64,000 bases of DNA from positions 1 through 64,000 of the IMG/VR virus record IMGVR_UViG_3300033233_000001; one strand, 5' to 3'. The translations under genes and the position numbers were made by a program. Each line of letters opens with the position of its first letter. Within the stretch, counting starts at the first letter, position 1. This document shows, in pieces, positions 1 through 64,000 of the stretch. The notes beneath the pieces were generated by a model, which had not been told where the DNA came from, ran no database searches, and was given only the letters and a program-made list of their open reading frames with translations.

Positions 1-18
1 CTCTTTCCCTACAGACGG

Positions 19-3000
19 ATGCTGCCGACGGCTATTTCCACTCAGGCGGTATTCGATCTCAGTGCCTCGGACGGCGAAACGGACCCAAAAGGAGTGGGCG
101 TCCGTCGGACCGAATTTGGGGTCGCACTCGAAAATGAGCACGACGGACGCCCACTCATTTCCGTAGAAACCTCACATGTTTCGGACGAGCGGCCGGCGTC
201 TAGTGGCACAACGCAGAGAGAAAGCTCACTGATTTCGGACGACTGGATGATTTCGTCGGCGCTCGGCCCGGCGTCGGTAGCTGTCGGCGATGTCCCGGAC
301 ATGTCTGGGCTACTGGACATGTCTGGGCTACTGGATCGGGTTGACCTTGAGGTCGGTCTTGGGCGAGCGAAACAGATCGCCAGCGACGGATATCGCTCGC
401 TCGCAGGACGATCCGGATGGAAACCGCTCGACGTCGTCGTCGCTGAGGTCGAAGCCGAACTGGCGGCAGCCAAGACCGAGGACGACATCATCGAGGGGAT
501 GAGCGGAGAAGGGGCTCGTCTTGCCGCGCTCCGGCAGCGGGCCGCTCTTCCGATCCCGACCCGAGACCCCCAGGACTGGGCCACGACCGCACGCCTCGTT
601 GCGGAGGAAACACGGCAACTCGTTGAACGCTACCGAAACGAGCGCGGAAAGCTCGCTCTGCTCTGTCCAAGCCCATCGGTCGGAAAAACATTCGCGATGG
701 TTGCAGCCGCCTGCGACGAACAGAGGTCCGGTCGACGCGTGGGCTACGCGGTTTTGTCCAGAGCGATGCTCGCCGAAACCGAGGCGCGTATCCGCGCCGC
801 AAACACCAAAGTCCATCTCTACGTGATCGAGGGTCGACATGAGGGGAATTGCTCAGAATTTGAGTCGGTCCAGATCGCGGAGAAGCTCGGCTATTTTCCC
901 GGGACCAACGTCTGCCCAGAGTGTCCCAAGGTGCCGCCCAGGCCGTTTATCTTGAACGGCCGAAAGAACATGGCTCCCGTCTATGCGAAGCTAGACGCTG
1001 GCGGACTCTGCGAATACTACGCGTCTAGGGTGCGTGCCATTAGAGATGTCGGGAAAGCCGCTGCCACCCCCGCCATCCATCAATACCCGATCATCCTGAG
1101 CACCCATGCCGGGCTCATGATCGGCACCTCGCTCTTCAACCACTTCGGCAAAATGGTTCCGATGTGGGAACGAAATAATCAAGAGTTTTGGGAGTTTGAC
1201 ACGATCTTCGTCGACGAAGATCCGTCGAGCGCGGTCGAGACGGTCTCGACGGTCGACGAGCGGCAACTCACCTATGCGCCCATCGACGACGAGACAGGTC
1301 TGCCGACGTCAGACGCGTACACAGAGGCGACGAAGCTCTTCAAATTGGCCTTTAGGATCGCGGCTTCGGAGCGTGCCGCCGCACGAGCGGACGGCTTTCT
1401 TGACCAGGCAACCGATGCGCCGAGCCAGATCCACAAGCGCAAGCACGGAAGCGACTATGCCGGAGAAGACCTGCTGACCCTGCTAGAGCGCGCAGCGTTG
1501 ACGATGGGTTCGGTGGGGATCGAGACGATACTCGCCGCAGTCGGGTCCTACGTACAGCCAAGCCCAAAGACAACGAAGTCCGGCGAAGACGATGACGTGG
1601 AAGTCGTCGACGTTGCTCCTTGCCCACAGGGAGATCTGTTTTCGTCTGAAACGGCCGAACAGCCTAGGCAGAAGGCCACCAAGAAGAAAAAGACGGCCAA
1701 GAGGTCCAACAGCGGAGGAGAGTTCCTCAAGCGCCGCCTGACGCTAGAAACAGCAGCGAAGCTCTTTCCGCACAGGCACCTCCAGGCGATCTGTGCCCGA
1801 CTCCACGACGAGTATTGGGATCGACGTCAAGCGCACGCGGCCAAGCGGGCCGACATCGACCTGGCCTACCGCGTCTACCTCAGACTGGACACCGAGGAAG
1901 ACCCGAAAACAGGAGCCGAGGTCACCCATGGGTCTATTTCCGTACGGAGTTCCGTTACGTTCGGCGCCAAGAACGCCAACGTCGTCTGTGGCGACGCCTA
2001 CGGCGGCGTTGCGGACTACGAACGAATCTTTCAGAGATTTCTCCGCGACGGCAACGTCGACGTCATCAATCACCGGGCCAAGTGGCCGAAAACCTCGACT
2101 CTCATCCGAATCGCCGCGCGCTCTAGGGCATCCGATCTGTCGGTTCGCGGCGATTTCATCGGGCACTGCAACTGGCACATCCGCAGCATACTGGGACTCG
2201 AACCAGGTCGAAAAGTTCTTTTTTACGTCCACTTGGGGCTCAAGCCGTGGCTCGAAGAGTGGCTGGATCGCGAACCGCTCGCGGCTGCGCTCGACGGCTA
2301 CGCCATCGATCACTGGGGATCAGGGCGCGGCAAGGACATCTACCGCGACTTCGACTCCTTTATCGCGGTCAGCGAGTACATCCCGAACATCGGCGGGATG
2401 ATTCACGAGGCCAACGCACGGGTCGCTCCACTGACAATTTACGCTCCCAATCTGGAGCGCCATGTGACTCTAAGACCAAGAGTCAGAATCGCGCATGAAG
2501 GCTCCGGAAAGTCGTTCACGAACACGATCCAGGAAGGACCGTTGGGCTCGATCTTTCAGCGCACCGCGATTGACGAGCTAGCGCAGGCGGTACACCGCAT
2601 CCGGCCGGCGATGACGGGCACACGACCGAAGCGATGCTGGATCCTAGGCTTCCACGTACCGCTCTCAGACGAGCTTCTAGCCGCGACAAACGCGAGCGTA
2701 GTTCGCGAGCAGAACCGGGAGCACATCGCGACGGAGATGGGCATCGACCGCGACCGCGCTGCACGATTCCAAGCGGATCTTGGAGTCCTGGGGTTCGTGT
2801 CGCGCTACGAAGCGGCAGCGGCGATGGGCGAAGTCTACCGAACGCTCGGGTGTTGGAGCCCGATCTTCGCCCACGCACTTCTTGCTGTGCCAGAGTGCGG
2901 CGGCCTGAGCCGTGTCCTTGTCGAGGCGACCGAGGATCGAATCCTCGATGAGGAGGGCGAACCCCTAGAGAGATACTCTCAGGGGTTCGCCCCGTTCATC

Positions 3001-3267
3001 GACCTGGAACGGCGTCCGTTCGTGGATCGTGTTCTCGCGCCACCATCGGGCTGGTCCGCGATTGCGGACAGAGTCCGTCAGCACTCGCTGTATCGGGATG
3101 CGGTCGAACTCTTCCGGGAGTCGCTGCCGGATCCTGTCGATTCGGGCCGTGTCGTTCGTGACTGGATGCCGCGCGGCAGTCACGGGGTCACGTGCATCGG
3201 GAATCCCCTGCGCATGGAGCGCGTGATCGACTACTACGCGCCCGGCGCTACGCCGCCGCCGTTCTGA
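19..3267 (+). CDS. Large helicase-like (SF2-related) replication protein; may extend upstream of the window
   Basis: 1082 aa; Walker A SPSVGKT, STH motif, Walker B IFVDEDP, HWGSGRGKDIY and ELAQAVHRIRP motifs; Cys cluster; frame open back to base 1. Confidence 0.6.
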   Translation: MLPTAISTQAVFDLSASDGETDPKGVGVRRTEFGVALENEHDGRPLISVETSHVSDERPASSGTTQRESSLISDDWMISSALGPASVAVGDVPDMSGLLDMSGLLDRVDLEVGLGRAKQIASDGYRSLAGRSGWKPLDVVVAEVEAELAAAKTEDDIIEGMSGEGARLAALRQRAALPIPTRDPQDWATTARLVAEETRQLVERYRNERGKLALLCPSPSVGKTFAMVAAACDEQRSGRRVGYAVLSRAMLAETEARIRAANTKVHLYVIEGRHEGNCSEFESVQIAEKLGYFPGTNVCPECPKVPPRPFILNGRKNMAPVYAKLDAGGLCEYYASRVRAIRDVGKAAATPAIHQYPIILSTHAGLMIGTSLFNHFGKMVPMWERNNQEFWEFDTIFVDEDPSSAVETVSTVDERQLTYAPIDDETGLPTSDAYTEATKLFKLAFRIAASERAAARADGFLDQATDAPSQIHKRKHGSDYAGEDLLTLLERAALTMGSVGIETILAAVGSYVQPSPKTTKSGEDDDVEVVDVAPCPQGDLFSSETAEQPRQKATKKKKTAKRSNSGGEFLKRRLTLETAAKLFPHRHLQAICARLHDEYWDRRQAHAAKRADIDLAYRVYLRLDTEEDPKTGAEVTHGSISVRSSVTFGAKNANVVCGDAYGGVADYERIFQRFLRDGNVDVINHRAKWPKTSTLIRIAARSRASDLSVRGDFIGHCNWHIRSILGLEPGRKVLFYVHLGLKPWLEEWLDREPLAAALDGYAIDHWGSGRGKDIYRDFDSFIAVSEYIPNIGGMIHEANARVAPLTIYAPNLERHVTLRPRVRIAHEGSGKSFTNTIQEGPLGSIFQRTAIDELAQAVHRIRPAMTGTRPKRCWILGFHVPLSDELLAATNASVVREQNREHIATEMGIDRDRAARFQADLGVLGFVSRYEAAAAMGEVYRTLGCWSPIFAHALLAVPECGGLSRVLVEATEDRILDEEGEPLERYSQGFAPFIDLERRPFVDRVLAPPSGWSAIADRVRQHSLYRDAVELFRESLPDPVDSGRVVRDWMPRGSHGVTCIGNPLRMERVIDYYAPGATPPPF
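297..335 (+). repeat. 18-bp tandem duplication (DMSGLL x2)
   Basis: GGACATGTCTGGGCTACT at 297-314 and 315-332, plus GGA. Confidence 0.9.
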
Positions 3268-3279
3268 ATCGAGGTCCCG

Positions 3280-4038
3280 ATGCTTCCGAATCGTTCGTCG
3301 AATCGTTCGTCGCGCTTCCAGCGCAAACCAGCCGCCGAGCCGCCGCCTAAGGCCGTCTCGACCCTCGCGGTACCGGATGCCCTCCTCGAATGGGGACGCG
3401 ATCCGTCTCGCGTTGTCGGCTGGTCTCGCGATTGGGCCCAGGAGGTCGCGGAGCTTGCCGCCGCGTCCGCGGTCGCTCCACTGACCGAAAGTGCCACCCA
3501 GCGCTTCCTGGCTCGACTGGAAGCCCTTGTCGCGGAGGCCGTCGCCGCCGGCCGCTCGGACCTGCTCGTCGGGCTCGACATCCAGACCGCTGAATGGCTG
3601 GGACTCAAGTACAGCGCGACTGTAAACGGTCGGTCGGTCGAGTTCGGCAAGGGCGGCGACTTCGAGTGGTCAGAGGTCCGCGTGCTGACGGTCGCGTACC
3701 AGGACGCGGTCGAGGCGAAGCGACTTCAGGTGGAGAGCGACGTCCAGACCGAGGACGCATCGGTCGAGTCCGAGGAGCCGGACCCGGAGAAGCTCGGGCC
3801 GTCCGCGCTCAATGCGATGGACCTCGTGCGTGGCGTGTTCCCGTCGGCGAAGGTCGCGGCTGCGCATCCGACGCAGCCGCTCGCGTGTTGTGCTTGCGGT
3901 GACACGTCGGGGTCGGCTAGAGTCGAGGCGGATCTAGGGTCCCTGTACTGCTGGACGTGCTGGTCGCAGAAGACCGGGGCGTACGTGTTGAGCGCGCCGC
4001 TCAAGGGGCGCGTGCCCTCGAATCGAGGTCGATCGTGA
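3280..4038 (+). CDS. Hypothetical protein with C-terminal Zn-finger-like motif
   Basis: 252 aa; CCACG...CWTC; GTGA overlap with next gene. Confidence 0.7.
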   Translation: MLPNRSSNRSSRFQRKPAAEPPPKAVSTLAVPDALLEWGRDPSRVVGWSRDWAQEVAELAAASAVAPLTESATQRFLARLEALVAEAVAAGRSDLLVGLDIQTAEWLGLKYSATVNGRSVEFGKGGDFEWSEVRVLTVAYQDAVEAKRLQVESDVQTEDASVESEEPDPEKLGPSALNAMDLVRGVFPSAKVAAAHPTQPLACCACGDTSGSARVEADLGSLYCWTCWSQKTGAYVLSAPLKGRVPSNRGRS

Positions 4039-4736
4039 AGCCAGTTGTCGCCGCAGAGATGAGTCGGGTTTACCCGCGTATACGGGACAGTCTGATCCGC
4101 GCGTCGCAGGGGACGGCGGGAAACGCGCCGATCGACTTGGGTTCGACTGCGAACACGCTCGAAAACGGGACAATCGTTCGTGTGTCCGACTACGACGCGT
4201 TTCGGCCTGGTCAGCAGATCTACTTCTACTTGACGGTCTACAACGGCGCGACTCCGGTGAACCCGCAAGATCCGTACATCTCGCGCGTACGCCTGAAGCC
4301 GTGGTGGCTCCGCACCAGCGACGACTTCCGGGCTCCCGGTGGTCCGGTTCCGCCGCTCGGGGCTCCGACGTGGACCAGCAACGACCAGCTTCAGTTCGGC
4401 GGCGGTACGGACGTGAACAACCGCGCGTGCTGGTTCCCGCACCCGAAGATGATCGACGTCAGCGAGTGGCAGTCGGTGAACCCGCCGCCGGCCGCGCCGG
4501 CCCGGCATTCGGACTCGATCATCGTCGACGAGGTCTTCGCGCTCGACCTCCAGCCCCCGACCGACGCGGGGTACCAGGCGACCTTGCTTGCCGGACAGAC
4601 CCTTCTCGGCCGCAGCACGGTCTTCCAGCTGCTTTCGCACGGCTGGGCGCTAGGGTTCACGCACCAATTCGACGTGGTCGGGCAGCCGGGGCCGCATCTA
4701 CTGATCGACCTGACCTGGCAGACCGGGACCCTCTAA
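4035..4736 (+). CDS. Putative virion structural protein
   Basis: GTG start overlapping the upstream stop; beta-rich composition; heads the tail gene block. Confidence 0.55.
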   Translation: MKPVVAAEMSRVYPRIRDSLIRASQGTAGNAPIDLGSTANTLENGTIVRVSDYDAFRPGQQIYFYLTVYNGATPVNPQDPYISRVRLKPWWLRTSDDFRAPGGPVPPLGAPTWTSNDQLQFGGGTDVNNRACWFPHPKMIDVSEWQSVNPPPAAPARHSDSIIVDEVFALDLQPPTDAGYQATLLAGQTLLGRSTVFQLLSHGWALGFTHQFDVVGQPGPHLLIDLTWQTGTL

Positions 4737-4889
4737 GGTCGGGCTTGCGTCGAGATCCTCTCGCGTGCGAGACTGCGTCCGGGCGTCTCGGGCGCGGTTG
4801 AATATGCCGATGTCCTGCGCCAGCACTAACCGTGAGCCCGCTCTGCTCGGTCGTCGACCGAAGCGGCTGCGTGCGTCGAGGGCTAGGTA

Positions 4890-6371
4890 GTGCCGGCTCG
4901 CCCCGAAGTACACTTTCCTCTGACGAGCGCGACGGGCACGGCGCCGTTGCCTGGTGGCGACCATTTCGCGCCGCGCTACTTGATCGGGAACATTCCTGCG
5001 GGCGATCCGGCTGTCGCTCAGGCGGGCGCATTCCGGTACATTCCAGATCCTGGTGACGGCACTGGTGTCCAGACGGCATTGGCCGAAGCGGCTGTGACCC
5101 TCGGCGATCTCTGGATTCGACCTGGCAGTTGGACATGGACTGTCGGCCCCCTCTCCATTCCGGCTGGTGTTCGTGTCTACTGTGCTGGCAAGGGAGCGAC
5201 GACGTTCAACGCTCCGGCGGCTGGCGACCAGGGGATGTTCATTCTCGGCTCGCAGTCGGAACTGCACGATTGTACCGTGCTCGTCCCCGTCGGCGCCGAT
5301 GCGGGGATCTCGCTTGCGCCGGTGATCGTCCGCGGTCGCGACACTCTGCTTCGGCGCATTGGCGTCCAGATCGCACCGTCCGCGACCAACGTGCTGCGCT
5401 CGTGCGTGAGGTACGAGTCCGCTGGCGATCCGACCGGCACCGAGGCTGGGTATATCGAGGACATCCAGCTTGTGTCGCAGACGCAGCGCAACACGCTTGC
5501 AGACCCGATTACTTTGCTGCACACGGCGACCACGGCCTCACCTGCCAGCGTTGAGGTGTACGGCGGCGGCGTGCGGTGCGAGGGCGGTGACATCTCGATT
5601 CGGGCAGCGGCAGATGTCGGGGTCGTCGATCTGAACCAGTGCGTGCTCAACAGCTGGAAGCTGCGCGGCGCGCTTTGTTCGGGGGCCGCGTCTACGGCTC
5701 CCACTCTGCGTCTCGATGACGTCGACATGCAGTCCGACCCGGCGCCGAACGCGGCTGCGATCGGGATCGACATCGTCAGCGACAGCGACAACACGGACCT
5801 GCGTCGGATTCGCCTGGTCGCACTCGGTACGTGTGCGACGGGCGTGCGGTTCGCTGCGTCGACCGGCGGGCTCGTGGCTCGTCCGGTCCTCGACAACGTT
5901 GCGGTGTCGGGGGTATGGACGACCGCCTATATTTCCTTCGTCGCGTCCCCAACCAGGCGCATCGACGTCGTGAACTGCCGCGTGATGATGTCAGCGACTG
6001 GCGTTGCATCGATTGGAATCGACCTTGGGGTCAACTATCGAGTGGCGCGCGTCCTCAACAACGACGTGTTCATGTCGACAGGCGGCGCCGGCTCAATCGG
6101 CATCCGCACGCAAGCGAACGCGGAACGTACGACCATCGAGGCAAATCATGTGTCGGGTTTGACGGGAACAACGGCGATCCAAGCTGGCGCAGCCACTACG
6201 ATCGTAAGCGGCAACGAGATCGCTACAGCAGGAACCGGCGTAGGCATCGATCTGACGAACTGCAACAACGGCATGGTCATTGGCAACGTCATCGACACCG
6301 GCGGAACGCCACTGAACGGGATCATCAACGCTCCGGTCACGTGCGAAGTCGCGCACAACGTGGTCATCTGA
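4890..6371 (+). CDS. Right-handed beta-helix (pectate-lyase-like) tailspike/depolymerase
   Basis: 493 aa; VQTALAEAA...GDLWIRPGSW...V.vyCAGKGAT start of beta-helix; repeated I.GN.I ladders. Confidence 0.7.
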   Translation: MPARPEVHFPLTSATGTAPLPGGDHFAPRYLIGNIPAGDPAVAQAGAFRYIPDPGDGTGVQTALAEAAVTLGDLWIRPGSWTWTVGPLSIPAGVRVYCAGKGATTFNAPAAGDQGMFILGSQSELHDCTVLVPVGADAGISLAPVIVRGRDTLLRRIGVQIAPSATNVLRSCVRYESAGDPTGTEAGYIEDIQLVSQTQRNTLADPITLLHTATTASPASVEVYGGGVRCEGGDISIRAAADVGVVDLNQCVLNSWKLRGALCSGAASTAPTLRLDDVDMQSDPAPNAAAIGIDIVSDSDNTDLRRIRLVALGTCATGVRFAASTGGLVARPVLDNVAVSGVWTTAYISFVASPTRRIDVVNCRVMMSATGVASIGIDLGVNYRVARVLNNDVFMSTGGAGSIGIRTQANAERTTIEANHVSGLTGTTAIQAGAATTIVSGNEIATAGTGVGIDLTNCNNGMVIGNVIDTGGTPLNGIINAPVTCEVAHNVVI

Positions 6372-6374
6372 ATC

Positions 6375-7697
6375 ATGGCGAATCGAAGCCCAATCTACAC
6401 GGTGGATTTTGCAGTTGCGCCTGACTCGCCGCAGGCGCTTGAGGGTCACCAGTTCTGGGGTCGATTTCCGTACGACGCTGGAGCCGTGAACACGGGCTCG
6501 TCGACCGGCGCGCGTCAGCTACCGAACGAAAAGGGAAATGCGCTGGCGAACCCGACGTTCGCGAGGCTTCAGGTCGGCGACTACGCTTGTACGAGCGACG
6601 CGACGCTGACAAACATCGGCTTCTATCAGTGCCGATCTGTCGGGACGGCTGGTGGTGCCGACGCTGTGTGGTGGCGTCTGGACGGTGTTAGGGAACAGTT
6701 TTTTGCTACGTCTACTTCGACGACCTTCACCGTCCCGGCGAACATCACGCAGGTGGATGTTTACCTTAGGCCAGGATCTGGCGGTGGCTCATCCGGCGCC
6801 GGTGGCGGCGCTGGCTTCGGGGGTGCGCCTGGCGGTGGCGGAGGCGGCGGCAAGGGCGGCGGTGCCGGTGGCGCGTGTTCGTTGCAAGGTCCATTTGGGA
6901 TCTCCACTACACCCGGAGAAGTGCTGACTCTAACGGTGGGAGCGGCTGGTACGGCGGGGGCGGCCGTGGCGGCGGGTGCCAATGGTCTTGCTGGCGGCGC
7001 TGGTGGCAACTCGGAGATCTTGCGCGGCGCAACGCGGTTGGTGCGGGCGGCTGAAGGTTCCAACATCGGTGGTGGTGCAGGTGCAGGCGCGGCGCTCGCC
7101 GGCACTGCGGGCACTGCGGGCGCAGTTGGTGTCGGCGGTACGACTGGCGCGGCCGGCGGCGTGGCCTGGCCTGGTGGTCCACTCAGCGGCGCGTCGTCCG
7201 CCGCGGTTACGGCCGGCGCCAACGGTGGCAACGGTGGCGCGGTCGCGGGCGGCGCGGGAGTGGCTGGCACCTCGATCAGCGCGGGCTCGCCGTTGACCTG
7301 GGGTATCAGCACGACCACGACGAACTCAACCGGCGGCGCTGCCGGTGCGACCGGCGGCACGAACGGCGGCGGCGGTGGCGGGGGCGCCGGTGGCTGCACA
7401 GGCAATGGCGACGAACGCGCGCTCTTTGGCCTCGCAATCCCCGCGCAGTCAGGCGCCGGTTCCGGCAAGGGCGCTGACGGCGGCGCTGGCGGTGCGGGCG
7501 CGGGCGCCGGGACCGGCGTCACGGGCACCGGAGGCGGGACGGGCTCCACTGGTTCGGGCGGTCGTGGCGGCGGCGGCGGCGGTGGCGGCGGCGGCGGCGG
7601 GGCCGGCGCGACGGCTGGCGGCGCTGGCGGCGGCGGCGGCGCTGGCGGCGTAGGCGACACCGGGTTTATTGTCATCGTCTGGGTGGGGACGACATGA
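6375..7697 (+). CDS. Glycine-rich tail fibre protein
   Basis: TFTVPANITQVDVYLRPGSGGG and GEVLTLTVGAAG motifs, long G/A tracts, ends GDTGFIVIVW. Confidence 0.8.
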   Translation: MANRSPIYTVDFAVAPDSPQALEGHQFWGRFPYDAGAVNTGSSTGARQLPNEKGNALANPTFARLQVGDYACTSDATLTNIGFYQCRSVGTAGGADAVWWRLDGVREQFFATSTSTTFTVPANITQVDVYLRPGSGGGSSGAGGGAGFGGAPGGGGGGGKGGGAGGACSLQGPFGISTTPGEVLTLTVGAAGTAGAAVAAGANGLAGGAGGNSEILRGATRLVRAAEGSNIGGGAGAGAALAGTAGTAGAVGVGGTTGAAGGVAWPGGPLSGASSAAVTAGANGGNGGAVAGGAGVAGTSISAGSPLTWGISTTTTNSTGGAAGATGGTNGGGGGGGAGGCTGNGDERALFGLAIPAQSGAGSGKGADGGAGGAGAGAGTGVTGTGGGTGSTGSGGRGGGGGGGGGGGGAGATAGGAGGGGGAGGVGDTGFIVIVWVGTT

Positions 7698-8245
7698 GGT
7701 ACGCGCTGATCAAGGACGGGACCGTGGAGACCGTGGCGGAAGCCGCTTCGTCCGACGTGTTCGTGCCGCTGGCTGACGAGGACGGGCAGGTCCCGGAGCA
7801 CTACTACGACGAAGCCGTGTTGCTTGCCGAAGGGTTTCGGGTCGAGTGCGGGGATCGGTGGGACGGCAAGTCCTTCGGTCCGCCGGTGCTCACGATCTCC
7901 GTCGACGATGCGAAGCAGATGCAGTACGCGCGAATCGATCAGCGGACGCGCGGGCTCATCTCGATCGGCTTCGAGCACCGAGGGATGAGGTTCTCGCTGT
8001 CGACAGAAGCGCAGGCGAATCTTTCACGTCTGCATCAGTTCGCCGACACGCTTGTGAGTGTTCGCTATCCGACGATCGACAACAGCGCTGAGCTTGTGCT
8101 TGCCGATGCCGACGAGATTCGCGCGTTCGTGCTGGATGCGGTGAGCGTTGTCAGCGACGCACTCCGGTCTGGAGTGGAGCAGAAAGCGGCCGTTCGTGCG
8201 TACACGACCGCCGCTGAAGTGCTCGCGTTTGCCGATCTGAGATAG
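7694..8245 (+). CDS. Tail fibre assembly/chaperone-like protein (DUF4376-like C-terminus)
   Basis: MRYALIKDGTVE start, GDRWDG, IRAYTTAAEV-type end; ATGA overlap with the fibre gene. Confidence 0.65.
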   Translation: MRYALIKDGTVETVAEAASSDVFVPLADEDGQVPEHYYDEAVLLAEGFRVECGDRWDGKSFGPPVLTISVDDAKQMQYARIDQRTRGLISIGFEHRGMRFSLSTEAQANLSRLHQFADTLVSVRYPTIDNSAELVLADADEIRAFVLDAVSVVSDALRSGVEQKAAVRAYTTAAEVLAFADLR

Positions 8246-8247
8246 GC

Positions 8248-9384
8248 ATGCCGCGCAGGTTCGGCAACCCGCATCAGCCGGTGACGTTCCCGGCCACGCC
8301 GCTGCTCGGCGGGCCGTTGCGGGCGGGCGCGACTCTCGTCATCGATCCCGCGGTCGACGGAACGCTTACTCGTGTTACGCAGAAGTCGGCGCGCCTTTGG
8401 ACTGACGATCATCTGATCACGCTCGCCGCTCCCGACGTCCGGGTTATCGAGGACTGGGGCGATGGTATCGGCGCGAGGCTGTTCCTGTCGTCGATCTACT
8501 CGGGCATCATGCGCGGGAGCGAGGGCGGCTCTGGCTGGGTAGGCGCGCCGTTGACGGTCGTGCCGGGGCAGGCTCCGAACGCGTCGCGTTCTGGATATAC
8601 GCAGGCAAGCGGTCAGGCGCGACGAGCCCTGGAGATCGCGACCGGGCGAACATGCGCTACCGTCTACTACCGTCAGGACGGTGCAAGTCCGAGTGCGAAC
8701 TGCTCGCTTTTGCTCGTGGACGCGGCTACTCACGCTGAGCTAGCGCGAGTGGACATGGTGGCCGACGCGTACTGGCGACGTGCGTTCGTCCAGGCGCTGG
8801 CGACAGCACAGCCAGCAGTCGCGTTGGAGACAGACCGTTCTGTGCAGTGGGCGCTGCCTTGGGCAACGTATCGGTCGGATCAGCTTGTTGGCTGGCCCGG
8901 GCCCTGGGCGCCGCAGTCGAGTAGCGTTCAGTATCTCACGTGTTATCCGGATATGTGGCTCCATCCTGCAATTCCTGAGGCGATACGGCATGGTCCGTTT
9001 GGCTTCTGGGTCAGCTTTGACTGGACCGGACCGCTTCACGACGACACCGACTTCGTCTCGATGGGGATCTTGAATACGATGGTCAGTCGGTGGTCCAACG
9101 GCGTGAATCCGTCGTTCTTCGGCATCAGAGCTAACTCTGCGTCGGTATACAAGGTGCGGATCGACGGGTGGCAGCCTGTTCGCCACGAGCCGTGTTGGAT
9201 TGAGGCGTATCCGGACGCGGGAACCCTATCTGTCAACAGCCCAAGTCAGGGCGTGTTGTCGGCGACTGGGACGCCATGGCTGTGGCCGACCGGTCAGTGG
9301 CAACTCGGAGCACGACTCAACGACTCCGTGGGGGTCGGAGCCCACGGTGCCGACGCACGCTTTGGGCCGATCTACACGTGGTGA
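8248..9384 (+). CDS. Putative tail/receptor-binding protein
   Basis: 378 aa, Trp-rich and beta-type; follows the fibre chaperone. Confidence 0.5.
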   Translation: MPRRFGNPHQPVTFPATPLLGGPLRAGATLVIDPAVDGTLTRVTQKSARLWTDDHLITLAAPDVRVIEDWGDGIGARLFLSSIYSGIMRGSEGGSGWVGAPLTVVPGQAPNASRSGYTQASGQARRALEIATGRTCATVYYRQDGASPSANCSLLLVDAATHAELARVDMVADAYWRRAFVQALATAQPAVALETDRSVQWALPWATYRSDQLVGWPGPWAPQSSSVQYLTCYPDMWLHPAIPEAIRHGPFGFWVSFDWTGPLHDDTDFVSMGILNTMVSRWSNGVNPSFFGIRANSASVYKVRIDGWQPVRHEPCWIEAYPDAGTLSVNSPSQGVLSATGTPWLWPTGQWQLGARLNDSVGVGAHGADARFGPIYTW

Positions 9385-9424
9385 ACGGCACGGTCTTCGC
9401 GGTAGCAAGCTACGGGCCACGGGG

Positions 9425-9439
9425 AGCTTGCGACACACT
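9425..9439 (-). promoter_or_regulatory. Conserved 15-bp intergenic motif AGTGTGTCGNAAGCT, copy 1
   Basis: + strand AGCTTGCGACACACT; same motif at 15077, 24031, 29910. Confidence 0.6.
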
Positions 9440-9491
9440 TTTTGTGGTCGGCACTTGCGCTGAACGCGCGGCTCGTCTAAGACGGGCGGCT

Positions 9492-10256
9492 ATGCGAAAT
9501 GCAACGATGGGTACCGGTCTGCTCCTCTCCATCATGTCGCTCGTGCTCTGCGCGGCCGGCATGCTGGAAGCGCAGGACGGCGAGGCAGGGGCACATCAGG
9601 CGGAGGATTCGGCGGTAGCAGTGGCAGCGGGAACGATCTCGGTCGACATGGGCTCGCAGCACGAGGGCGTGATGGAAGGCACAGGGGCGGAAGCTCCGGT
9701 AGCCGCGGAAGCTCTGGTAGCCAGTGCGCCTCGTCGACTTCCTGGCGTGACTCGTGATGATGCGTTGCTGGAGGCGAGGGCGTGTGCCCACGAAAGCACC
9801 TTCCGCGGCGGACGTGGCGGGACCTTCGATTGCGGAGCGCAAACACAAGTCATCCAGACACGTCGACGCGAGGGCGAGACCTTCTCTCACGCTCTTCTTC
9901 GTACGATGCCGCGGTTCGCGGCGCACACGACGTCGCGGGCTTGGGTGCACGCGTTGCCTGCTGGCCCTCTGCATGACGATCCTCCTGGCTGGCCATACGA
10001 GTATCCGGCGCGACATGACTCGGACGCCTGGCACTCGGTCTATCTGCGCGTGAGCGATTTCATGCTCGGCCGCGAGCCGCTGCCGTGCGCTGCGCCGCCG
10101 GAGCACTGGTTCGGCCGTCGTGCAGATCACGACCAACTCGCGGCGCGCCTCGCCTCTGGCCGTTGGGTCGAGGCCGATTGCAACCCCGGCGGCGCGCCAC
10201 AAACGCAGACGCTGAACGCGTATCTGACGCGCGTGAGCGCCCCGGTCTCGCCGTGA
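9492..10256 (+). CDS. Secreted/membrane protein, possible SleB-like cell-wall hydrolase
   Basis: N-terminal hydrophobic signal; DDALLEARACAHES resembles the hydrolase_2 D..LLAR.I..E motif. Confidence 0.4.
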   Translation: MRNATMGTGLLLSIMSLVLCAAGMLEAQDGEAGAHQAEDSAVAVAAGTISVDMGSQHEGVMEGTGAEAPVAAEALVASAPRRLPGVTRDDALLEARACAHESTFRGGRGGTFDCGAQTQVIQTRRREGETFSHALLRTMPRFAAHTTSRAWVHALPAGPLHDDPPGWPYEYPARHDSDAWHSVYLRVSDFMLGREPLPCAAPPEHWFGRRADHDQLAARLASGRWVEADCNPGGAPQTQTLNAYLTRVSAPVSP

Positions 10257-10336
10257 AGAAGGCCAGAGCACTGTCGAAGCCGCTTCCGAGGCCCTGGCCG
10301 GACGACATCGAGGTCGGCCAGGCAGTCTCGTTCGAC

Positions 10337-11678
10337 TTGAAATCCTCCGCTCCCTAGCCCGGAGGCTGAGGAAGCGGATTCCCAGGCTCACGCCCAAGAT
10401 CTTCCTGCTTCAACCCCGACCGCACCGGATTCCGAAGAACACGATGTCTTACACCAGGTCCACAGGCAGTCACCGCGAGACCCGCGGCCAGTTGTCGCAG
10501 TCCAGCTGCGAGAACGTTACGTGCAGCATTCACGTCGCGGTCGTGCTCAGCGCCACACTCTGGGCACTGCCATTCGCGCACGCTCAGCGGCAGGTCATCG
10601 AGAAGATACCCGCAGCAGCTGCATGTCTTGGAACTCGGAAACCAACGGTCGACCTTGATCAGGGTACGACCGTACCACTCGCACTTGTACTCCAACTGCC
10701 TCACCAACTCGCCCCAGCCGACATCGCTGATGGCCCGTGCCAGGCTCCGGTTCTTGATCATCCCACTGACGTTGAGACCTTCAACCGCGATCACTTGGGT
10801 TTCGCGAACGAGGTTGGTCGTCAACTTGTGGAGATTGTCCAGACGCCGGTCTGCTACGCGAGCGTTCAACTTGCCGAGCTTGATGCGAGCCTTGTCCCGA
10901 TTCTTCGAGCCTTTCTTTTTGCGCGCGAGACTGCGCGACAGGAACCTCTTGCGCCCGAGTTCACGGTCGTCGTGACGCGGGTTCGCGACCTTTTCACCCG
11001 TCGAGAACGTAACCAGCGACGTGATGCCCAGGTCAAGGCCGACGGCGCTCTCGATGGGCAGCGGCTTCAAGCGCTCGACTTTGTCCTCGCAGAGCAGCGA
11101 GACGTGCCAGCGGCCGGCAGCGTCGAGACCGACGGTCACGGTCGAGGGGTCGACGTTCTCCGGAAGCGGACGACTCCAACGGATGCCGAGCGGCGTGTCC
11201 ATCTTCGCGAGGGTCAGCTTGCCGTCGCGCCAGGTGAACGCGCTACGCGTGAACTCTGCGGAGCCACCGTCACCCTTCTTCTTGAACCTCGGGAACCTCG
11301 CTTGTTTCTTGAAGAACCTCTGCCGAGCACCGTGCATGTGCCGCAAGGCCTGTTGGAGCGGGACACACGAAACCGTGTTCAGCCAAGCGAATTCCGGCAG
11401 CTTCTTCCACGCCGTCAGGTGGGCACTCTGCTTGTTGTACGTCGGCGACTTCTTGGTCGCCGCGTACGAATTGTTGCATTCGCCCAGGCTATGGTTGTAG
11501 ACCCAGCGTGCACAGCCGATTGTCCGACGCAGCAGGGGCTCCTGCTCGGGCGTCGGGTAGAACCGGTAGCGGAAGCCGCGGAGGACCACGCGCAGAGCGT
11601 AGGGCACTTCGGCGACGAGATCAAGAACCGTTTCCTCCCCTGCCTGCAAAGCCGAGGCAGGGGTTTCCACGGAGGATC
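10337..11678 (-). mobile_element. IS200/IS605-family tnpB-only element 1 (IS1341-like)
   Basis: Right end GAAT + CCGCTTCC/GGGAGCGG hairpin ending TCAA; left-end hairpin CCCCTGCC/GGCAGGGG; inferred target TCAG (11679-11682); in-frame empty-site reconstruction. Confidence 0.85.
10354..11670 (-). CDS. tnpB: TnpB RNA-guided nuclease (true start possibly GTG 11589)
   Basis: FRYRFYPTPEQ HTH, RuvC VGLDLG / IAVEGL / DRDVNAA, Zn finger CSCCG...CPECG. Confidence 0.95.
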   Translation of the reverse strand: METPASALQAGEETVLDLVAEVPYALRVVLRGFRYRFYPTPEQEPLLRRTIGCARWVYNHSLGECNNSYAATKKSPTYNKQSAHLTAWKKLPEFAWLNTVSCVPLQQALRHMHGARQRFFKKQARFPRFKKKGDGGSAEFTRSAFTWRDGKLTLAKMDTPLGIRWSRPLPENVDPSTVTVGLDAAGRWHVSLLCEDKVERLKPLPIESAVGLDLGITSLVTFSTGEKVANPRHDDRELGRKRFLSRSLARKKKGSKNRDKARIKLGKLNARVADRRLDNLHKLTTNLVRETQVIAVEGLNVSGMIKNRSLARAISDVGWGELVRQLEYKCEWYGRTLIKVDRWFPSSKTCSCCGYLLDDLPLSVREWQCPECGAEHDRDVNAARNVLAAGLRQLAAGLAVTACGPGVRHRVLRNPVRSGLKQEDLGREPGNPLPQPPG

Positions 11679-12028
11679 CTGATGATAGTCGCCGGACTCG
11701 CCCTTGGCGTCTGCCGACTGTTCGGCATGGACATGGGCGATGTTATTGAGCGTGGCCTCCCGCAACACGAGTCGTCGCTGCTTGGCGTGCTGGAGTCTGA
11801 GCGCAAGCGTTCTGGCGATTAGCGTTGCTCGTTGCTCCCGCACGAGCACCTCGCTCGGAAGTCCGGGATCGAGTCGCCGCGCGCGGTTCTCGGCGTGGTA
11901 GTAGACCACGACGGGTGGCTTCGGCACGGCGGCCATCGGCATCGAGTGTCGGGCCGTTTCCGGCCTCGGTCAACTCGGATCCGAGTCCCCCTTGTTTCCT
12001 TGCGAGGTCGAGGTTACCGTCGTCGTTC

Positions 12029-12436
12029 ATGAACAACGGGAACCCGCGGAACACCTGGACCGAGGACAAGGGGATCGTCCTCGACGCCACGCAGTCCATC
12101 GAGGGCGGCCAGTACCTTCATCCCGACGACGAGAAGGTTGGCGAACACGTCGTGAAGAACGGCGCGCTGCTCGTGCACAACTGCCCGTACTGCCCGTCGC
12201 AGATCAAGCACATCGTCGTCTGGGGCGAGGTCGCGTGCTTCGTGCTCGGGACGCAGCTGCCGAACACGCAGGCGACGACCAGCGGCGTCTACTACCCGGT
12301 CCGCTGCGGCAGCTGCCAGAAGCAGACCAAGATCTTGGTCACCTGGCCGGAAATCACGCGCTACGTCGAGGACGGCGTGCGTCGGCAGGCACTGAAGCGA
12401 GACATCCTCGACGTGATGTACGGGCGCACGAAGTAA
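12029..12436 (+). CDS. Hypothetical Zn-ribbon protein
   Basis: CPYC and CGSC pairs. Confidence 0.65.
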   Translation: MNNGNPRNTWTEDKGIVLDATQSIEGGQYLHPDDEKVGEHVVKNGALLVHNCPYCPSQIKHIVVWGEVACFVLGTQLPNTQATTSGVYYPVRCGSCQKQTKILVTWPEITRYVEDGVRRQALKRDILDVMYGRTK

Positions 12437-12446
12437 GGAGATCCTC

Positions 12447-13409
12447 ATGGGCGACATGGACGAGCGAGAGCGGATGATCTTGGAGAACGAGCTTCTTCTC
12501 AAGCGCGAGCAAGAAAAGCGCGCCTGGTACGACAGACGAACGCAGCACCGCGAAGTCCTCGAAGCGGCGTACCAGCGGGAAGCCGCTGAAGCCGCTTCGT
12601 GCGGTCGCGCAGAAGCCGCCGCGGAGATGGCGGCGGAGCGAGAGGACGGCGCTCAAGCCTACGCACGCATGCTGCTGCTCGGGCGTCGCCAGGCGGCGGC
12701 GCTCACGACGTGTGTCGAAGCTCTCGAAGCTCTCGGGCGCGAGAGTGACGTCGCGGACGCGGAGAAGGTCGACCAGTCGCGCGACCACGTCCTGCGTGCG
12801 CTACGCGCGAACTTCTTCCAGCCGCCGGAGACGGCGTGGGAGCGCCTGGAACCGCTCTTCAAGGACATGCTGCCGATGATCGCGCCGATCATCGCGAAGG
12901 CGCAGACGCCACCGATCGTCGGGGGCATGGGACCGCTGTACCCGCCGCCAGCGCCATGCGTGCGGCCCGCCGCTCTGGAGGCGCCGTTTCTCTTGCCCGG
13001 TCAGATGGTGCGCACGCCGCTGGGTCTGATGCGCCTCGTGATGACCGGGGACGGACGGCTGATGTGCGAACGGCTTCAGTACGAGCGGACGCCGGGCTGG
13101 GGCGAGGTCAGGCAGACACCCGGCCCGTCGGTCGGCGACAACGAGTTCGACTGCAACGTGCCCGACTACGAGCCGCTCGTGACGCCCGCGCCCGCGCCAG
13201 ACGTGCAGGACGCGCCATGGGGAGAGGCGAGCGTCCCCCTCGTGCGGTACTGGGCCTCGATTCGTGACAGCCTCTCGGACGCTGATCTCGAAGAGGCGAT
13301 CCGCTTGGCGAACATCGAGCGCATGGACCGCATGGCCAAGCGCGTCGGCGCGGCCGCGACGGCCGATCCCCGCGCCGTCGTCGGCGACATCTACAGCGTC
13401 GCGGGCTGA
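12447..13409 (+). CDS. Hypothetical protein with N-terminal coiled coil
   Basis: 320 aa, AAGGAG RBS, helical E/R/A-rich N-terminus. Confidence 0.7.
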   Translation: MGDMDERERMILENELLLKREQEKRAWYDRRTQHREVLEAAYQREAAEAASCGRAEAAAEMAAEREDGAQAYARMLLLGRRQAAALTTCVEALEALGRESDVADAEKVDQSRDHVLRALRANFFQPPETAWERLEPLFKDMLPMIAPIIAKAQTPPIVGGMGPLYPPPAPCVRPAALEAPFLLPGQMVRTPLGLMRLVMTGDGRLMCERLQYERTPGWGEVRQTPGPSVGDNEFDCNVPDYEPLVTPAPAPDVQDAPWGEASVPLVRYWASIRDSLSDADLEEAIRLANIERMDRMAKRVGAAATADPRAVVGDIYSVAG

Positions 13410-13909
13410 GTTTTCTTCTTCGTCTTTTCATTCCTCGTCACCGGTGGCCACCGGCCGCCGAGCTTCTTCAGCCGCTTCTCCGCGACCTCGCGGTAGCCGT
13501 CGACGGCTGCGCGAAAGCGGACGAGCGACGCACGGTCGGCGAGCGTGAAGCCGGCGTCGATCATCGCGACGTCCATCGCATCGAGCCGGAAGAGCCAGCC
13601 GATGAAGAACGGCACGTCACCGATTGCCATCGCGCGGAGCGCGGTGCTCTCACTCGTGTCCCAGAGAAGGCGCAGGTACTTCTCGACGTACTTCGGCAGC
13701 TTCCGGTAGGGCACGTGCTGCTGCATGAACAGTAGCTCGCGCATCGCCTTCCAGGCGGCCATGAACGGCGCTGCGAGCGTGCCTTTCCGTGTCGTCCTTG
13801 GTGGCGGCAAGCTCGGGCCGCGCTGCGGCATCGGCGGTTCGTGGTCGACGAACGTCTCCGCCTCGTCGAGCAGGGCCTCGCGCTCAGTCTCGATCGTGGA
13901 CTTGTTCAA
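13391..13909 (-). CDS. Hypothetical protein
   Basis: 172 aa; ATGA overlap with the phosphatase gene. Confidence 0.6.
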   Translation of the reverse strand: MNKSTIETEREALLDEAETFVDHEPPMPQRGPSLPPPRTTRKGTLAAPFMAAWKAMRELLFMQQHVPYRKLPKYVEKYLRLLWDTSESTALRAMAIGDVPFFIGWLFRLDAMDVAMIDAGFTLADRASLVRFRAAVDGYREVAEKRLKKLGGRWPPVTRNEKTKKKTQPATL

Positions 13910-14361
13910 GGGCGCAGCACGTACGATCCGCGGAGGAACTGCTCGAACATCGGGTTCGAGAGTGCCTCCTGGTCGCCGCTCCGACGTCGAGCCTTGATGA
14001 GGTCGACGGCATTGTTGCCGCTCATGCCGTTGAGCCGCATGAGGGTGAGCCCCATGAGCAGGCCGCTGCGGTTAGCGCCCATGGCGCACGTGATGAGGCA
14101 GCGATGCCCGCGACGCGCGTGATCGGCGATCTTGCCGGCAAGCCCCCAGAGCAACTTGCCGACCTCGCGCGGGACTGGCCGGTAGATGTCGTCGTCGAGC
14201 GGGCAGTAGTAGACGTACTTGCCATTCGGCATGGTCGAGAACTTCGGCTGCATCTCCTCGGCGCAGTACACGACGACGTCCCAGTGCTGGAACATCGCCG
14301 GGTCCTTGCCGGGGTAGGCGCCTTGAGCGAGACGTTGGGGCACGATATAGTCGAAGTTCAC
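13906..14361 (-). CDS. Dual-specificity/tyrosine phosphatase family protein
   Basis: CX5R loop ITCAMGANRSG, general acid region PLDDD, NPMFEQFL end; AAGGAG RBS before GTG. Confidence 0.85.
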   Translation of the reverse strand: MNFDYIVPQRLAQGAYPGKDPAMFQHWDVVVYCAEEMQPKFSTMPNGKYVYYCPLDDDIYRPVPREVGKLLWGLAGKIADHARRGHRCLITCAMGANRSGLLMGLTLMRLNGMSGNNAVDLIKARRRSGDQEALSNPMFEQFLRGSYVLRP

Positions 14362-14487
14362 GACCGTCGTCTCCTTCGTCGTGTTCGATTTCGTTGCGGC
14401 TTCTGCCGCATTACCAGCCACGCCGCGCCGCCAAGAAGCATCAGTCCGGCCGCTCCTGCTACGGCCACGCCAACCCAGCCGAATGGG

Positions 14488-15033
14488 TTATGCGTGGCCA
14501 GAACGAAGAGGGTTGGTTAGTCTCCGCTGCACCTCATCGGCCATGGCCGAGCCCCACGGCTCTGCCCCGGCCGGCGTGAAATGCGGGTTCGGGTTGAAGT
14601 TCGCCGTCGGCGCCTGGTGCGGCAGCGACGTGCTCGTAAACGGGTAGGCGTCGATGAAGTCAGAGCCGAAGACGTTCGAGTGGATGGCCTTCACGCGGTC
14701 GCCGATCGCCTGCTGCGTCGGGTCCGCGTACTGCGGTGGCCCGGACAAGATGACCTTCGGACGTACCGCCTGCTTCAGCCTGACGAGCGCGTCGTGCAGG
14801 TTCTGGTTCGGCGCGTCGTTGTGGCCGAAGATCAGGAGAATCATGTCCGGGCGGAACGACGCGACCGTGTTCGTGTACTCGCTCCAGAGGTCGGGCATCC
14901 GCACGTAGTCGTACGGCCCCTTCCCGTCGTGCTCGATCTTCTGGACCGTGTGCCCGAGGGTCAGGAGCTTCCTCTGCGCGGCCGCTCCGGGGGTTCCGCT
15001 CTGGCTGTCGCCGACGATTAGGATCCTAGACAT
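14488..15033 (-). CDS. SGNH/GDSL hydrolase
   Basis: Block I ILIVGDSQS, block III FGHND, terminal PHFTPAG histidine. Confidence 0.8.
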   Translation of the reverse strand: MSRILIVGDSQSGTPGAAAQRKLLTLGHTVQKIEHDGKGPYDYVRMPDLWSEYTNTVASFRPDMILLIFGHNDAPNQNLHDALVRLKQAVRPKVILSGPPQYADPTQQAIGDRVKAIHSNVFGSDFIDAYPFTSTSLPHQAPTANFNPNPHFTPAGAEPWGSAMADEVQRRLTNPLRSGHA

Positions 15034-15076
15034 GGCGCGAGAATATCAGGCTGGACGGCTCGGCGCGAGTCGTGTT

Positions 15077-15091
15077 AGCTTGCGACACACT
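15077..15091 (-). promoter_or_regulatory. 15-bp motif, copy 2
   Basis: AGCTTGCGACACACT between divergent genes. Confidence 0.6.
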
Positions 15092-15092
15092 C

Positions 15093-15614
15093 GTGAGGAC
15101 CACGCCCAAAGATCGCGCAGAATCCGGCCGTTTCCTTCCGACGCGCCCCGTGCTGGCTGGCGACGTCTTCGCGCGCTGGACGGTCGTCGAGCCCTACGCA
15201 GGCGGTCGCCTGGCGTTCTGCCGCTGCGCTTGCGGGGCCGAGCGTCTGGTCTCGCGGAACAATCTCTTGAGCGGCCGCAGCGGGGGCTGTCGCGCGTGCA
15301 AGGGCGTGCGTCAGCGCGTCAGGCGCGACGTGACCGGCGAGGTCTGCGGTACGTGGCGCATCGTGTGCGATGACGAGCCGAGCATGAAGGCCTGGCGACA
15401 GGTCACCGCCGAGTGCCTGCGGTGCGGCGCGGAGTCATCGAAGAGCCTGCGCTGGCTGCGGTACAAGGGCGGCCTGCGGTGCGCCGCGTGCGACCGGCCT
15501 GCCGTCACGTACCAGGGCGTCCAGAAACGGCTGGCTCGTGGCTGGACGAGCGAGGAAGCGCGGACGCTGCCGGCGCGGACGGTCCCGGCGCGCTTGATTT
15601 CCGCGGGCGTCTAG
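15093..15614 (+). CDS. HNH-endonuclease-associated Cys-rich DNA-binding protein, no nuclease motif seen
   Basis: RWTVVE...CRCACG...L.SG.SGGC..C; C-terminal RLARGWTSEEA. Confidence 0.65.
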   Translation: MRTTPKDRAESGRFLPTRPVLAGDVFARWTVVEPYAGGRLAFCRCACGAERLVSRNNLLSGRSGGCRACKGVRQRVRRDVTGEVCGTWRIVCDDEPSMKAWRQVTAECLRCGAESSKSLRWLRYKGGLRCAACDRPAVTYQGVQKRLARGWTSEEARTLPARTVPARLISAGV

Positions 15615-15628
15615 CCTACGAGGACGGG

Positions 15629-16540
15629 ATGCCGAAGATCCGCTGGTTCGAGTTCAAGGCCTACTCGGGGATTGCCATCACCGGCGACGAGCCGGTGACG
15701 ATCATGGACCGCGGGCTCCACATGGACCGCGCTGTCTGGCTGACCTCGCAGCTGGAGGCGCCGAAGTACGGCAGCGTTCAGGGCTACGACGGGGCAGGCA
15801 TCTCGGGCGGGCTACTCCACAACGTCGCGGTGCTGCCGAAGACGATGGAACAGGGCGACCTCTGGAAGCTCGTCCGTCGTGCTCTCGATGCTGTCGCCCT
15901 GGTGAAGGGTGACCCGCCTGCGATCTCCGCGCTGCTCGCCGCGAACTTCTGGACGATCACGCCCGACGGCATCCTGCGGACGACCGCTGGCGTGAAGGTA
16001 TCGGGTCAGGCAATCCGCGATGTCGTGTCGCCGCCGAACGGTCGGGTCCCGAAGTCTGGCGCACAGTACAGCCAGGCTCTTGCGTGGGCGGGAGCGCTGT
16101 CCGCTCTTTTCTCGTCGAGGCCCGAGGCCAAGCTGGCGCAGAAGGTCTACGCGGCCGAGTGGCTTGCGCAGGGCCGGTCCGTCGTCGAGCTTCCTGTCTA
16201 CTGGGCGTTCACTGGAAACTTGGCAGTCGACTCTCCGATCGGCCTGCCAGCAGCGTCGCTGCCGGCCGAGGTGGACCTCGCGATGTGCGTTTACCACAGC
16301 TTCTCCGTGAACGCGCCGGCCCCGGCTGCGAAGGCGCTCGAAGGCGTGACCGTCAATCCTGCGAACCCGGTGAGCTTCGGTACGACGCTGATTCGCCGCC
16401 TCGGCAAGACCGCTTTCGGGCGCTGGACCGACGAGCCCGGCGACGGCAACAATCGCTATGACCGCACGCGTCGCGCGGTCTGGAAGAGCGATCTCTGGGA
16501 TAGCGCGATGGTGCGGCGACTGATGCCGCGTGACCTGTAA
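15629..16540 (+). CDS. Putative lysozyme-like peptidoglycan hydrolase
   Basis: LEAPKYGSVQGYDGAGISGGLLH resembles the E...avn.YD...S.G endolysin motif. Confidence 0.45.
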   Translation: MPKIRWFEFKAYSGIAITGDEPVTIMDRGLHMDRAVWLTSQLEAPKYGSVQGYDGAGISGGLLHNVAVLPKTMEQGDLWKLVRRALDAVALVKGDPPAISALLAANFWTITPDGILRTTAGVKVSGQAIRDVVSPPNGRVPKSGAQYSQALAWAGALSALFSSRPEAKLAQKVYAAEWLAQGRSVVELPVYWAFTGNLAVDSPIGLPAASLPAEVDLAMCVYHSFSVNAPAPAAKALEGVTVNPANPVSFGTTLIRRLGKTAFGRWTDEPGDGNNRYDRTRRAVWKSDLWDSAMVRRLMPRDL

Positions 16541-16552
16541 CGGAGGAAGAAG

Positions 16553-16924
16553 ATGCCGAAGATCTCTGGGTACAATTCGTTCCACGACCACGTCCACCAT
16601 GCGCTCGTCTTCAGGAAGACCGGCGCGGAGATCCGAGAGAAGGCCCTGTGCCTTCTGGAAGAGGTCGAGAGGTTGATCGCCGAGGGCGAAGCGCGCGTCC
16701 AAGACCTCTCGAAAGAGACGAACGCCGCCGACGCCGTGTCGGCCGTGCAGAGTTATGGTCGTCGGTCCGATCCGGACAGAGAGAATGAGCGTTTCCGTCA
16801 GGCGGTCGCCGACCTCCAGAGCAAGCGCGTCGATGCGGCTCGGCTTCGTACGGTTGCGAAGAACATCGAGTCCGATCGCGAGTTCGATCTCACGTTCGCA
16901 GAACTCGAATACTACGAGTTCTAG
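16553..16924 (+). CDS. Hypothetical coiled-coil protein
   Basis: 123 aa, GGAGG RBS. Confidence 0.7.
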   Translation: MPKISGYNSFHDHVHHALVFRKTGAEIREKALCLLEEVERLIAEGEARVQDLSKETNAADAVSAVQSYGRRSDPDRENERFRQAVADLQSKRVDAARLRTVAKNIESDREFDLTFAELEYYEF

Positions 16925-16927
16925 CGC

Positions 16928-17554
16928 GTGGCCGGCGACGTCGACATCTGCGAGTACTGCGGCCGGGAGATCCCCCCGATCGCCGACTGGTGTCTCTGCA
17001 TCTCGCACGAGGACAACGGCATCGCCGATCCGGAACGCCGCGAGTACCAGAAGAGGCTGCACGCGAAGTACGCGGCGCTGCGCGCGGCCCTTGCGGTGCG
17101 CATCGAGTGCTGGCAGTCGCCGGACGGAGGCGAGCTTACGTGTGCGCCAAAGTGGAACTGCGACGAGATGCGCGCGCGCGACATCATCGAGTCGGACGCA
17201 AGGCTGCTGTACGCGTACGACGTTGTGACCTGGCGCGAGGCGATGGACGAGCATCACCGGCGTCAGGGATGGGATCCGTACGTGCCGCCTGCCATGGAGC
17301 CTATTCCGCTGCTTCCGCCGCTACCTGGTCCGCATGCGGTCGACGAGCCACTGGTCTTCCAGCATCGACGACTCGACGAGCCGGAGTTCGACGCGACGGA
17401 CGGCGCGCATCCGGCTTGGTGGCGCGGCGAAGAGTACGGGGTCGCCCGTGTGATCGACATCATTCGCGAGGCCCTCGACGGCGAAAAGCCGGACAAGGGG
17501 GCCGCGTCCGACCTCGATCAACTCGTGCGCGACGTGCGAGCACTGGTGTCGTAG
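16928..17554 (+). CDS. Hypothetical protein
   Basis: 208 aa in a tightly packed operon. Confidence 0.65.
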   Translation: MAGDVDICEYCGREIPPIADWCLCISHEDNGIADPERREYQKRLHAKYAALRAALAVRIECWQSPDGGELTCAPKWNCDEMRARDIIESDARLLYAYDVVTWREAMDEHHRRQGWDPYVPPAMEPIPLLPPLPGPHAVDEPLVFQHRRLDEPEFDATDGAHPAWWRGEEYGVARVIDIIREALDGEKPDKGAASDLDQLVRDVRALVS

Positions 17555-17563
17555 GAGGAAAAA

Positions 17564-17809
17564 ATGTCGGAGAAGATCGCCAAGCTTCAGGGACTCGTGC
17601 TCGGGGTTGTCCGCGCGAAGAAGGCGTATGGCGCGACCGACGAAGAGATCGAGAAGGCGTTGTCGCTGCGGCACCAAAGCGCTAGCGCTCGTCGTCGTGA
17701 ACTCGTGCTCAAGAACCTCGTGGTCGACTCTGGTGGCACACGTATCGGTGGCGGTGGCCGTCGCGTCACCGTGTGGGTAGCCCGGCAAGAGCCGAAGAAA
17801 AAGCCGTGA
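17564..17809 (+). CDS. Winged-helix DNA-binding protein
   Basis: GATDEEIEKAL..HQSASARRRELV...VVDSG.TR; GGAGG RBS. Confidence 0.75.
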   Translation: MSEKIAKLQGLVLGVVRAKKAYGATDEEIEKALSLRHQSASARRRELVLKNLVVDSGGTRIGGGGRRVTVWVARQEPKKKP

Positions 17810-18024
17810 TCGGCACGCTCTACAAGGACGACGGTGCCGCGGTCGGCTGCACCGATACCCACTACGTCCGCTCGTATGACTACGGCGCCGCTGGTTTTTG
17901 GGTCGCCGACAAGGTTGGCTTCAAGACCTGGGCGCTCGACGGCCGGCCTGTCACACGCGCCGAGGCGGCGGCGGCGGTCGGCGTGCCGGAGGAGGCGCTG
18001 GCGCGCTGGGCGGCGACGATCTGA
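17806..18024 (+). CDS. Hypothetical protein
   Basis: GTGA overlap with the upstream gene. Confidence 0.55.
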   Translation: MIGTLYKDDGAAVGCTDTHYVRSYDYGAAGFWVADKVGFKTWALDGRPVTRAEAAAAVGVPEEALARWAATI

Positions 18025-18292
18025 CCGGCGGCTCTGCCTCGCGGACGAACACGTCTGGCACATCGCCGGTGCGGATGACGATCGCGACGTCGGCGATCGG
18101 ACGGTCGAGTACGTCTGTCGCGGTCTCGATGGCGTCGGCGACTTCGCCGGCCGCGAGCGAGCGCCGGACCTCGGCGACCGTGTGCTCGTGGAGATCAACG
18201 CGCGACCATCCGTCGGTCTCGGCGAGGAGCATCGAGGTCGAGTACGTGCAGGTCGCGAGCACTTCGGGTTGTGCGTAGAGCTTCTTCGTCAT
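17951..18292 (-). CDS. Hypothetical protein
   Basis: ATGA overlap with the upstream metallopeptidase gene. Confidence 0.5.
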   Translation of the reverse strand: MTKKLYAQPEVLATCTYSTSMLLAETDGWSRVDLHEHTVAEVRRSLAAGEVADAIETATDVLDRPIADVAIVIRTGDVPDVFVREAEPPVRSSPPSAPAPPPARRPPPPPRRV

Positions 18293-18726
18293 CGGGCGAG
18301 CCTCCTCGGTCGCGTCTTCTTCCCCTGGCACTTCACGCACTGGATGTCCAGGTCGCCGTATCGGACGGCGTTGCCGAAGACGTACTCCGCGATCTTGTCC
18401 GCCCGGCGCTCGACGCTCTCCGGCAGGCGCTTGCCCAGCCGCTTCGGTAGCTCGGCACCGTAACGGTGGTCGAGGGCGTGTCCCATCTCGTGGGCCATCA
18501 GCCCTTCGATGTACTCGCTCGGCAGCGCCTCGATCTTCTGGGCGAAGCTGATACGGAACGGCGGCTTCACCGTGCAGAAGCCGAACTGCCGCTCGGCGCC
18601 AGCACCGTTGTCGCTGCCGGCGTTCTCGTCGTGGTGGAGTTCGAGAGTGCCGAAGTCCGGGAACTGCTTTTCGAGGTCGTCGAAGAGACGGTCGAAGCAG
18701 GCCTGAGCGCGCGGCAGGCGAGGCAT
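18289..18726 (-). CDS. Zn metallopeptidase-like protein
   Basis: LMAHEMGHALD (HExxH). Confidence 0.7.
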   Translation of the reverse strand: MPRLPRAQACFDRLFDDLEKQFPDFGTLELHHDENAGSDNGAGAERQFGFCTVKPPFRISFAQKIEALPSEYIEGLMAHEMGHALDHRYGAELPKRLGKRLPESVERRADKIAEYVFGNAVRYGDLDIQCVKCQGKKTRPRRLAR

Positions 18727-18729
18727 GAC

Positions 18730-19251
18730 TTACGGCACCGTCTGTTCGGCGAGTTCGACGAGGGGGCCTACGCGCAGGTCTTCGTCGATTTCGCGCCAGT
18801 GGATTCCGTAGCCGTCGGCGCCGAGCGTCCACTTCGAGCGCTGCTTCGCGGTCGCATCGCGCAGACGTGGGAACTGGTCCCAGCGAACGGAGATCGTACG
18901 GTCATCGGCGAGGAAGACGAGCATCGTTGGACCGCGGAACGCGACGCGAACGGCAAGCGGCTCGGGCTCGAAGTCGAAGAGGAGTCTCCTGCCGCGCGAT
19001 GAGCGCTCGACCGAAAAGACTTGGTCTCCGGCTTTGAGGCCAATGTTTTCGACTTGGTACCGCGGAACGGGGAGGAAGAGTGTATTGCCGATCTGAACGA
19101 TCGTGTGACGGCGCGCGCGACTGATCTTTCGCAGGACGGCTTCAAGAGCGCGCCGGAACTGCCTGTCGCTCATGGTACTCTCGTCCAGATCAATCAGGAC
19201 GCGCTCTCCGGTTGGTGCCCGTCGCTCGATGATCCGACGTGGCTTACTCAC
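18730..19251 (-). CDS. AbrB-like + DUF2442 antitoxin-type fusion
   Basis: IVQIGNTLFLPVP...GLKAGDQV (AbrB); WDQFPRLRDATAKQRSKW...GYGIHWREIDEDL (DUF2442). Confidence 0.75.
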   Translation of the reverse strand: MSKPRRIIERRAPTGERVLIDLDESTMSDRQFRRALEAVLRKISRARRHTIVQIGNTLFLPVPRYQVENIGLKAGDQVFSVERSSRGRRLLFDFEPEPLAVRVAFRGPTMLVFLADDRTISVRWDQFPRLRDATAKQRSKWTLGADGYGIHWREIDEDLRVGPLVELAEQTVP

Positions 19252-20174
19252 GTCCGCACCCCCGCGAACTTCCCCTCTGCATCTACGATCACGCCGCCGC
19301 CGGGGAAGATGTTGGGCAGGCCGCACTGATCGAGCACGGCGCGGCCCTGCTCGCCGCCTAGCTGGAGGTCGAGGAAGGAGGCGTCGATCTGCATCGACGT
19401 CATCAGCCGCAGGATCACGTCCGGCCACGTCTTCGGCTCCCAGCCGTTCTTCTGCTCCTGCTGGATCTGCGTCCGGATGCGATCGAGCAGGTCTGGGCTT
19501 TCGACGCTGCCCATGTCGCTGTCCGGCGCAGCCGCTTCATCGACGCGTGCGGCAAGCTCGTCCCGGTCTTCCTCTGCGTGGTCACTGATGTCGATCGTCT
19601 TGCCGATCTGGACGACCATGTCCTCCGGCAGGCCGAAACCGTCCTCCTCGATCCGAGCCGGCGACCATTCCCGCTTGACCGCGTCGACCGCCTCGTTTGA
19701 CGGCGCGTTGTTGTGTTCGAGCGCCTCTACCAGCGCGCGTTTTCGAGCGCTCATCTGTTCTGGCGTCGCTCGGCGCTGCTGCGTCTCTGGCGCCGCCTCC
19801 AGCGTCGGACCGTAGGCGGCGAGGGCCTCGGCGAGCGTCTGCGGCGGGAACTCGACTGGCAGGGCTACGAGCCACGGATGGTCCTCGCGTTTCTTCGGGA
19901 GCATCTTCTCTTCGACGCGTACGAGTGGCGTCTGCGCGTCCCCGTAGAAGTCCGCGTGCGCCACGATCGGCGGCATCACCTCAGCGTCTGCACTCGACGC
20001 AGCGACGACCATCCCCTGCTTGATTCCCTCGCCGTAGGCCATCGCCTCCATCTTGCCGAGGTTCCGCATGACCTCGACGAGCGTCTGCTGCGGCAGGTGC
20101 GGCAGGAGCCGGAGGTAGACCTCTGACCTGAGCGTCAGGTACCGACGCTCGTCTTCGCCGAGACGGAAACGCAT
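19248..20174 (-). CDS. Hypothetical protein
   Basis: 308 aa, overlap-coupled to its neighbours. Confidence 0.65.
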   Translation of the reverse strand: MRFRLGEDERRYLTLRSEVYLRLLPHLPQQTLVEVMRNLGKMEAMAYGEGIKQGMVVAASSADAEVMPPIVAHADFYGDAQTPLVRVEEKMLPKKREDHPWLVALPVEFPPQTLAEALAAYGPTLEAAPETQQRRATPEQMSARKRALVEALEHNNAPSNEAVDAVKREWSPARIEEDGFGLPEDMVVQIGKTIDISDHAEEDRDELAARVDEAAAPDSDMGSVESPDLLDRIRTQIQQEQKNGWEPKTWPDVILRLMTSMQIDASFLDLQLGGEQGRAVLDQCGLPNIFPGGGVIVDAEGKFAGVRT

Positions 20175-20177
20175 GAT

Positions 20178-20426
20178 CTAGTCGTCGGCGTCCGAGAAGA
20201 GGTCGGGGATGTCGCCTTCCTCGTTCCCGAAGGCGCCGTCGATCCCCTCGTCGTCTTCGTGACCGTGATCTTCGGCCGTGATCGCCGTCGCCTTCGCGAA
20301 CGCGACGATCCACGCGCCGAGACTGCGCGGTCGCTGGTCGAGGCGATCCATGATCTCCTCGCGATGCGCGTCGAGCCACTCCTCGAACTCGTCGCGGATG
20401 ATCGTACCGGTTTTCGTGTTGGCCAT
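20178..20426 (-). CDS. Small acidic-tailed hypothetical protein
   Basis: 82 aa, D/E-rich C-terminus. Confidence 0.6.
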   Translation of the reverse strand: MANTKTGTIIRDEFEEWLDAHREEIMDRLDQRPRSLGAWIVAFAKATAITAEDHGHEDDEGIDGAFGNEEGDIPDLFSDADD

Positions 20427-20654
20427 GCGGCGAGGATGAGCACGAACTGGGCGGTCTTGCAAGGGGGTCCCAGAAGAGGTAGAACACTCTCGGAACGACG
20501 GAGACCTGGGCGTCCTCGGCAGTCGTTTCTGCTGTCCTGATCAGACGGCGACCTCTCCTCCCTAGCCCCGGCTCCGACGCGCTCTCCTCGTCGTCTGCGC
20601 GGCGGGGGGGGATCGACACGCGATCGCTGGACGGATACGATCCGTCGCGTAGCC

Positions 20655-21092
20655 ATGAGCGAGAACGTCACCGGATACGAAGAGGTCGCAGCCGCAATCG
20701 CCGATGCCTGCCGTGGGCCCTCGGGCACGCCCCACGAACGGCAGGCCAGCGCGGCACTGCTGGCGGCAGCGATTCACCGTGAGATGGCCGCGCTGGTCCG
20801 CGCACTCCACCGCGAGGAACTTGTCGACGCCAACCTGTTCGAGAACGGCGCCACCGTCACCCTCCGCCAGAACGGTGTGTCGGTCGAGGTCCAGCGCCTC
20901 TCCGGCCAGCACCGTCTGCGGGTCGAGATGTACGGGTTCGACGCGAGTCTCGTTCCACCTGGTCAGCGGGTTACCCAGGGCGACGTCGCGGCGCGCACCG
21001 TCGAAGAGTGCGGCGTTCTTGCACGAGCGTTCGTGCAAGCGATCGGCAATCTGATCCGCCAGGAGAGCATCCGGCGAGGGCGGTCCCAGTGA
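20655..21092 (+). CDS. Hypothetical protein
   Basis: 145 aa after a ~230 bp divergent intergenic region. Confidence 0.6.
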   Translation: MSENVTGYEEVAAAIADACRGPSGTPHERQASAALLAAAIHREMAALVRALHREELVDANLFENGATVTLRQNGVSVEVQRLSGQHRLRVEMYGFDASLVPPGQRVTQGDVAARTVEECGVLARAFVQAIGNLIRQESIRRGRSQ

Positions 21093-21233
21093 ATGTGGGC
21101 AGCGGCTCTACTTCATGGGCACGCGGGCGTTGCTAGGCAAAGCCGTGCGTAGTGCGTGGCATCGGGGTACGCCTCGATGATCGTCCACGAGCCAAAGCGC
21201 ATGCCGTCTGCATATGTCCTCGTGCGCGACACG

Positions 21234-21689
21234 CTACGACGGCCTGTCCTTCTTCTTCCGCTTCTCCGCTAGCTCGTCGGGCGGCGGAGGAGCGGCGTCG
21301 CGGTAGCCGGGACCTGGTTCTTCCGGAGGGCGCGTCAGGGCATCGACGGGTATGTGCCAGATTTTGCCGTCATTCGCCTCGCTATCGCCCGGCAACTGCA
21401 AGAACTGCAAGACCGCCTTGTTCTTCTTCTCTTTTGGTTCGTGCGTGAACCCGATGAGCGTTCCGATGGTTTTCGTCGGACCATCGCCCAGTGTCACCAG
21501 TACTCTGTCGCCTGGCTTCCAGATGACGGGCGGCTTCTTCGGAGGCGGTGGTTCCTTTTCCTTCGGAGGCGGCGACTCCTTCGGTTTCTGAGAGTCCTTC
21601 GGACGCTGTCCGATCGTGCGGCCAATCGCGACCCCGCATCCGAGACCGGTCATCACGCCGCTAGCGATCAGTAGGATGGTCGTGAACAT
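21234..21689 (-). CDS. Membrane-anchored protein with KOW/SH3-like domain
   Basis: N-terminal TM segment; WKPGDRVLV motif; Pro/Lys linker. Confidence 0.6.
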   Translation of the reverse strand: MFTTILLIASGVMTGLGCGVAIGRTIGQRPKDSQKPKESPPPKEKEPPPPKKPPVIWKPGDRVLVTLGDGPTKTIGTLIGFTHEPKEKKNKAVLQFLQLPGDSEANDGKIWHIPVDALTRPPEEPGPGYRDAAPPPPDELAEKRKKKDRPS

Positions 21690-22312
21690 CACGTGACTCT
21701 CCGCGATCCGCCTCGTGGTCGCATTCCGATACCGGTTAGCGATTGTTGATGTGCCTGGCACTCCTCTTTGGTGGCGAACGGCTCGTTGGTCCGGCTTCTC
21801 AGTTCGGGCGAAAGTACGAATCGCGCCGGCTTCTGCCCCTTCGGGATGGTCTGCGCCTCTTCGGTCGTCCAGCCGTGTGCGAGACGGGCGAAGATCGCCT
21901 GGCGAGAGATCCCAGTGCGGATCTGCGCGGCCTGCCCGGCGGTCACGTCGCAGTGCACGCATCGAAGGCTGTAGCGTTTCGCGTTACTACGGATGTAGTG
22001 CAAGCCGCGCACGGTGCGTCGATCGCAACGTGTGCAGGTCAGGATGACCATCTCGTCCTCGATCTCGGTGATGACGAAGTCTTGAAGTCGCTTGCCCAGC
22101 AGCCTCTCTCGCCACCCGGTCCAGCACGCAAGGCAGCTCTTGGTGGCGCCGGAAGCGAGGTGGCCTCGCACGATGTTCTTGATCGTGCCGCAGTCGCAGC
22201 GACAGCGTGCATAGCCGTGCTTACCATCAGCGAGCGCCTTCGACAGATACGCCTCGATGATCGTCCAGCGATTGAAACGCATGCCGTTCTTGTAGTTTTT
22301 CTTGCTAGGCAT
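21689..22312 (-). CDS. Cys-rich HNH-associated paralog 2
   Basis: RWTII...CRCDCG...LASGATKSC..C; RLAHGWTTEEA. Confidence 0.65.
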   Translation of the reverse strand: MPSKKNYKNGMRFNRWTIIEAYLSKALADGKHGYARCRCDCGTIKNIVRGHLASGATKSCLACWTGWRERLLGKRLQDFVITEIEDEMVILTCTRCDRRTVRGLHYIRSNAKRYSLRCVHCDVTAGQAAQIRTGISRQAIFARLAHGWTTEEAQTIPKGQKPARFVLSPELRSRTNEPFATKEECQAHQQSLTGIGMRPRGGSRRVT

Positions 22313-23030
22313 CGCGCGGCGCCCCTCGTCGCGGTCGTCCGCGCGGACGGACGCCGTCGCCGGTCAGCGCCTGCTCGTGCGTGTATCCGAGCCGGCGCCG
22401 CGAGTGATATGTGCCTGGAGAAACACCGGCTGCGCGCGACTGTGCGGCCGCCAAGCCCCAGTTCTCGGGACGTTTCGCGCTGGTCGCGGCACGCGGCCGT
22501 GGACCGGCACGGAAACGTTCCGGCATCTGTCCTCTAGAGAGCGTCGTTGCCTCTTCCCGCGTCCAGCCGTGTGCGATGCGCGACATGATGGCTTGGCGCG
22601 AGACGCCCGTGGCAGTGATGGCGGCAGCGCTCGCGATGACCGAGCAGTGCGAGCAGGATCCGTGCGTCTTGGTGCGCCGCATCGTCATGACGGTGAGCCG
22701 GTCAAGGATCGACGCGTGAGTACACACGGAGCACCGCAGCACGACCATCGTGCCATCGACCTCGATGACCGTGCGTGGTCCGAAGGAGAGTCCAAGGAGG
22801 GCTATTGGCTGCCTCTTTGCTGACGAGCAGACCTGACAGCGCGGCGTGTGACGCTGTCGTCCGCTGCGGACAATGTATCCGTGCCGGAGGAACGGACGAA
22901 AGATACTTCTGAGCGCGCCGCAATCGCACCGGCAACGCGCGTATTGCGACTTGCCGTCCACCGGGTAGGCGTCGAGGATGGTCCAGGTGCCGAAGCGCAT
23001 GCCATCGGCGTATTGACGCGGACTGCCCAT
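22305..23030 (-). CDS. Cys-rich HNH-associated paralog 3
   Basis: TWTIL...CRCDCG; RIAHGWTREEA; second RRRLGYTHEQA motif. Confidence 0.65.
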   Translation of the reverse strand: MGSPRQYADGMRFGTWTILDAYPVDGKSQYARCRCDCGALRSIFRPFLRHGYIVRSGRQRHTPRCQVCSSAKRQPIALLGLSFGPRTVIEVDGTMVVLRCSVCTHASILDRLTVMTMRRTKTHGSCSHCSVIASAAAITATGVSRQAIMSRIAHGWTREEATTLSRGQMPERFRAGPRPRAATSAKRPENWGLAAAQSRAAGVSPGTYHSRRRLGYTHEQALTGDGVRPRGRPRRGAPRDA

Positions 23031-23037
23031 GGCGTGC

Positions 23038-23394
23038 TCAGCGACTCCCAGGCCGGTCAAGGCTCACGCCGAACGAGTAGCCGCTGCCGGGACCGGCGCG
23101 CAGCATCACGGAGCGGCCGTTCGACCAGTGATTGATCTTGTCGGAGGCGAACTCCAGGTTCCACGGGATGCCGCCGCGCAGAACAGTCTGCGAGACGTCG
23201 ATGGTGCGTGCGACCATCGCGTCCATTTCGATGTGTTCGGGGGCATCGTACGGCCGGGACCCGAACCACTTCTTGTAGAAGTCCCAGTCGTACGAGAACG
23301 GCTTGCTCGCTGCGACCCAGCCGCTGAGCAGGTCGATAAGTTCCTCGCGGTTCAGCGGTGCGTGCGAGAAGTCGAGCTTGAGGCGTGCGGTCAC
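23038..23394 (-). CDS. Hypothetical protein
   Basis: GTGA overlap; coding-like composition. Confidence 0.55.
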   Translation of the reverse strand: MTARLKLDFSHAPLNREELIDLLSGWVAASKPFSYDWDFYKKWFGSRPYDAPEHIEMDAMVARTIDVSQTVLRGGIPWNLEFASDKINHWSNGRSVMLRAGPGSGYSFGVSLDRPGSR

Positions 23395-24029
23395 TGGTCG
23401 TCTTCCGTCAAGGCCGAAAACCCCGCGGCTCGTAGCGCGTCGACTTCGTTGTAGTCCAGGGGGATGGCGAACGCGTGTTTCCAGCGTCCCCGGGCCGCCG
23501 GGTCGTCGAGGTGCATCGCGTGTCGTGCCCAGTGACGAACGACGATCAGTGCTGGGAGTGCGAACGTCAGCCAGAGTGCTTCGTCGCCGCACAGTGCCAT
23601 GGCGGGCACTGTGAGGAGGAGGAAACCGAGTAGGACCGAAAAGAGGGCTTCGGAGGTAAAGACGAGGGCAGGCACGTCCTTGCTCTCCTCCATGCCGAAC
23701 AGCGTTGTTTGCAGCAAGAAGCGAGGCAGCAGGCGTAGGCCGCGCGGTAGCCATCGGACGCCGCCCGGCAAAGCGCGAACGACGGCCAGAAGCGCGCGCG
23801 GTACGGCGCGCGTCGCGCGGAAGGCTCCGGTCGCCACCGTCGCGATCAGCCAGGCGAGTCCGATGGCGACGTTCGCAAACAGCCCGAACACGAAGACAGG
23901 CGCCGCGATCAGCGCGCGCCCTACGAAGCGGGCCGCGATCGAGAGCGGCCTCATCGGCGAAAACGGCAGCGGAATGTGCCGGGGCGCACACGGTACGGCA
24001 GGCGATCGGTACGGGGTTTCTGGCGGCAT
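23391..24029 (-). CDS. Multi-pass membrane protein
   Basis: Several hydrophobic segments. Confidence 0.6.
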   Translation of the reverse strand: MPPETPYRSPAVPCAPRHIPLPFSPMRPLSIAARFVGRALIAAPVFVFGLFANVAIGLAWLIATVATGAFRATRAVPRALLAVVRALPGGVRWLPRGLRLLPRFLLQTTLFGMEESKDVPALVFTSEALFSVLLGFLLLTVPAMALCGDEALWLTFALPALIVVRHWARHAMHLDDPAARGRWKHAFAIPLDYNEVDALRAAGFSALTEDDQ

Positions 24030-24030
24030 G

Positions 24031-24045
24031 AGCTTACGACACACT
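24031..24045 (-). promoter_or_regulatory. 15-bp motif, copy 3, with adjacent TGTCGGACA palindrome (24054-24062)
   Basis: AGCTTACGACACACT in the divergent gap. Confidence 0.6.
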
Positions 24046-24099
24046 AACACAAGTGTCGGACAGTGGCAAGCCCGCCCGTGGATGCAGTAAGCTCCGGGC

Positions 24100-24909
24100 A
24101 TGACCTACCGAGCGGGCGTGCCGCTGTATGACCTTGACCTGCGTCGGGGCTCGTCGTTTTACACCGTGAACGCCGTGCCGATCCCTTCCTGGCGCTCGGT
24201 GCGAGCGCTGTACGGGCTCGGGGAGTCGCCGGCCCCGGCGCAGTTGGGTCGGATCAAGACGGCGGACGGCTGGTCGTACCAGATCACGCCGGAGGACGCG
24301 CTCTGGATCGCACGCTCGATCCAGTACGAGGGCGGGAACAGGATCGCAACGCTCTGGACCTACGCGCAGAGGCTCGCGCAGCGCCGCGGCACGAATCTCG
24401 CGACGCTCGTGCGCGGGCACAGCCAGCCGGTGAACCCGATGTGGGCGTCGGCGACGGCTTCAGGCTGCGTCGCGCATCCGGACCGGTGCACGCCGGCACA
24501 GCTTGCGCGCCGGCAGGAGGCAGCGACCCGACAGTGGGATGACCTGTCGTCTGCTTCGACAGTGCTGCGCTGGGCGCAGGCATACACGCCGAACGTCGTG
24601 CCGCGCGCGACGGACTTCGCCGACGCGACCGTCTCGCGGCACTTCTTGAGTCAGAACCCGCAGGCACGGGTCGTGATGCGCGACGGCAACTGGTATCTCG
24701 CGGAGGGCGCTGATAGCGCGCCGCGCGGTGGATCGATCGGGTGGCCGGAGAACTACGTCACGATCGAGTATGAGAGCCGGGTCGCTCGCCGAAGCCTCTT
24801 GGCCGGCGTGCCAAGCTGGGTTCCGTTTGCGGTGGCCGGGGGCGGTGGGCTGCTCGTGCTCGGCGGCGTCGCGGTCTGGGCCGCACGACAGCCGAAGGCG
24901 AAGATCTAA
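24100..24909 (+). CDS. SleB/hydrolase_2-like protein with C-terminal TM anchor
   Basis: EDALWIARSIQYEGG motif; hydrophobic C-terminus followed by basic tail. Confidence 0.45.
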   Translation: MTYRAGVPLYDLDLRRGSSFYTVNAVPIPSWRSVRALYGLGESPAPAQLGRIKTADGWSYQITPEDALWIARSIQYEGGNRIATLWTYAQRLAQRRGTNLATLVRGHSQPVNPMWASATASGCVAHPDRCTPAQLARRQEAATRQWDDLSSASTVLRWAQAYTPNVVPRATDFADATVSRHFLSQNPQARVVMRDGNWYLAEGADSAPRGGSIGWPENYVTIEYESRVARRSLLAGVPSWVPFAVAGGGGLLVLGGVAVWAARQPKAKI

Positions 24910-24925
24910 GGCAAGGAGCGCTGTC

Positions 24926-25903
24926 GTGAACTTCAAAAGCTACATCGTGTTGTTGCTGCTCGTCCTGTTTCCGTCGTGCGGGCCTCGTCCGCCTGATTCG
25001 GACGCTGGTCCGCCGGATTCTGGTCCGCCCGAGTTGACGCGCCTGCGCATCATCAACGGTTCGACCGGGACGCTCTGGATCTTCTATCAGATCGGCTCCG
25101 GCGGCGGCTCGATGTCAACGGCGCATCAGGTGCAACTCGCAGCAGGCGGACACATCGACTATCCGATCCCTGACGAAGGCCTCGCGGCCACTCGCTTCTG
25201 GGCAGGGTCTGGATGCGACGACACGGGGAACAACTGTGCGATCGGTCAGAGCGGTGGTCCCACGAGCGAGGGCTTCAACTGCCCGACGTACGGCTGTGCT
25301 CCGCCCGTCGACAGCAAGTTCGAGGGCACCTTCGGCTGTCTGCCGTCGGTGCCGACTGCCGACTGTCAGATCAACCCGTCGAGCCCGACGAGCGCGCCGC
25401 TTCCTACTACCGACTCCTGGGACACCAGCATGGTCGACGGCTTCACGCTGCCGTTCCGCGTCGACGTCATCGGCGACTGTCCGGGCGGCCCGACGAGCAA
25501 CGCGATCGACTGCTCGATGTTGCCGATGAGTATGTGTCCGACGGCCGAAGACCTCTCGACCGGCGGCATGTTCCCGGCGCTGGCCGCTGAGGACATGGAC
25601 GTCACGAACCCGTCGACGATGGCGATTGCCGGCTGCTACGCCGACTGTGCGCGCCTCACGTTCTCTCAGTGGGGCGGCCTCTCGTACGCGCCGGCTTCTC
25701 CCGAGGCGCAGATGTACTGCTGCCCGACGCCGCCGATCTCGCCCGATGCGTGTCGCACCGGGCCTGTCGCGAGCACGGGCTACACGGATCTTGTGCATCG
25801 GACCTGTCCGCAGGTCTATGCCTACTCGTACGACGACGGGACGGGGCTGTTCTCCTGTCCGGCCGGCGTGCGGTACGAGGTCACGTTCTACGCGGCGCAG
25901 TAG
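24926..25903 (+). CDS. Thaumatin-like (PR-5 family) secreted/lipoprotein
   Basis: RFWAGSGCD, KFEGTF, WDTSMVDGFTLP, CPQVYAYSYDD, FSC...YEVTF; 16 Cys after the signal Cys18; AAGGAG RBS. Confidence 0.85.
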   Translation: MNFKSYIVLLLLVLFPSCGPRPPDSDAGPPDSGPPELTRLRIINGSTGTLWIFYQIGSGGGSMSTAHQVQLAAGGHIDYPIPDEGLAATRFWAGSGCDDTGNNCAIGQSGGPTSEGFNCPTYGCAPPVDSKFEGTFGCLPSVPTADCQINPSSPTSAPLPTTDSWDTSMVDGFTLPFRVDVIGDCPGGPTSNAIDCSMLPMSMCPTAEDLSTGGMFPALAAEDMDVTNPSTMAIAGCYADCARLTFSQWGGLSYAPASPEAQMYCCPTPPISPDACRTGPVASTGYTDLVHRTCPQVYAYSYDDGTGLFSCPAGVRYEVTFYAAQ

Positions 25904-25911
25904 GCAGCCGC

Positions 25912-26196
25912 TTACGACGCTCGGGCTGCCCGGCTGGTCGCGCGCCGCCGCGCCGGTGGTTTTCGGAAGCGGATGACACGCCCCGGCATTTCCCACAGAG
26001 CCAGTGCGCTGACATCGCGACCGTCTCCGAGTGCGAGGCCCATGCCCTCGTCGACGACGCGCACGTTTTTCGCGCTGCGCACCCATGGGAGTTTCATTTT
26101 GACTACGGTGATCGAACCGTTGACGCCGAAAAAGAGACGCACCTCGTTCTTCGTGAGCCACTCGGCCATGCGCAGCAGCGGGTATGACTTGGACAT
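25912..26196 (-). CDS. DUF2442-like protein
   Basis: VRVVDEGMGL..GDGRDVSALALW; downstream partner of the DUF4160 gene. Confidence 0.5.
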   Translation of the reverse strand: MSKSYPLLRMAEWLTKNEVRLFFGVNGSITVVKMKLPWVRSAKNVRVVDEGMGLALGDGRDVSALALWEMPGRVIRFRKPPARRRATSRAARAS

Positions 26197-26201
26197 TTCG
26201 G

Positions 26202-26477
26202 TCACCTCACCTTCGGCGGCGGGATCTTGAGCGGCGTTGTGCCAGCCTGCGCAGCGTCCCATGCGGCCTGTAGCTCGTCGCGTCGCAGTTCGATGAACGC
26301 CTTGATGAGCTTCTTCCCGGACGGGTGCATCTTTCCAACGATCATCGAGCCGTCATCGAGCGCGAACGATGCGGCATATTCCGCTGCGAAGGCGTGAATA
26401 TGTGGTCGATGATGCTGTGCGTTCTTCTCAAAGAAGACCGCGATAACGATCCCGTAAAACCTGCACAACTCGGCCAC
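26202..26477 (-). CDS. DUF4160 family protein
   Basis: ELCRFYGIVI.VF...HHRPHIHA...ELRRDELQAAW...IPP. Confidence 0.85.
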   Translation of the reverse strand: MAELCRFYGIVIAVFFEKNAQHHRPHIHAFAAEYAASFALDDGSMIVGKMHPSGKKLIKAFIELRRDELQAAWDAAQAGTTPLKIPPPKVR

Positions 26478-26748
26478 AGCGGGAAACTAGCACGCCGCCT
26501 GGTTCAGGTCGACAGCCGCACCATCGGCACGGTTTCACGCTCGCCGCTCGGCTCGTCCTCGGTGCGCTCGAATCCTCAAGACGTTCTGGGTCCTGATCCT
26601 GGTCCGGCGCCGATGCCGGTCTCGTCGAGCCCGCCGAGCGCCGCTTCGAGCAGCCGGTCTCCGACGACGCGCCCTCGGGAGACAGCTTCGATCCAGATGA
26701 GGTACGCGATGTTTTCGTCGCCCGTTCGCGTGCGCATGTCCTCTGCGA

Positions 26749-26916
26749 TCAGTCCGTGGCAACGAGCGACTCGATCGGGATCTCGAACCTCGCGTGCAGC
26801 GCGCGAATCATCGCGAGCGTGAGCGGTCGCTTGCCGTTCATGATCTCTCGAACGCGCCGCCTGTTCCCGAGGAGTCCTTCGAGGTCGCGTTCGGTCAGGC
26901 CACCGGCTTCAAGATG
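26749..26916 (-). pseudogene. HigA-type antitoxin HTH fragment with no start codon
   Basis: Manual translation: GLTERDLEGLLGNRRRVREIMNGKRPLTLAMIRALHARFEIPIESL. Confidence 0.75.
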
Positions 26917-26948
26917 ACTTCTTGGTCGTGGTTCGCATCGGCGGCATT

Positions 26949-27977
26949 CTAGCCGATGATCGGCCCTGCCATCGTCACAGCCGCTTCGCGCACGCGCCGC
27001 AGGCTGTTGACGAGCGACGGCGGCGGAGCGCGTAGCTGGCCGAGGTAAAGGCGCGTCGCGTTAGGCCACGCGAGATCGAGGAGCCGCTGCGCGTCGTGCA
27101 GACGCACATCGTCTCTCTCGTCGCCGTCGCGGTCGGCGAGTCGCCGAAGACCACGCAGTACCTTGACCTTCGCCGGGTCGAGACCCGCGCGCACGGCGGC
27201 ACGTTTGACGATCGTCCAGATGACGTCGTTGTGCAGCGGACGTTCGGGGTCGAGGCCGGGCGCGATCGGACACGCTTTGGCCTCGCCGAAGACGCCGCTG
27301 TCGGGTCCCAGCCGCTTCAGTCGTCCGGCGCTGAGCCAGTGCGCCTGGATCGCGGTGTACGCCTCGTCGGGTAGCTTGAAGTTTTTCGGACCTCTCTTGC
27401 CAGTGACGCGATAGGTACGAGGTGACGTCGAGAGGCTGAGGTCGCGGATTCGCAGGTCGGCGACTTCGGATCGTCGCCGCCCGGTGTAGGCGAGAAAAAT
27501 AAGGACCGCGCGATCACGCATGCCGATCGGATCTGTCGGGAGTGCGTCGACCATCTTCTGGAAGTCGGCCCACTCGACGCCGGTCGCAGTGGTCGTCTCG
27601 TCGTCTGGGAGCACGTCCTTACGCCCGAGGAGATCGAACGGGTTCCGAGAGATGGTCTTCTTGTGTGCGAGGAACGTGAAGAACGCGTCGACGGCCGCGA
27701 GGCGCGTGCAGATCGTACTTTTCGAGTAGCCGTAGTTGACGAGGTAGCGCTTGTACTCCTCGGCGTCTTCGGCCGAGACCGAGCACAGGTCTTTCCACTG
27801 GACCAGGTCGAGGAACTGTCGGACACCATGTCGATACGTGCGCCGCGTGTTCTTCGGCTTGTTGACCAAGAATGCGTACATGGCGGCCACGATCGCACGC
27901 GTACGGTCGGGGTCGTCGCCGCCGATGGGCACGACATCGGATTCCGCTACGGACGAACGAGCTAGATTTTCGGCCAT
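26949..27977 (-). CDS. Tyrosine recombinase/integrase (XerC/D-like), divergent active site
   Basis: SAM-like N-domain (NTRRTY...STICTRLAAV), RDRAVLIFLAYTGRRRSEV, TGKRG, RGLRR, TRLY. Confidence 0.85.
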   Translation of the reverse strand: MAENLARSSVAESDVVPIGGDDPDRTRAIVAAMYAFLVNKPKNTRRTYRHGVRQFLDLVQWKDLCSVSAEDAEEYKRYLVNYGYSKSTICTRLAAVDAFFTFLAHKKTISRNPFDLLGRKDVLPDDETTTATGVEWADFQKMVDALPTDPIGMRDRAVLIFLAYTGRRRSEVADLRIRDLSLSTSPRTYRVTGKRGPKNFKLPDEAYTAIQAHWLSAGRLKRLGPDSGVFGEAKACPIAPGLDPERPLHNDVIWTIVKRAAVRAGLDPAKVKVLRGLRRLADRDGDERDDVRLHDAQRLLDLAWPNATRLYLGQLRAPPPSLVNSLRRVREAAVTMAGPIIG

Positions 27978-28057
27978 CGCGACGGATTCTAGTCCGGCTG
28001 TTGACAGAATCAAAAGTGTCGGACAATCTGTGCCTCTGCATGCAAATCAAGGACTTC

Positions 28058-28240
28058 ATGGCTGAGGGCGCGCCGCGCGTTGGGCTCCGGGTCAAGGTCA
28101 AGGGCAAGGACGGCGAGGACGACGTCGTCGGCGAGTTCCGCCGTTTCAAGGCCGAGGGCCGGAAGGTCATGCTCGTCCTGAAAGTTGGTCGTCGGCTCGT
28201 GGAAGTCAGGCCGCAGGACGCGATCGCCGCGCTCGTGTAA
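28058..28240 (+). CDS. Small SH3-like hypothetical protein
   Basis: 60 aa; PRVGLRVKV. Confidence 0.55.
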   Translation: MAEGAPRVGLRVKVKGKDGEDDVVGEFRRFKAEGRKVMLVLKVGRRLVEVRPQDAIAALV

Positions 28241-28250
28241 GGTGTCCGAC

Positions 28251-28598
28251 ATGTCCGACGCCGACTGGAAGTGCATCGACGCCGACTGGAATGCGTGGTG
28301 GTACGGCAACAAGTACCTCGTGCGTGTGGCGCGGCATCGTGGTCCGCCGCACTGGATGCACGGGATGCACTGGATGGTCGAGGTGTGCGTGCTCGTGTAC
28401 TCCGGCGAGGCGCCGATCACCCTCCGGTCGCGGCCGGTCTTCGAGGAGCACGACGAGGCGCTCGCGGTGGGCCGCGCGTGGTGTATGGCTGACGAGGCGC
28501 AGCGCGCGGCGCTGGAGCATTTCGTGGACCGGGGCTACGATGCGCCGGTCGATGTGATCGGCCGGCTGGTCGGGAAGATTCTGGGCGAGACGGTCTGA
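28251..28598 (+). CDS. Hypothetical protein
   Basis: Trp-rich; 9-bp triplet repeat encoding HWMHGMHWM. Confidence 0.55.
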   Translation: MSDADWKCIDADWNAWWYGNKYLVRVARHRGPPHWMHGMHWMVEVCVLVYSGEAPITLRSRPVFEEHDEALAVGRAWCMADEAQRAALEHFVDRGYDAPVDVIGRLVGKILGETV

Positions 28599-28631
28599 GT
28601 CGGCGCGGGCTGGGCGCTCGCCGGAGGCGAT

Positions 28632-29348
28632 ATGGGACGCGGGAATCACTTCGACGGCATCGGCGGGATCTTCTCGACGAGCATCTTCGGGCACACCGAC
28701 CGACTTCTGCCGGAGTGGGACGGTGACGACGAGCTTGATGCGCTCGTCGATGATGACGACAACGGTCGGCATCGGAGAGAGGAAGCCGTGTGGCCGGAGT
28801 CGATGAAGCTTGTGGAAGCGTCTCCGTCGTCGACGCTTCACGAGGAGAAGCCTTTCGAGTTCAAGTTTCCGCGTGTGGAGTCCGTGCCGCTGCCGCCGGG
28901 CGACTGGTACCTGTGGCTCGACGACGAACGCGACCCGCGCGTCGTGCTCGCGCCTGACAACGGCCCGAACTGCCTCGGCCTACGCTACGCGCAGTACGCG
29001 ACGACCGGGCTCGCCGCCGTCGACTGGAAGTGGGCGAAGTCGGTCACCGAGGCAATCGCTCTCTGCGAAGAGCACGGCGCGCCGAAGGTCATGGCTCTCG
29101 ATCATGACCTCGGCCTCGGTCCCGATCTCTCGACGCCGCAGACGGTCATGCCGTTCCTGCGCTGGCTCAGCGAGCGCGCCGATGTCACGACGTGGTTCGT
29201 GCACTCGGCGAACCCGGTCGGGCGCGACAACATCGCGAGCTACATGCGCTCGTGGGAGAGCGTGGCCGAGATCGTCGCTGCCAGCGAGAAGCGCATCGCC
29301 GTCGACTTCGACGAGGACGCGCCGCTCTCCCGCCCATCGCGCGCCTGA
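28632..29348 (+). CDS. Cyclic-phosphate-processing receiver-like domain protein
   Basis: LWLDDERDP, MALDHDLG, VHSANPVG motifs. Confidence 0.75.
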   Translation: MGRGNHFDGIGGIFSTSIFGHTDRLLPEWDGDDELDALVDDDDNGRHRREEAVWPESMKLVEASPSSTLHEEKPFEFKFPRVESVPLPPGDWYLWLDDERDPRVVLAPDNGPNCLGLRYAQYATTGLAAVDWKWAKSVTEAIALCEEHGAPKVMALDHDLGLGPDLSTPQTVMPFLRWLSERADVTTWFVHSANPVGRDNIASYMRSWESVAEIVAASEKRIAVDFDEDAPLSRPSRA

Positions 29349-29623
29349 TGTCTTTCGTCGTCCACTGCAAGAAGGCGCCGTATGACGTCTACATCGGGCG
29401 CCCGTCGCCCTGGGGCAACCCGTTCAGCCACAAGGCCGGCACGCTCGCCGAACACCGAGCCGCGACGCGCGAAGAGGCGGTCTCGAAGTACGAGGCGTGG
29501 CTGCTCGCGCAGCCAGCGCTGGTAGAGCGCGCAAAGCGCGAGCTACGCGGGAAGGTGCTGGCGTGCTGGTGCAGTCCGCTTGCCTGTCACGGAGACGTTC
29601 TTGCGCGTCTTGCGAACGAGTGA
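29348..29623 (+). CDS. DUF4326 family protein
   Basis: DVYIGRPSPWGNPF, LRGKVLACWCSPLACHGDVL. Confidence 0.9.
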   Translation: MSFVVHCKKAPYDVYIGRPSPWGNPFSHKAGTLAEHRAATREEAVSKYEAWLLAQPALVERAKRELRGKVLACWCSPLACHGDVLARLANE

Positions 29624-29625
29624 GC

Positions 29626-29868
29626 TTAGCCGCGCGTGCTCGTCACGAGCTTGCCGTCGTGCCGCTCGCACGGGACGACCACGACTTCGTAGCCGTCGAG
29701 CGGAATGCCGCCGCTCACGTAGTCGTCCAGAAGCTGCTGGCCGTTTTCCGTGTCGAACCAGACCGGACTGTCCGTGAGGTCGGTCGCGACGCGCATCGCG
29801 TCGGCACGGCTGCCTTCGACGATTTCGATGAGGCCACGGCTGCGGTGGACGACGGCGTAGATAGACAT
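29626..29868 (-). CDS. Hypothetical protein
   Basis: 80 aa. Confidence 0.5.
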   Translation of the reverse strand: MSIYAVVHRSRGLIEIVEGSRADAMRVATDLTDSPVWFDTENGQQLLDDYVSGGIPLDGYEVVVVPCERHDGKLVTSTRG

Positions 29869-29909
29869 GGGAGCCGAGCCTAGCGCAGACCGGCGCCGGC
29901 CGGAAGTGT

Positions 29910-29924
29910 AGTGTGTCGGAAGCT
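29910..29924 (+). promoter_or_regulatory. 15-bp motif, copy 4, with TGTCGGACA at 29934-29942
   Basis: AGTGTGTCGGAAGCT in the divergent gap. Confidence 0.6.
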
Positions 29925-30001
29925 CTTGACGGCTGTCGGACAGTCGTGCGAGCGTCATCATCGTGACGACTCGTCGGAGGCCAGGCGACACGGCGGAGCA
30001 G

Positions 30002-30667
30002 ATGCGCGTGCTCAGTCAGTACCGCGTGGTCGAGGGCGGTCCGCTGCCGGCGCTGCCGGCGAAGAGCTTTCTGGAAATCCTGGACGAGACGTTCCGCGAT
30101 GCAGAGACCAACTTCCTGAAGGAGAGCGACATGGTGATTCACATCGGCGACGAGTCCGGCACGCACAAGGTGATCAGCGCCGACGCTTTGGAGCACGAGA
30201 CGCGTGCGGGCTGGCGGCTCGTCCGCGTCATCACGTGCGACGGGCCGATCCGGTACATGGTGAAGCCCGCCGAGCAAGGCACGCAGGCGAACAACTGGCA
30301 GCACTCTTTCGATCAGTACGCCGAGGAGGTCGGAACCGTGACGCGGTTTCTTGTCGCGAAGGGCCGCGCGACTGAGGCGGCGGAGCTTGATGAGCAGATC
30401 GCGGCTCTGCGCGCGGAGAAGAATACGGCCGAGGAGCGGTGCGTCGTGCTCACGAAGGACTCGGAGAAGATGGCCGACACGCTCGGGAAGACCGAGAAGG
30501 CGCTCGACTCCGAGAAGGCGCTGACCACCAGGCTGCGTACAGATCTCGCGGAGCAGGCCACTCGTCTCGCGGAGCAGGCCACTCGGTTCCGAAAGATGGA
30601 AGCGGACGTCGCCAAGCTGCGTACGGCTATCGGAGCACTGGGCATGAAGGAAATCCTCGGCGGTTGA
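30002..30667 (+). CDS. Coiled-coil protein
   Basis: Heptad C-terminal half; 21-bp duplication 30544-30585 (LAEQATR x2). Confidence 0.7.
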   Translation: MRVLSQYRVVEGGPLPALPAKSFLEILDETFRDAETNFLKESDMVIHIGDESGTHKVISADALEHETRAGWRLVRVITCDGPIRYMVKPAEQGTQANNWQHSFDQYAEEVGTVTRFLVAKGRATEAAELDEQIAALRAEKNTAEERCVVLTKDSEKMADTLGKTEKALDSEKALTTRLRTDLAEQATRLAEQATRFRKMEADVAKLRTAIGALGMKEILGG

Positions 30668-30749
30668 GTCGCTGCTTGCATATCCCGACAGACGCGTTAC
30701 TGTCCGTCGAATCGTGCGAGTCGCGCGATACGAAAGAGAGAAGAGCACC

Positions 30750-31304
30750 ATGAGCGTTTCCGATCAGATCCGATCCGAGATCGAGTCCTTCGCATCCAAG
30801 ATGACCGCCCTCGTTCGACAAGAGGCTCTCAACGCCGCGATGTCGGCGCTGGGTGGTCCGGCCAGCGCGCCGCGTGTGCGAGTCGAGGTCGAGGCTCCCG
30901 GCGAGTATCGGCGTCCGGCCGTGACGCGTCAGCGTGCGGCGACGGTCAACAAGCGTGCGGTGACCGGCAAGAGCGGTCAGAAGCGCGATCCGGAGGCGCT
31001 TGCGGCTCTGGTGAAGGCGGCCGGCGGGTACATCCTGGCGCATCCCGGTCAGGGCGTGGAGCAGATCGGCGCGGCGCTGAAGTACGCGACGGCGGAACTC
31101 GCGCTGCCGATCCGCAAGCTGCTCGCGGCGAAGGTGATCACGCGCAAGGGCCAGAAGCGCGCGACGAAGTACTTCCCGGCAGCCGCGAAGGCCGCGCCAA
31201 AGGCAAAGGCCGCGGCGACCAAGAAGGCGCCGAAGGCCAAGGCCAGCAAGGCGGTTGCGAACGGCAAGGCCGCGACGCCGCCGAGCGAGCCCGCCGCCGA
31301 GTGA
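30750..31304 (+). CDS. Myxobacterial-type DNA-binding protein with K/A-rich tail
   Basis: KRDPEALAAL...HPGQGVEQI...LALPIRKL...GQKRATKYF plus histone-H1-like AKKAPKAK tail. Confidence 0.75.
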   Translation: MSVSDQIRSEIESFASKMTALVRQEALNAAMSALGGPASAPRVRVEVEAPGEYRRPAVTRQRAATVNKRAVTGKSGQKRDPEALAALVKAAGGYILAHPGQGVEQIGAALKYATAELALPIRKLLAAKVITRKGQKRATKYFPAAAKAAPKAKAAATKKAPKAKASKAVANGKAATPPSEPAAE

Positions 31305-31400
31305 GCGCATGACGCTCGCCGAGACGGACGAGCGGGTCTCGTCGCTCCGAGCGAGGCTCGTGAGCGGTGAGGCCCAGATCGTTCCGTAGCCGAGATCCCG

Positions 31401-32228
31401 ATGGCCGATCCCATCCACCTCTTCGACATCGCGGCGTACCTGCACCGGGCCATGTACGTCGTGTACGGGGACAACGCGTCGACCACGCCGTCGACGGACG
31501 AGACGTTCATCGTGCACGCGTGCGGCATGCTCGCGAACACGATGGAGAAGCTCGGTGTGCGTCGCATGGCGGTTGTGCGTGACTCGGTCGTGCCGTCGAA
31601 GCGATGCGAGGAGTACCCGGCGTACAAGGCCGACCGCAAGCCGCACACGCCCGTGTTCGCGGCGCAGTCGCCGCGCTTCTTCAGCGCGCTCCGCGACGTG
31701 AGCGTCGCGGTCGTCGAGGCCGAGGCGTACGAGGCCGACGATCTGATCGCGACGCTCGTCGGCCAGGAGCGCGGCACGCAGTACGTCGTCGTCTCGTCGG
31801 ACAAAGATCTGCTCGCATGCCTCGCGACGGAGCGCACGAGCTTCTACGATCCGATGAAGAACGTCGAGGTGACGCGCGAGATGTTCGTCGCGCGCTTCGG
31901 TATCCAGCCGAGCCAGATGTACGACTACACCGGCCTCGTCGGCGACACCGCCGACGGCATCCCTGGCGTGCCTGGCATCGGTCCGAAGACGGCTGCGAAT
32001 CTGCTGCGGGATTTCGGTACGCTCGACGAGGTGTACGACGAGAGTCGAGCACAGGCGCTCGCCGAGGCTGTGCCAGGCGCGAAGACGCTCGACAAGCTCC
32101 TGGCGCACAAGGAGGACGCGCTGCTCTCGCGGCGGCTCGCTCGTCCGTGGATCTGCAAGGGCCTGACGCTGACGGGTGACGCGTTCGCTGCGCCGCCGTC
32201 GAGCGTCGTGCGGAGGGCATGCGGATGA
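31401..32228 (+). CDS. 5'-3' exonuclease / flap endonuclease (PolA N-domain-like)
   Basis: YKADR, YEADDLIATL, SSDKDL, GDTADGIPGVPGIGPKTA. Confidence 0.95.
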   Translation: MADPIHLFDIAAYLHRAMYVVYGDNASTTPSTDETFIVHACGMLANTMEKLGVRRMAVVRDSVVPSKRCEEYPAYKADRKPHTPVFAAQSPRFFSALRDVSVAVVEAEAYEADDLIATLVGQERGTQYVVVSSDKDLLACLATERTSFYDPMKNVEVTREMFVARFGIQPSQMYDYTGLVGDTADGIPGVPGIGPKTAANLLRDFGTLDEVYDESRAQALAEAVPGAKTLDKLLAHKEDALLSRRLARPWICKGLTLTGDAFAAPPSSVVRRACG

Positions 32229-32560
32229 GCACGAAGAAGAAGGTCGCCGACTTCGACTGGCTTGCGTGGATCGAGTACGGTGCAGTCAAGGTCCAGCCCG
32301 TGATCTCGCGTCGGGGCGTCGAGTTCTGGTCCGCCGGCTTCACGACGCTGTCCGCTGGCGGCTGGCAGAACGTCATGGCGACCTACGCTGTCGGCGCGTC
32401 GGCGTTGGAGGCGCTGAGCAATCTCCGCGACGGCATCGTGCTCTACAAGGACGGGTCGCGCGTCGGACCTCACGTGCTCAAGCGCGAAGACCTGCCGGCC
32501 GCGACACGGAAGCTCGTCGCGCTGAGGAAGCGGCGACGCGGGAAGGGCAACCTCTCGTGA
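32225..32560 (+). CDS. Hypothetical protein
   Basis: ATGA overlap. Confidence 0.6.
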   Translation: MSTKKKVADFDWLAWIEYGAVKVQPVISRRGVEFWSAGFTTLSAGGWQNVMATYAVGASALEALSNLRDGIVLYKDGSRVGPHVLKREDLPAATRKLVALRKRRRGKGNLS

Positions 32561-32783
32561 AGATGCGACACGGAAGCGACGCACGCGATCGACTCTTGAT
32601 CCGCCGGACGGCTCTGTCGTGGATCAGTTGGATAAACGGTAGGGCTCCACTGGCTTGTCCACGCGGCTCGATGCTCGATCGCATGTTCCGCGAGACGGAG
32701 GATCTGATCATCGCCGAGGTGAACCGCACGCATCCGCCGGACGACATCGATCTCGTCACCGAGTTCAGTACGGAGAAGCGCCC

Positions 32784-33176
32784 ATGAAGAAGTTTCTCGT
32801 CGTCGAGCGGCAGGTTGGCGGCTGCGACTACACGATCGGCTGTGGCGTCCGCGTCTACACCGAAGAAGCCGAGTCGATGGCCGCGCTCGTCGCCAAGTTC
32901 AAGCGCGGCTGCGTGCTCACGGAGGACGAGTGCTACGGCACGGACGCGCCGCATCCTGATGAGTCCGACCTGTGGGACCGGTGCAGCGGCTGGCTCGAAG
33001 GGGAACAGGCGCGCGAGTCGGTCGCGGTCTACGAGATCGGCGAGAGCGTCGCGCTGTCGCTGGTTGTGTGGCGGAAGGAAGCTCGCGTGACCGAAGCCGC
33101 TCGGGCAGCGGCGGACGCCGAGAAGAACGAGCGCGACACGCTGAAGAAGCTCCAGCAGAAGTACGGTGCGCCGTAA
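32784..33176 (+). CDS. Hypothetical protein; stop codon supplied by the IS right end
   Basis: TAA at 33174-33176 lies inside the element terminus GTAA. Confidence 0.7.
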   Translation: MKKFLVVERQVGGCDYTIGCGVRVYTEEAESMAALVAKFKRGCVLTEDECYGTDAPHPDESDLWDRCSGWLEGEQARESVAVYEIGESVALSLVVWRKEARVTEAARAAADAEKNERDTLKKLQQKYGAP

Positions 33177-34475
33177 ACCTAACCCCGGCCTAAAGGCCGA
33201 GGCTTTGCACCTGAGTGACAACATGGAGATGCCCGTAGGTACCCCCAACACTCGACGCGTCCGGCCGGGTTACAGCGGCCAGGCTCATGGCACTGTACGT
33301 CGCGAGACCGCGACGGCTGATGTTCTGAGCCGCGATGGTATCGGCATGACCAGCGTGGCCACACCATACGCATTCAAAGACTGCCTGGCTCTTCCGGTTC
33401 GCCTTGCTGACGAAGCCGCACGCCGGACACGTCCTCGACGTGTTCCGGGGGTCGACCACCATCAGCGCGACGCCCGCCAAGCACGCCTTGTAGGTCACGA
33501 AGCCACGCAGCTGAGCAAAAGACCACGAGGAGCGCACCCGACGCTGTGCCTTCCGAACCGTTGTCCGCTCGCGGATGCCCGTCAGGTCTTCCAGGGCAAT
33601 CCCACGTCCGGTGTCTTTGGCACGGGTGACGATCTTCTTGCTCACGCGATGGTTCGTGTCTCTAGCGAATCTCATCTCCTTCCTGCGACGCTTCTTCAGA
33701 AGCCGCTTCGCACTCTTGGTACCAACAGACTGGAGCTTCGAGCGGGTGTTAGCGTACCGCTCGCGGACGACATTCAGGTGGTCTCCCGCGAAGACCGTAC
33801 CGTCCGAGTCGGTCGTGATGTTCACGACGCCGAGGTCTACGCCGAGAAAGTCGACGGGCTCTGCGGGCTTCTCGTACGGGATGCTGACGCTGACGAGCAG
33901 GTAGAACTCGTTGTCGCGGAAGACCAAGTCGGCCTCGCCGTACTTCGAGGAGAGCAGGCGTTCTCGGTCAGCGTCGCGGAAGAGGATGGGACAGCGGATG
34001 CGACCGTCGAGTGTCGTGAGCGTGATTTCCGTCGACTCCTTCTTGAACGAGTACAGTCTCGTGTCGTAGGCGACGCTGCCGCGCGGGCGGAAGGTCGGGC
34101 AGATACTGCGGTCGCGGACGTAGGCGTCGCAGACCTTTGCAATCGTCCGAATGGCCATCTGCGACGGGAGGCCGAAATCGGCTCGCATGTCGTAGTAGAA
34201 CAGCCGCTGGAGCCGGCGCTTGTCGGCGAGCTTGTGCTCGAAGGCTCGGGGCGCGAGCCAGTTGGCCGCAGCGTTCATGCGCTCCATGGTCGAGAGCAGC
34301 GAGTCGCGCGGCGCCTCGTCGAGCACGAGCTTGCCCTGGACAACCAGAACGGTCGGCGCGTCGGGCTTCTTCGGCTTGCACTTGCGAACCACGGGCGGAT
34401 GGTACCACAGATCTGGAGCACGGAGCAGCGCTTCCTCCCCGCCCTGAAGGACGGGGCTTCCGCGCTGGAGATGTG
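33173..34475 (-). mobile_element. IS200/IS605-family tnpB-only element 2
   Basis: Right end AAAG-CCTCGGCC/GGCCGGGG...GGTTTAC; left-end hairpin CCCCGTCC..GGGCGGGG; target TCAC (34476-34479); TnpA-tail remnant RFLPALKDGASA on + strand. Confidence 0.9.
33190..34392 (-). CDS. tnpB: TnpB RNA-guided nuclease, different clade from elements 1 and 3
   Basis: RuvC FLGVDLG / IALEDL / HADTIAA; CPACG...CVWCG. Confidence 0.95.
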   Translation of the reverse strand: MVRKCKPKKPDAPTVLVVQGKLVLDEAPRDSLLSTMERMNAAANWLAPRAFEHKLADKRRLQRLFYYDMRADFGLPSQMAIRTIAKVCDAYVRDRSICPTFRPRGSVAYDTRLYSFKKESTEITLTTLDGRIRCPILFRDADRERLLSSKYGEADLVFRDNEFYLLVSVSIPYEKPAEPVDFLGVDLGVVNITTDSDGTVFAGDHLNVVRERYANTRSKLQSVGTKSAKRLLKKRRRKEMRFARDTNHRVSKKIVTRAKDTGRGIALEDLTGIRERTTVRKAQRRVRSSWSFAQLRGFVTYKACLAGVALMVVDPRNTSRTCPACGFVSKANRKSQAVFECVWCGHAGHADTIAAQNISRRGLATYSAMSLAAVTRPDASSVGGTYGHLHVVTQVQSLGL

Positions 34476-34838
34476 GTGAACCGCATGGCCGCGATCAACG
34501 GCGCGTTCAAGGAGCTACGCGCACTCGGTCTCGCTGCTCACCAGGACTGGCAGTGCTGCCAGACGTGCGGCCTCGACGAGATCATGACTGAAGTGGACTC
34601 GGCGGATAAGCGTCCGCGCGGCTACGTCTTCTATCACGAGCAGGACGCCGACATGCTCATCAAGTACGGCTCGTGCTGCGTGGCCTACGGCTCGACGTCG
34701 GACGACGCGACCGACGCAGACGCCGAATGTATCGGCCGCGAGGTCGCGGAGACCTTGCAACGCCACGGCTGTCGAGTGGAATGGGACGGCACATGTTCGC
34801 AGCGGATTGCGGTCTGGTGCGACGTGGTGCAGGCGTGA
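34476..34838 (+). CDS. DUF6891-like hypothetical protein
   Basis: AFKELRALG..AHQDWQCCQTCG, GYVFYHEQD, V.WDG...RI. Confidence 0.65.
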   Translation: MNRMAAINGAFKELRALGLAAHQDWQCCQTCGLDEIMTEVDSADKRPRGYVFYHEQDADMLIKYGSCCVAYGSTSDDATDADAECIGREVAETLQRHGCRVEWDGTCSQRIAVWCDVVQA

Positions 34839-34848
34839 GGAGACGACG

Positions 34849-35253
34849 ATGAAGCGACGACTGCGAAAGAAGAAGAAGCTCGGCGAGTTTCGCGAGTACG
34901 GGTTCCAGCTGGTGGCTCGCTATCCGGCGGAGATCACGGAAGAACAGCTGGACTCGCTGCTGATGGAACTGTTCAACTTCGTCGAACACAGGAACCTCGG
35001 CGTTGGCGGCGGCTGCGGCCGCGATGTCGAGATGTTCGTCTGTCGACTGTGTCGTCGACATCGATGCTGTAGCTGCATCAGAAAGTACGGTCGTGACCGT
35101 AATCTCGGCCCCGTAACCGAGATGGACAGATCGGCTGTCGTCGAGTGGTTCCGCGCGCACGGTGCGCTTGCTGAGGCCGGTCCACTCATCGACGCGAACC
35201 ATCACAGCGAGGCCGAGTTCGAGTCGTCGATCCCGAAGTTGGACGCTGCGTGA
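34849..35253 (+). CDS. yggL: YggL (DUF469) 50S-ribosome-binding family protein
   Basis: RRLRKKKKLGEFREYGF, GGG...FV, TE.DRSAVVEW; Cys-rich insert. Confidence 0.75.
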   Translation: MKRRLRKKKKLGEFREYGFQLVARYPAEITEEQLDSLLMELFNFVEHRNLGVGGGCGRDVEMFVCRLCRRHRCCSCIRKYGRDRNLGPVTEMDRSAVVEWFRAHGALAEAGPLIDANHHSEAEFESSIPKLDAA

Positions 35254-35443
35254 CCCTCGACGACGCGGTCAAACACGCTGCTGGGATGCAGCTGACTGGC
35301 CGCGATGCCATTGCGGTGCACGTGCTCGTCGAGGCCGGTAAGCGCGTCTTGAAGGTGAAGCGACCGATTCGCGAGCTTGCGGAAGCCGTGTCGCCCGAGG
35401 GGCATCTGAATCAGGTTGACCTGCTCGGAGAGGATGGAGAGCC

Positions 35444-35605
35444 ATGAGCGAGCCGGAGAAGAAGCCGCCCGGCCCGAAGCCGCGCCCCGGTGAACACTGC
35501 TCCTTCTGCGGCGAGAAGGCGAGGGTCGTCTCAGGTCCGTGCGTGTACATCTGCGAGGAGTGCGCGAAGCTGGTCTGCGAGATCTTCGCGGAGAACCCGA
35601 CGTGA
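35444..35605 (+). CDS. Stand-alone ClpX C4-type zinc finger
   Basis: Manual translation HCSFCGEKARVVSGPCVYICEECAKLVCEI (53 aa, below the ORF-track cutoff). Confidence 0.8.
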   Translation: MSEPEKKPPGPKPRPGEHCSFCGEKARVVSGPCVYICEECAKLVCEIFAENPT

Positions 35606-36006
35606 GCGAGTGGCCGAAAGAATTCCGATGCGAGGGACACGCCTGTTGCGGGGCACTTCTGCGCGTCGAGCAGGCGGACGTGTTCACCCACCTTCACCGT
35701 GGCCCCAAGCGTTGGGCCTTCAAGTGCCCATGCGGCGTTCAGACGGACCTGCCGAGTCCGGTGCTGTTCAGCGCGCCGCCGTACGACGAGTGGCTGAAGG
35801 CCCACGGTTTCGCCGTCATGAGCGGCCACGAACACAAGCCGGTGTTCGACACGTACGCGACTCTGGAAGAGGCCGAGCGCGAGGCACTGGCGTACTCTCG
35901 CGCTCGTCGCCGATGGGGCGACCACGTCTACTGCGGGATCGACATCCAGGACGCCAAGGGCGCCGTGGTCAAGCACGTGAACTACTACAAGCGGAAGCGG
36001 TCATGA
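35602..36006 (+). CDS. Hypothetical Cys-containing protein
   Basis: GTGA overlap. Confidence 0.55.
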   Translation: MSEWPKEFRCEGHACCGALLRVEQADVFTHLHRGPKRWAFKCPCGVQTDLPSPVLFSAPPYDEWLKAHGFAVMSGHEHKPVFDTYATLEEAEREALAYSRARRRWGDHVYCGIDIQDAKGAVVKHVNYYKRKRS

Positions 36007-36085
36007 GAAAGAAGCGCACCGATGCTACGATGGCCGAGCGCGTCGGCCTGCCGAAGGACGCTGACATCGCAGAGGAAGGCCGCTG

Positions 36086-36529
36086 ATGCCGCAGATTTAC
36101 GGCGGCTCACCCGAACGAGCGAGCATTCGTGAGGAAGAGATCGCAGAAGCACAGTTCGTGCTTCAGGACTCTTGGGGGTCACACTCGAAGTCCAGTTCGC
36201 TACGCGTTGGAACGCGGCGCGTTGACGTTCGCCGTGAGCCACGGGGCTGGGTCGGAGTCGTCCACGACATGGACACGCACGAAGGGCCAGGCCGTGAGGT
36301 TTGGCGCGACACCGCGGTGTGGGTCGAGAAGTACGATGCAGCCTGGCGAGCAGAGGTGTGGCTGTGGGATCACGGTGGCGTTTGGGCAGCGGGCAAGATC
36401 CGGTACTGGTACGTCGGAGACCTGGACGGTTCGTTCACGAAGTATCGCGATGAAGACAACGGCAGCAGCACGGTCGTCGGCAAATGGGCAAGCTGGGCCG
36501 AGATGGCCGAGATGGAGCATGACGAGTGA
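36086..36529 (+). CDS. Hypothetical protein
   Basis: 147 aa, Trp-rich. Confidence 0.55.
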   Translation: MPQIYGGSPERASIREEEIAEAQFVLQDSWGSHSKSSSLRVGTRRVDVRREPRGWVGVVHDMDTHEGPGREVWRDTAVWVEKYDAAWRAEVWLWDHGGVWAAGKIRYWYVGDLDGSFTKYRDEDNGSSTVVGKWASWAEMAEMEHDE

Positions 36530-37287
36530 ACCACCACTACTGGCTCCACCAGGGCGACGCGACCGAGTGGCTGAAGTCGCTTCCGGCCGCGAGCGTCGAC
36601 CTCGTCGTCACAGATCCGGCATATTCCTCTCTGGAGAAACACCGCAAGGTTGGAACGACCACGCGTCTCAAGGTCAGCGAGGGGTCGAGTAACGAGTGGT
36701 TTCAGGTCGTCGAGAACAGCTACTTCCCGAGCTTCTTCGCCGAGGCGGCCCGCGTCCTGAAGAAGAATCGCCACCTGTACGTCATGTGCGATGAAGAGAC
36801 AGCGGATATCATCAAGCCGATGGGGCGCGCTGCCGGCTTCACGTTCTGGAAGTCGCTTGTCTGGGTCAAGGTCGGCTCTAAGAACCGATGCAAGATCGAT
36901 GCGGGAATGGGCTACCATTACCGTGCTTCTAAGGAATTCATCCTGTTCTTCGAGGTCGGGAAGCGAAAGCTGAACGATCTGGCCCGTTGCGACGTATTGC
37001 CCGTCCCGAAGGTTCGCCGGGCGTTTCCGACCGAGAAGCCGGTCGAGTTGAACCGCATCCTGATCGAGCAGAGCACGCAGCCCGGCGAGGTCGTGATTGA
37101 CGCGTTCATGGGCTCGGGCAGCGCAGGAGAAGCCGCGTTGCAGTGTGGGCGGTCGTTCTGGGGGAACGACCTGTCCGACGAGGCGATGGTGGTTGCACGC
37201 GCCCGGCTTTCGGGTTACGACGGCGTGAAGTGTCTGACAGGTCTACCGCCGCCGCTTCCGACGTCGCAGACGCTTCTCGCGCTCTGA
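36526..37287 (+). CDS. N6/N4 DNA methyltransferase (beta class)
   Basis: LVVTDPAY, FPTEKPVEL, VIDAFMGSGSAG. Confidence 0.9.
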   Translation: MNHHYWLHQGDATEWLKSLPAASVDLVVTDPAYSSLEKHRKVGTTTRLKVSEGSSNEWFQVVENSYFPSFFAEAARVLKKNRHLYVMCDEETADIIKPMGRAAGFTFWKSLVWVKVGSKNRCKIDAGMGYHYRASKEFILFFEVGKRKLNDLARCDVLPVPKVRRAFPTEKPVELNRILIEQSTQPGEVVIDAFMGSGSAGEAALQCGRSFWGNDLSDEAMVVARARLSGYDGVKCLTGLPPPLPTSQTLLAL

Positions 37288-37949
37288 GTGGCGCGCCGTC
37301 GGCTGGAAAAACGCACCTCGGCGAGGTCGCGTTCGACGACGTCTTCCCGTTCATCACGTTCGAGAAGAGCCGGCGCGAGTACGTGGTCAACGGCGTGGCG
37401 TATTCGGTCAAGATGGACAGCGAGCGGTACCACTTGTTCAAGGAGAGTCGGGCGTGTTCAGCGTGCGGGCTCGTGGGGACGCGGCTGATGCTCGACATCA
37501 TCCGCGGCGCGAACAGTCCGCACTTCAATCTCTACGCCGAGGAGAACGGCGCACTCGTGTTGATGACGAAGGACCACATCATTCCACGGAGTGCGGGCGG
37601 GACGAACGCTCTCGACAACCTTCGGACGATGTGCGCGCCGTGCAACGAGGTGCGCGGGAGCTACGATAGCTTGACGCTGGAACAGATCTGCGAGCTTCGG
37701 CGATTGCGCACGGAAGTGCTGGCTCGTGAAGCAGAGTGCAAGGTCGCGCACGACGCGGTGATGGCGGCGGCGGCGGTCAGCAACGAGAGCGCAGAGTACG
37801 CCGCGGCGCTGGCGCACCTTCGCGATCTGGAACAGGCGCTGCTTGCGGTGTTGCGCCGAGGGCGCGAGGTGCATCCGCGCGTGGATCTCGCGTCAACACG
37901 GCGCCTTTCCCGCGAGATCGAGAAGCTGCTTCTGGAGAAGACGACGTGA
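37143..37949 (+). CDS. HNH endonuclease (start uncertain)
   Basis: TKDHIIPRSAGGTNALDNLRTMCAPCN. Confidence 0.85.
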   Translation: MWAVVLGERPVRRGDGGCTRPAFGLRRREVSDRSTAAASDVADASRALSGAPSAGKTHLGEVAFDDVFPFITFEKSRREYVVNGVAYSVKMDSERYHLFKESRACSACGLVGTRLMLDIIRGANSPHFNLYAEENGALVLMTKDHIIPRSAGGTNALDNLRTMCAPCNEVRGSYDSLTLEQICELRRLRTEVLAREAECKVAHDAVMAAAAVSNESAEYAAALAHLRDLEQALLAVLRRGREVHPRVDLASTRRLSREIEKLLLEKTT

Positions 37950-38154
37950 CCCCTCGCAGACTCGCCGATGCCACGCGGTTCCTATCCGAGCGCTGCACGA
38001 CCTGCGGCGACCTTCTCTTCGAGGTCGCGCACGTCGTCAAGGATGGCGCGCTTTTCTGCAACGACGACTGCGCACGTCGGCTGCACAAGATGAAGCGGCG
38101 GGTGTTCTGGGAGACGCACGGAGTCTCGTGCGTCTGCGTGGAGTGCTGCGGATA

Positions 38155-39066
38155 ATGGGCGACACCTGGCAATACCGAGTGCGCGTGAGCGGGCCGGACC
38201 GCGCGAAGTGGCTGAGGAAGGCCACCAAGGACACGCTCGGTACCGGAAAAACCGCGCACTACTCCTGGTCAATGCTCGGTCGCTTCGCTGATGGAAAGAC
38301 GTTTCCTGCCGGCGGTACCTGGTACAACGTCGTCTTGCGAAAAGCCGAGGAGTACGTCGAGCTACTCGGCAACTTCAGCGGCGCGCCAGGCATCTACTTC
38401 GAGAAGAAGAGCAAGTACACGGATCGATTCAGGCATGGGCCTGCGCTCTTCGCCGGCTTGAACATCACCGCCGAGGTCGTCGGTCACACCTGGCATGCCG
38501 ACGGTCCGACCGGCATCCACAGCTACCGCGACGTCTACAAGCGTGGTCGCCGAACGAAGATCGAGAAGAGCGATAGCGTCGAGATCGCCGAACGGTACGC
38601 GCCGGAACTGCTCAAGGAGTTCCCGGACGACTACACGCCGCAAGAGCGATCCGAGATGGCTCGCGAAGCCGCCGAGTGGAGGGCGCGAAAGGCGCGTGAG
38701 GAGGCGGAGAAGGCGGCCGCGAAGCGCGCCACGTGGGATGCCCTGCGACCCGGCGCGTTCGTCGAGATCCGCCACGCGGGCAAGGACTGGATGGACGCAG
38801 GCGTGCATCGCTGTCTCGTCGTCGAGTCGGTGACGGCCGAGAGCGGCATCTTCCGCGAGACGCTCGCTGGTGAGACGTACGGTGGTGATCGCCTCGTCGT
38901 GAAGTTCTCCGAGAAGTTCTCGATTCAGCGTATGCAGGTGTATTGCGGGCATGGGCGCGATCGTCGTACGTCAGCGCCGTGCGCCGACTGCGAGCATGAT
39001 CGCGAGGAATCCGCGCGCATGGTCAAGTACATGTTGCACGGGCTTCGTGCTCGTGTGGTTCTCTGA
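38155..39066 (+). CDS. Hypothetical protein
   Basis: 303 aa; TAATG coupling. Confidence 0.65.
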   Translation: MGDTWQYRVRVSGPDRAKWLRKATKDTLGTGKTAHYSWSMLGRFADGKTFPAGGTWYNVVLRKAEEYVELLGNFSGAPGIYFEKKSKYTDRFRHGPALFAGLNITAEVVGHTWHADGPTGIHSYRDVYKRGRRTKIEKSDSVEIAERYAPELLKEFPDDYTPQERSEMAREAAEWRARKAREEAEKAAAKRATWDALRPGAFVEIRHAGKDWMDAGVHRCLVVESVTAESGIFRETLAGETYGGDRLVVKFSEKFSIQRMQVYCGHGRDRRTSAPCADCEHDREESARMVKYMLHGLRARVVL

Positions 39067-39085
39067 GGAGGCAACGAGACGCTCC

Positions 39086-39550
39086 ATGGCGAAGGGCAAG
39101 CTCAAGAAGGCATCGCAGTCGCGACCAGCGGCTCGGCTACGGCAGGCGGTCGGCGCGGGCCCAGACGAAGAGGTCGAGGTCTCGACGCCGCGATTCGAGC
39201 GGCCGGCAGGCGAGTCTGGACCGACGGCGGCGCCGCGGACGATCGTCGAGTACAACGCGCTTCGATCGACGTCGGACGCGCAGCGTCAGGTCATGGGCAT
39301 GCGCAGGTGGGGCCGGCCGGAGCCGCATGACCTGACGGCGGGGGCCCGAGAACGCGGTACCAAGCGTGCCGATCTGACCGGGTCGCCGATGCTCTGGCTG
39401 TTCCCCGGCGAGTGGTACAAGCACATCCCCGCTGGCTACGAGGTCGTTTCGATCACCTACTGCGTCGAGAAGTTCAGGCCGGGCAAGACCGACAACGACA
39501 TCCGGTTCGGGTGCTTGGCGTACGGCATTCTCGTGAGGGACGCGTCATGA
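39086..39550 (+). CDS. Phage-type hypothetical protein
   Basis: LWLFPGEWY...DNDIRFGCLAYG; GGAGG RBS. Confidence 0.65.
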   Translation: MAKGKLKKASQSRPAARLRQAVGAGPDEEVEVSTPRFERPAGESGPTAAPRTIVEYNALRSTSDAQRQVMGMRRWGRPEPHDLTAGARERGTKRADLTGSPMLWLFPGEWYKHIPAGYEVVSITYCVEKFRPGKTDNDIRFGCLAYGILVRDAS

Positions 39551-39825
39551 AGGTCTACTACGTCACGAAGTGGGCTCTTACGGCCGGCATTCTTCGGGTG
39601 CGCGCCGACCAGGCTGAGGTCACCGACGACGGCAGGCATCTGCGGACGAGCAACCTGGGCAGCCGCACAACTGTCGGCTCGTTCTTCGTCGACAAGAAGG
39701 ACTGGTTCGAGTCGTTCCCGGAGGCAGAAGCGCGTGTCGAGCATCTGAAGAAGGCGCGGTATACGGCGCTGAACAAGGCACTTGCCAAGCTCTCCCAGGC
39801 GGTTCCGATCAAGGATTTCGAGTAG
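39547..39825 (+). CDS. Hypothetical protein
   Basis: YYVTKWALTAGI; ATGA overlap. Confidence 0.65.
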   Translation: MKVYYVTKWALTAGILRVRADQAEVTDDGRHLRTSNLGSRTTVGSFFVDKKDWFESFPEAEARVEHLKKARYTALNKALAKLSQAVPIKDFE

Positions 39826-39834
39826 GAGGCGAAT

Positions 39835-40131
39835 ATGGCTCTGTTTTTTCCGATGATGATCGCGGGCGTAGCGAGCGAGTCAGGTATCAAGACGCCGAAT
39901 TTCGCGACAAAGCGCTCGGGCTCGGGCGATCCGAACGACTTCGACGCCAACGAGTACCCGCACTTCCACGTCTTTTGCGAGGTCACGCTCGGCAAGCCGA
40001 TCAACGCGAGTTCCTGGGACATGTGGGCCACGCACAACGCGAAGGTCATCGCGGCGCTCAGCGAAGAGCGCGTGAAGGCCGTGACCTACGGCGACCTCGT
40101 GGACATGGGTCTCGAACCGTCCTGCCGCTGA
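39835..40131 (+). CDS. Hypothetical protein
   Basis: GGAGG RBS. Confidence 0.6.
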   Translation: MALFFPMMIAGVASESGIKTPNFATKRSGSGDPNDFDANEYPHFHVFCEVTLGKPINASSWDMWATHNAKVIAALSEERVKAVTYGDLVDMGLEPSCR

Positions 40132-40142
40132 GCGTGAGCGTT

Positions 40143-40871
40143 ATGGAACAGATCTACGGCGTCAACGGGCTGTTGTTCTGGTCGGAGCGTGAGATCCGCC
40201 TCCGCCAGATGATGCGCGAGCACTTCGCCGCCGAAATGACGGTGGCGCTACGACAGGTGAACGCGGCGTGGCAGGTGACGGAAATCGAAGCGCCACTTCT
40301 GACCCCGCGCGCAGCGATCAATCCGAACTACACAGACGACGATGTGTGGACGCAGGTGGGGCGTGACCTTGTTCTGCGTCCAGAGACGACGCCGGGCTCA
40401 TACGCGTACGCGTGCCACATGATCCAGCACGAGGTCTTCCGACCGCCGACGTGCGTGTGGCAGGCAGGCAAGAGCTTTCGTCACGAGCAGGACCAGGTGA
40501 CGAAGAACATGCGGCTCAAGGAGTTCCACCAGCAAGAGTTCCAGTGCATCTACGCCGCGGACACGGCGAACGACTACATGGAGGCGTTGGCGCCGCGGGT
40601 GAAGAGCATGATCGCTGAGATCGTCGGTCTGCCGTCGCGGCTCGCGGAGAGCGACCGGCTGCCCAGTTACAGCCGAAGGACGGTGGATGTCGAGGTCGAC
40701 AACGGCGACAAGTGGATGGAAGTCTGCTCGATGAGCACGCGGCTCGACTTCCCGATGAAGGCGCAGATCTTCACCAAGAAGGGCGTGATCAAGAAAGACC
40801 TGCTGGTGTTTGAGGTCGCGATCGGCTTGGACCGGTGCGTCTACAACTTCGAGCAGCGAGCGGCGAGGTAG
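40143..40871 (+). CDS. Class II aminoacyl-tRNA-synthetase-like catalytic core (Gly/Pro-type), no anticodon domain
   Basis: 242 aa; LRPETT, motif 2 QAGKSFRHE...MRLKEFHQQEFQ, RLPSYSRRTVDVE, EVCSMSTRLDF, motif 3 EVAIGLDR. Confidence 0.8.
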   Translation: MEQIYGVNGLLFWSEREIRLRQMMREHFAAEMTVALRQVNAAWQVTEIEAPLLTPRAAINPNYTDDDVWTQVGRDLVLRPETTPGSYAYACHMIQHEVFRPPTCVWQAGKSFRHEQDQVTKNMRLKEFHQQEFQCIYAADTANDYMEALAPRVKSMIAEIVGLPSRLAESDRLPSYSRRTVDVEVDNGDKWMEVCSMSTRLDFPMKAQIFTKKGVIKKDLLVFEVAIGLDRCVYNFEQRAAR

Positions 40872-40876
40872 TAGTC

Positions 40877-41749
40877 ATGTCGTATGCGCATTTGCCCAAC
40901 CTCTACAAGGACCAGACCGTCCTTCTCTTTCGCGAGTGTTACGCGATGGAGAAGCTGGACGGCACGAGCGCTCACGTCTCATGGCGTCACGGCAAGGTCT
41001 GGTTCTCGCCCGGTGGCGAGTCGGCGGTGCGCTTTCAGGCGTGCTTTGACGAGTCGACGCTGACTGCTGCGTTCGAGAAGCTCGGCCACGAGACGGTCAT
41101 CGTGTACGGCGAGGCCTACGGCGGCAGCTGCCAGAAGCAGACATGGCGGTACGGACCGAGCCTGCGGTTCTGCGCGTTCGAGGTGCAGATCGGCGACCTC
41201 TGGCTGTCCGTTCCCGAGGCGCACGAGTTCGTGAAGAAGCTCGGCCTCGACTTCGTGCATTACGTCAAGTGTTCAACCGACCTCGCGGTGCTCGATGCGC
41301 AGCGCGATGCACCGAGCGAGCAGGCGCGCCGTAACGGTGTCGAGGGCGACCAGCCACGGGAGGGCATCGTCATCCGTCCGCTCGTCGAGATGCGCATCGG
41401 CACCGATCGCATCGTCGCCAAGCACAAGCGCGACGACGAGCGTGAGACGGCGACGCCGCGCAAGGTCGTCGACCCCGCGCAGCAGGAGGTGCTGACGAAG
41501 GCCTCGGCGATTGCCGTCGAGTGGGTCACCTCGACTCGTCTTCAGCACGTGCTCGACAAGATGCCGCAGGGCATCGGGATCGAGAAGACCGGCGACGTCA
41601 TCCGCGCGATGACCGAGGACGTCGTGCGCGAAGGCGCTGGCGAGTTCGTCGACAGCAAAGAAGCGCGGCAGGCCATCGGTAAGCGCGCCGGGGAACTCTT
41701 CCGCGCGCACATCAAGAAGGCTGCGTTCGAGCCGAAGGAGACGACATGA
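40877..41749 (+). CDS. ATP-dependent RNA ligase (Rnl2-like)
   Basis: Motif I EKLDGT, VYGEAYG, FCAFEV, EGIVIRP, AKHK. Confidence 0.8.
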   Translation: MSYAHLPNLYKDQTVLLFRECYAMEKLDGTSAHVSWRHGKVWFSPGGESAVRFQACFDESTLTAAFEKLGHETVIVYGEAYGGSCQKQTWRYGPSLRFCAFEVQIGDLWLSVPEAHEFVKKLGLDFVHYVKCSTDLAVLDAQRDAPSEQARRNGVEGDQPREGIVIRPLVEMRIGTDRIVAKHKRDDERETATPRKVVDPAQQEVLTKASAIAVEWVTSTRLQHVLDKMPQGIGIEKTGDVIRAMTEDVVREGAGEFVDSKEARQAIGKRAGELFRAHIKKAAFEPKETT

Positions 41750-42057
41750 CCCCGTTGCGAGTACTGGTCGCGTGGGATGCGCACGCGTGGATTGCCGTCT
41801 GTTTGGAGCGGTATGTGATGGCTCAGGGAAGTGACGAGGAAGACGCGCTCGACGGACTGTCTGCGGTTTGGCGAGCGCAGTCGGACCTCAATCAACGTGA
41901 AAGTCGGCTGTGGGAGGACATCATGGCCGCGCCGGCATGGGCTCACGCGCAGTATCTAGCGCTGCCTGCTGGCTACGAGTGGCACTGCGCCGAATACGGT
42001 GCCGATCGTACGATCCAAGATCGCGTGTTCGAGGTCCGAAAAGAGCCCAAGCGATGA
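41746..42057 (+). CDS. Hypothetical protein (HicB-like N-terminus possible)
   Basis: WIAVCLE..VMAQG..EEDAL. Confidence 0.5.
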   Translation: MTPLRVLVAWDAHAWIAVCLERYVMAQGSDEEDALDGLSAVWRAQSDLNQRESRLWEDIMAAPAWAHAQYLALPAGYEWHCAEYGADRTIQDRVFEVRKEPKR

Positions 42058-42438
42058 GCACAGGCGTCCACTGGACCTGTCGCAAGTCCGGGCACTGGCT
42101 CGGGACCACTCCGAGGTGTGCTTTCGAGGCACGGAAGTTCGCAGCTGGATGGCGCTTGCGTGTGGGCTCACTGCCGTGGGAAGAGAGGGCGTACAAGACG
42201 TTTTCTGAACTCGCACATGCCGCCGATCGGCTGTTGCCTGCGAATGAGCAGTTGTGGGGGACCCGATCTGGGACTGGTGCGGAGCGGCCGTCATGAAGAA
42301 GAAAAAGAAGCCGAGTGCGACAGAGGAACGTGAGAGCCGCCGCGAAAAAGAAAGACGCTTGCAAAGGAGAGCCCTCTACATCATGCGGGACCTGGGGCTG
42401 GTGCGGGGAGACACGAAGCTGGCGCGAGCGCGGCCGTC

Positions 42439-43023
42439 ATGAAGAAACCGAAGAAGAAGCTAGCCAAGCGCTCGCCGAAAAAGAAGAGTCTGCCGGAGCC
42501 CGGCGTGCTGGCGCTGGGCGTGGCCAAGAACGGCGAGATCACGGTCACCGACAGCAAGGGCAAGACAGAGCCGCTCTTCCCTGGCGGCGAGGCCGGACGC
42601 AAGGCGCTCAACGAGCAGCTGGACGAGATGCGCTGGTCGATTCACGAGGGCGGCGTCGAGATCGACGTGGGTGGCGCCTGTCCTGTCCAGGGCGAGGGCA
42701 CGGTCGACGGCTGCGAGGTGTACTTTCGGTCACGAGGCGAGTTCTGGTCGCTGGAGATCACGGCCGACCATGACGATCCGTTCGCCGTCGGTGCCGGGCC
42801 GGGTGGCAAGCCGGGCTGGTTCTTCGAGGTCGGCTACGGCGCCTGGCCGGACGCTGGCTGGATGAGCGGCAAGCACAGCAAGCAGTGCTTCCTCTCGGCC
42901 GTCAATGCGTGGCGTAAGGCGGGCGGACCGAAGGCGACGCAGGGACAGCTGAAGCTGTACCGTCGGTGGCCGGTGCCGGCCGGGCCCGGCGATGAGCCCA
43001 AGGCCTGGCGAGCCCGCCGATAA
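42439..43023 (+). CDS. Hypothetical protein
   Basis: 194 aa. Confidence 0.6.
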   Translation: MKKPKKKLAKRSPKKKSLPEPGVLALGVAKNGEITVTDSKGKTEPLFPGGEAGRKALNEQLDEMRWSIHEGGVEIDVGGACPVQGEGTVDGCEVYFRSRGEFWSLEITADHDDPFAVGAGPGGKPGWFFEVGYGAWPDAGWMSGKHSKQCFLSAVNAWRKAGGPKATQGQLKLYRRWPVPAGPGDEPKAWRARR

Positions 43024-43092
43024 CGTCGGACAACGCTGCGTTTTGTAGTTGCATGCCGCGCGACACGCGCTACTAAGAGGGCGAGGGTACGC

Positions 43093-43389
43093 ATGCCGCT
43101 ACTTCGCACAGATCTGGATCGTCGCTTCTTCCTCGACGTGACCGCCGACGGTGCCGTCTTCATTCGCGAGCGGGGACATCCGAAGATGTCCGGCGCACTG
43201 CCGACGTTCACGACCGACACGCACGACCAGGCGCTGATGCTTCAGCAGCGGCACTGCCGTCGAGCCCGAGACGGCTCGGGCATCTACCGGCTCAACGAGC
43301 CGCCGACCGATCTCGATGCTCTGGGGGGCATCACCGATCTGTTCCGGCTCACCTACGAGGCGATGCTCGCGCGGGAGCAGCGCGCATGA
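43093..43389 (+). CDS. Hypothetical protein
   Basis: 98 aa; first gene after a short intergenic gap. Confidence 0.6.
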   Translation: MPLLRTDLDRRFFLDVTADGAVFIRERGHPKMSGALPTFTTDTHDQALMLQQRHCRRARDGSGIYRLNEPPTDLDALGGITDLFRLTYEAMLAREQRA

Positions 43390-44300
43390 CGCACTCAGGC
43401 ATCGGCGTGGTCATCGCACGCTTCCAGACGACGGAGCTTCACGCGGGGCACCGTGCGCTCCTCGACGAGGTCACGGCGCGGCATCGGCATGTGCTGATCG
43501 TGCTCGGCGTCGCGCGCACGTACGTGCCGACGTTCCAGAACCCGCTGGACGTGGCGCGCCGTGAGCAGATGGTGCTCCACCGGTATCCGAACGCGAAGAT
43601 CGTGAGTCACCGCGACTGCCGCTCGAACGTGCGCTGGTCGGACGGGCTCGACAAGCTCATCGCGAGTGCGATCCCCGGCCAGACAGAAGCCACGCTCTAC
43701 GGGTCGCGCGCGAGCTTCATCGGCAGCTACACGGGCAAGTATCCGTACGTCGAGCTTCCGGAGATCGCGGACATCTCGGGGACCGAGCTTCGACAGGAAG
43801 CAGTCGACCGCCCCGCGCTGTCGCGCGAGTTTCGGGCGGGCGTCGTCTACACGGCGACGACGCGCCCGCCGCTGGTGTTCCAGACCGTCGACATCGCGAT
43901 CGTGAACGGCGATCGGACGCAGGTGCTGCTCGGCAGCAAGCTGGAGGACGACGGCGGCCTGCGCTTCATCGGCGGCTTCGTCGATCCGAAGGACGCGAGC
44001 CTCGAAGCGGCTGCCAAGCGCGAGGCGTTCGAGGAGACCGGAGGCATCGAGCTAGCGGACTTCCGGTACATCGGGTCGTCGAAGATCGACGACTGGCGGT
44101 ACCGGGACACGCGCGACGCGATCATGACGAGCTTCTTCGTCGCGACCCACGTCTTCGGCGCGCCAAAGGCATCGGACGATCTGGACGGGTCGGCGAAGTG
44201 GTATCCGATCTTCGAGATCCGAGACAAGCTCGTCGAGGAGCATCGCGTGCTCGAATCGATGCTGCGGGCGCACGGAGATGGCGCGCGGTGGTGGCGATGA
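43386..44300 (+). CDS. nadM: Bifunctional NMN adenylyltransferase / Nudix ADP-ribose pyrophosphatase (NadM-Nudix)
   Basis: ARFQ...HAGH, NPL...R; Nudix box GGFVDPKDASLEAAAKREAFEETG. Confidence 0.9.
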   Translation: MTHSGIGVVIARFQTTELHAGHRALLDEVTARHRHVLIVLGVARTYVPTFQNPLDVARREQMVLHRYPNAKIVSHRDCRSNVRWSDGLDKLIASAIPGQTEATLYGSRASFIGSYTGKYPYVELPEIADISGTELRQEAVDRPALSREFRAGVVYTATTRPPLVFQTVDIAIVNGDRTQVLLGSKLEDDGGLRFIGGFVDPKDASLEAAAKREAFEETGGIELADFRYIGSSKIDDWRYRDTRDAIMTSFFVATHVFGAPKASDDLDGSAKWYPIFEIRDKLVEEHRVLESMLRAHGDGARWWR

Positions 44301-44722
44301 GTGACGACGAGCGGCTTCGGCTCAAGAAGTTCCTTCTCCGCCTTCACTGGGTCCTGAACCATCCGAGTGCAGGCGGCATGGCGACCATGGCCTATGTACA
44401 TGGCTACGAGTACAAGGGGCCGGTGCTCGACCAGGGCGAGATCAGGACGATGGCCGGTCTGCCGGTGGAGCTTCCGAAGCCGGAGTATCCGGAAACCGAG
44501 TTCTGCGTCGAGCGCAGCCCGCCGCGGCACAACGAGTACCGTGAGATGGGCAGGCCGGTGGAGGCGAACATCGCGTTTCGCGGGACAGCCGAAGCGTGCC
44601 ACGCGTGGATCAAGAAGGAGCGTGCCGACAAACGCTACGACGTGAACACGACTGGCCGCATGCTCCGTACGGAAGAGGAGTGCGAGCGCGCGTTCTGCGC
44701 GCTGTACTGCGTCGAGATCTAA
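44297..44722 (+). CDS. Hypothetical protein
   Basis: Overlap-coupled. Confidence 0.55.
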   Translation: MSDDERLRLKKFLLRLHWVLNHPSAGGMATMAYVHGYEYKGPVLDQGEIRTMAGLPVELPKPEYPETEFCVERSPPRHNEYREMGRPVEANIAFRGTAEACHAWIKKERADKRYDVNTTGRMLRTEEECERAFCALYCVEI

Positions 44723-45546
44723 TGGAGCCCTGGCTAGAAGCTTTCATGATTGGCGACGCGTACGGAAGTGGCTTTGAAATGAAGCCGCCGGAGTACGTCG
44801 CGGAGTTCAACGACGGTCTGACGTACCGGCAGCACGGACTCGATCCGACGCATCGGCCTGGCATGCCGACCGACGACACACAGATGACGATGGCTGTGCA
44901 GGACGTCATGCAGGACGGCTGGGCGAGCGCTCTGCCAATCTCGTACGCCCGTGCCTTCTGCAAAGCATACGCGGCGGCGCCTGCTCCTGGGTACGGCAGG
45001 AGGATGCGCGAGAACCTGGAGGCGGCGATCCGCGCCGAAGCGCCTGGGGCGGCACTGATGCTCGCATGCCAGGGCGGGCTTGCGAGCGGCGTGTTCGATA
45101 CGTGCGGGGCCGCGATGCGTGCGCTTCCGTGCGCTGTCAGCCGGTCGAGCGGCGATAATAGTGATGTCGCCTGTTCGGCGGTCGTGCAGGCGCGATCGAC
45201 GCACCATCATCCGGACTCGATCGACGCGGCTATCGCGGTGGCGCTCGCCGCATGGGTTCCTCTCAGGCTCGACGTCGCGACCGATTTTGTCGAGTGGCCG
45301 TCGCCGTCCAAGTGGACGCCAGGTCAGTGGGAGCGCGGCACCACGCGCGGCAAGGACATCGTGCAGGCGGCGCTCGGGCTGCTCGTACGTCACGACTCGC
45401 TCCATCGGCTGCTGATCGAGTCGGTCGCGCTCGGCGGCGACGTCGACACGCTCGCGGCGCTCTGTCTCGGCATCGGCGCGCTCGCGCCGAAGCGGTGGAA
45501 GAACGATCTGCCGCAGGCGCTGCGGGATGGGCTGGTGCGGCCGTGA
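44722..45546 (+). CDS. ADP-ribosylglycohydrolase (ARH/DraG family)
   Basis: IGDAYG, TDDTQMT, GAAMRALP, GGDVDTLAA. Confidence 0.9.
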   Translation: MEPWLEAFMIGDAYGSGFEMKPPEYVAEFNDGLTYRQHGLDPTHRPGMPTDDTQMTMAVQDVMQDGWASALPISYARAFCKAYAAAPAPGYGRRMRENLEAAIRAEAPGAALMLACQGGLASGVFDTCGAAMRALPCAVSRSSGDNSDVACSAVVQARSTHHHPDSIDAAIAVALAAWVPLRLDVATDFVEWPSPSKWTPGQWERGTTRGKDIVQAALGLLVRHDSLHRLLIESVALGGDVDTLAALCLGIGALAPKRWKNDLPQALRDGLVRP

Positions 45547-46013
45547 TCGGCCAGCCAGGGGACGATGACGCTGCGGAGCGGTTCTATCGCGTCGTGCTCG
45601 CTGACGTGAGCGGGACCGCGACGGACGAAGAGAGCGACATGCTTCGCGCCGATCTCGACTCGGCGCAGGAATGGCGCGCGGTACTCGTGCGCATCTTGCA
45701 AGACACAGAGGCTGCTCTCACGCGGATTCGTGCGGACGTGCAGAGGAAGCACACCGACTGCTTCAAGCGTGGTTCGCGCGGCAAGCAGGAGTACCATGAC
45801 TACGCGGCGGCGAAGGAGCGCGAGCGCGCTGGGCTGGTGAAGCAAAAGGCCGCGGTCGTCGAGGCTCTGAAAGAAGCTAAGTCTGTCTTTGTGTCGCTCC
45901 ACGAGGAGAAGGAAACCCGGGACGGAGGCCAGTGGAATCGCATCGAGAAGAAGGTGGACGCGCTGACCGTGAAGCTCGACGCCCTTCTCGCGAAGATGGA
46001 CATGCGGCCGTGA
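45543..46013 (+). CDS. Coiled-coil hypothetical protein
   Basis: GTGA overlap. Confidence 0.6.
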   Translation: MIGQPGDDDAAERFYRVVLADVSGTATDEESDMLRADLDSAQEWRAVLVRILQDTEAALTRIRADVQRKHTDCFKRGSRGKQEYHDYAAAKERERAGLVKQKAAVVEALKEAKSVFVSLHEEKETRDGGQWNRIEKKVDALTVKLDALLAKMDMRP

Positions 46014-46070
46014 CGCTCGCTCGCAAGAAGTTGTCCGTGCTGCGCGACCACGTGGGCGACGAGCGCTTCC

Positions 46071-46223
46071 ATGACGGACGACGCGTGGTTGGAGATCGCC
46101 TCGGCGCTCAGCGTCGGCAAGCCGACCGTCAGTCGTTGGAAGAACGGAGTGATCGCGCCTCCGCCGACGGTGCGTCGGTGTCTTCGTCAGTGGTTGCTGA
46201 AGCGCATGGAGGAGAGCACATGA
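46071..46223 (+). CDS. Small XRE-type HTH protein
   Basis: Manual translation EIASALSVGKPTVSRWKNGVIAP. Confidence 0.6.
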   Translation: MTDDAWLEIASALSVGKPTVSRWKNGVIAPPPTVRRCLRQWLLKRMEEST

Positions 46224-46585
46224 CGATCATGGACTACGCGACGGAGATCCACGAGGCGTGTACGCGCGCCGCCGCCGACTTCTTCATCGACATCGAGCCT
46301 GGCCGTCGCATCATGCTCTCGCTCGACAACGACATGGCGGATGACGGCAGCTGCTTCGTGCTGCACCGCGAGCGTGTGGAAGAGGGGCCGCCGACGTGGG
46401 GCGTGTACTTCTGGCGGCCCTGGATCGGCGGTGGCGGTCGCGCGATGGTGCCACTCTCCGATGCGCCTCTGACGGCGAGACTCGACTTCATCGAGAGCGC
46501 CGGCCGGCTGCGAGAGGCCTACCTCAAGCAGATCGCGTGGTACGAGATGCGGGCATCGGCAAGATTCGGGAAGGCAAGCCCGTGA
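46220..46585 (+). CDS. Hypothetical protein
   Basis: GGAG RBS; ATGA overlap. Confidence 0.6.
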   Translation: MTIMDYATEIHEACTRAAADFFIDIEPGRRIMLSLDNDMADDGSCFVLHRERVEEGPPTWGVYFWRPWIGGGGRAMVPLSDAPLTARLDFIESAGRLREAYLKQIAWYEMRASARFGKASP

Positions 46586-46830
46586 GTGAGCACGAGTTCG
46601 ATCCGAAGTGTCCGGACTGTCGACCGGTACTGCTGGACCCGACGACCGGTCGCATGCTGGGGCCGAAAGACCCGGCGATGGTTGCAGCCAGCAAGGCCTG
46701 GGACGAGCAGCTGACGCGCGAACAGCAGGAGGCGTGTCATCGGGTCTGGGTGAAGAACAGCCGAGATCCCGCCGACCTGGAAGCGCTGGAGTGCTTCGCG
46801 GCCATGATGCAGAAGATGGCTGGGAACTGA
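46582..46830 (+). CDS. Hypothetical protein
   Basis: CPDC; GTGA overlap. Confidence 0.6.
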   Translation: MSEHEFDPKCPDCRPVLLDPTTGRMLGPKDPAMVAASKAWDEQLTREQQEACHRVWVKNSRDPADLEALECFAAMMQKMAGN

Positions 46831-46844
46831 GAGGAGACACCAAG

Positions 46845-48215
46845 ATGGGTAGCGGCGAGAACATTTTGCTAGCCAGCGACAGTTACAAGATTTCTCACTG
46901 GCGGCAATATCCGAAGGGCACGCAGCGCGTGTATTCCTTCATGGAGTCTCGCGGTGGCGTCCACGCCGACGTGACCTTCTTCGGCCTCCAGTACCTGCTG
47001 ACGCGGTACCTCGAAGGGCCGGTGGTTACGGCCGAAGATCTGGCCGAAGCCACTGACTTCTACCGCGCGCACTTCGGCGCAGATCTGCTGAACGTCGACG
47101 GCTGGCAGCACATCATCGACAAGCACGGCGGCCGTCTACCGGTCGAGATCTGCGCCGTTCCGGAGGGCACGGTCGTGCCCGTGCGCAACGTGCTCATGAC
47201 GATCGAGAACACGGACCCGAAGGTCCCGTGGCTGACGAATTTTCTAGAGACGTTGCTGTGCCAGGTGTGGTACCCGGTCACGGTTGCCACGCAATCGCGC
47301 GCGATGCGCAAGCTGATCCTCGACGCGCTGGAGCATACCGGCGACCCGTCTCTCGTGGATTTCAAGCTCCACGACTTCGGCTTCCGCGGCAGCACGTCGG
47401 TCGAGTCCGCTGGCATCGGCGCGGCGGCGCACCTCGTGAACTTCAAGGGCACTGACACCGTCGCTGGCCTCGTGCTCGCGCGCGACTACTACAGCGAGCC
47501 GATGGCCGGTTTTAGCGTGCCTGCCAGCGAACACAGCACCATCACGTCCTGGGGCCGCGAGCACGAGGTCGACGCGTACCGCAACATGCTCGACCAGTTC
47601 CCGACCGGGCTCGTGGCCTGCGTGTCGGACAGCTACGACATCTACGCGGCCTGTCGCGATCTCTGGGGTACCGAGCTTCGAGACCGCGTGCTCTCGCGCG
47701 ACGGCTGTCTCGTCGTGCGGCCGGACAGCGGCGATCCGCCGACCGTCGTCGTCACGGTGCTCGACATCCTCGGCGAGAAGTTCGGGTTCACCATCAACGA
47801 GAAGGGCTACCGCGTGCTCGACCCGCACGTCCGCGTCATCCAGGGAGACGGCATCGACTACGAGATGCTTGGGAAGATCCTCTCTGCGATGGAGCGTGCC
47901 CGCTGGTCGGCCGATAACGTCGCGTTCGGCTCTGGCGGGGGCCTTCTCCAGAAGGTGAACCGCGACACGCAGAAGTTTGCGATCAAGTGCTCGGCCGTGC
48001 AGATCAACGGTGAATGGCGTGACGTGCTCAAGGACCCGGTAACCGACCCTGGGAAGAAGTCGAAAGCCGGGCGCCTGCGTCTCGTCCGCGAGGACGGCGT
48101 GTACAAGACAGTGACCGGCGAGGGCCCGACGCTGCTGGAGCCGGTGTTCCGTGATGGCGTCGTGTTGCGGCGACAGACGTTCGCTGACGTGCGCCGCCGG
48201 GCTGTTGCCACATGA
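46845..48215 (+). CDS. nadV: Nicotinamide phosphoribosyltransferase (NAMPT)
   Basis: SDSYKISH, HDFGFRG, PASEHS, VSDSYD, RPDSGDP, IQGDGI, FGSGGGLLQ, RDTQKFAIKCS. Confidence 0.97.
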   Translation: MGSGENILLASDSYKISHWRQYPKGTQRVYSFMESRGGVHADVTFFGLQYLLTRYLEGPVVTAEDLAEATDFYRAHFGADLLNVDGWQHIIDKHGGRLPVEICAVPEGTVVPVRNVLMTIENTDPKVPWLTNFLETLLCQVWYPVTVATQSRAMRKLILDALEHTGDPSLVDFKLHDFGFRGSTSVESAGIGAAAHLVNFKGTDTVAGLVLARDYYSEPMAGFSVPASEHSTITSWGREHEVDAYRNMLDQFPTGLVACVSDSYDIYAACRDLWGTELRDRVLSRDGCLVVRPDSGDPPTVVVTVLDILGEKFGFTINEKGYRVLDPHVRVIQGDGIDYEMLGKILSAMERARWSADNVAFGSGGGLLQKVNRDTQKFAIKCSAVQINGEWRDVLKDPVTDPGKKSKAGRLRLVREDGVYKTVTGEGPTLLEPVFRDGVVLRRQTFADVRRRAVAT

Positions 48216-48478
48216 AGCCGCTAGAGTTCAAGGAGAAGATGTACGCGCTGCTCATGCGAGCGGCACAGAACGAGCTTGAGCCTAGCGTGGTCCTTTCCGA
48301 GCTTGGTGATGCGTACGCGTGTCTGGCTCACTGCGGGGGCGTATCGAAGGAAGACGCGTTGAAAGAGATAGCCGACCTCTACGACGACAACGTTGTCATT
48401 GGACACGAGATGGAACGTGAACGCGGCGTACACGGTAGAAACGGATGCTCCGATCCATCCCTTCGGAGACGGCGCTGA
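48212..48478 (+). CDS. Hypothetical protein whose 3' end runs into the first CRISPR repeat
   Basis: ATGA overlap with nadV; last codons encoded by repeat 1. Confidence 0.55.
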   Translation: MKPLEFKEKMYALLMRAAQNELEPSVVLSELGDAYACLAHCGGVSKEDALKEIADLYDDNVVIGHEMERERGVHGRNGCSDPSLRRRR

Positions 48479-48532
48479 CGGGGGGAAGACGATGCCGAGC
48501 AAGACGACTGTAGAAACGGATGCTCCGATCCA

Positions 48533-48994
48533 TCACTGTTCCTCGGCGCGGGAACCCCGTCCTTCAGGACGAGGAGGAGCGCCGCTCCGGTTTTGGTTCT
48601 GGACGTAGCGCGCGACGACTTCTAGCGGCGCGCCGCCGCACGACACGGCGCAGTAGCTCGGCGACCAGAAGTGATCTCCCCAGAGCACGTTCGTGACCTC
48701 GCGAAAGTTCTGCGCCCGCAGCCGTCGCGCGGACACACCCTTGAGCGAGTTCACGAGCTTGGCGATCGCGACCTTCGGCGGGTAGTCGATGAGCAGATGC
48801 GCGTGGTCCGGCTCGAAGTTGGCCTCCCGAAGCTCGCTTCCGAAGTCGGCGCAGACCTCAACCCACGACGCTCGCAGAATCTCGAACGCTCGCTCCGAGA
48901 TCGCGCCTCGCCGGTACTTCGGCACGAAGACCAAGTGCACGGACAGCTTGTGCACGACGTGCCGCCCCTTGCGAAAGTTCTCGACCTGTGCCAT
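48533..48994 (-). CDS. tnpA: IS200-type Y1 HUH transposase
   Basis: HLVFVPKYRR, DHAHLLI (HUH), LVNSLKGVSAR, FWSPSY, RYVQNQ. Confidence 0.97.
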   Translation of the reverse strand: MAQVENFRKGRHVVHKLSVHLVFVPKYRRGAISERAFEILRASWVEVCADFGSELREANFEPDHAHLLIDYPPKVAIAKLVNSLKGVSARRLRAQNFREVTNVLWGDHFWSPSYCAVSCGGAPLEVVARYVQNQNRSGAPPRPEGRGSRAEEQ

Positions 48995-50305
48995 CCTGGC
49001 GTTTCTAGCATGTCGGACACCGACGGCAAGACCAAAAAGCTCAGGACGTCTCGGTACCGGGTCTATCCGACCGACGAGCAGGTCGCCCGCATCGAAGCGT
49101 GGCAGGATCCGCTGCGTCTGCTCTGGAATCTCGGCAACCAGCAGTACTTGTTCTCGCAGGAGCGTTGCCGTTACGGTCGGAAGTGGCCGCACCCGTTCGA
49201 GCAGGCGAACCAGTTGACCGAACTTCGCGCTGAACACGAGCGGCTGCGCGACGTCCCGTACGATCTTGCCGCGCGCGTCTTCGTCGAGTTGAACCTGTCC
49301 TGGCAGCGATGCTGGGCTGGGCTCGCCGAGCAGCCGCGGTTCAAGTCGAAGAATCGCGGCGACTGGACGGTCATGTGCGAGCCGAACCCGAAGGTGTTTC
49401 GGGCCGAGGATGATGCGATCGTCTTCCCGAAGCTCGGGCGGATCGAAGCGGTCGTCCACCGTCCTCTGCTCGGCAAGCCGAAGACCTGCACGATTACCCG
49501 TGACATAGATGAGTGGTACGTCTCGATCGCCTGCGAAGTCGTACGCGATCCTGATGCGTTGCCGCCGCCCGTGCCGGTCGGCGCGCCGGTCGGCATCGAC
49601 CGCGGCGTAGTGAACCTGTTGATGGACAGCAACGCGCGGCCGACGGCGAACGCGCGGTACGACGACCAGACACGTGTGCAGGTCGCTCGTGCGCAGCGCT
49701 CTGCGGCCAAGAAGAAAAAGGGAGGAAAGAACAGGAAGAAAGCAAACAAGGTTGTATCCCGTCTGCGAAGGAAGGCGCGCCGGCAGCGCGACGCCGTTCT
49801 GCATCGCGAGAGTCTTCACTACGCCAAAAATCACAGCGTGGTGGTCATCGAGAAGCTGAACCTCCCGAACATGACGAGGAGTGCGAGTGGCACGGTCGAG
49901 GAGCCCGGTACGAACGTCGCGCAGAAGCGCGGGTTGAACCGGAGCATCCTCGGCGCGGGCCTCGGCAAGTTCGGGACGTACTTGAAGTACAAGGCCAAGG
50001 ACCACGGGTCGACGGTTGTCGAGGTACCGGCGGCCTACACGTCTCAGACGTGCTCGTCGTGCGGACACGTCGCGGCCGAGTCCCGGAAGACACAGAGCGA
50101 GTTCGAGTGCGTCGCGTGCGGTTATTGCCTGCATGCTGACGTGAACGCTGCCAAGGTGATACTCAGCCGTGGAACCCACGGCGGTGCAGTCTGCGGAGGA
50201 TCCGGCGCCCTAGGCCGCCCGAAGAAGCAGAAACTCCGCGTCGTGAGGCGCGGATCTCGATCTGTGTCCGGGAAAGCCCCGGACTTCAGGCCGGGGTAGG
50301 TTTAT
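48537..50305 (+). mobile_element. Complete IS605-type element 3 (divergent tnpA and tnpB)
   Basis: Left-end hairpin CCCCGTCC-TTCA-GGACGAGG after TCAC; right end AAAG-CCCCGG/CCGGGG-TAGGTTTAT; both ends align to element 2. Confidence 0.9.
49010..50299 (+). CDS. tnpB: TnpB RNA-guided nuclease, 429 aa
   Basis: RYRVYPTDEQ; RuvC VGIDRG / VVIEKL / HADVNAA; CSSCG...CVACG. Confidence 0.97.
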   Translation: MSDTDGKTKKLRTSRYRVYPTDEQVARIEAWQDPLRLLWNLGNQQYLFSQERCRYGRKWPHPFEQANQLTELRAEHERLRDVPYDLAARVFVELNLSWQRCWAGLAEQPRFKSKNRGDWTVMCEPNPKVFRAEDDAIVFPKLGRIEAVVHRPLLGKPKTCTITRDIDEWYVSIACEVVRDPDALPPPVPVGAPVGIDRGVVNLLMDSNARPTANARYDDQTRVQVARAQRSAAKKKKGGKNRKKANKVVSRLRRKARRQRDAVLHRESLHYAKNHSVVVIEKLNLPNMTRSASGTVEEPGTNVAQKRGLNRSILGAGLGKFGTYLKYKAKDHGSTVVEVPAAYTSQTCSSCGHVAAESRKTQSEFECVACGYCLHADVNAAKVILSRGTHGGAVCGGSGALGRPKKQKLRVVRRGSRSVSGKAPDFRPG

Positions 50306-50576
50306 GAAGGTAACCCTGACCACGGTGGTAGAAACGGATGCTCCGATCCATCCCTTCGGAGACTCGTAGGCCATCTTGCTACGCTCCGTCGGGTCTCGTG
50401 TAGAAACGGATGCTCCGATCCATCCATTCGGAGACGACGCACAAGGCCACCTGCGAGATCTCTGCGGGTTCGCGAGTAGAAACGGATGCTCCGATCCGTC
50501 CCCTCGGAGACCTCACCGGCACGTGCAGCCGGGCGCGATACTCGACGGACGGTAGGGTTCAAGGTATCCTCGCGAG

Positions 50577-51095
50577 ATGGACACATCCTCCGAGAAGGAC
50601 ATCTGGTGGTTTTTACTCACTTTTTGGCCGTCGATCGTGGTCGCGCTCGCCGTCTACGGCGGCGGCGTGACGGCGAATCGCATCGCGGGGGTCTTCGTGC
50701 CGGCTGCGAAGGACTACTTGACCGGCAAGACGGCCGACGCCGATCCGAAGTGGCCGCTGACCTTCCGGCTCTGGGCCGCGACACGCACCGCGCACCCGTT
50801 CTTCGTCGGCGGGTCCTTCGCATTCGTGCCTGGCCTGCCGCATCCGGACTTCATCAGTAGCCAAGTTAGCGCGGTTCTCTGGTTCGCATTCGCTGGCATG
50901 ATGAACGGTCAAGTCCACATGCTCGTTGATGCTATGAGCAGTCAGGTCCAGAAGGTCGTTGGCAGTCTCGCGCCTGCGATCCGAACACGTCTCGGCCTGC
51001 GTCCGACGACAGTGCCCCCGGGACCGCCCGAGGCGGCGGCCCCAGCCGCTTCAGACAAGCCGCCGTCCGACCCGCCGCCACCGGAGGCCGCGTGA
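50577..51095 (+). CDS. Membrane protein (holin-like possible)
   Basis: 2-3 hydrophobic segments; Pro-rich tail. Confidence 0.55.
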   Translation: MDTSSEKDIWWFLLTFWPSIVVALAVYGGGVTANRIAGVFVPAAKDYLTGKTADADPKWPLTFRLWAATRTAHPFFVGGSFAFVPGLPHPDFISSQVSAVLWFAFAGMMNGQVHMLVDAMSSQVQKVVGSLAPAIRTRLGLRPTTVPPGPPEAAAPAASDKPPSDPPPPEAA

Positions 51096-51370
51096 ACCTC
51101 GTCGAGGCCGCGACGCCTGTCCGTTTCGTCCGGGAGGTCGTGGCCGGCGGCGTGCGTTTCGAGCGTGGGCACGAGACGGAAGCGAAGCTGCTGCCGCGCG
51201 GCGTTCTGCCGAAAGACGGCGACGTCACGATCTTCCACGAGTCGAAGTACTGGAATGTCGAGGAATGGAGACCACGCGGGTACTGTCTGGTCCGAACCAT
51301 GGTGCCGTGGATGCACGAAGTCGACGTTCCGCGCTCGGCGCTGAAACTCAACTGGTCCAGGAGGCGATGA
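51092..51370 (+). CDS. Hypothetical protein
   Basis: GTGA overlap. Confidence 0.55.
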   Translation: MNLVEAATPVRFVREVVAGGVRFERGHETEAKLLPRGVLPKDGDVTIFHESKYWNVEEWRPRGYCLVRTMVPWMHEVDVPRSALKLNWSRRR

Positions 51371-51449
51371 TGATGTTCGTCGAGTTTCTGCACTTCCTGT
51401 TCGTCGCGTTTGCCGTCTGGCTCGTCGACCTGTTCACGTGGCCGGCCAC

Positions 51450-51824
51450 ATGAGCAAGCAGTACACGGCGAAGATGCGTCCAGATGTGGGCATGTCTCGC
51501 GTCAATCTCGCCGGGCTCGTCCCCGACGAGATCATGTATGGCCCTGGTGGCTCATTGATCGTCGAAGTCGAGGTTGTTCGCGCAGTCACGTCGGAGTTCA
51601 TGCACGTGATGTTGCAGTTGCAGGAAGGGAGCCATCCAGAGGGGAACGTCGACATCATCTCAGGCTCGACGACTGTGTTCAGGATGTCGAGGAGAATCGA
51701 GGCCCGTCGTGGATGGGACCTAGTGGCGTGCTTTTACTACGGTGCGTGGTACTCGACGCCGGCCGTGCAGACCGCGGAGTCGGACAATTACGTCATCGTG
51801 CGCGTCTCGTCGAGACCGGCATGA
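51450..51824 (+). CDS. Hypothetical protein
   Basis: ATGA coupling. Confidence 0.55.
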   Translation: MSKQYTAKMRPDVGMSRVNLAGLVPDEIMYGPGGSLIVEVEVVRAVTSEFMHVMLQLQEGSHPEGNVDIISGSTTVFRMSRRIEARRGWDLVACFYYGAWYSTPAVQTAESDNYVIVRVSSRPA

Positions 51825-52174
51825 CGCTCACGCGTGCACAGCTGACGCTCGTGGCGCTTGCGGTCATGCTGCTGCTTGCGGTGACCTTCGCCGTCGGTCG
51901 CGGCTGCGGCTCGACACCGGGCGGCGTCGAGCCCGTCCACATGGGCATTGACGCCGGCCCTGGTGAGGCCGTGATCGCCGCGCGCCTCGACGCGGCGGTC
52001 CAGGCCGGCGAGGCCCACATGCAGCAGATCGAGGACAAGTTCGAGGATGATCTTGCGGCGTTCGACCAGCGGCAACGCGAGGAGTACGAGCGCCTGCGCG
52101 GCGGCGATGACCTAGAGGCCGCTGCCCGCATGCTTTCCGACTGGAATCGGAGTCGACGCGATGCCGGCGCCTAG
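51821..52174 (+). CDS. N-terminal TM + coiled-coil protein (spanin-like possible)
   Basis: LTLVALAVMLLLAVTFAVG followed by a helical domain. Confidence 0.5.
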   Translation: MTLTRAQLTLVALAVMLLLAVTFAVGRGCGSTPGGVEPVHMGIDAGPGEAVIAARLDAAVQAGEAHMQQIEDKFEDDLAAFDQRQREEYERLRGGDDLEAAARMLSDWNRSRRDAGA

Positions 52175-53045
52175 AAAGCAGAAGCTCCTCTACTACCGCG
52201 GCACCCGCAGCGTCGATCCGACGCAGACGCGGCTCAAGACGCTGTCGTTCACGCCGTGCCTCGGCGCCGCGCTGATCTACTCAGCGCAGCCGGGCGACAC
52301 CTGGGGCAAGCGAAAGACCGCGTTCGTTGATAGCTCGTCTGTCCACGCGGCCACGCTGGATGCAGACCCGAAACTCGTGCTCGGCGACGAGATCACCATC
52401 GGACTCGGCGAGGTGCTGCGCGAACTCCGCTATGGCAAAGAGAACGGCATTACGCACGAAGAGGTCTTGAAGGTCTATAACTACTTGCACAAGCGCGCGC
52501 TCGGACAGGTTGCTGCCGGTGAGTTCGTGTACCGATACCACGACGAAGACGGCGAAGAGATTGAGGACGCCGACATCCCGATCTCGTTCTCGAATCCGTA
52601 CACGATCATCAACTATCTCGCGAAGGAGGACTTCGACGGCGCGTCGGATGACGAGGAGGCGCTGGCCGCTGCTGACCGGCTCGTGGCCGACACGTTCGTC
52701 TTCGTGGACGTCCCGACCGTGCAGAAGGTCGCGACGCGTCTCGGCTTCCGGAGCATCTTCTACACGGACGTCTTCGGCGGCGGCGAGTCGGCGGCAGAGG
52801 AGCTTCTCGACGCGGCGATTGACGACATCGACTGCGTGTCGATGTGCACCGACCTCGACGGCCGCGATGTGCCCTGTCATGAGACCGTGCGACCGCTACC
52901 GGGTGCGGTCATCGAGTACGAGTGGACGCGCCCGTCGAAAGAGATCGTGGATATGGCGCTCGGGCGAGAGCAGGCGGCGAGCGCGAACCGTCGGCGAAAA
53001 AGCCGGTCGCCGAGCGCGCGGTCTCGTGCTAAGCGTCGGGCGTGA
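52161..53045 (+). CDS. Putative ADP-ribosyltransferase-fold protein
   Basis: LLYYRGT...LSFT...AALIYS resembles ART strand 1-2 motifs; acidic C-terminal half. Confidence 0.4.
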   Translation: MPAPRKQKLLYYRGTRSVDPTQTRLKTLSFTPCLGAALIYSAQPGDTWGKRKTAFVDSSSVHAATLDADPKLVLGDEITIGLGEVLRELRYGKENGITHEEVLKVYNYLHKRALGQVAAGEFVYRYHDEDGEEIEDADIPISFSNPYTIINYLAKEDFDGASDDEEALAAADRLVADTFVFVDVPTVQKVATRLGFRSIFYTDVFGGGESAAEELLDAAIDDIDCVSMCTDLDGRDVPCHETVRPLPGAVIEYEWTRPSKEIVDMALGREQAASANRRRKSRSPSARSRAKRRA

Positions 53046-53605
53046 GCACGCGTCGCGGCAGCAAACGGACGAGTCGGGGGAAGAAGTTTCTCTCGTACGC
53101 GGTGCTTTCTAAGGCCGCGAAGGCTGTCGCGAAGATCGATCCGACAGCGGCTATTGCCGGAGGCTACGGGCTCACGGCGTTCGGATCGCGCCGTCTCACC
53201 GGCGACCTCGACGTCCTGTCTTCCGAGGTGCCGGACGGCGTGAAGCCGCTTCGGTCTCTTTCGTTCGGCGGCGTTCGGACGAACATCGGCGGTGTGCCGA
53301 CGGACTTCATCGTGCGAAACGACGAGGTTGCAGCACTGTACGAGGCAGCGCGTGCGTCGGCCGTCAAGGTGCCTGGGTATCCACTGCGTGTTGTGCAGCC
53401 CGAGTACATGGTGTCGCTCAAGCTCTACGCGGGGCGCCCGAAAGACCACGGCGACATCGAGACGATCTTCGGCTGGGACATTGATCGCAAGAAGACTCTC
53501 GCTATTGCCGGGAGGTATCTCGGCATCATGGCGATCAAAGATCTGGAACAGATGATGGCCATCAGCGACTGGAAGAGGTCGCGCAACCTCGACGAGGATG
53601 AATGA
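53042..53605 (+). CDS. Nucleotidyltransferase (AbiEii/DUF6036-like)
   Basis: IAGGYGL...RLTGDLDVL; LKLYAGRPKDHGDI. Confidence 0.75.
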   Translation: MSTRRGSKRTSRGKKFLSYAVLSKAAKAVAKIDPTAAIAGGYGLTAFGSRRLTGDLDVLSSEVPDGVKPLRSLSFGGVRTNIGGVPTDFIVRNDEVAALYEAARASAVKVPGYPLRVVQPEYMVSLKLYAGRPKDHGDIETIFGWDIDRKKTLAIAGRYLGIMAIKDLEQMMAISDWKRSRNLDEDE

Positions 53606-54090
53606 AGTACCTCTACGCCGCCGCGCTCGCCGCGCTCGTTCTCTCGCCGGCCGTAGTCTCCGGACAGGAAGCGCCTGGCACGCCCGACCAGTTCCAGCTG
53701 CCGACCCCGGCCTCGGACATCTTGCCGCTGCATCGCGGCACTGCCGCGCCGCGCGACGGGCTCCTGATCGACGCGGCCGACCTTCTTCAGATCCAGCAGT
53801 CCTACGAGCGCATGCGCTACCTGCTAACGCGTACGGCCGAGCGCGACACGGAACTCTGCGACGTGCGCGTACAGATCGAGCACGCTCACACGCTGGCCGC
53901 CGAGGAGCGGCTGACGCTGCGAGATGACCTATGGGGCGCGCGGCAGGTCGAGCTTGTCGCACAGGTCCAGGCGACGCAGGAGCAGGTCAGGCGCGCGGCG
54001 GAACGCGGCTGGTACGAGCAGCCAATCCTGTTCGTGGTCATCGGGGCCGCGATCGTGGGGGCCATCTGGATCGCGACGGCGGTGCGGTGA
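53602..54090 (+). CDS. Signal peptide + coiled coil + C-terminal TM protein
   Basis: MKYLYAAALAALVL...; ILFVVIGAAIVGAIWIA. Confidence 0.6.
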   Translation: MKYLYAAALAALVLSPAVVSGQEAPGTPDQFQLPTPASDILPLHRGTAAPRDGLLIDAADLLQIQQSYERMRYLLTRTAERDTELCDVRVQIEHAHTLAAEERLTLRDDLWGARQVELVAQVQATQEQVRRAAERGWYEQPILFVVIGAAIVGAIWIATAVR

Positions 54091-54114
54091 CCCGCCCGAG
54101 CGCAGTGGCGCCGG

Positions 54115-54462
54115 TCATGCGGCTCGCTTGCGAGGTTTGCTGACGCGCTTGGCGCTCCGTTCGGCGTGGTTGCCGAGCCCGACGATGTGCCTCCGTCCGT
54201 CGAGAACCACGCAGAGTTCAAGCTCGCCCCCGAGCGCCTTCGCGTACTTCGCGACGGTTGAGACGAGACAGTCTTCTCGCTTCTCCGCTCGCGAGATCTC
54301 GCTCTGCGTGCTGTCGGCCTTCTCGGCGACCTGCTGCTGCGTGAGCCCCTGGCTGCGCCGTAGAACGTCGAGTCCGATTACGCTGCCTCGCCGATGATGA
54401 CCGCGGCCGATGATCTTGCAGCGCGCAAAGTCGATTTCAGGCATGTCATGAACCGTCATCAT
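54115..54462 (-). CDS. XRE-family HTH (HigA-like antitoxin/regulator)
   Basis: LRRSQGLTQQQVA...QSEISRAE...STVAKYAKALGGEL. Confidence 0.85.
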   Translation of the reverse strand: MMTVHDMPEIDFARCKIIGRGHHRRGSVIGLDVLRRSQGLTQQQVAEKADSTQSEISRAEKREDCLVSTVAKYAKALGGELELCVVLDGRRHIVGLGNHAERSAKRVSKPRKRAA

Positions 54463-54474
54463 GTACCACGAGCA

Positions 54475-54924
54475 CTATTCAGTCAAGGCTCTCCACCGCG
54501 TGCAGCATCCGCCCTCGTCGACCTCCGCCGGTCGCCAGCCGCCCCGCACGACCTCGCCGACCGCGAGGCAGGCTCCGGCCGTGCTGTGTCCTCCGGTCGG
54601 CCTGAAGGCCACGCAGTTCCCGCAGGCCGTCCCCGGCTCGCCGACGGTCACCAAGCCGCTGGTCGCAGGCTCCACCGGCTGGATGCCGGGTAGGTCGATC
54701 CAGTCCGGAAGCGGCTCGCCGTAGACGTGGTAGCCGCAGACCGCGGTCGCGGCCACACGCACGCTCTTGCGGTGGATGACGCAGCGTCGGCCACTCGAAT
54801 CCCAGGCGACGCAGTTTCGACAGAGCCTGCCCTCGCCGGTGCCGGTCGGCGCTACGTAGAGGACTTCGGCCGGCGTCGGAGGTGGCGGAAACTTGGCTAA
54901 AATCGGCAGCTTGAGTCTGGACAT
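54475..54924 (-). CDS. Protein with two Cys-rich (HiPIP-like) motifs
   Basis: CRNC..C..H..CGYH and CGNCVAF..C..GGCC..W. Confidence 0.55.
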   Translation of the reverse strand: MSRLKLPILAKFPPPPTPAEVLYVAPTGTGEGRLCRNCVAWDSSGRRCVIHRKSVRVAATAVCGYHVYGEPLPDWIDLPGIQPVEPATSGLVTVGEPGTACGNCVAFRPTGGHSTAGACLAVGEVVRGGWRPAEVDEGGCCTRWRALTE

Positions 54925-54980
54925 GTTGGCGAGCCTACGCCGATCTTGACCTCGCCGCGAGCGGCTTCTAGGATCGGCCG

Positions 54981-55244
54981 ATGGCGAACGTGCGTCGAAA
55001 GCGAACGACGGAAGAGCAGGCCCTCTACGACCAGATCCAGAACGCGAAGCGGCTTCGCGTGGAGCAGGCGGCTGAGATCGACCGTGCGGTCGACCTGCTC
55101 TTCGAGGTCCCGGCCGAAGAAGCGACCGACGCGGTGCTTGGCGTGCGCGCGCGCTTTGCGCTCTCGGCGCGTCGTCGGTTCGACGAGACGACGCAGCGGC
55201 TGGCACGGCTCGAAGAGCGCTACGAGGCGCTGCGTCCACTGTGA
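54981..55244 (+). CDS. Coiled-coil hypothetical protein
   Basis: 87 aa. Confidence 0.6.
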   Translation: MANVRRKRTTEEQALYDQIQNAKRLRVEQAAEIDRAVDLLFEVPAEEATDAVLGVRARFALSARRRFDETTQRLARLEERYEALRPL

Positions 55245-55522
55245 CGCGAGCCGAGCGACTCTTCCCGCTTGCCGAGCGGTACATCCAGCTGGTGCTCGAA
55301 CGGCGGCACATGGCGCTGCGGATGAACAAGCGCGATGTCTCGAAGCTCGACATCGACATCGACGAAGCACTGCGCGACTACGAGTCCGCTGAGGCGCGCG
55401 AGACGGTCGCGCAGATGGATTCCGATCTGCCGCCGCGATCTCCGGCACGACCACGACCTGGCGCTCGTCGATACGGACCGAGTCACCCGTGGAACAGTCG
55501 GGCGGTGCCGCCGAAGCGATGA
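55241..55522 (+). CDS. Hypothetical protein
   Basis: GTGA overlap. Confidence 0.5.
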   Translation: MTRAERLFPLAERYIQLVLERRHMALRMNKRDVSKLDIDIDEALRDYESAEARETVAQMDSDLPPRSPARPRPGARRYGPSHPWNSRAVPPKR

Positions 55523-55686
55523 GCTATCCGGGTTCGCCTTGTGCCAGCCAGTTCAGATACTGGTCGACGAGGTAGTCGGGGTCGGCCGTGTTCGCGTCGA
55601 AGAGTTCTGGTCGCAGAGCCGACTGCCGTGCGTAGCGCATGAACTTCATGAAGCGCCGCAGATGCTCTCGCTGTGATCCGGAAAGC

Positions 55687-56052
55687 TCAGCCCGCATCGG
55701 GGCCCCGTGCCACTCGAAGCGCGGCCGTCATGAGTGCGAGGTCGTCCTTGCCGGCCGCGTCCGGCCGGATGGCGTCGACCGCGGCCCTGGCCTCGGCCTT
55801 CTTGAACCCGAGGCTCACGAGCGTCTTCTCTGTGCCGGCGAGCTTCTTCTCGCGGTTCTCGATCTCGCCGCGCGCGACGATGTCGGCGGCGATCCGCGCC
55901 TTCGTGTTGCGATCGCTGGCCGGATGCGCGACGGCCACGAGCGCACGCCGGACGATAGCGCGGGCGCCGTCGAAGATCTCGTCGAGCGGCAGGCTCAGGC
56001 TGATCCAGCGGTTGATGTGCACGTGGGCGCGGCTGCGGAGTTTTCCTGCCAT
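55687..56052 (-). CDS. Protein with RuvA C-terminal-like domain
   Basis: TLVSLGFKKAEARAAVDAI...LMTAALR. Confidence 0.6.
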   Translation of the reverse strand: MAGKLRSRAHVHINRWISLSLPLDEIFDGARAIVRRALVAVAHPASDRNTKARIAADIVARGEIENREKKLAGTEKTLVSLGFKKAEARAAVDAIRPDAAGKDDLALMTAALRVARGPDAG

Positions 56053-56111
56053 GACGTCCTGCTTGTGACACACTCTAGACGATGCGGCGTCGCTTGTCGA
56101 GAGCGCCGCGA

Positions 56112-56599
56112 CTACGTCGTCGGCGGCACGAACGAAGCGCACGGCTTGTCCTCGGCACGCCAGCGCCGCAAGAGGCCCGCGAGCAGCCATCCGCGGTCGG
56201 TGAGCTTGAAGACCGGCATCAGGCCCGTGCCGTTCCACTCCAGCAGCCCCTCGTGCTCCATGTCGGACGCCTGATCCCAGTCGTCGTGTCCGAAGAGATC
56301 GACGTCCTTGAGCCGTGTCGGGTAGCGCTTGACGATCGGATTGTGGCCGAGTGTCTCCTCGCCGTCTGCGCCGCGTCAAAGTGACCACGACGCGGGCGTC
56401 CTGGCTCTGAGCGCATGTTGTCTGCGTTCGGCTTGCCGTCGTAGTCGACGCACCTCGTCTCGATGTATAGCAGTGTCGACCAGTGATCCTTGCTCCAGCG
56501 AGCCATCGCGATGGGCTTGCCATCCCACTCGGCGACGAGGCGTAGGCTGGGCGCTTCCGCCGCGGGTATCGTTTTCGTAGCTGCCGTCTTCGTTGCCAT
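56112..56599 (-). pseudogene. Frameshifted hypothetical gene
   Basis: HWSTLLYIETR..NMR in one frame; KRYPTRLK..HDDWD..FKLTDRGW in the -1 frame; shift near 56366-56375. Confidence 0.65.
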
Positions 56600-57309
56600 C
56601 AGTCCTCCTCGCACCGCAGCTTGAAGCGGCGGTCGACCATCTTCCAGTTGTCTATTGGAATCATCGCGCGACACCCGGCCTTGCAGAGCGCCTCGTAGAC
56701 CTCGGCGACGATGAACCAGCCGATGACGGCGGGGTCGGTGGTCGCGAGCCAGTGGGCGTCGACGCGGCTCAGGTAGGGGTCCTCGGCAGAGTAGTTGGTG
56801 AGCCGCCCCATCTTGCAGATCTGTGCGACGTGCGTGTACGACTCTTCGGACGACTCTTCGGAGAGGAGGTCGACGAGCACGGAGTCATGTTCACCGTCGT
56901 CTTCGGGCGGTTCGTGTCCGCGCGTCGCCATGCGGAACTTGTTGCCGCCTTCGTCGTATGTGCCGTCGTTTTTGCCGCGCCAGATGTACGGCTTCTTGGC
57001 CTCGAAGGACCAGCGCGTCGGGTCGACGATCGTCTCGCAGTTGACGCCGTACTTGCCGCGCTCGTTGGGCAGCACGATCCAGCCGTGGTTACAGAACGCC
57101 TGTCCGGCTCGTCCCTCCCAGTAGCCCTTCGGGCTGATCTCGCCGAGCCAGTGGCCGTAGACTGCGACGCCGCCGAAGTACGACGCGAGCTTACTGGCGA
57201 CCGCGAAGCAGTTGCCTTCCCAGTCCGCGACCGGCAGCCCGACGAGCTTCTCGGCGCCGCGCATCGTGAGCTTGGCCTTGACGGGACCGTCGATGACGTG
57301 GACGGTCAC
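56599..57309 (-). CDS. Hypothetical protein
   Basis: GNCF...HGW..IVDPTRW motifs. Confidence 0.65.
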   Translation of the reverse strand: MTVHVIDGPVKAKLTMRGAEKLVGLPVADWEGNCFAVASKLASYFGGVAVYGHWLGEISPKGYWEGRAGQAFCNHGWIVLPNERGKYGVNCETIVDPTRWSFEAKKPYIWRGKNDGTYDEGGNKFRMATRGHEPPEDDGEHDSVLVDLLSEESSEESYTHVAQICKMGRLTNYSAEDPYLSRVDAHWLATTDPAVIGWFIVAEVYEALCKAGCRAMIPIDNWKMVDRRFKLRCEED

Positions 57310-57310
57310 G

Positions 57311-57820
57311 TCACCACCCGTTGGTGAGGTAAGCCTCGCGCACCGCGTCGTCGTCGCACTCCAGCGCAGCGTCGAAGATCAGCAGAAACTTGTTGTCATC
57401 GGTCTCCGTGTCGTAGCAGACCATGACGTGCGTCTTTGTGCGGTAGACCCACTTCGGCAGGAAGCGCTGTGTGTAGATGGGCCCGCCGAAGAACTCTGGA
57501 TAGTTGGCCTTGGTGTCCTTGCCGGACGCGATGTCGGCTTCCAGGTGGGCGCGGGCGTCCTCGAAGGTGCGCGCTGCGAGCGGCTCGTCCGAGTAGACCA
57601 GCTTGGCGCCGGCCCCTTCTCCGCCCACCAGCATCCAGCGCTGTCCGCGGCAGTCGTCGAGCGGGATCTCAACATAATCTGGCTTGTAGCAGAACGCCTT
57701 GTGGACGGCGGCCTTCGCCGAGAAGTACGCGTCGATCTGCGTGTCCAGTGGTGTGAGCTTCTTCTTCTTCATCGGAGCGAGCTTCTTCTTCTTCATCGGA
57801 GCGAGCTTCTTCTTCTTCAT
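57311..57820 (-). CDS. Hypothetical protein with triplicated N-terminal MKKKKLAP
   Basis: In-frame ATGs at 57820, 57796 and 57772. Confidence 0.7.
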   Translation of the reverse strand: MKKKKLAPMKKKKLAPMKKKKLTPLDTQIDAYFSAKAAVHKAFCYKPDYVEIPLDDCRGQRWMLVGGEGAGAKLVYSDEPLAARTFEDARAHLEADIASGKDTKANYPEFFGGPIYTQRFLPKWVYRTKTHVMVCYDTETDDNKFLLIFDAALECDDDAVREAYLTNGW

Positions 57821-57826
57821 CGGAGC
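57755..57826. repeat. Perfect 3 x 24-bp tandem repeat
   Basis: GAGCTTCTTCTTCTTCATCGGAGC x3. Confidence 0.95.
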
Positions 57827-58089
57827 GACTTTCGCTTGCGCTTCACGCGCCGGCCGCGAGCGAAGAGGCACTTGATCGCCGCCTGCTTCGCGGCGTACAT
57901 GATGTCCTGCATCTCGTCGTTGGTGAAGTCCGGCGGCCTCTCCAGGCCGAGGTCCGCACTCACGCGGCCGATTGGTCGCATGTGCGGGTGTTGGTCGTCC
58001 TTCGTCCACCGCGAATGTTCGGTGGTGAAGACGTGGAGGTGCAGCAGCACCTCTTCCGCGAATGCCGGGCCCTGGTCCTTTGCGCTCAT
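57817..58089 (-). CDS. Hypothetical protein
   Basis: ATGA-coupled. Confidence 0.55.
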   Translation of the reverse strand: MSAKDQGPAFAEEVLLHLHVFTTEHSRWTKDDQHPHMRPIGRVSADLGLERPPDFTNDEMQDIMYAAKQAAIKCLFARGRRVKRKRKSLR

Positions 58090-58406
58090 TGTTCGTAGCC
58101 CTCGGCAAGTGGCAGCGGACACCAATCTGGCGGCGGCCAGTACTCTGGAAACCCGCCCTTGCCCGGCGGTCCCGGCGGCAGCGGACGGAAGCAACGAAAC
58201 GGCTGGCCTGATCCGTCAGTGAACGGAGGACGCCCGTCTTGGTCCAGCCGACCCTCGGTCTTAGGGTGGTAGCAAGCCGAAGATGCTCGGCTGTGCACGC
58301 AGTCGCAGCACGCGCTGATCACCAGCAGCCGCTGGCCCGGCTGCGGCTTCGCTCGCTCGCTCGCTGTGGCCGCTTCGCGAGCAGCGCGCGCTTTCGTCAT
58401 GGTCAT
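58086..58406 (-). CDS. Cys-containing hypothetical protein
   Basis: CCDC..CYHP..WCPL. Confidence 0.55.
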   Translation of the reverse strand: MTMTKARAAREAATASERAKPQPGQRLLVISACCDCVHSRASSACYHPKTEGRLDQDGRPPFTDGSGQPFRCFRPLPPGPPGKGGFPEYWPPPDWCPLPLAEGYEQ

Positions 58407-58810
58407 CGTTTGGCCTTTGCCTCTGCGGCGACGTCCATGGCCTCCATGACAAGCCGGATGGCCACGGTGCGTGCGTCGTACGTTAGCGGACATGGCTCCG
58501 TCTCGTAATCGTAGATGGCAACGCCAAGCGTTTCCACCGCCTCCGTGAGCACGGCGAGCGCGGCCTCTGCGACGCCCCTGGCGCGCATCTCCCTGAAGAG
58601 CGCGCGACCGTCCGCGTCGTGCAGATCGACGCGGCGTGTCAGCGCTGCCTTCGTCTCGTAGAGGACGACGGTCAACCGCTCGACCTCGTGGAGAAGTTCC
58701 CACCGCTCGTCCACGGCGGCGGGCCACGGGCGCTCGAAGCCCTTCGAGCGGATCTCCGCGAGGCGCTCCGGCGTCACGACGACCTCGGAACGCGTTGCGA
58801 GCCGAAGCAT
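58403..58810 (-). CDS. Hypothetical protein
   Basis: ATGA-coupled. Confidence 0.5.
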   Translation of the reverse strand: MLRLATRSEVVVTPERLAEIRSKGFERPWPAAVDERWELLHEVERLTVVLYETKAALTRRVDLHDADGRALFREMRARGVAEAALAVLTEAVETLGVAIYDYETEPCPLTYDARTVAIRLVMEAMDVAAEAKAKR

Positions 58811-59082
58811 GTGTTGCACGTTTGCCACCCGTGCCCCCACCCGACGAACACGCTGCCGGCGACGTGGTTCCTGGCGTCCGGCGGACGCTTGCACTTCTGG
58901 CACTCGTCGTCGTCGGTGCGGAACCACCCGCGCGCGCGCAGCCAGCTTGCAGTCACGTTCGCGTCGGGCTTCATCACGAGGCCGGTCGGGAACGGCCGCC
59001 GGTCGATCACTTCGATCACCTCGAACGCGTCGCCGTGCGGACCCTCCCATACGTCGCCGACCTGATGGCGCTCGTCGCTCAC
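58774..59082 (-). CDS. Zn-finger hypothetical protein
   Basis: CQKC...CNTC; GTGA overlap. Confidence 0.5.
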   Translation of the reverse strand: MSDERHQVGDVWEGPHGDAFEVIEVIDRRPFPTGLVMKPDANVTASWLRARGWFRTDDDECQKCKRPPDARNHVAGSVFVGWGHGWQTCNTCFGSQRVPRSS

Positions 59083-60542
59083 GGCGTCCTCCAGCGGTCG
59101 AAGAACGAGGGCTCGCGGAGTGCGAGGAGGCCGAGGCGCGCGCCGAGCTTGCAGAGCGCCTCGTGGTAGGCCTCGCTCAGATGATCTGACTCGAAGGAAT
59201 GACCGAACTCGTGAACGAGTAGCTGAAGCACGTCCTCGTCGAGCGGGCTCTTGTCGAACCAAGCCTTGCCGAGGCGCGCGACGTTGAAGTGCAGCACGCC
59301 GTCGCCGAAGCACGCGGCGTAGCGGCCCTGGAAGTCGTTGAGGATCGCGACGTAGACGCGACCGCGCAGTAGCCGCTCGCCGAGCGCCTTGCTGAACTCG
59401 ACGATGCGCTCCATGCCGGGCGTCCACTTGTCGCGCGGGTAGTCGCAGTCGCGGCCGCCCGCGGCGAAGATGACCTTGGGGCTCGGCGTGACCTGCCCCG
59501 CCGGGAGCGCCGCGCCCGAGCGTCGGATCGATTCCCAGGCCGAGCCCGAGAAGCTGCCGGCCTCGATGATGCTGTAGCCCTTGCTCATCGCGAGTTTGGT
59601 GCCCTCGGGGTCGCTCGGGTCGCGCACGACGCGCTTCTCGCCGTAGCGCTCGGTGATGACGGCCGTGACCGCCTCGTCGGTGACGAGCTTGCTCTCGATG
59701 GCGTCATCGACCCATGCCTCTCGCGCGTGTGCGCCGAGCCGGTCGTGCATCTCGTTGACCACGAGCGCGCGGAGCTTGCGCGCGTAGGCCGGCGTGACGT
59801 TGTCGCGGTCGCTGTTCAGCGGAGTCTTCTGCGCGACGTCGCAGTGCCACGCTCCGTCGAGCACGACGACGGGGATGCCCATCTCGTAGAGCGTGGGGCT
59901 CTCGCCTTCGCGCACGTCGTAGAGGCAGACCTTCGTGAAGCGCTCGGTCGGGCGCAGGTAGCCCTCGTCGTCTGCGATCTCCGTCGGCAGCTGGGCCTCG
60001 AACTCGCGGACGATCTCGCGCGACGGCAGGCGCACACCGTTGAGCGTGACGATCACGCTGGGCGGCACGAGCACGCTGTGGACGGCCCGCTCGGTGCGTG
60101 CTGCGTCCTCCTTCGTCATCCGCAGGTGCACGGTGACGACGCTGCCGCCGCCGGTGCGAGCCTTGCTGTGGTGCCGGCCGCGCTCGTCGAAGACGACGGT
60201 GCCGGTCGTCGTCGCGATCGAAGCGTACGTGCTCGCGGCGATCACGAGCTTCTCGCCGAGGTTGAAGCGCCCGCGCTGCTCGGGGTTGGCCTTCTTGGCC
60301 GACTCGGCGAAGAGCGTGTACGCGTGCCGCAGGTCGGTGAAACCCTCGGGGTTGTCGTCGGCCACGACGAGGACCCACGTGCCGCGCTTGTTCTCGTCGG
60401 GCGCGAGCGTGACGCCCACACGCATCGACTTCTCGTCGAGGCTGTTCTGGATCAACTCCAGCGCTGCGAACTCGATGCCGCGCCGGGCGAGGAGCTTGCG
60501 GAGGCCGACGCGGTCGACCTCGAAGTGCTGAGCAGTGGTCAC
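59079..60542 (-). CDS. GHKL (HSP90-like) ATPase with C-terminal HExxH motif
   Basis: ELIQNSLDE, VADDNPEGF, GRFNLGEK; LLVHEFGH. Confidence 0.8.
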   Translation of the reverse strand: MTTAQHFEVDRVGLRKLLARRGIEFAALELIQNSLDEKSMRVGVTLAPDENKRGTWVLVVADDNPEGFTDLRHAYTLFAESAKKANPEQRGRFNLGEKLVIAASTYASIATTTGTVVFDERGRHHSKARTGGGSVVTVHLRMTKEDAARTERAVHSVLVPPSVIVTLNGVRLPSREIVREFEAQLPTEIADDEGYLRPTERFTKVCLYDVREGESPTLYEMGIPVVVLDGAWHCDVAQKTPLNSDRDNVTPAYARKLRALVVNEMHDRLGAHAREAWVDDAIESKLVTDEAVTAVITERYGEKRVVRDPSDPEGTKLAMSKGYSIIEAGSFSGSAWESIRRSGAALPAGQVTPSPKVIFAAGGRDCDYPRDKWTPGMERIVEFSKALGERLLRGRVYVAILNDFQGRYAACFGDGVLHFNVARLGKAWFDKSPLDEDVLQLLVHEFGHSFESDHLSEAYHEALCKLGARLGLLALREPSFFDRWRTP

Positions 60543-60829
60543 CAGCCACCGCCTTCCGCGCGGTCTGCGCAGCGGTCGCACTGGTAGCCGCGCGCTACGT
60601 CGGCCGGCGTCAGCACGTTAGGCGCACAGCACGTTGGGCACGAGTGGATGCGTGGGTTCGAGCGCGTCGCGGCGCGCAGCGCCGAGCGGCCGCCCGGATC
60701 GGCGAAGCGCGTGCCGTCTGCCAGTGGCGCGCTCGGATCGTCCGAGTCGTCGTCCCCGCGCTCGACCTCCGAGTCGTCGACCTCCGAGTCGTCGTCCTCG
60801 TACGGATCGATGTAGTTGTCCTCGTCCAT
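60539..60829 (-). CDS. Acidic N-terminus + Zn-finger protein
   Basis: DDSEV x2 (15-bp duplication); CPTC...CDRC. Confidence 0.7.
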   Translation of the reverse strand: MDEDNYIDPYEDDDSEVDDSEVERGDDDSDDPSAPLADGTRFADPGGRSALRAATRSNPRIHSCPTCCAPNVLTPADVARGYQCDRCADRAEGGGW

Positions 60830-60874
60830 CTCGGCTCCTCCTGTCCGCCATGTTCGGCGGCTCACCTGGAAATG

Positions 60875-60902
60875 AATCTAGCACGTCGTTCGCGGTGCGC
60901 AA
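60875..60902 (-). promoter_or_regulatory. sigma70-like promoter with extended -10
   Basis: TTGCGC-N16-TAGATT with TGC directly upstream of -10. Confidence 0.55.
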
Positions 60903-61167
60903 GTGCCTATCGCAACAAAACACAGCGCTGTCGGACCGTCACCAAGCGCCCGGCCCGCGCTTGCCGCGTCGCGCGGTGCCCTCTCCCATGTTCGAGCGCC
61001 CGACGTGCGTGGGTGTGCCCTTCTGCTTCTTCGTCTGCTTGTGCGGGACGATCTGGCTGCGGTCCGGTCCGTGTTCTTTCCGGTAGCCAGTCGCGCCGCA
61101 GTTGCAGGTGAAGCGGCCCATCTCCATGGGCATCGGAGTCCACTCGTGCGTGTGGTCGTCCACCGCC

Positions 61168-61647
61168 TTACGCTGTCCCGAGCTTCTGCTTGAGCGCTTC
61201 GAGTTGACGCAGGTCGCGGGCCCGCTCTTCCGACGCGTCGGCGGCCTTCTTGCGTTCTTCCTCGGCCGTGTCCTTCGCCTTCTTTTCGGCGAGCCGCTTG
61301 TCGGCCACCTCGTGCGCCTCGGCGGCGATGGACCGGGCTTCGGCGGACAGCGCGCGAAGCTCCGCGTACTCCTCTTGCAGATCGTCCGTACCGGCGTCGG
61401 AGTCGATGCCAGCGCTGTTGACGAAGACGTGGCTCTGTCGATCGCCGTAGGGCGTCCGATACGTGCGTACCTCGGTGCCCCCCAGGAAGTACGCGTGTGC
61501 AAGCGCGGCGACCGCGTGCTCGCGCGTCTCTTCTAGGGAGATCTCGAAGGCGCTGTGCGTGCGATAGTCGAGATGTGACCCGCTGTGGGAAGCCCCGTCT
61601 GCGCGGTAGGTCACCACGGTGTACAGTCTCAGCGCGTTGTTGCTCAC
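61168..61647 (-). CDS. Hypothetical protein
   Basis: GGAGG RBS; coiled-coil tail. Confidence 0.65.
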   Translation of the reverse strand: MSNNALRLYTVVTYRADGASHSGSHLDYRTHSAFEISLEETREHAVAALAHAYFLGGTEVRTYRTPYGDRQSHVFVNSAGIDSDAGTDDLQEEYAELRALSAEARSIAAEAHEVADKRLAEKKAKDTAEEERKKAADASEERARDLRQLEALKQKLGTA

Positions 61648-61949
61648 GTTTCCTCCTTGCCCGTGTCCACGGGCAGTGTGATCTGCACGTCGGCCTGTAG
61701 GCCCAGGTCGCGCATCGCGCGATAGACTTGGTGCTCCAACTCGTTCAGCGTCGAGTTGATGGGCCCCCAGGCGAGTTCCGCGTCGCGGCCGGCCACCGTC
61801 ACCTCGATCGTGTACTTGTGCTTCTTCACGTCGGTGGGCTCCGGCGCGTGATGGCTACCACGCGCGTGCGCGCCCAGCGCACGGCGAGGCCGATCCACGG
61901 CAGTGCGGCGAGGATCGCAAACAACTCGTCTTGGCAAAAATGCACCGGC

Positions 61950-62333
61950 TCAGCCCTTCGCACGCTTCGCGGCGGGCGTGGTCGATGAGGATCGTCGGTC
62001 GCGAAGGCGAAGTTGCCGCCACGTGCGTCTTGAGGTACCGTCTGCGCTGGATGCTCCGATCCATCCACTCGGAGACGCCAGACGCGCGAGCCGCGCCCAC
62101 GCTTGCTGCGCCGCGGCCCCGAAGACGGGGCGCGCCGCGCCGGGGAGCATGACGCCGACGTCCGCCGGCAGCAGGCCAGTGGCGATCCAGTACTCGCCGG
62201 TCGGCGTGCCGTAGACCGGCTCCGCCTCGTCGATCTCGCGCTCCTGGGCTTCGACGAGCACTTCCGAGCGGCCGTCGAAGATCCACAGGCCGCTGTCGCC
62301 GCCCTGGTCCCAGGTGAGGTCGAAGATGCGCAT
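61950..62333 (-). CDS. Hypothetical protein whose 3' part reads through the solitary repeat
   Basis: TGATG coupling to the upstream gene. Confidence 0.5.
   Translation of the reverse strand: MRIFDLTWDQGGDSGLWIFDGRSEVLVEAQEREIDEAEPVYGTPTGEYWIATGLLPADVGVMLPGAARPVFGAAAQQAWARLARLASPSGWIGASSADGTSRRTWRQLRLRDRRSSSTTPAAKRAKG
62049..62076. repeat. Solitary 28-nt CRISPR repeat unit
   Basis: GGATGCTCCGATCCATCCACTCGGAGAC = repeat positions 9-36 with 2 mismatches. Confidence 0.85.
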
Positions 62334-62671
62334 CAGAGGCACCAGAGCCCTTCGCCGCCGAAGTCGCCGTGGGTCTCGCCGTTCGGGAAGCGGACCTTGA
62401 CGGCGCAGCCGCGCGGGTCGCCGTTGAAGTCGATCTGCGTCACGCCGTACTCCTTGAGCGCGGCCGACACGCGCGCTTCGAGACGCGAGTCGCGCTTCTC
62501 TTCGCGCTCGGTGAGGCTGCGGTTGCAACCGGTCTCTGCCAGCGTGTGCAGGCTGTGCGCGTCGCGCAAGATCGCGATCGCTTCGCGCGCGATGATGTGC
62601 GCGGGCTTGGTCTTCGGCGCGTACCGCGCGAGGACCGCAACGAAACAGGCCGTGTCTTCGAGGTTGCTCAT
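62333..62671 (-). CDS. Hypothetical early protein
   Basis: FNGDPRGCAVKV motif. Confidence 0.7.
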   Translation of the reverse strand: MSNLEDTACFVAVLARYAPKTKPAHIIAREAIAILRDAHSLHTLAETGCNRSLTEREEKRDSRLEARVSAALKEYGVTQIDFNGDPRGCAVKVRFPNGETHGDFGGEGLWCL

Positions 62672-62719
62672 GATCTTCTTCTTCCTCTCGTCCGGCGTGT
62701 CTGCCGGCTCACGTCCATC

Positions 62720-62748
62720 TATCTAGCAATCGCCCCGTGCGCTGTCAA
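62720..62748 (-). promoter_or_regulatory. sigma70-like promoter
   Basis: TTGACA-N17-TAGATA with TGC extended -10. Confidence 0.7.
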
Positions 62749-62978
62749 GCGTCTGTCGCAACGTTTCGCAGCAGGGTCAGACCCGGCGAGTGAGCGCTTC
62801 TTGTCGGTCATCGTCTCCTCCTTCTCGTGCGTCGCGCGCTGCTCTCGGTACCGGCTTCTCCCCCGGCCTAGAATGGGGGCGTCTTTGACCGGTCGGTTGG
62901 CTTCTGGCCGTCGCCTCTGCCGCTTGGCCCTTTGCATGACCGAGCCCGCTCCGAGAGCAGCGCGCGACGCGCGCGCGT

Positions 62979-63398
62979 TCAGCCGTAAACGAGTTCTCCC
63001 AGAAGCGAAAGCTGCACCAGCACATCTCCAGTGATCGCGTCGTACTGGTCGGCGACGAAAGCCGCGAAGTGCTTCGGGTGCTTCGCGGCCATCAGGTCGA
63101 GACCGCGCTGGATGACCTTGCCGTTGAGCACGAGCGGCTCGTAGTCCTTGTCGCCCTCGTCCGTGCCCGTGTCGTCGTCGTCGACGCGGCAGACGACCGC
63201 GCCGCCCTGTACCGGGTAGTCGCAGTACTCGTGGATCATGCCGTCGCCGAGCAGCGGCTTCACCGCGCCGCGCGGCTTGCGGTACGTCATGATCCGGCAC
63301 CAGCTGCCGCAGCCGTAGCTGCCGCCCTCGAATGCCGAGCAGAGCAGGCCGGCGACCTTCTCCGCTGTGATCTCCGTCGTGACCGTGAACGCGCGCAT
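62979..63398 (-). CDS. Phage hypothetical protein
   Basis: SAFEGGSYG..W; DAITGDVLVQLSLLGELVYG. Confidence 0.7.
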   Translation of the reverse strand: MRAFTVTTEITAEKVAGLLCSAFEGGSYGCGSWCRIMTYRKPRGAVKPLLGDGMIHEYCDYPVQGGAVVCRVDDDDTGTDEGDKDYEPLVLNGKVIQRGLDLMAAKHPKHFAAFVADQYDAITGDVLVQLSLLGELVYG

Positions 63399-63445
63399 GG
63401 GTCTGTCTCTCTTTCAGGTCGCCGTGTTGGGCGACTCACAAGCGT

Positions 63446-63473
63446 ACTCCAGCAATGCTCGCAGCGGTGTCAA
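63446..63473 (-). promoter_or_regulatory. sigma70-like promoter
   Basis: TTGACA-N16-TGGAGT with the same ATTGC upstream as the 62720 promoter. Confidence 0.55.
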
Positions 63474-63477
63474 GCGC

Positions 63478-63723
63478 CTACAAGCCGATTGCCGCGATTG
63501 CGGTCGCGAGGTCCGCCCCGCGCCCGATGTACGTGAGCGGTGTCGGCGTGTAGCCGTGGTCGCAGCGCGATGCGTGTTCTGGCAGGAAGACGCCGGGGTA
63601 CAGCGTCGCGTCGGTGACGGCCACCGTGAAGCGCCCGCCGCGAGCGTAGGCTCGCACCTGACCGCCGCGAGCGCGGACGTCGCGCAGAAGCTCTAGGCCG
63701 TTCTCGACGGCGTGACGGCTCAT
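63478..63723 (-). CDS. Hypothetical protein
   Basis: 81 aa. Confidence 0.5.
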   Translation of the reverse strand: MSRHAVENGLELLRDVRARGGQVRAYARGGRFTVAVTDATLYPGVFLPEHASRCDHGYTPTPLTYIGRGADLATAIAAIGL

Positions 63724-63725
63724 GG

Positions 63726-64000
63726 TCAGACGCATCGATCCTCCATCGTGGGCGGCAGCGCGCGGTGGCACGCGCGGTACGTAGCCTCGAACGCCTCAAG
63801 CTCCGACCAGTCCTTGCGCCGGAGGTTGAGCACGGCCTTGACGTGGACGTGTGCCGCGTCGCGCGTTCGGAATGACGCTTCGTTGTAGAGGTACGCGGTC
63901 CCGCCGACGCCGATGAAGAGGTCGCACGGGTTGTACGAAGCTCCGTCCAACGGCAACCACAGCCAGACGGTCGTGCCCTGCGGGTTCGAGATCTTGTAGC
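63726..64000 (-). CDS. Hypothetical protein, 5' end outside the window
   Basis: Frame open to the window edge. Confidence 0.55.
   Translation of the reverse strand, partial: YKISNPQGTTVWLWLPLDGASYNPCDLFIGVGGTAYLYNEASFRTRDAAHVHVKAVLNLRRKDWSELEAFEATYRACHRALPPTMEDRCV

What the first reader, a model, noticed from the sequence alone, without database searches (positions are those of the whole stretch)
24926..25903. Eukaryote-style long thaumatin-like protein in a phage-like genome
Seen: signal/lipoprotein-like N-terminus, 16 further cysteines, and all five acidic-cleft-type residues (R in RFW, E in KFE, D and D in WDTSMVDG, D in YSYDD). Known: PR-5/thaumatin-like proteins of plants, fungi and some animals have 16 Cys and bind or cleave beta-1,3-glucan, with antifungal activity. 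Inference: an auxiliary gene that arms a predatory soil host against fungi, or a glucan-binding surface protein. I do not know of a characterised phage example.
Basis: partly seen in the sequence, partly recalled or inferred. Interest (0 to 1): 0.75.

Follow-up and report, generated by a model that had tools for sequence, protein, structure and literature searches.

The report
Thaumatin-like lipoprotein carried by huge phages
The gene is a real, intact thaumatin-like (GH152-type) protein with an export signal. It belongs to a previously undescribed branch of that family found on huge-phage contigs rather than in bacterial genomes, so some giant phages may give their hosts a surface protein that binds or cuts beta-glucan.

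Summary
Window 24926-25903 (+) encodes a 325-aa protein that passes the Pfam Thaumatin threshold (60.9 vs 27.4 bits). It folds with confidence (pLDDT 90) into a thaumatin fold (Foldseek E 2.6e-14 to Mal d 2). It has a signal peptide with one Cys, 16 further Cys, and all five cleft residues, which are invariant in 60 homologues.

It is not "eukaryote-style". Its relatives are a rare, patchy bacterial family (Nannocystis, Acidobacteriota, Cellvibrio and others). There the domain is often fused to the beta-1,3-glucan modules CBM56, CBM6 and GH16.

The window protein sits in a sub-clade with no named bacterial genome. All nine members whose surroundings I checked lie on ORFan-dense, phage-like contigs. 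One of these is a 257-kb contig with clear terminase, portal, protease and major head genes 4 kb from its thaumatin gene.

The window's own 297.7-kb record looks like a huge phage: 126-bp terminal repeat, 36 tRNAs, many PHROG hits. I could not recognise any capsid, terminase or tail gene in it.

Most likely it is a phage accessory gene for an exported, membrane-tethered protein that binds or hydrolyses beta-1,3-glucan. Host, benefit and activity are untested. The antifungal and predatory-host idea is speculation.

The parts
24913..24918 (+). Shine-Dalgarno sequence AAGGAG, 7 nt upstream of the GTG start
   Evidence: Read directly from the sequence.
24926..25903 (+). Thaumatin-like protein gene, 325 aa plus stop. 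Cleft residues: R90 (25193-25195), E133 (25322-25324), D166 (25421-25423), D171 (25436-25438), D303 (25832-25834).
   Evidence: ORF and translation. Pfam PF00314 at 60.9 bits. AF2 pLDDT 90.1. Foldseek against plant, fungal and bacterial TLP structures. Residues invariant in the family.
24926..24979 (+). Signal peptide ending in an atypical lipobox L-F-P-S-C (C18)
   Evidence: Sequence. Lipobox-like N-termini in 32 of 39 clade members. Low pLDDT in residues 1-30.
24980..25036 (+). Pro/Asp/Gly-rich flexible linker (residues 19-37) between the anchor Cys and the folded domain
   Evidence: Sequence. pLDDT 52-75 in this stretch. Length varies among homologues.
25037..25900 (+). Thaumatin-fold domain (residues 38-325), with inserts relative to the roughly 200-aa plant proteins
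   Evidence: Pfam match over residues 49-321. pLDDT above 90 over most of it. Alignments of about 285-295 columns to chains of about 200-235 residues.
24100..24909 (+). Upstream ORF, 269 aa, with a C-terminal hydrophobic helix and unknown function. It ends 17 nt before the TLP start, so the two are probably co-transcribed.
   Evidence: ORF list and public gene call. No Pfam, PDB or GenBank-phage match.
25940..25953 (+). Weak terminator-like hairpin 37 nt after the TLP stop. The next genes converge from the minus strand.
   Evidence: Consensus scan found 3 sites against 1.7 expected, so this is weak.
26949..28013 (-). Tyrosine recombinase (phage integrase family), 1 kb downstream of the TLP gene
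   Evidence: Pfam Phage_integrase plus SAM-like N-terminal domains.
26202..26477 (-). DUF4160 small protein between the TLP gene and the integrase
   Evidence: Pfam PF13711, E 1.4e-14.

Best explanation
The gene is an accessory (moron-type) gene of an uncultured huge phage. It encodes an exported thaumatin-like (CAZy GH152-type) protein tethered to a membrane.

Proposed mechanism (inferred):
1. The protein is made in the infected cell or lysogen.
2. It is sent through the Sec pathway by its signal peptide.
3. It is probably lipidated on C18.
4. It folds in the oxidising periplasm with about eight disulfides.
5. It is held on a flexible Pro/Asp linker at the cell envelope.
6. There its conserved acidic cleft binds, and probably hydrolyses, beta-1,3-linked glucan such as laminarin, or fungal, oomycete or algal wall glucan.

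Shown here: family, fold, conserved cleft residues, signal sequence, phage-contig clade, variable position among related phages, and the glucan-related domain partners of bacterial relatives.

Inferred, not shown: lipidation, location, substrate, catalysis, and what the phage gains.
For: Family and fold:
- Pfam 60.9 bits.
- AF2 pLDDT 90.1, pTM 0.84.
- Foldseek E 2.6e-14, target-normalised TM 0.77 to Mal d 2, and matches to thaumatin, osmotin, zeamatin and the Amycolatopsis TLP 7p22.

Cleft and export:
- Cleft residues are invariant in 60 homologues and align to plant TLPs.
- Canonical SD and a signal peptide. Lipobox-like N-termini in 32 of 39 clade members.
- A protein with a signal peptide and many disulfides cannot be a cytoplasm-assembled virion part (inference).

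Glucan link:
- The same TLP domain is fused to CBM56, CBM6/35, GH16, SKN1/KRE6 and Ricin_B in Cellvibrio, Microbulbifer, Reinekea and metagenomic relatives.
- Thaumatin-like proteins form CAZy GH152. A fungal beta-1,3-glucanase and an insect beta-1,3-1,4-glucanase of that family have been characterised (bioRxiv 10.1101/2024.06.03.597214).

Phage carriage:
- G000 is an IMG/VR virus record with 90% CheckV completeness.
- Bases 11-136 equal the last 126 bases.
- 36 tRNAs.
- PHROG hits include NAMPT, RNA ligases, RtcB, helicases, polymerase parts and many phage-only families of unknown function.
- A RecT-like gene is shared with cultured jumbo phages.
- Two dark proteins have nearest ESM Atlas clusters labelled Uroviricota.

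Clade:
- The careful tree puts the window in a 30-row clade (support 92/91) with no named bacterial genome. All nine members whose surroundings were checked are phage-like.
- One of them, a 257-kb, 40% GC record, has TerL (2.6e-25), portal (1.8e-27), protease and major head protein (2.7e-46) 3.8 kb from its TLP gene.

Moron behaviour:
- Contig L097 is syntenic with G000 197.9-217.8 kb at 54-90% amino-acid identity, yet carries its TLP gene inside that block, whereas G000 has its copy at 25 kb.
Against: - No capsid, terminase, portal, sheath or baseplate gene was recognised in G000. This covers six-frame Pfam searches (positive control) and PHROGs on about 130 ORFs. The only lead is a weak head-protease hit (E 7e-4). 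G000's viral nature therefore rests on indirect evidence.
- The window's own lipobox has Pro at -2, so lipidation is uncertain.
- No enzymatic or binding data exist for any member of this bacterial and phage clade.
- Many plant TLPs with the same cleft bind glucan but do not cleave it (my own knowledge of the PR-5 literature).
- No RNA data: only the source DNA run holds the sequence.
- The split between the phage clade and the bacterial clade has support of 92/91 and 87/82, which is good but not maximal.
- Only 9 of about 40 clade members had their surroundings checked.
Confidence: 0.55

Rival explanations
1. It is a non-catalytic glycan-binding or receptor-masking lipoprotein. The phage-encoded surface protein binds a polysaccharide or a host envelope component to block superinfection or change adhesion, without hydrolysing glucan. 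This would resemble known phage exclusion lipoproteins.
For: - Signal peptide and lipobox-like anchor across the clade.
- Moron-like variable position.
- In the bacterial fusions the TLP domain sits beside a separate catalytic GH16, so it could itself be a binding module.
- Many plant TLPs bind but do not cleave glucan (own knowledge).
Against: - Every residue of the acidic cleft, including the Glu/Asp set, is invariant across phage, bacterial and protist members. This fits catalysis at least as well as binding.
- Characterised GH152 members are glucanases.
- There is no similarity to known exclusion lipoproteins.
Confidence: 0.2
2. One reading: an anti-eukaryote weapon. The protein is displayed on the cell or on outer-membrane vesicles of a predatory host such as a myxobacterium. 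It damages fungal or oomycete walls or membranes, or deters grazers, and so benefits the lysogen.
For: - PR-5 proteins are antifungal (established knowledge).
- Chromosomal relatives occur in Nannocystis, Sorangium and other Myxococcota.
- Asp-Ala-Gly-rich linkers recur in clade members.
- The record has 65% GC.
Against: - The host is unknown. The phage core gene was not found in 401 Myxococcota genomes.
- The clade also occurs in a 40% GC phage.
- The closest bacterial cousins include non-predatory polysaccharide degraders such as Cellvibrio and Microbulbifer, which points to nutrition as much as to attack.
- The sample is sediment.
Confidence: 0.12
3. It acts on the host's own glucan. The enzyme would trim a host beta-glucan exopolysaccharide, capsule or periplasmic glucan, to ease release of progeny or to remove receptors.
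For: - It is exported to the envelope.
- In one relative the gene lies near Amidase_2 and Peptidase_M23 genes, which are lysis-type enzymes.
- In G002 it lies 3.8 kb from the head genes, in a late-gene neighbourhood.
Against: - There is no conserved linkage to lysis genes across contigs.
- No host glucan is known.
- Neighbours differ in every contig.
Confidence: 0.08
4. G000 is not a virus. It would be a large plasmid-like or otherwise unknown extrachromosomal element that was classified as viral, and the TLP gene is simply one of its accessory genes.
For: - No structural or packaging gene was recognised in G000 by Pfam or PHROGs.
- Its conserved 311-aa core protein and 987-aa protein have no match in 50,697 GenBank phage records.
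- A PcfJ-like gene sits next to the TLP gene in a relative.
Against: - 36 tRNAs, a terminal direct repeat, and dense small ORFans.
- Many phage-specific PHROG families.
- Uroviricota-labelled nearest clusters for two dark proteins.
- A weak prohead-protease hit.
- CheckV completeness of 90%.
- A TLP of the same clade lies in a record with unmistakable head genes.
- No replication, partition or conjugation genes turned up in the scans, though I did not search for them specifically.
Confidence: 0.12

Closest known systems
Plant PR-5 / thaumatin-like proteins (Mal d 2, Pru av 2, osmotin, zeamatin, thaumatin)
   Same: Same Pfam family and fold. The cleft residues Arg, Asp, Asp and Asp align. Most disulfide positions are shared, and the protein is secreted.
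   Different: - Only about 20-24% identity.
- About 290 residues in the domain against about 200, because of several inserts.
- The N-to-C terminal disulfide is lost.
- There are extra Cys pairs in the inserts.
- It has a bacterial signal or lipoprotein anchor.
- It is encoded by a phage-like element.
Bacterial 'thaumatin family proteins' (Nannocystis pusilla, Nannocystaceae ST9, Thermoanaerobaculia, Marinicella, Cellvibrio/Hahella/Microbulbifer CBM-GH16 fusions)
   Same: Same long sub-family at 47-60% identity, with the same inserts and invariant residues. Nannocystis members are also lipoproteins.
   Different: - They are chromosomal and form the sister group in the tree.
- Many are multi-domain, with CBM56, CBM6 or GH16.
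- They keep the first and last Cys pair.
CAZy family GH152 (Lentinula edodes TLG1 beta-1,3-glucanase; Bemisia tabaci Bta13961 beta-1,3-1,4-glucanase)
   Same: Thaumatin-fold proteins with demonstrated glucanase activity. This is the most likely biochemical model.
   Different: Those are eukaryotic, soluble secreted enzymes. No prokaryotic or viral member is reported as characterised in the text I read. No activity is known for this clade.
Thaumatin-like protein of Amycolatopsis rifamycinica (PDB 7p22)
   Same: A solved bacterial TLP structure, matched by the model at E 4e-10.
   Different: Short type (about 220 aa), 16-17% identity, from an actinomycete. It is not in this clade.
TLPs of eukaryotic viruses (Tupanvirus, Feldmannia species virus, Satyrvirus, closterovirus p30-type proteins)
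   Same: They are virus-encoded thaumatin-fold proteins.
   Different: Their hosts are eukaryotes. Identity is 10-19%. None is a virus of bacteria.
Phage-encoded carbohydrate-active auxiliary genes and phage moron lipoproteins
   Same: An accessory gene, variable in position, with cellular homologues, whose product acts at the cell surface rather than in the virion.
   Different: I found no earlier report of a thaumatin/GH152 gene in a phage in the libraries searched.

Membership tests
Thaumatin family (Pfam PF00314; PR-5; CAZy GH152) | Sequence matches the family HMM above the curated threshold | tested here: met
   60.9 bits against a cut-off of 27.4, E 1.7e-16, over profile positions 6-207 of 209. 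The six-frame search repeats it.
Thaumatin family (Pfam PF00314; PR-5; CAZy GH152) | Thaumatin fold | tested here: met
   AF2 pLDDT 90.1. 28 solved TLP and thaumatin chains match at E of 1e-9 or better, with target-normalised TM 0.66-0.77.
Thaumatin family (Pfam PF00314; PR-5; CAZy GH152) | Acidic-cleft residues Arg, Glu, Asp, Asp, Asp (REDDD) | tested here: met
   R90, D166, D171 and D303 align to plant TLPs and are invariant in 60 homologues, as is E133. The E133 equivalence is positional only.
Thaumatin family (Pfam PF00314; PR-5; CAZy GH152) | The canonical 16 Cys / 8 disulfides of L-type TLPs. This defines a subtype, not the family. | tested here: not met
   The first (NGC) and last (TFYCP) Cys are both absent, giving NGS and TFYAAQ. 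Within the clade the two covary perfectly: 19 have both, 16 have neither, none is mixed. The total of 16 is reached through insert Cys.
Thaumatin family (Pfam PF00314; PR-5; CAZy GH152) | Beta-1,3-glucan binding or endo-glucanase activity | not testable with these tools
   Context only: fusions to CBM56, CBM6, GH16 and SKN1 in relatives, and activities of characterised GH152 enzymes.
Bacterial lipoprotein (signal peptidase II substrate) | Positive n-region, hydrophobic core, and lipobox [LVI][ASTVI][GAS]C | tested here: inconclusive
   K4, then IVLLLLVLF, then F-P-S-C18. Pro at -2 departs from the consensus. 32 of 39 clade members with complete N-termini have a regular lipobox-like motif. Lipidation itself cannot be tested here.
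Tailed huge phage (Caudoviricetes), for the window's own record G000 | Terminase large subunit, portal, HK97-fold major capsid protein | tested here: inconclusive
   None found by Pfam six-frame search or by PHROGs. There is only a weak head-protease hit, E 7e-4. The proteins may be too divergent. Indirect signs are positive.
Tailed huge phage (Caudoviricetes), for the relative G002 that carries a TLP of the same clade | Terminase large subunit, portal, protease, major head protein | tested here: met
   phrog_2 at 2.6e-25, phrog_16240 at 1.8e-27, phrog_18299 at 3.8e-11 and phrog_2522 at 2.7e-46, at record positions 216.5-230.3 kb. The TLP gene lies at 234,103-235,086.
Phage moron / auxiliary gene | Non-core gene with cellular homologues and a variable position among related phages | tested here: met
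   L097 is syntenic with G000 197.9-217.8 kb but has its TLP gene inside that block. Neighbours differ in all nine contigs.

The most novel reading that the evidence does not exclude
A whole clade of GH152-type thaumatin lipoproteins may live mainly on huge phages and may have moved between unrelated phage lineages (65% and 40% GC). If so, infected cells are refitted with a surface beta-1,3-glucanase. That would be the first phage-borne enzyme of this family, letting phages steer use of laminarin or fungal-wall glucan, or attack on eukaryotes, in sediments and waters.
Probability: 0.3. Interest if true: 0.75.

Novelty: new variant of a known kind. Interest (0 to 1): 0.55.

Why it matters
Thaumatin-like proteins are textbook plant defence proteins and a barely studied glycoside hydrolase family (GH152). 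Here the family has a distinct sub-clade carried by uncultured huge phages, in at least two unrelated phage lineages, always with an export or anchor signal and an intact cleft.

If the protein is an active glucanase, phages would be adding a beta-1,3-glucan-processing activity to their hosts. Beta-1,3-glucan includes laminarin, a major aquatic carbon pool, and the walls of fungi and oomycetes. That would widen the known range of viral auxiliary carbohydrate genes.

It would also offer a compact, disulfide-rich prokaryote-type GH152 for biochemical and structural study.

The work also exposes a widespread lineage of roughly 200-300 kb elements whose structural genes current profile libraries cannot recognise. 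Its core protein has more than 200 relatives in metagenomes.

Tried and rejected
Hallmark genes in G000:
- Six-frame Pfam searches found nothing for Terminase_6N, Terminase_6C, TerL_ATPase, Phage_capsid, Phage_portal, Phage_sheath_1, GPW_gp25 and Baseplate_J. The tool does find PF00314 in the same record.
- PHROGs on about 130 ORFs gave no structural family except one weak protease hit.
- Pfam on 10 candidates from the block at 218-252 kb found nothing.
- phmmer against the PDB for three candidates found nothing.
- IMG/VR peptide scans for two candidates found no relatives.
- A Walker-A scan was uninformative.

Comparison with other phages:
- Tunturiibacter phage Tunturi_5 shares only RecT-like, RtcB and HNH-type genes with G000, and no structural genes.
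- The G002 head-module proteins have no tblastn match in G000.
- The G002 major head protein does not match the G000 311-aa core family by profile comparison.

The conserved 311-aa core protein:
- The model has pLDDT 69.
- BFVD and the wide PDB search gave no meaningful match. The long N-terminal helix dominated the results.
- ESM Atlas shape hits were only hypothetical Uroviricota clusters.

Host assignment:
- TnpB homologues reach at most 67% identity and are unnamed.
- The core gene was not found in 401 Myxococcota genomes.

Other checks:
- Expression: only the source DNA run holds the locus.
- Upstream 269-aa ORF: no Pfam, PDB or phage match.
- Rfam on the window: no hit.

Ideas rejected:
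- A giant virus of eukaryotes. The gene has a bacterial SD and lipobox-type signals across the clade, and the record has tyrosine integrases and bacterial DUF pairs.
- A chimeric assembly. A Logan contig spans the locus with no differences.
- A virion depolymerase. A signal peptide and a disulfide-rich fold do not fit a cytoplasm-assembled virion part.
Full report
THE OBSERVATION

Window 24926-25903 (+) is an open reading frame of 325 codons. The public gene call on the source contig (JGI sample 3300033233, contig of 297,749 bp) has the same coordinates. The GTG start is preceded by a consensus Shine-Dalgarno sequence, AAGGAG, at 24913-24918, 7 nt upstream. A longer reading frame from 24728 would overlap the upstream gene, which ends at 24909, so 24926 is the likely start.

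The product begins MNFKSYIVLLLLVLFPSC and continues with a Pro/Asp/Gly-rich stretch. It has 17 cysteines: C18 plus 16 others.

An independent assembly of the only public run that holds the sequence has one 40.9-kb contig covering 22500-28000 with no differences and even depth. The gene is therefore not an assembly chimera.

WHAT THE PROTEIN IS

- Pfam Thaumatin (PF00314) matches at 60.9 bits against a cut-off of 27.4, over nearly the whole profile.
- With an alignment of 60 homologues, AlphaFold2 gives a confident model: pLDDT 90.1, pTM 0.84. Only the signal and linker, residues 1-37, are of low confidence.
- Foldseek against the PDB returns only thaumatin-fold proteins at the top. These are apple Mal d 2 (E 2.6e-14, target-normalised TM 0.77), cherry Pru av 2, a Puccinia TLP, thaumatin, osmotin, zeamatin and the bacterial TLP of Amycolatopsis.
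- The domain is about 290 residues against about 200 in plants. The excess is in inserts.
- In the 60-sequence alignment R90, E133, D166, D171 and D303 are invariant.
- A profile of that alignment places R90, D166, D171 and D303 opposite the corresponding residues of plant TLP structures. E133 lies just past the aligned block, so its equivalence rests on position and invariance.

The 16 Cys are not the plant 16. The canonical first Cys (N-G-C) is Ser here, and the canonical last Cys (T-F-Y-C-P) is missing. Across the sub-clade these two positions covary perfectly: 19 sequences have both, 16 have neither, and none is mixed. This is what loss of one disulfide as a pair would look like. Extra Cys pairs sit in inserts such as GCLPSVPTADC.

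WHO ITS RELATIVES ARE

A search of 5.8 billion proteins gives 304 hits. The best are metagenomic, at 72-79% identity. The nearest named ones are "thaumatin family protein" of Nannocystis pusilla and Nannocystaceae ST9 (59%), Thermoanaerobaculia, Acidobacteriota, Marinicella and Nisaea.

An exhaustive phmmer run over 1.84 billion cluster representatives finds only 449 clusters at E up to 1e-3, and 151 at E up to 1e-30.

A motif scan of one genome for each of 185,579 prokaryote species finds 64 species with a relative. These are:
- Nannocystis species at 58-60%;
- Cellvibrio, Hahella, Microbulbifer, Reinekea, Marinicella, Nisaea, Thiohalocapsa and Acidobacteriota at 46-56%;
- Polyangiales and Kofleriaceae at 35-40%.

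The Pfam family was found in 4 of 401 sampled Myxococcota genomes. The family is therefore bacterial as well as eukaryotic, but rare and patchy in bacteria. "Eukaryote-style" is not the right description.

A group of marine-protist transcripts (MMETSP) with an N-terminal membrane anchor forms a separate, well-supported clade.

THE PHAGE-ASSOCIATED CLADE

In a quick tree of 116 rows the window protein falls in a 42-row clade (SH-aLRT 96) that contains no row from a named bacterial genome. In a careful tree of 72 rows the same group (30 rows) has support of 92/91. All close bacterial-genome sequences form its sister group, with support of 87/82.

I looked at the surroundings of nine members:
- the window itself;
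- IMG/VR contigs of 199 kb and 257 kb;
- a 277-kb JGI contig;
- contigs of 58, 52, 43, 33 and 17 kb.

All nine are dense in small ORFs with almost no Pfam hits. They carry scattered phage-type genes: DNA methylases, RNA ligase, TnpB, thymidylate kinase, Amidase_2 and Peptidase_M23. Several share other ORFan genes with G000.

The decisive case is the 257-kb record (G002, about 40% GC, CheckV 60%). It has a terminase large subunit (phrog_2, 2.6e-25), a portal (1.8e-27), a head maturation protease (3.8e-11) and a major head protein (phrog_2522, 2.7e-46) at 216.5-230.3 kb. Its TLP gene is at 234,103-235,086, 3.8 kb further on. A TLP of this clade therefore does sit in an unmistakable tailed phage.

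A second, distant group of IMG/VR contigs (L004, L006, L007; 40% identity) clusters with other bacterial sequences. This suggests at least one further acquisition.

No TLP is found by tblastn in 50,697 GenBank phage records. One plasmid has one, in Comamonas endophytica at 36% identity. In BFVD the only thaumatin-fold proteins are from viruses of eukaryotes. Full-text searches found no paper linking thaumatin to phages.

IS THE WINDOW'S OWN RECORD A PHAGE?

G000 is an IMG/VR virus record of 297,749 bp, 65% GC, with CheckV completeness of 90%.

Evidence for a phage:
- Bases 11-136 are identical to the last 126 bases, which points to a complete circular or terminally redundant genome.
- It has 36 tRNA genes, most of them in a cluster at 173-188 kb.
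- PHROG hits include NAMPT, several RNA ligases, RtcB, helicases, polymerase parts, a PurZ-type adenylosuccinate synthetase, integrases, TnpB, and many phage-only families of unknown function.
- An 817-aa RecT-like protein has relatives in cultured jumbo phages.
- Two otherwise dark proteins have their nearest ESM Atlas clusters labelled as Uroviricota.

Evidence against:
- I could not recognise any capsid, terminase, portal, sheath or baseplate gene. This holds for eight six-frame Pfam searches with a working positive control, for PHROGs on about 130 ORFs, and for Pfam or PDB searches of candidates.
- The only lead is a weak head-protease match (E 7e-4) for the ORF at G000 237,002-238,102.

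The best-conserved gene I found is a 311-aa protein at G000 213,601-214,536. It has 217 relatives at 58-84% identity on contigs of up to 259 kb, all unannotated. It has no match in GenBank phages or in 401 Myxococcota genomes. Its model (pLDDT 69) shows a long N-terminal helix plus a beta-sandwich and is not assignable.

I conclude that G000 is very probably a huge phage of an uncultured lineage whose structural proteins are beyond current profiles. A non-viral element is not excluded; I put that at about 0.12.

THE GENE IS AN ACCESSORY, MOBILE ONE

Contig L097 is collinear with G000 197.9-217.8 kb at 54-90% amino-acid identity. It carries its TLP gene inside that block, between the homologues of G000 201,364-202,443 and 197,891-200,854. 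G000 has nothing at that spot and keeps its copy at 25 kb.

The neighbours of the TLP gene differ in every contig examined. In the window the gene follows a 269-aa ORF of unknown function with a C-terminal hydrophobic helix, 17 nt upstream. Downstream lie convergent small genes, including a DUF4160 gene, and a tyrosine integrase at 26949-28013. The upstream ORF has no detectable relatives in Pfam, the PDB or GenBank phages.

WHAT IT MOST LIKELY DOES

The signal peptide, the single Cys at the end of the hydrophobic core, the flexible linker and the many disulfides together indicate export and folding outside the cytoplasm. That rules out a virion component (inference).

Most clade members have a regular lipobox (32 of 39). 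The window's own motif, L-F-P-S-C, has Pro at -2, so lipidation is likely but uncertain.

The invariant cleft argues for a conserved ligand.

The best clue to that ligand comes from bacterial relatives in which the same domain is fused to other modules:
- CBM56 (Cellvibrio, Microbulbifer and metagenomic proteins);
- CBM6 and CBM35 (Reinekea);
- GH16 and SKN1/KRE6-type glucanase domains;
- a ricin-type lectin.

From my own knowledge of the CAZy classification, CBM56 and GH16 laminarinases are beta-1,3-glucan modules.

Thaumatin-like proteins form CAZy family GH152. According to the preprint I read, its characterised members are a fungal beta-1,3-glucanase and an insect beta-1,3-1,4-glucanase (bioRxiv 10.1101/2024.06.03.597214).

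The best-supported reading is therefore a phage-encoded, envelope-tethered protein that binds, and probably hydrolyses, beta-1,3-glucan.

What the phage gains is open. The options are:
- access to laminarin-type carbon during a long infection;
- binding or exclusion at the cell surface;
- action on a host glucan;

None of these can be decided here. There are no expression data and no host assignment.

NOVELTY AND VERDICT

The protein family, its fold and its bacterial members are known. Viral TLPs are known only from viruses of eukaryotes. What is new is a distinct, export-signal-bearing sub-clade carried by huge phages of at least two unrelated lineages, with a clade-specific loss of the terminal disulfide.

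I class it as a new variant of a known kind, of moderate interest (0.55). The interest would rise if glucanase activity and a host benefit were shown.

Noticed in passing
window 11-136 and G000 297,624-297,749: The first 126 bases after position 10 are identical to the last 126 bases of the 297,749-bp record. IMG/VR lists the record as linear. This suggests a complete circular or terminally redundant genome.
   Followed up: partly
G000 173,060-187,859 (outside the window; loci L015-L016): ARAGORN finds 36 tRNA genes in the record. Most lie in one minus-strand cluster, and one is predicted to read the amber stop codon UAG (anticodon CTA). The window itself has none.
   Followed up: partly
G000 117,581-118,942 (L011:12581-13939): A 453-aa protein matches phrog_1211, a PurZ-type adenylosuccinate synthetase, at E 2e-83. 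This raises the question of whether the phage replaces adenine with 2-aminoadenine. I did not look for DatZ or MazZ partners.
   Followed up: no
G000 113,858-116,569 (L011:8858-11566): An RtcB-type tRNA ligase of 903 aa matches its PHROG family in two separated stretches (83-428 and 784-824). This would fit an inserted element such as an intein.
   Followed up: no
window 10354-11670 (-), 33190-34392 (-), 48671-50299 (+): There are three TnpB / IS605-OrfB (Cas12f-like TNB domain) genes in the window and more elsewhere in G000. The best outside relatives are only 67% identical.
   Followed up: partly
window 46608-48215 (+): A nicotinamide phosphoribosyltransferase (NAMPT_N plus NAPRTase; phrog_448 at 6e-169). 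This is a phage NAD-salvage gene.
   Followed up: no
G000 213,601-214,536 (L017:18604-19536, minus strand): A 311-aa protein with 217 relatives at 58-84% identity on contigs of up to 259 kb, all hypothetical and without Pfam hits. It is absent from GenBank phages. It marks a widespread, unannotated lineage of large elements whose structural genes no profile recognises.
   Followed up: partly
window 6375-7697 (+), overlapping ORF 6761-7978 (-): This region gives many staggered tblastx matches to unrelated viral contigs (L003, L006, L091) and coincides with a GC-skew peak. It is probably a repetitive, low-complexity protein. It has no PHROG or Pfam hit.
   Followed up: no
window 26202-26477 (-) and window 18729-19172 (-) (L024:3805-4248): DUF4160 and DUF2442 small proteins are present, and these two families often occur as pairs. 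There are also cREC_REC (28632-29348), DUF4326, YggL and a 5'-3' exonuclease (31401-32228) nearby.
   Followed up: no
proteins P0081-P0120 (subset): A sister clade of the family comes from marine-protist transcriptomes (MMETSP, Tara). These proteins have an N-terminal cytoplasmic tail and a membrane anchor in place of a signal peptide. The direction of transfer between protists and bacteria is open.
   Followed up: partly
L003 / G002 record 216.5-235.1 kb: In the 40% GC huge phage the TLP gene lies 3.8 kb after the major head gene, next to a Mom-like DNA modification / HNH gene. This is a very different genome from G000 carrying a TLP of the same clade, which implies transfer between phage lineages.
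   Followed up: partly

What the first reader, a model, noticed from the sequence alone, without database searches (positions are those of the whole stretch)
40143..41749. Anticodon-less GlyRS-like catalytic core coupled to an RNA ligase
Seen: a 242-aa protein with class II motifs 2 and 3 but no anticodon-binding or insertion domain, 5 nt upstream of an Rnl2-type ligase. Known: phage RNA ligases repair tRNAs cut by anticodon nucleases, and truncated aaRS paralogs often do non-canonical chemistry (protein/carrier aminoacylation, Ap4A synthesis). Inference: a tRNA rescue module that recharges cleaved or repaired tRNAs independent of the anticodon, or a new amino-acid ligase.
Basis: partly seen in the sequence, partly recalled or inferred. 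Interest (0 to 1): 0.7.

Follow-up and report, generated by a model that had tools for sequence, protein, structure and literature searches.

The report
Stand-alone minimal GlyRS core family
A jumbo phage carries a 242-residue glycyl-tRNA-synthetase catalytic core with no tRNA-anticodon reader; it belongs to a large, unstudied family found in giant phages and in Rhizobium-type bacteria, and its position next to an RNA ligase is peculiar to this phage rather than a conserved two-gene module.

Summary
Gene A (40143-40871) is a class II aaRS core whose best sequence and fold matches are dimeric (alpha2-type) GlyRS. It lacks the anticodon-binding domain and the insertions. It ends 5 nt before a PF09414/Rnl2-like RNA ligase (40877-41749).

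It is not an orphan. More than 1200 sequence clusters of free-standing 210-260 aa proteins form one clade, far from canonical GlyRS. They occur in jumbo phages (Caulobacter, Brevundimonas, Sinorhizobium and Xanthomonas phages, plus many metagenomic ones). A nested clade sits in the chromosomes of Rhizobium, Shinella, Devosia, Phenylobacterium and Paraburkholderia. The ATP-binding arginines and the three-glutamate glycine pocket are invariant in 103 sequences.

Thirty phage genomes that carry the gene hold no canonical GlyRS. In them the gene lies among tRNA arrays, other aaRS genes, PTH2, EF-Tu, RNA ligases and NAD-salvage genes. Direct adjacency to a ligase occurs in only 2 of 28 lineages, and the bacterial copies have no RNA-repair neighbours.

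The best reading is an autonomous, anticodon-independent glycine-activating enzyme, most likely a minimal GlyRS for tRNA-Gly. The acceptor is inferred, not shown. The family is uncharacterised and I found no paper on it.

The parts
40143..40871 (+). Minimal stand-alone GlyRS-type class II catalytic core (242 aa). Motif 1 is around P51-P55, the TxE loop is RPETT 79-83, motif 2 is GKSFRHE...RLKEFHQQEF 109-133, the GlyRS-specific block is SDRLPSYS..T.D.E / ME.CS.S.R.D 170-202, and motif 3 is FEVAIGLDR 223-231.
40865..40876 (+). Junction between the two genes: GAGG (a possible ribosome-binding site for the ligase) inside the end of gene A, stop TAG 40869-40871, a second in-frame TAG 40872-40874, and a 5-nt spacer 40872-40876.
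   Evidence: sequence read directly
40877..41749 (+). ATP-dependent RNA ligase of the PF09414 (Rnl2-like) family, 290 aa, with motif I lysine K26 in EKLDGT. It is one of three PF09414 paralogues in this genome.
28632..29348 (+). Context: a cREC_REC (cyclic-phosphate processing receiver) domain protein, an RNA-end-healing candidate in the same island. The overlapping ORF 29192-29623 carries DUF4326.
43386..44300 (+). Context: bifunctional NMN adenylyltransferase-Nudix (NadM-Nudix type), part of NAD salvage.
44596..45546 (+). Context: ADP-ribosylglycohydrolase.
46608..48215 (+). Context: nicotinamide phosphoribosyltransferase (NAMPT_N + NAPRTase). With the NMNAT-Nudix gene it forms a two-enzyme NAD+ salvage pair.

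Best explanation
Gene A encodes a member of a large, uncharacterised family of free-standing, minimal GlyRS-type class IIa catalytic cores.

Shown: the fold and the closest relatives are dimeric (alpha2-type) GlyRS. All residues that in GlyRS bind ATP and the glycine ammonium group are invariant. The protein has no anticodon-binding domain, and the genome has none either. The family forms one clade. It is widespread in jumbo phages and also sits as a solitary chromosomal gene in several Alphaproteobacteria and in Paraburkholderia.

[quoted passage not shown] Both phage-encoded tRNA-Gly of this genome carry G1:C72, C2:G71, G3:C70 and U73. The enzyme would then be an anticodon-independent GlyRS that supplements or bypasses the host's unrelated alpha2beta2 GlyRS during infection. 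It would belong to the phages' translation-support and counter-defence island (tRNAs, other trimmed-down aaRSs, PTH2, RNA ligases, NAD+ salvage).

The Rnl2-like ligase 5 nt downstream is an independent RNA-repair enzyme. It may be co-transcribed here, but it is not an obligate partner.
For: Identity and fold:
- Pfam, PDB and NCBIfam hits all point to GlyRS.
- The AF2 model has pLDDT 92.8, and its top 25 Swiss-Prot and top PDB fold hits are alpha2 GlyRS catalytic domains.

Active site, invariant in 33 phage and 70 genome sequences:
- E81 (RPETT), E132 (QQEFQ) and E224 (vlE-A-G-DR) align with the three glutamates of the GlyRS glycine pocket.
- R113/E115 (motif 2), R124, F128 and R231 (motif 3) are also invariant.
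- The motif 2 loop has the same length as in GlyRS.

Family:
- 1223 clusters at 90% identity, and 127 clusters at 50% identity with E<1e-30.
- Nearly all members are 210-260 aa with no fused domains.
- The family is monophyletic against canonical GlyRS (SH-aLRT 100).

No other GlyRS in the phages that carry it:
- No GlyQ was found in 30 genomes.
- The HGTP_anticodon domain was found in 9 of 29 genomes. The 8 such proteins fetched and typed are ThrRS or ProRS; the ninth, in phage Phosso, was not typed.

Translation context:
- The gene lies in or beside tRNA arrays in many lineages. Two tRNA-Gly genes lie 47 nt downstream in L043, and tRNA-Gly lies within 5 kb in L030, L033, L034, L048, L050 and L052.
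- The immediate downstream gene is CysRS (overlapping stop/start), IleRS or an AlaRS core in other lineages.
- PTH2, EF-Tu and EF-Ts lie nearby.

Autonomy:
- The gene is retained as a solitary gene in a non-prophage chromosomal context across the Rhizobium leguminosarum complex. No neighbour is conserved across genera.

Precedent:
- Natural ~270-aa class II cores that charge tRNA without reading the anticodon exist (N-terminal-domain-less PylRS, among the fold hits).
Against: - No biochemical data exist. Neither adenylation nor the acceptor is demonstrated.
- Canonical GlyRS uses anticodon C35/C36 and insertion domains to hold tRNA, and this protein has neither. Whether it can bind tRNA productively is unknown.
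- The complex prediction with tRNA-Gly was not folded by the tool, so there is no evidence either way.
- Bacteria that keep the gene already have GlyQS. Simple redundancy does not obviously explain its retention, which hints at a different acceptor or a special condition.
- tRNA-Gly is not consistently the nearest tRNA. In the Phosso-like lineage the only nearby tRNA is a tRNA(CUA).
- The position that is Ser in GlyRS (E-P-S) is Ala here.
Confidence: 0.5

Rival explanations
1. A glycine (or other small amino acid) adenylating enzyme whose acceptor is not tRNA. The acceptor could be a protein (EpmA/PoxA-like modification of a translation factor), a carrier protein or small molecule (as with the SerRS-like amino acid:carrier-protein ligases), or ATP itself (Ap4A or dinucleotide synthesis, as reported for human GlyRS).
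For: - The protein lacks every known tRNA-body-binding element.
- Bacteria with a complete GlyQS retain it as a solitary gene.
- R2K ATP-grasp peptide ligases, Nudix and NAD-metabolism genes recur nearby in phages.
- The B. japonicum Gly:carrier-protein ligase appears among the fold hits (rank 34).
- It is established knowledge that truncated aaRS paralogues usually work on non-tRNA acceptors (review PMC9437257).
Against: - No carrier-protein gene or other partner is conserved next to it in 28 phage lineages, or across bacterial genera.
- The neighbourhood is dominated by tRNAs and genuine aaRSs.
- The motif 2 loop, which contacts the acceptor end in class IIa enzymes, has the GlyRS length and is highly conserved.
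Confidence: 0.25
2. An anticodon-blind synthetase that charges phage suppressor tRNAs, forming a natural 'code-change' pair analogous to PylRS/tRNA-Pyl. The substrate would be tRNA(CUA) in the Phosso-like lineage, or a tRNA-Gly(UCA) in TGA-recoded phages.
For: - A tRNA(CUA) is the only tRNA within +-10 kb in all ten loci of the Phosso-like lineage. It lies 16-2000 nt upstream of the gene on the same strand, and L056 has two copies.
- Phage L051 is TGA-recoded, and a TGA sits at the near-invariant Gly of the 'NGL' motif in this very gene.
- Phage operons pairing an aaRS with a suppressor tRNA have been reported (PMC12636597).
- An enzyme without an anticodon reader would tolerate any anticodon.
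Against: - The linkage is confined to one syntenic lineage, so it counts as one evolutionary event.
- These tRNA(CUA) have variable acceptor stems and G73, unlike phage tRNA-Gly, which have U73.
- TAG is still used as a stop codon in those loci.
- In the window's own genome the tRNA(CUA) is Gln-like and lies 80 kb away.
- Most carriers, and the bacterial copies, show no recoding.
Confidence: 0.1
3. One reading: a two-gene tRNA rescue module in which the ligase reseals tRNAs cut by anticodon nucleases and the anticodon-less synthetase recharges them.
For: - A 5-nt spacing with a ribosome-binding site inside gene A suggests co-expression here.
- L054 also has an RNA-ligase-like gene 2 nt downstream.
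- RNA ligases are enriched within 10 kb: 10 of 20 lineages against 2.5 expected.
- A cREC end-healing candidate lies 11 kb upstream.
Against: - Adjacency occurs in only 2 of 28 lineages, and with unrelated ligase families.
- The count within 1 kb is not significant: 1 observed against 0.26-0.36 expected.
- The window's genome has three PF09414 paralogues.
- NAD-salvage genes also lie close in about half of the genomes.
- Chromosomal homologues have no RNA-repair neighbours.
- A resealed tRNA has an intact anticodon and needs no special synthetase.
Confidence: 0.08
4. A catalytically silent regulatory paralogue, like HisZ, that binds an amino acid or nucleotide and regulates another enzyme such as an NAD-salvage phosphoribosyltransferase.
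For: - There are weak NCBIfam hits to HisS and HisZ.
- Nampt/NMNAT genes recur nearby.
Against: - Every catalytic residue (motif 2 and 3 arginines, three glutamates) is invariant over 103 sequences, unlike HisZ.
- The closest relatives are GlyRS, not HisRS.
- No partner is conserved.
Confidence: 0.03

Closest known systems
Dimeric (alpha2-type) glycyl-tRNA synthetase (Mycobacterium, Thermus, archaeal and eukaryotic GlyRS; e.g. PDB 8t5n, 1ati, 4kr2)
   Same: It has the class IIa catalytic fold. It shares the RPET(A/T) loop, the motif 2 FR.E...R.(R/K)EF.Q.E with the same loop length, the GlyRS-specific block (L.HY/SYS..T.D.E ... E..G/S...R.D) and motif 3 E-x-(S/A)-x-G-x-DR. The three-glutamate glycine pocket is conserved.
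   Different: It is about 240 aa instead of 440-690. It has no C-terminal HGTP anticodon-binding domain, no N-terminal extension and, except in a few ~330-aa members, no insertion domains. Identity to GlyRS is only about 20%, and it sits on a very long branch from canonical GlyRS. It occurs in hosts whose own GlyRS is the unrelated alpha2beta2 type.
PylRS lacking the N-terminal domain (e.g. M. alvus PylRS, ~275 aa)
   Same: It is a free-standing class II catalytic core of similar size that charges a tRNA without reading its anticodon. This shows that such a minimal enzyme can be a true synthetase.
   Different: It belongs to a different subclass and has a different amino-acid pocket. PylRS is always paired with a dedicated tRNA(CUA), whereas here such pairing is seen in only one lineage.
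Amino acid:[carrier protein] ligases (SerRS-like; Bradyrhizobium Bll0957, PDB 4h2w)
   Same: They are truncated class II cores from Alphaproteobacteria that activate glycine and have no tRNA-binding domain.
   Different: They derive from SerRS, not GlyRS, are encoded next to their carrier protein, and are zinc-dependent. No carrier gene accompanies the present family.
EpmA/PoxA (GenX)
   Same: It is an anticodon-domain-less class II core kept as a solitary bacterial gene. It transfers its amino acid to a tRNA-shaped protein, EF-P.
   Different: It is a class IIb LysRS derivative that works with EpmB/EpmC. There is no sequence affinity to the present family.
T4 Rnl2 / PF09414 RNA ligases (for gene B)
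   Same: It has the nucleotidyltransferase motifs (KxDG and the rest) and matches phage RNA-ligase PHROG 548 over its full length.
   Different: Its match to the NCBIfam Rnl2 equivalog is weak (23.6 bits against a cut-off of 197). It is 290 aa against 334 aa, and no solved structure is detectable by sequence.

Membership tests
Class II aminoacyl-tRNA synthetase catalytic core | Antiparallel beta-sheet fold with motifs 1, 2 (fRxE) and 3 (GxGxGxxR-like, ending in Arg) | tested here: met
   Pfam PF00587 and PF01409 score above their cut-offs. The AF2 model has pLDDT 92.8, and the 50 best PDB fold hits listed are all class II aaRS cores or direct relatives such as the Gly:carrier-protein ligase. 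Motif residues are invariant.
GlyRS (alpha2 type) | The catalytic domain is closest to GlyRS in sequence and structure | tested here: met
   PDB profile search gives 3e-16 to Mycobacterium GlyRS. NCBIfam NF003211 gives 1e-14. The top Foldseek hits in PDB and Swiss-Prot are GlyRS.
GlyRS (alpha2 type) | Negatively charged glycine pocket (three Glu) plus the ATP-binding Arg of motifs 2 and 3 | tested here: met
   E81, E132, E224, R113 and R231 are invariant in 103 sequences and align with the GlyRS positions. The correspondence to Thermus E188/E239/E359 rests on my knowledge of the published structure.
GlyRS (alpha2 type) | C-terminal HGTP anticodon-binding domain | tested here: not met
   The protein ends 11 residues after the motif 3 arginine. 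PF03129 is absent from the protein and from the whole 298-kb genome.
GlyRS (alpha2 type) | Curated whole-protein score for the equivalog model | tested here: not met
   NF003211 scores 54 bits against a cut-off of 312, and TIGR00389 scores 27 bits against 243.
GlyRS (alpha2 type) | Glycylation of tRNA-Gly | not testable with these tools
Biochemistry is needed.
Rnl2-family RNA ligase (gene B) | Covalent nucleotidyltransferase motifs with the KxDG lysine, plus the PF09414 domain | tested here: met
   PF09414 scores 5e-12, above its cut-off. EKLDGT lies at residues 25-30. PHROG 548 scores 1e-21 over residues 2-281.
Rnl2-family RNA ligase (gene B) | Equivalog-level similarity to T4 Rnl2, including its C-terminal domain | tested here: inconclusive
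   TIGR02307 scores 23.6 bits against a cut-off of 197. No PDB sequence hit was found. No structure was predicted.
Amino acid:[carrier protein] ligase | SerRS-derived core encoded next to a phosphopantetheinyl carrier protein | tested here: not met
   The closest relatives are GlyRS, not SerRS. No neighbour is conserved in 28 phage lineages or across bacterial genera.
HisZ-type regulatory paralogue | HisRS-derived, catalytic residues degenerate, partnered with HisG | tested here: not met
   Catalytic residues are invariant. TIGR00443 scores only 15 bits.
   Adjacency is found in 2 of 28 lineages. Clustering exists only at the island level, within 10 kb.

The most novel reading that the evidence does not exclude
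The family is a natural anticodon-blind aminoacyl-tRNA synthetase: a roughly 240-residue GlyRS core that reads only the acceptor end. Phages would use it to charge tRNAs whose anticodons the host enzyme would reject. Candidates are suppressor tRNA(CUA) genes encoded directly upstream in the Phosso-like lineage, tRNA-Gly(UCA) in TGA=Gly recoded phages, and tRNAs altered to escape or survive anticodon-targeting defences. It would then be a portable 'code-change / defence-bypass' device, later domesticated by rhizobia. Alternatively, it glycylates a universal non-tRNA target.
Probability: 0.15. Interest if true: 0.85.

Novelty: new variant of a known kind. Interest (0 to 1): 0.6.

Why it matters
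Truncated aaRS paralogues such as HisZ, EpmA, AsnA and the carrier-protein ligases have repeatedly revealed new chemistry. None derived from GlyRS has been described.

This one is abundant, with more than 1200 sequence clusters, and strongly conserved, at 55-70% identity among the closest ~120 clusters. It is present in cultivable systems: Caulobacter phages CcrSC and CcrBL9, Brevundimonas phages, Sinorhizobium phage Phosso, Xanthomonas phage XbC2, and Rhizobium leguminosarum itself.

If it charges tRNA, it would be the smallest natural GlyRS and a natural example of acceptor-stem-only recognition. That bears on the origin of the 'operational RNA code', on phage take-over of translation, and on orthogonal pairs for genetic-code expansion. 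If it does not charge tRNA, it is a new glycine ligase with an unknown universal target.

The work also corrects database names. Records variously call it 'serine-tRNA synthetase', 'glycyl-tRNA synthetase' or 'hypothetical protein'.

Tried and rejected
- **Ligase linkage by similarity.** tblastn of all window ORFs between 28 and 52 kb against 44 related loci found only gene A shared and no relative of the ligase.
- **Split GlyRS.** I looked for an anticodon domain encoded separately. PF03129 is absent from the genome.
- **Alpha2beta2-type GlyQ.** It is absent from 30 genomes.
- **Conserved partner gene.** All-against-all clustering of neighbours found nothing in more than 5 of 28 phage lineages, and nothing across bacterial genera.
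- **PHROGs and PADLOC.** Neither library has a family for gene A.
- **Complex prediction.** The homodimer with phage tRNA-Gly was not folded by the tool, so there is no evidence either way.
- **Isoelectric point.** The family median is about 5.5, which is uninformative.
- **tRNA(CUA) as a disguised tRNA-Gly.** The acceptor stems and G73 do not resemble tRNA-Gly.
- **Literature.** Searches for a GlyRS-like or truncated GlyRS in phages found nothing describing the family. The jumbo-phage survey PMC7824862 does not mention it.
- **Prophage origin of the Rhizobium copy.** This is rejected. The flanking genes are an Mla-type transporter, a GGDEF protein, a D-Ala-D-Ala carboxypeptidase, an isochorismatase and a 2367-aa repeat protein.
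Full report
**What is there.** The window is the first 64 kb of a 297,749-bp virus record with about 65% G+C, a jumbo phage. Gene A runs from ATG 40143 to TAG 40871 and encodes 242 aa. The ATG matches the conserved N-terminus of its family, so the longer TTG-initiated ORF from 39975 is not the gene. Five bases after its stop, gene B (40877-41749, 290 aa) begins. A GAGG lies 9 nt upstream of that ATG, and a second in-frame TAG follows the first.

Gene A matches Pfam tRNA-synt_2b and tRNA-synt_2d. Gene B matches Pfam RNA_ligase PF09414 and PHROG 548 over its full length, and has the lysine motif EKLDGT.

**Gene A is a GlyRS-type core.**
- By sequence, the nearest solved structures are Mycobacterium, Nanoarchaeum and Thermus GlyRS. 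The family profile scores 3e-16.
- The best NCBIfam model is glycine--tRNA ligase, but far below its whole-protein cut-off.
- An AlphaFold2 model built on 46 family members is confident, with pLDDT 92.8 and pTM 0.90.
- Its best Foldseek matches in the PDB and in Swiss-Prot models are alpha2-type GlyRS. The alignment covers only their catalytic domains, roughly residues 28-340 of about 460.
- The alignments place E81 (RPETT), E132 (QQEFQ) and E224 (vlE-A-G-DR) on the three glutamates that form the glycine pocket of GlyRS. They place R113/E115 and R231 on the motif 2 and motif 3 ATP-binding residues.
- These residues, together with R124, F128, Q130 and the GlyRS-specific block SDRLP-YS..T.D / E..S.S.R.D, are invariant in 33 phage and 70 genome-derived sequences.
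- The protein stops 11 residues after the motif 3 arginine. No HGTP anticodon domain exists anywhere in the genome.

So the enzyme very probably still binds ATP and glycine. It has lost every element that canonical GlyRS uses to hold the tRNA body.

**It is a large family, not an oddity.**
- A word-indexed search found 1223 clusters. Most are 240-260 aa, and the 120 best listed are 52-70% identical to the window protein. Many lie on contigs of 200-560 kb.
- An exhaustive profile search found 127 clusters at 50% identity with E<1e-30. Almost all are 210-260 aa with no fused domains.
- A few ~330-aa members carry an ~80-residue insertion exactly at the GlyRS 'insertion 1' site.
- Cultured carriers are Sinorhizobium phage Phosso, Xanthomonas phage XbC2, five Brevundimonas jumbo phages and the Caulobacter Bertelyvirus group (CcrSC, CcrBL9, C1, C2, RB23, J4, BL47). 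They annotate the gene variously as serine-tRNA synthetase, RNA synthetase class II, aminoacyl-tRNA synthetase or hypothetical protein.
- PHROGs and PADLOC have no model for it.
- Full-text searches found no paper that describes it. The jumbo-phage gene survey PMC7824862 and the aaRS-paralogue review PMC9437257 do not list it.

**It is also a bacterial chromosomal gene.** A scan of one genome per prokaryotic species found the gene in about 30 Rhizobium species or strains, and in Shinella, Pseudaminobacter, Devosia, Phenylobacterium, a Caulobacter and two Paraburkholderia. Identity to the phage protein is 45-57%. NCBI names it only 'aminoacyl--tRNA ligase-related protein'.

In Rhizobium it is a solitary gene in a conserved, non-prophage setting. 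Its neighbours are an Mla-type ABC transporter, a GGDEF-GAF protein, a D-Ala-D-Ala carboxypeptidase, an isochorismatase and a 2367-aa repeat protein. No neighbour is shared between genera.

In a tree rooted with canonical GlyRS the family is one clade (SH-aLRT 100) on a very long branch. The alphaproteobacterial chromosomal copies form one shallow clade nested inside a well-supported phage clade (support 98). The Paraburkholderia copies sit separately, next to Xanthomonas phage XbC2. This favours at least two transfers from phages into bacteria. The basal branching is unresolved and the tree came from a quick search, so this is an inference.

Retention as a lone gene means the protein works with components that every cell has, and needs no phage partner.

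**Testing the proposed link to RNA repair.**
- The window's ligase has no tblastn relative within +-10 kb of gene A in 44 related loci.
- I collapsed these loci into 28 lineages. No neighbouring family occurs in more than five of them.
- The commonest neighbours are NMN adenylyltransferase, NAD synthase, ClpP, PTH2, PF09414 ligase, EF-Tu, DUF4326, HNH and CysRS. Contig look-ups add R2K ATP-grasp, Rnl1, class I LysRS, EF-Ts and PRPP synthetase.
- I mapped all PF09414 and PF09511 (Rnl1) genes in 27 genomes. Some RNA ligase lies within 10 kb of gene A in 16 of 27 genomes. After collapsing the Phosso-like lineage the count is 10 of 20, against 2.5 expected for random placement, and none of 5000 simulations reached it.
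- Within 1 kb there is only the window itself: 1 observed against 0.26-0.36 expected, which is not significant.
- A second case of direct adjacency exists in the most divergent member, L054. There the ligase-like gene belongs to a different family, RLIG1.
- Cytidylyltransferase-like (NMNAT) genes lie within about 15 kb in 13 of 27 genomes. Nampt or NadR/PnuC lies 1-4 kb away in CcrSC and XbC2.
- The window has the same island: a cREC end-processing candidate, DUF4326, a DNA methyltransferase, HNH, gene A, the ligase, NMNAT-Nudix, an ADP-ribosylglycohydrolase and Nampt.

The honest summary is that gene A lives in the accessory 'translation / RNA repair / NAD salvage' island of these phages. It is not an operon partner of an RNA ligase.

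**Evidence bearing on the acceptor.**
- In 30 carrier genomes there is no alpha2beta2-type GlyQ.
- HGTP_anticodon domains occur in 9 of 29 genomes. The 8 proteins I fetched and typed are N-terminally trimmed ThrRS (~400 aa) or insertion-less ProRS (368 aa), never GlyRS. The ninth hit, in phage Phosso, was not typed. Gene A is thus the only GlyRS-type gene identified in these phages, which tend to carry trimmed-down synthetases.
- The gene often lies inside tRNA arrays. Two tRNA-Gly genes lie 47 nt downstream in L043, and tRNA-Gly lies within 5 kb in L030, L033, L034, L048, L050 and L052. Because the arrays hold many species, this is only weak evidence for specificity.
- The next gene downstream is CysRS (overlapping stop/start), IleRS, or a 240-aa AlaRS N-terminal core in three other lineages.
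- The window's genome encodes 36 tRNAs. Its two tRNA-Gly genes carry G1:C72, C2:G71, G3:C70 and U73, and most tRNA-Gly genes in related phages share them; U73 is in all those examined. By established knowledge these are the acceptor-stem identity elements of bacterial tRNA-Gly.
- Natural class II cores of about 270 aa that charge tRNA without touching the anticodon exist (N-domain-less PylRS) and appear among the fold hits.

I therefore rank 'anticodon-independent minimal GlyRS acting on tRNA-Gly' first, at about 0.5. Adenylation of glycine I hold at about 0.8. The tRNA acceptor is an inference. The attempted complex prediction with tRNA-Gly was not run by the tool and gives no evidence.

**Rivals.**
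- A non-tRNA acceptor (protein, carrier, small molecule or Ap4A) is a serious alternative, at about 0.25. Bacteria with a complete GlyQS keep the gene, and truncated aaRS paralogues usually have non-tRNA targets.
- A more exotic reading, at about 0.1, comes from two things seen in passing. In all ten loci of the Phosso-like lineage the only tRNA within 10 kb is a tRNA(CUA) 16-2000 nt upstream of gene A on the same strand. In the TGA-recoded phage L051 a TGA occupies the near-invariant glycine of the 'NGL' motif of this gene.
- An enzyme that ignores the anticodon is what a suppressor tRNA needs, and phage operons pairing an aaRS with a suppressor tRNA are known (PMC12636597).
- Against this reading, those tRNA(CUA) have G73 and variable stems, unlike tRNA-Gly. 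TAG still terminates genes in those loci. The linkage is a single syntenic lineage.

**Verdict.** What remains is a real, abundant and uncharacterised family: a GlyRS-derived, anticodon-less, free-standing catalytic core shared by jumbo phages and rhizobia. Relative to known truncated aaRS paralogues it is a new variant of a known kind. It can be tested directly, because cultured phages and Rhizobium strains carry it.

Noticed in passing
L001 5267-5342; L022 9872-9948; L024 9536-9610; L025 9524-9599; L026 8053-8126; L028 9775-9850; L029 9005-9080; L031 8892-8965; L032 9540-9614; L056 7530-7603 and 7908-7985: In the whole Phosso-like phage lineage, a tRNA with anticodon CUA (an amber-suppressor type) is the only tRNA within 10 kb. 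It lies just upstream of the GlyRS-like gene on the same strand. The discriminator is G73 and the acceptor stems vary, so it is not tRNA-Gly-like.
   Followed up: partly
L051 (IMGVR_UViG_3300021964_000180), gene at about 10001-10660: This is a 35% G+C phage whose ORFs tile only if TGA is read through. In its GlyRS-like gene a TGA sits at the near-invariant glycine of the 'NGL' motif, which suggests TGA=Gly (code 25-like) recoding.
   Followed up: partly
Own genome G000:C1:120544-120935 (outside the window): A PTH2 peptidyl-tRNA hydrolase gene is followed within 24 nt by a tRNA(CUA) with a Gln-like 5' end (UGGGG). This may be an amber suppressor in the window's own phage. Whether any genes are TAG-recoded was not examined.
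   Followed up: no
window 40869-40874: Gene A ends in two consecutive in-frame TAG codons. This is worth noting in a genome that encodes a tRNA(CUA).
   Followed up: no
window 43386-44300, 44596-45546, 46608-48215: An NMNAT-Nudix gene and a Nampt gene form a two-enzyme NAD+ salvage pair of the kind reported to counter NAD-depleting defences. An ADP-ribosylglycohydrolase lies between them.
   Followed up: partly
window 48671-50299: A TnpB/IS605 OrfB-type protein (OrfB_IS605 + Cas12f1-like TNB domains, 542 aa) lies inside the jumbo-phage genome, directly after the NAD-salvage genes.
   Followed up: no
window 28632-29348 and 29192-29623: A cREC_REC (cyclic-phosphate processing) domain ORF overlaps a DUF4326 ORF. 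DUF4326 also recurs next to the GlyRS-like gene in four other lineages (for example L053 9663-9971, directly upstream).
   Followed up: partly
L065-L072 (related jumbo phages); L034 10889-11611: Phage synthetases are systematically trimmed. ThrRS lacks the N-terminal editing/TGS part (~400 aa), ProRS lacks the editing insertion (368 aa), and there is a 240-aa AlaRS N-terminal core directly downstream of the GlyRS-like gene in L034.
   Followed up: partly
L122 and about 30 other Rhizobium loci; L087, L098, L102, L108, L136-L137: The family is a conserved solitary chromosomal gene in Rhizobium, Shinella, Devosia, Phenylobacterium, Caulobacter sp. and Paraburkholderia, named only 'aminoacyl--tRNA ligase-related protein'. 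In the tree it is nested within the phage sequences.
   Followed up: yes
Own genome G000:C1:136109-136624 and 269522-269986: There are two further PF09414 RNA ligase paralogues in the same phage, both scoring better against the Pfam model than the one next to gene A.
   Followed up: no
L048 10001-10721: In this phage the GlyRS-like gene is split into two overlapping ORFs (10001-10486 and 10467-10721). This is a frameshift, a sequencing error or a pseudogene.
   Followed up: no
ESM Atlas clusters: Free-standing class II cores of about 240-250 aa also form many clusters in Actinomycetota (feature score 0.90). A 323-aa 'glycine--tRNA ligase family' cluster without an anticodon domain occurs in Chloroflexota. 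These may be further anticodon-less GlyRS-like lineages.
   Followed up: no

Follow-up and report, generated by a model that had tools for sequence, protein, structure and literature searches.

The 64,000-nt stretch analysed here (the window) comes from a 297,749-bp IMG/VR record of a jumbo phage of ~300 kb, and carries what we read, with somewhat better than even confidence, as an NAD+ salvage and reconstitution operon of the NARP2 type, in which an ADP-ribosylglycohydrolase (ARH) of a phage clade is fixed in a variable slot between the core genes, and which likely confers resistance to defence. The DNA of the window was found in its source sediment metagenome only.

Organization of the operon

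The genes are arranged as a chain in the following order, with junction motifs as read from the sequence and GC values referring to the third codon position:

43093..43389, + strand: g98, 98 aa, function unassigned, first gene of the chain; ATGA overlap with NadM-Nudix, GC 0.79
43386..44300, + strand: NadM-type bifunctional NMN adenylyltransferase-Nudix hydrolase (NadM-Nudix), 304 aa; Pfam, PHROG, NCBIfam and profile matches
44297..44722, + strand: g141, 141 aa, rare uncharacterised family; overlaps at both ends (ATGA with NadM-Nudix, TAATG with ARH)
44722..45546, + strand: ADP-ribosylglycohydrolase (ARH / DraG / ARH3 family), 274 aa; PF03747 at 2.8e-27; its ATG start overlaps the stop codon of the upstream gene
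45543..46013, + strand: g156, 156-aa orphan, largely helical by eye; GTGA overlap with the ARH stop, GC 0.80
46071..46223, + strand: g50, 50 aa, helix-turn-helix-like motif; high third-position GC in the frame plot, ATGA overlap with g121
46220..46585, + strand: g121, 121-aa orphan; GGAGGAG ribosome-binding site before its ATG, GC 0.85
46582..46830, + strand: g82, 82-aa orphan with a CxxC pair; GTGA overlap with g121, GC 0.78
46845..48215, + strand: nicotinamide phosphoribosyltransferase (NAMPT/NadV), 456 aa; NF006629, phrog_448, PF18127 and PF04095 matches; preceded by the ribosome-binding site GAGAGGAGA
48212..48478, + strand: g88, 88-aa orphan; ATGA overlap with NAMPT, GC 0.66

A sequence-only reading of this DNA had described the NadM-Nudix, ARH and NAMPT genes as co-oriented and overlap-coupled. 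All three are found at these coordinates on the + strand, and the coupling holds for the gene chain, whose members overlap by 1–4 nt by way of five small ORFs, but the three enzyme genes do not overlap one another; NadM and NAMPT are 2.5 kb apart, with ARH and the five small ORFs between them. The chain is interrupted by two short gaps, g156 being separated from g50 by 57 nt and g82 from NAMPT by 14 nt. Its ORFs are all backed by third-position GC of 0.78–0.88, with g88 weaker. The last codons of g88 overlap a 36-nt repeat at its first copy, and just 3′ of the operon an IS605 element sits within a CRISPR-like repeat array.

The small ORFs had also been put forward as candidate anti-defence factors, a suggestion that finds no support, as searches of Pfam, PHROG, NCBIfam and PADLOC matched none of them and most are without counterparts in the closest relatives. 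A g98 homologue (72% identity) lies 5′ of NadM in the related phage contig IMGVR_UViG_3300037483_001170 (L002/L017), and g98 had no match in the family libraries or the Atlas. The g141 protein is 48% identical to the product of an ORF immediately 5′ of ARH in a second related contig (L006) and has a homologue in the NadM–NAMPT cluster of a third (L015), which lacks ARH; its family has just 13 representatives (E<=1e-3) among 1.84 billion proteins, and its confident AlphaFold2 model (pLDDT 87.6, pTM 0.71) gave no match in a fold search. No homologues of g156, g121 or g82 were found in the relatives or libraries searched, and none of g88 in the relatives. The g50 gene was missed in the sequence-only reading and was found by frame plot from its high third-position GC in frame; its helix-turn-helix call is by eye only, the library search having given no match.

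The NAMPT and NadM-Nudix pair

NAMPT matches NF006629 at 1.8e-184 (613.8 bits; cut-off 405) and phrog_448 at 6e-169, and both NAMPT_N (PF18127) and NAPRTase (PF04095) are matched; a tblastn search with NAMPT matched 2021 phage records, the top one at 56%. In NadM-Nudix the NMNAT domain forms the N-terminal half (about residues 1–150; phrog_395 cytidyltransferase, 8e-9) and the Nudix domain the C-terminal half (about residues 160–290; Pfam NUDIX PF00293, 3.9e-14). The NCBIfam bifunctional NMNAT/Nudix models NF003786 and NF003787 fit both halves in order with scores far below their equivalog cut-offs, so that this enzyme might not share the substrate preferences of its studied counterparts. A family profile built from 74 sequences has its best structure matches in the NadM-Nudix enzymes of Francisella (2QJT, 4.6e-23) and Synechocystis (2QJO, 6e-16), and many of the 902 homologues carry PF01467 plus PF00293 and the JGI name bifunctional NMNAT/nudix. 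Residues H19, H22, R136, R212, E213 and E217 are invariant and E216 almost so.

The combination of Nampt with Nmnat/NatV in Vibrio phage KVP40 constitutes NARP2 (Osterman et al., bioRxiv 10.1101/2024.02.11.579819), and the proposal that the present pair belongs to that route is upheld at the sequence level: both genes are in the same phage, and a search of the phage genome for a Prs/Adps-like gene found none. In a set of 80 IMG/VR loci encoding NadM of this subtype, 74 have NAMPT just downstream of it on the same strand. The pair is the already known NARP2 route and is ordinary.

The ARH and its position in related phages

The phage genome has a single ARH, the operon copy, and the catalytic and metal-binding motifs expected of it are all intact, with conserved blocks GDAYG..FE, TDDTQM, GAAMR, TH and GGDVDT; it is predicted to be active from these motifs. 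The family profile finds DraG (2WOC, 6e-29) as the best solved structure, with ARH3 at about 1e-26. Nine phage ARHs form one phage-only, long-branched clade with 100/100 support.

In three related phage contigs (L002/L017, L006 and L008), as in the window, the order is NadM, small ORF(s), ARH, a variable slot and NAMPT. Identities between the window and these relatives are only 53–63% for ARH, 70–79% for NadM and 65–74% for NAMPT, so that the order has outlived substantial divergence. ARH is infrequent here, being present in one of the 80 loci with this NadM subtype and absent from 79. An ARH within a NARP2-type pair is an unusual and rare part, common to a few related phages.

Several observations suggest that ARH could instead be an independent accessory gene that clears ADP-ribose from macromolecules, of the phage or of the host, modified by host ADP-ribosyltransferase defences, with no hand-over to Nudix or NAMPT. 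The slot between NadM and NAMPT varies in every relative, containing nothing, His_Phos_1 plus orphans, or four orphans, and because this interval is a hot-spot of unrelated small genes the adjacency may be positional and not functional. L015 and the Tunturiibacter phage Tunturi_5 have the NadM–NAMPT pair without ARH, and neither NadM nor NAMPT lies within 7 kb of the ARHs of the same clade in L005 and L007, that of L005 adjoining a Metallophos and a VWA protein. In the portions of Iyer et al. (2022, PMC9503650) that treat phage ARG domains, these are argued to prefer macromolecular conjugates. We regard this alternative as possible, if on the doubtful side; the retention of position in four phages with such divergent ARHs argues against it, as does the recurrence of homologous ARHs in cellular NAD-salvage operons and next to Nudix genes. 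It does not exclude recycling, because whatever ADP-ribose was freed would still come to the Nudix domain. The recycling reading is also favoured by further genes in the relatives' clusters that encode phosphatases or process ADP-ribose, with His_Phos_1 in L006 and L008 and NADAR in L006; the window phage has its NADAR ~240 kb from the operon (genome 284544–284939).

Cellular ARH homologues

Cellular homologues of the phage ARH (29–40% identity) are found in some NAD-salvage operons, namely L011 (NrtR, PRTase, ARH, a second ARH and PncA), L125 from Dokdonia (NrtR, NAMPT-like, Prs-like, NADAR, ARH and KptA), L162 from Flavobacterium covae (NrtR, Prs-like, NADAR and ARH) and L105 from Woesearchaeota (NAMPT, PncA, GNAT, NadE, ARH and Nudix). 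In a cluster of 10 loci whose representative comes from Nostoc, a stand-alone Nudix gene lies directly 5′ of ARH. Of the 80 cellular neighbourhoods of ARH examined, most are unrelated to NAD. On grounds of gene context, the conserved placement in phages and the cellular NAD-salvage contexts favour a putative working link between ARH and the pathway.

One cellular homologue, in Actinokineospora (L010/L111), is beside two TIR-domain genes, which speaks for a further alternative, that ARH acts on soluble defence-made ADP-ribose derivatives and not on proteins or nucleic acids, erasing a signal while the operon rebuilds NAD+. The candidate substrates would be Thoeris signals (glycocyclic ADPR or His-ADPR), O-acyl-ADPR and similar 1″-linked conjugates. 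The ARH profile is equally near ARH3 and DraG, and ARH3 cleaves O-acetyl-ADPR as well as 1″-O-glycosidic ribose bonds; the Nudix partner works on small molecules. There is also a precedent in a phage enzyme for a small ADPR derivative within a NARP operon (10.64898/2026.01.28.702374). However, the TIR association comes from a single genome, our literature search found no paper on such an ARH activity, and the phage ARG portions of Iyer et al. (PMC9503650) argue for the opposite preference. We consider action on soluble derivatives quite improbable.

Proposed pathway

In the NARP2-type operon that we favour, NAMPT would convert nicotinamide and PRPP to NMN, which the N-terminal domain of NadM would adenylylate to NAD+. 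The Nudix domain would split free ADP-ribose into AMP and ribose-5-phosphate, and the latter could be returned to PRPP by the host Prs, the phage itself having none. ARH would cut ADP-ribosyl linkages to release free ADP-ribose, so that conjugate-locked ADP-ribose could join the same recycling route as the modification or conjugate is removed; ARH thus probably feeds bound ADP-ribose into this route. Because NARP2 needs no ADP-ribose substrate, ARH would be dispensable for the core pathway. The pay-off is likely resistance to NAD+-depleting defences, and possibly also to ADP-ribosylating defences that consume NAD+.

The sequence-only reading went further in treating these genes as one extended module. 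The four phages with ARH between NadM and NAMPT and the cellular salvage operons bear this out in part; the variable slot, the ARH-less pairs of L015 and Tunturi_5, the two clade members away from NAD genes and the 79 loci without ARH weigh on the other side.

It is also conceivable, though we think it unlikely, that the operon provides general metabolic support, supplying NAD+ for replication of a large phage; ARH and Nudix would then be housekeeping enzymes that turn over ADP-ribose, and counter-defence would not be its primary role. NARP2 genes raise NAD+ without any defence system (10.1101/2024.02.11.579819), NadV is frequent (22% of medium and 33% of jumbo phages in the survey portion of PMC9503650), and the operon's neighbours encode nucleic-acid enzymes (methylase, HNH, RNA ligase), none a known anti-defence gene. 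However, NARP2 cancels Thoeris, DSR2 and aRES by experiment (10.64898/2026.01.28.702374; 10.1101/2024.02.11.579819), the phage genome lacks an NAD-dependent DNA ligase, which would have imposed a special demand for NAD+, and metabolic support is compatible with a counter-defence role.

Comparison with known systems

The closest relative is NARP2 of KVP40, which likewise combines a NAMPT-family enzyme with a NadM-type NMNAT-Nudix in a large phage without Adps, and the predicted chemistry is identical, starting from nicotinamide, PRPP and ATP. Here, however, ARH and the five small ORFs part the two genes, and NadM-Nudix belongs to a divergent subfamily, well under the NCBIfam equivalog cut-offs.

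The published extended operon NARP1-AP (Adps, the Macro-domain ADPR-1″-phosphate phosphatase Adpp, and Namat; 10.64898/2026.01.28.702374) offers a precedent, being likewise a phage NAD+ reconstitution operon plus one enzyme that turns an ADP-ribose derivative into plain ADP-ribose, as predicted here. It differs in that its core consumes ADP-ribose directly whereas that of NARP2 does not, in its accessory fold (Macro and not ARH), and in having a defined substrate, ADPR-1″-phosphate, and target defence, aRES.

The phage NADAR–NadM–NadV neighbourhoods described by Iyer, Burroughs, Anantharaman and Aravind (2022, PMC9503650) also place an ADP-ribose-deconjugating domain beside NAD+ salvage genes. 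In the neighbourhoods presented there, NADAR and not ARG adjoins NadM/NadV, whereas here ARH is inside the operon; the portions on phage ARGs, which report ARG domains in about 5% of jumbo phages, take them as acting on macromolecular adducts and make no salvage link.

Bacterial NrtR-regulated NAD salvage operons resemble the phage operon in associating homologous ARHs with NAMPT-like, Prs-like, PncA, NadE, Nudix and NADAR genes, but the NrtR-type regulator of the cells is absent from the phage operon. The ARG-centred systems in section 3.8 of PMC9503650, which include phosphatases and Nudix transcription factors, recall the phosphatases beside the phage ARH in L006 and L008; the role proposed in cells, countering viral ADP-ribosylation, lies on the opposite side of the conflict. 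With DraG and ARH3 the phage ARH shares its fold family and binuclear-metal motif set, but it differs from DraG in having no DraT-like transferase partner, in reaching 41 bits on TIGR02662 (cut-off 337), and in placing a glycine of its PGYG segment opposite D97, in a phmmer alignment that is of low confidence in this segment.

Genome setting and operon layout

The source record is linear and 297,749 bp long, is estimated by CheckV to be ~90% complete, and is also held at JGI as contig Ga0334722_10000009; the stretch is present, as contigs, in one sequencing run only, that of a sediment metagenome which is possibly its source. The GC content of the window is ~65%, its ORFs are read without an alternative genetic code or a spliced model, and a tRNA search found no tRNA genes in it. 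The majority of the large window ORFs have no Pfam family in a Pfam scan, as is usual in jumbo phages. The NAD operon was defined by an ORF listing, family scans, direct reading of the junctions, and a codon-position GC plot, and its genes are as follows.

Genes of the NAD operon (window coordinates; small ORFs are named by their length in amino acids)
43093-43389, + strand: g98, function not recognised
43386-44300, + strand: NadM-Nudix, an NMNAT fused to a Nudix domain
44297-44722, + strand: g141, member of a rare family
44722-45546, + strand: ARH, an ADP-ribosylglycohydrolase
45543-46013, + strand: g156, orphan
46071-46223, + strand: g50, HTH-like by eye
46220-46585, + strand: g121, orphan
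46582-46830, + strand: g82, orphan
46845-48215, + strand: NAMPT (NadV)
48212-48478, + strand: g88, orphan

The ORF listing and family scans bear out the coordinates and identities that the sequence-only reading had assigned to the NadM-Nudix, ARH and NAMPT genes. Its claim that these genes are coupled by overlaps applies to the chain that runs through the small ORFs, with stop/start overlaps of 1 or 4 nt at seven operon junctions and gaps of 57 and 14 nt at the other two, but the junctions show no direct coupling of the three enzyme genes to one another. Clear ribosome-binding sites lie 5′ of g121 and NAMPT. Scans for promoters and terminators gave chance-level results, and there is no Rfam match over 42000-51500.

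The NAMPT and NadM-Nudix core

The NAMPT scores 613.8 bits against NF006629 (cut-off 405), matches phrog_448 at 6e-169, and contains both the NAMPT-specific N-terminal domain (PF18127, 1.3e-39) and PF04095 (1.5e-62); it has tblastn matches in 2021 of 50,697 phage records. The NadM-type domain (43386-43850) lies 2.5 kb 5′ of NAMPT on the same strand, and carries HxGH and SGTxxR motifs. Single-sequence scores for the NadM-Nudix protein are weak and Pfam detects the Nudix half alone; the NCBIfam bifunctional models (PRK05379) match both halves, in order, the best at 40.6 bits compared with a cut-off of 397. The protein is best described as a divergent subfamily, placed by its predicted architecture rather than as an equivalog. 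Many of its 902 homologues contain both PF01467 and PF00293 and carry the JGI name bifunctional NMNAT/nudix hydrolase, and in an alignment of 74 homologues H19, H22, R136, R212, E213 and E217 are invariant and E216 nearly so, these being the HxGH histidines, the SGTxxR arginine, and the Nudix R-E...E-E residues. Read by eye, the Nudix box is one residue longer ahead of the RE pair, a feature of X29/Nudt16 as well. An AlphaFold2 model built on a four-sequence alignment had a pLDDT of 51, and a profile-to-PDB search was used in its place; with the 74-sequence profile the top match is the Francisella NadM-Nudix 2QJT (4.6e-23, in two stretches), followed by the Synechocystis NadM-Nudix 2QJO and then by archaeal NMNATs.

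No Adps/Prs-like gene (PF13793) was found in the 297,749-bp record (~90% complete), with matches in 14 of 14 control genomes. With Nampt and Nmnat encoded by the same phage and no Adps, the earlier assignment of the pair to NARP2, the Nampt plus Nmnat route of NAD+ rebuilding, stands as a prediction from homology. When 80 loci of the NadM subtype (the best 80 of 297) were scanned with purpose-built profiles, NAMPT was found ≤7 kb downstream on the same strand in 74 of these IMG/VR loci. NadM and NAMPT are thus a standard unit, and the core pathway is both already known and common; NARP2 and its prevalence have been published previously (10.1101/2024.02.11.579819).

An ADP-ribosylglycohydrolase within the operon

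The ARH, the only one encoded in the genome, matches PF03747 at 2.8e-27 (96.6 bits, cut-off 26.2) and retains all of the motif blocks of the family (GDAxG...E, TDD, GAAMR, TH and GGDxDT). The motifs providing the binuclear-metal ligands (the E of GDAxGxxxE, TDD and DxDT) are kept, and among 28 homologues T50, D51, D52, D240 and D242 are invariant, with E19 and T243 nearly so. Searched against the PDB, the family profile matches DraG at 6e-29 and ARH3 at about 1e-26 to 1e-28, with ARH1 more distant. The substrate of DraG is Arg-linked and that of ARH3 is O-linked, and because the profile is approximately equidistant from the two the substrate of the phage enzyme is not readable from its sequence. 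It is not a DraG equivalog, scoring 41.1 bits on TIGR02662 (cut-off 337), and, unlike the DraT/DraG pair, it has no neighbour that matches any ART family in Pfam, PHROG or NCBIfam. A phage-encoded ART under the control of the ARH was also considered; the ART families PF03496 and PF01129 have no match in the whole genome, although the control genomes are equally silent.

Distribution and synteny among phages

A word search identifies a tight set of eight relatives at 51-61% identity, followed by a gap to cellular proteins at <40%, and the nine phage ARHs form one clade in a tree with 100/100 support and a long branch. Neither a tblastn search with the ARH nor a megablast search with the operon region has a match among INPHARED phages; the window's own record was left out of some searches. 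Among the 80 NadM loci (the best 80 of 297) the ARH is present in one, a close relative already identified, and NADAR and His_Phos_1 are each present in two.

The region is conserved in three related contigs, IMGVR_UViG_3300037483_001170 (L002/L003/L017), Logan SRR16630534_34696 (L006) and JGI Ga0265320_10000592 (L008). In each an RNA ligase and a few small genes precede NadM-Nudix, the ARH comes next after one or two small ORFs, and a variable slot separates it from NAMPT, behind which lies a conserved 172-aa gene. The slot is empty in L002, contains a 232-aa ORF, a His_Phos_1 phosphatase and a 126-aa ORF in L006, and contains His_Phos_1 and a 71-aa ORF in L008; in the window it is occupied by g156, g50, g121 and g82. 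In L006 a NADAR gene lies immediately 3′ of NAMPT. The only NADAR gene of the window's phage (PF08719, 1.4e-25) is at genome positions 284544-284939, ~240 kb from the NAD operon.

The sequence-only reading treated these genes as one extended module. The location of the ARH between NadM and NAMPT in the three relatives agrees with this, but the ARH is absent from two other clusters and elsewhere in two further phages. In the related contig L015 four small ORFs separate NadM from NAMPT, one of the first two being a g141 homologue, and in Tunturiibacter phage Tunturi_5 the pair is adjacent without an ARH; the relatives are metagenomic fragments, and a gene missing within 7 kb may still be elsewhere in the phage. 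Conversely, in JGI 3300037484 contig Ga0395807_0000035 (160,816 bp; locus L005, 3304-8014) a phage-clade ARH with no NAD gene in its vicinity comes after a metallophosphatase, a VWA-domain protein of 827 aa and an ORF of 150 aa, a neighbourhood similar to the bacterial ARG-phosphatase-vWA systems described in the part of Iyer et al. 2022 considered here (PMC9503650). The neighbours of the phage-clade ARH in locus L007 belong to no recognised family. In this lineage, therefore, the ARH recurs between NadM and NAMPT but is neither obligatory nor confined there. In a rival reading the ARH is an unrelated accessory gene at a hot-spot; its retained place in the three relatives, and above all the cellular homologues described below, argue for a functional connection.

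Small ORFs and the g141 family

None of the small ORFs matches Pfam, PHROGs, NCBIfam or PADLOC. The g98 gene is conserved in the closest relative only, and the related contigs contain no counterpart of g156, g50, g121, g82 or g88. The g50 gene, which was overlooked in the earlier reading, encodes a 50-aa product that is HTH-like by eye and has an ATGA overlap with the start of g121; it could act as a small regulator or open a two-gene cassette. The proposal that the small ORFs are candidate anti-defence factors has their place in the variable slot as its sole basis.

The g141 family is rare, with 13 representatives among 1.84 billion proteins in a full-library profile search, and a word search returns the self-match alone. 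The structure is predicted confidently, with a pLDDT of 87.6 and a pTM of 0.71, but the matches to this fold are weak or absent, which is no proof of a new fold: Foldseek against PDB and BFVD gives E>0.1, the best Z in a wide VIA-align search is 4.9 (to TetR C-terminal domains), an Atlas shape search gives TM<0.4, and a PDB profile search gives an E of 0.075. Atlas feature searches with g141 and g98 gave scores <0.8. A role for g141 as a dedicated ARH partner was considered and rejected, given its homologue in the ARH-less NadM-NAMPT cluster of L015; g141 therefore tracks the NAD operon rather than the ARH. Two distant family members, P0249 and P0250, carry long extensions at the C terminus, where CUE/UBA-like matches are weak and below threshold.

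Repeat array and flanking genes

Directly after g88 is a 36-nt direct repeat, present as four full copies and one truncated copy, the last copies being slightly degenerate. The run of repeats is interrupted by an IS605-type element whose insertion site lies between g88 and the conserved 172-aa gene.

Repeat copies and insertion element (window coordinates)
48435-48470: repeat copy
48510-48537: repeat copy
48533-50299: IS605-type element
stop at 48533, - strand: IS605 tnpA, IS200-like Y1 transposase of ~150 aa
end at 50299, + strand: IS605 TnpB (OrfB_IS605 plus Cas12f1-like TNB)
50328-50363: repeat copy
50400-50435: repeat copy
50476-50511: repeat copy

Each spacer is unique (39, 36 and 40 nt), a 3′ hairpin with a 6-bp stem and a 9-nt loop is present in the repeat, and the layout looks like that of a CRISPR mini-array. 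Solitary copies are located at 62049-62077 in the window and at genome positions 204952-204987. A 22-mer of the repeat is found in the source contig only (IMG/VR and JGI metagenomes), no spacer 24-mer matches IMG/VR, the repeat has no Rfam match, and the array is missing from the related phage contigs. Additional TnpB-like ORFs are present in the window at 10354-11670 (- strand, full length) and near 33310-33501, and at genome positions 177089-177403.

To the left of the operon are an ORF whose product has a class II aminoacyl-tRNA-synthetase core domain (39975-40871; PF00587, 7e-9) and, next after it, an RNA ligase (40835-41749; PF09414). The ligase is 74-80% identical to those in the same place 5′ of NadM in L002, L006 and L008, and L015 also has a PF09414 RNA ligase in this position. 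No Tpt1/KptA match is present in the genome, against the RNA-repair link that we considered through this enzyme, and the ligase is taken as conserved synteny only. A 391-aa ORF at 24728-25903 matches the thaumatin family (PF00314, 2.6e-16), seemingly an unusual one for a phage.

Cellular homologues of the ARH

The cellular homologues were surveyed in 80 species-representative loci with ARHs of 29-37% identity, the neighbouring genes being clustered and the main clusters annotated. The majority of these neighbourhoods have no relation to NAD. A minority do, however, including operons in which enzymes that release ADP-ribose are combined with NAD salvage. In an uncultured Dokdonia sp. (L125, 4309-9463) the gene order is NrtR - NAMPT-like PRTase - Prs-like - NADAR - ARH - KptA/Tpt1, and in Flavobacterium covae (L162) it is NrtR - Prs-like - NADAR - ARH; the cellular pairing of a NAMPT-like protein with a short Prs-like protein is similar to the Namat/Adps pair of NARP1. 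A Woesearchaeota MAG (L105) has NAMPT, PncA, GNAT, NadE, ARH and Nudix genes, and a metagenome contig (L011) has NrtR, a type II PRTase, ARH, a second ARH and PncA. A stand-alone Nudix gene directly 5′ of ARH occurs in one cluster of ten loci (representative Nostoc), and in Actinokineospora the ARH adjoins two TIR-domain genes. The tie of this ARH subfamily to NAD and ADP-ribose metabolism thus extends beyond phage, and it is chiefly because the cellular ARHs share it that we prefer a functional link between the phage ARH and the pathway over mere adjacency.

Proposed role and relationship to known systems

In the conflict between bacteria and phages, NAD+ is a central point of contention. Phages are known to rebuild it by NARP1, NARP2 and NARP3, and NARP2 has been shown experimentally to cancel Thoeris, DSR2 and aRES (10.1101/2024.02.11.579819; 10.64898/2026.01.28.702374). 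By homology, NAMPT and the NadM domain would make NAD+ from nicotinamide, PRPP and ATP, and the Nudix domain would convert free ADP-ribose to AMP and ribose-5-phosphate; since the phage has no Prs, the return to PRPP would rely on the host. The ARH would free ADP-ribose from conjugates, a step that may both remove the conjugate and feed the Nudix step. We speculate, with low confidence, that the ARH and Nudix domain form a third arm of NARP2 in which conjugate removal is joined to the conversion of ADP-ribose to PRPP and NAD+, with g141 as a further pathway-associated factor. The ARH would strip or linearise ADP-ribose conjugates made by host defences, either macromolecular adducts or soluble signals of the TIR/Thoeris type, the released ADP-ribose would pass through the Nudix domain to PRPP and NAD+, and a single operon would thereby both neutralise a defence output based on ADP-ribose and replenish the NAD+ pool.

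Two other readings bear on this role. First, the ARH might target soluble defence signals, and the TIR-domain neighbours in Actinokineospora are in keeping with this; the sections of Iyer et al. 2022 considered here make the case for macromolecular adducts as the targets of phage ARGs (PMC9503650). Secondly, the entire operon might provide general NAD+ support; the genome contains no NAD-dependent ligase. The genome likewise has no Macro domain. Besides the Nudix domain of the operon it has two Nudix matches, of which one falls below the cut-off. If an extension of NARP2 towards bound ADP-ribose were confirmed, one transcription unit would couple NAD+ recycling either to the reversal of ADP-ribosylation or to the destruction of a signal based on ADP-ribose, hinting at a defence output beyond the reach of plain NARP2, and there would be a function for the phage-only ARH clade and for the ARHs of bacterial and archaeal NAD-salvage operons, unexplained in the literature that we found.

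The considered part of Iyer et al. 2022 reports that some 5% of jumbo phages have ARG domains and that NADAR genes occur beside NadM/NadV, but describes no ARG inside a NadM-NadV operon such as that in the window (PMC9503650), and a full-text search found no other paper joining ADP-ribosylglycohydrolase, phage and NAMPT. In the published NARP1-AP, the NARP1 operon is extended by a Macro phosphatase and beats a defence that makes modified ADP-ribose (10.64898/2026.01.28.702374). The fixation of an ARH in the NARP2 operon of a jumbo-phage lineage suggests that NARP2 has been extended too, towards bound ADP-ribose. Whereas the NARP1-AP operon carries a Macro ADPR-1''-phosphate phosphatase, the accessory gene here is an ARH without a Macro protein, and the relatives L006 and L008 have a His_Phos_1 phosphatase instead; if the third-arm proposal is correct, the operon would be the ARH-extended counterpart of NARP1-AP.
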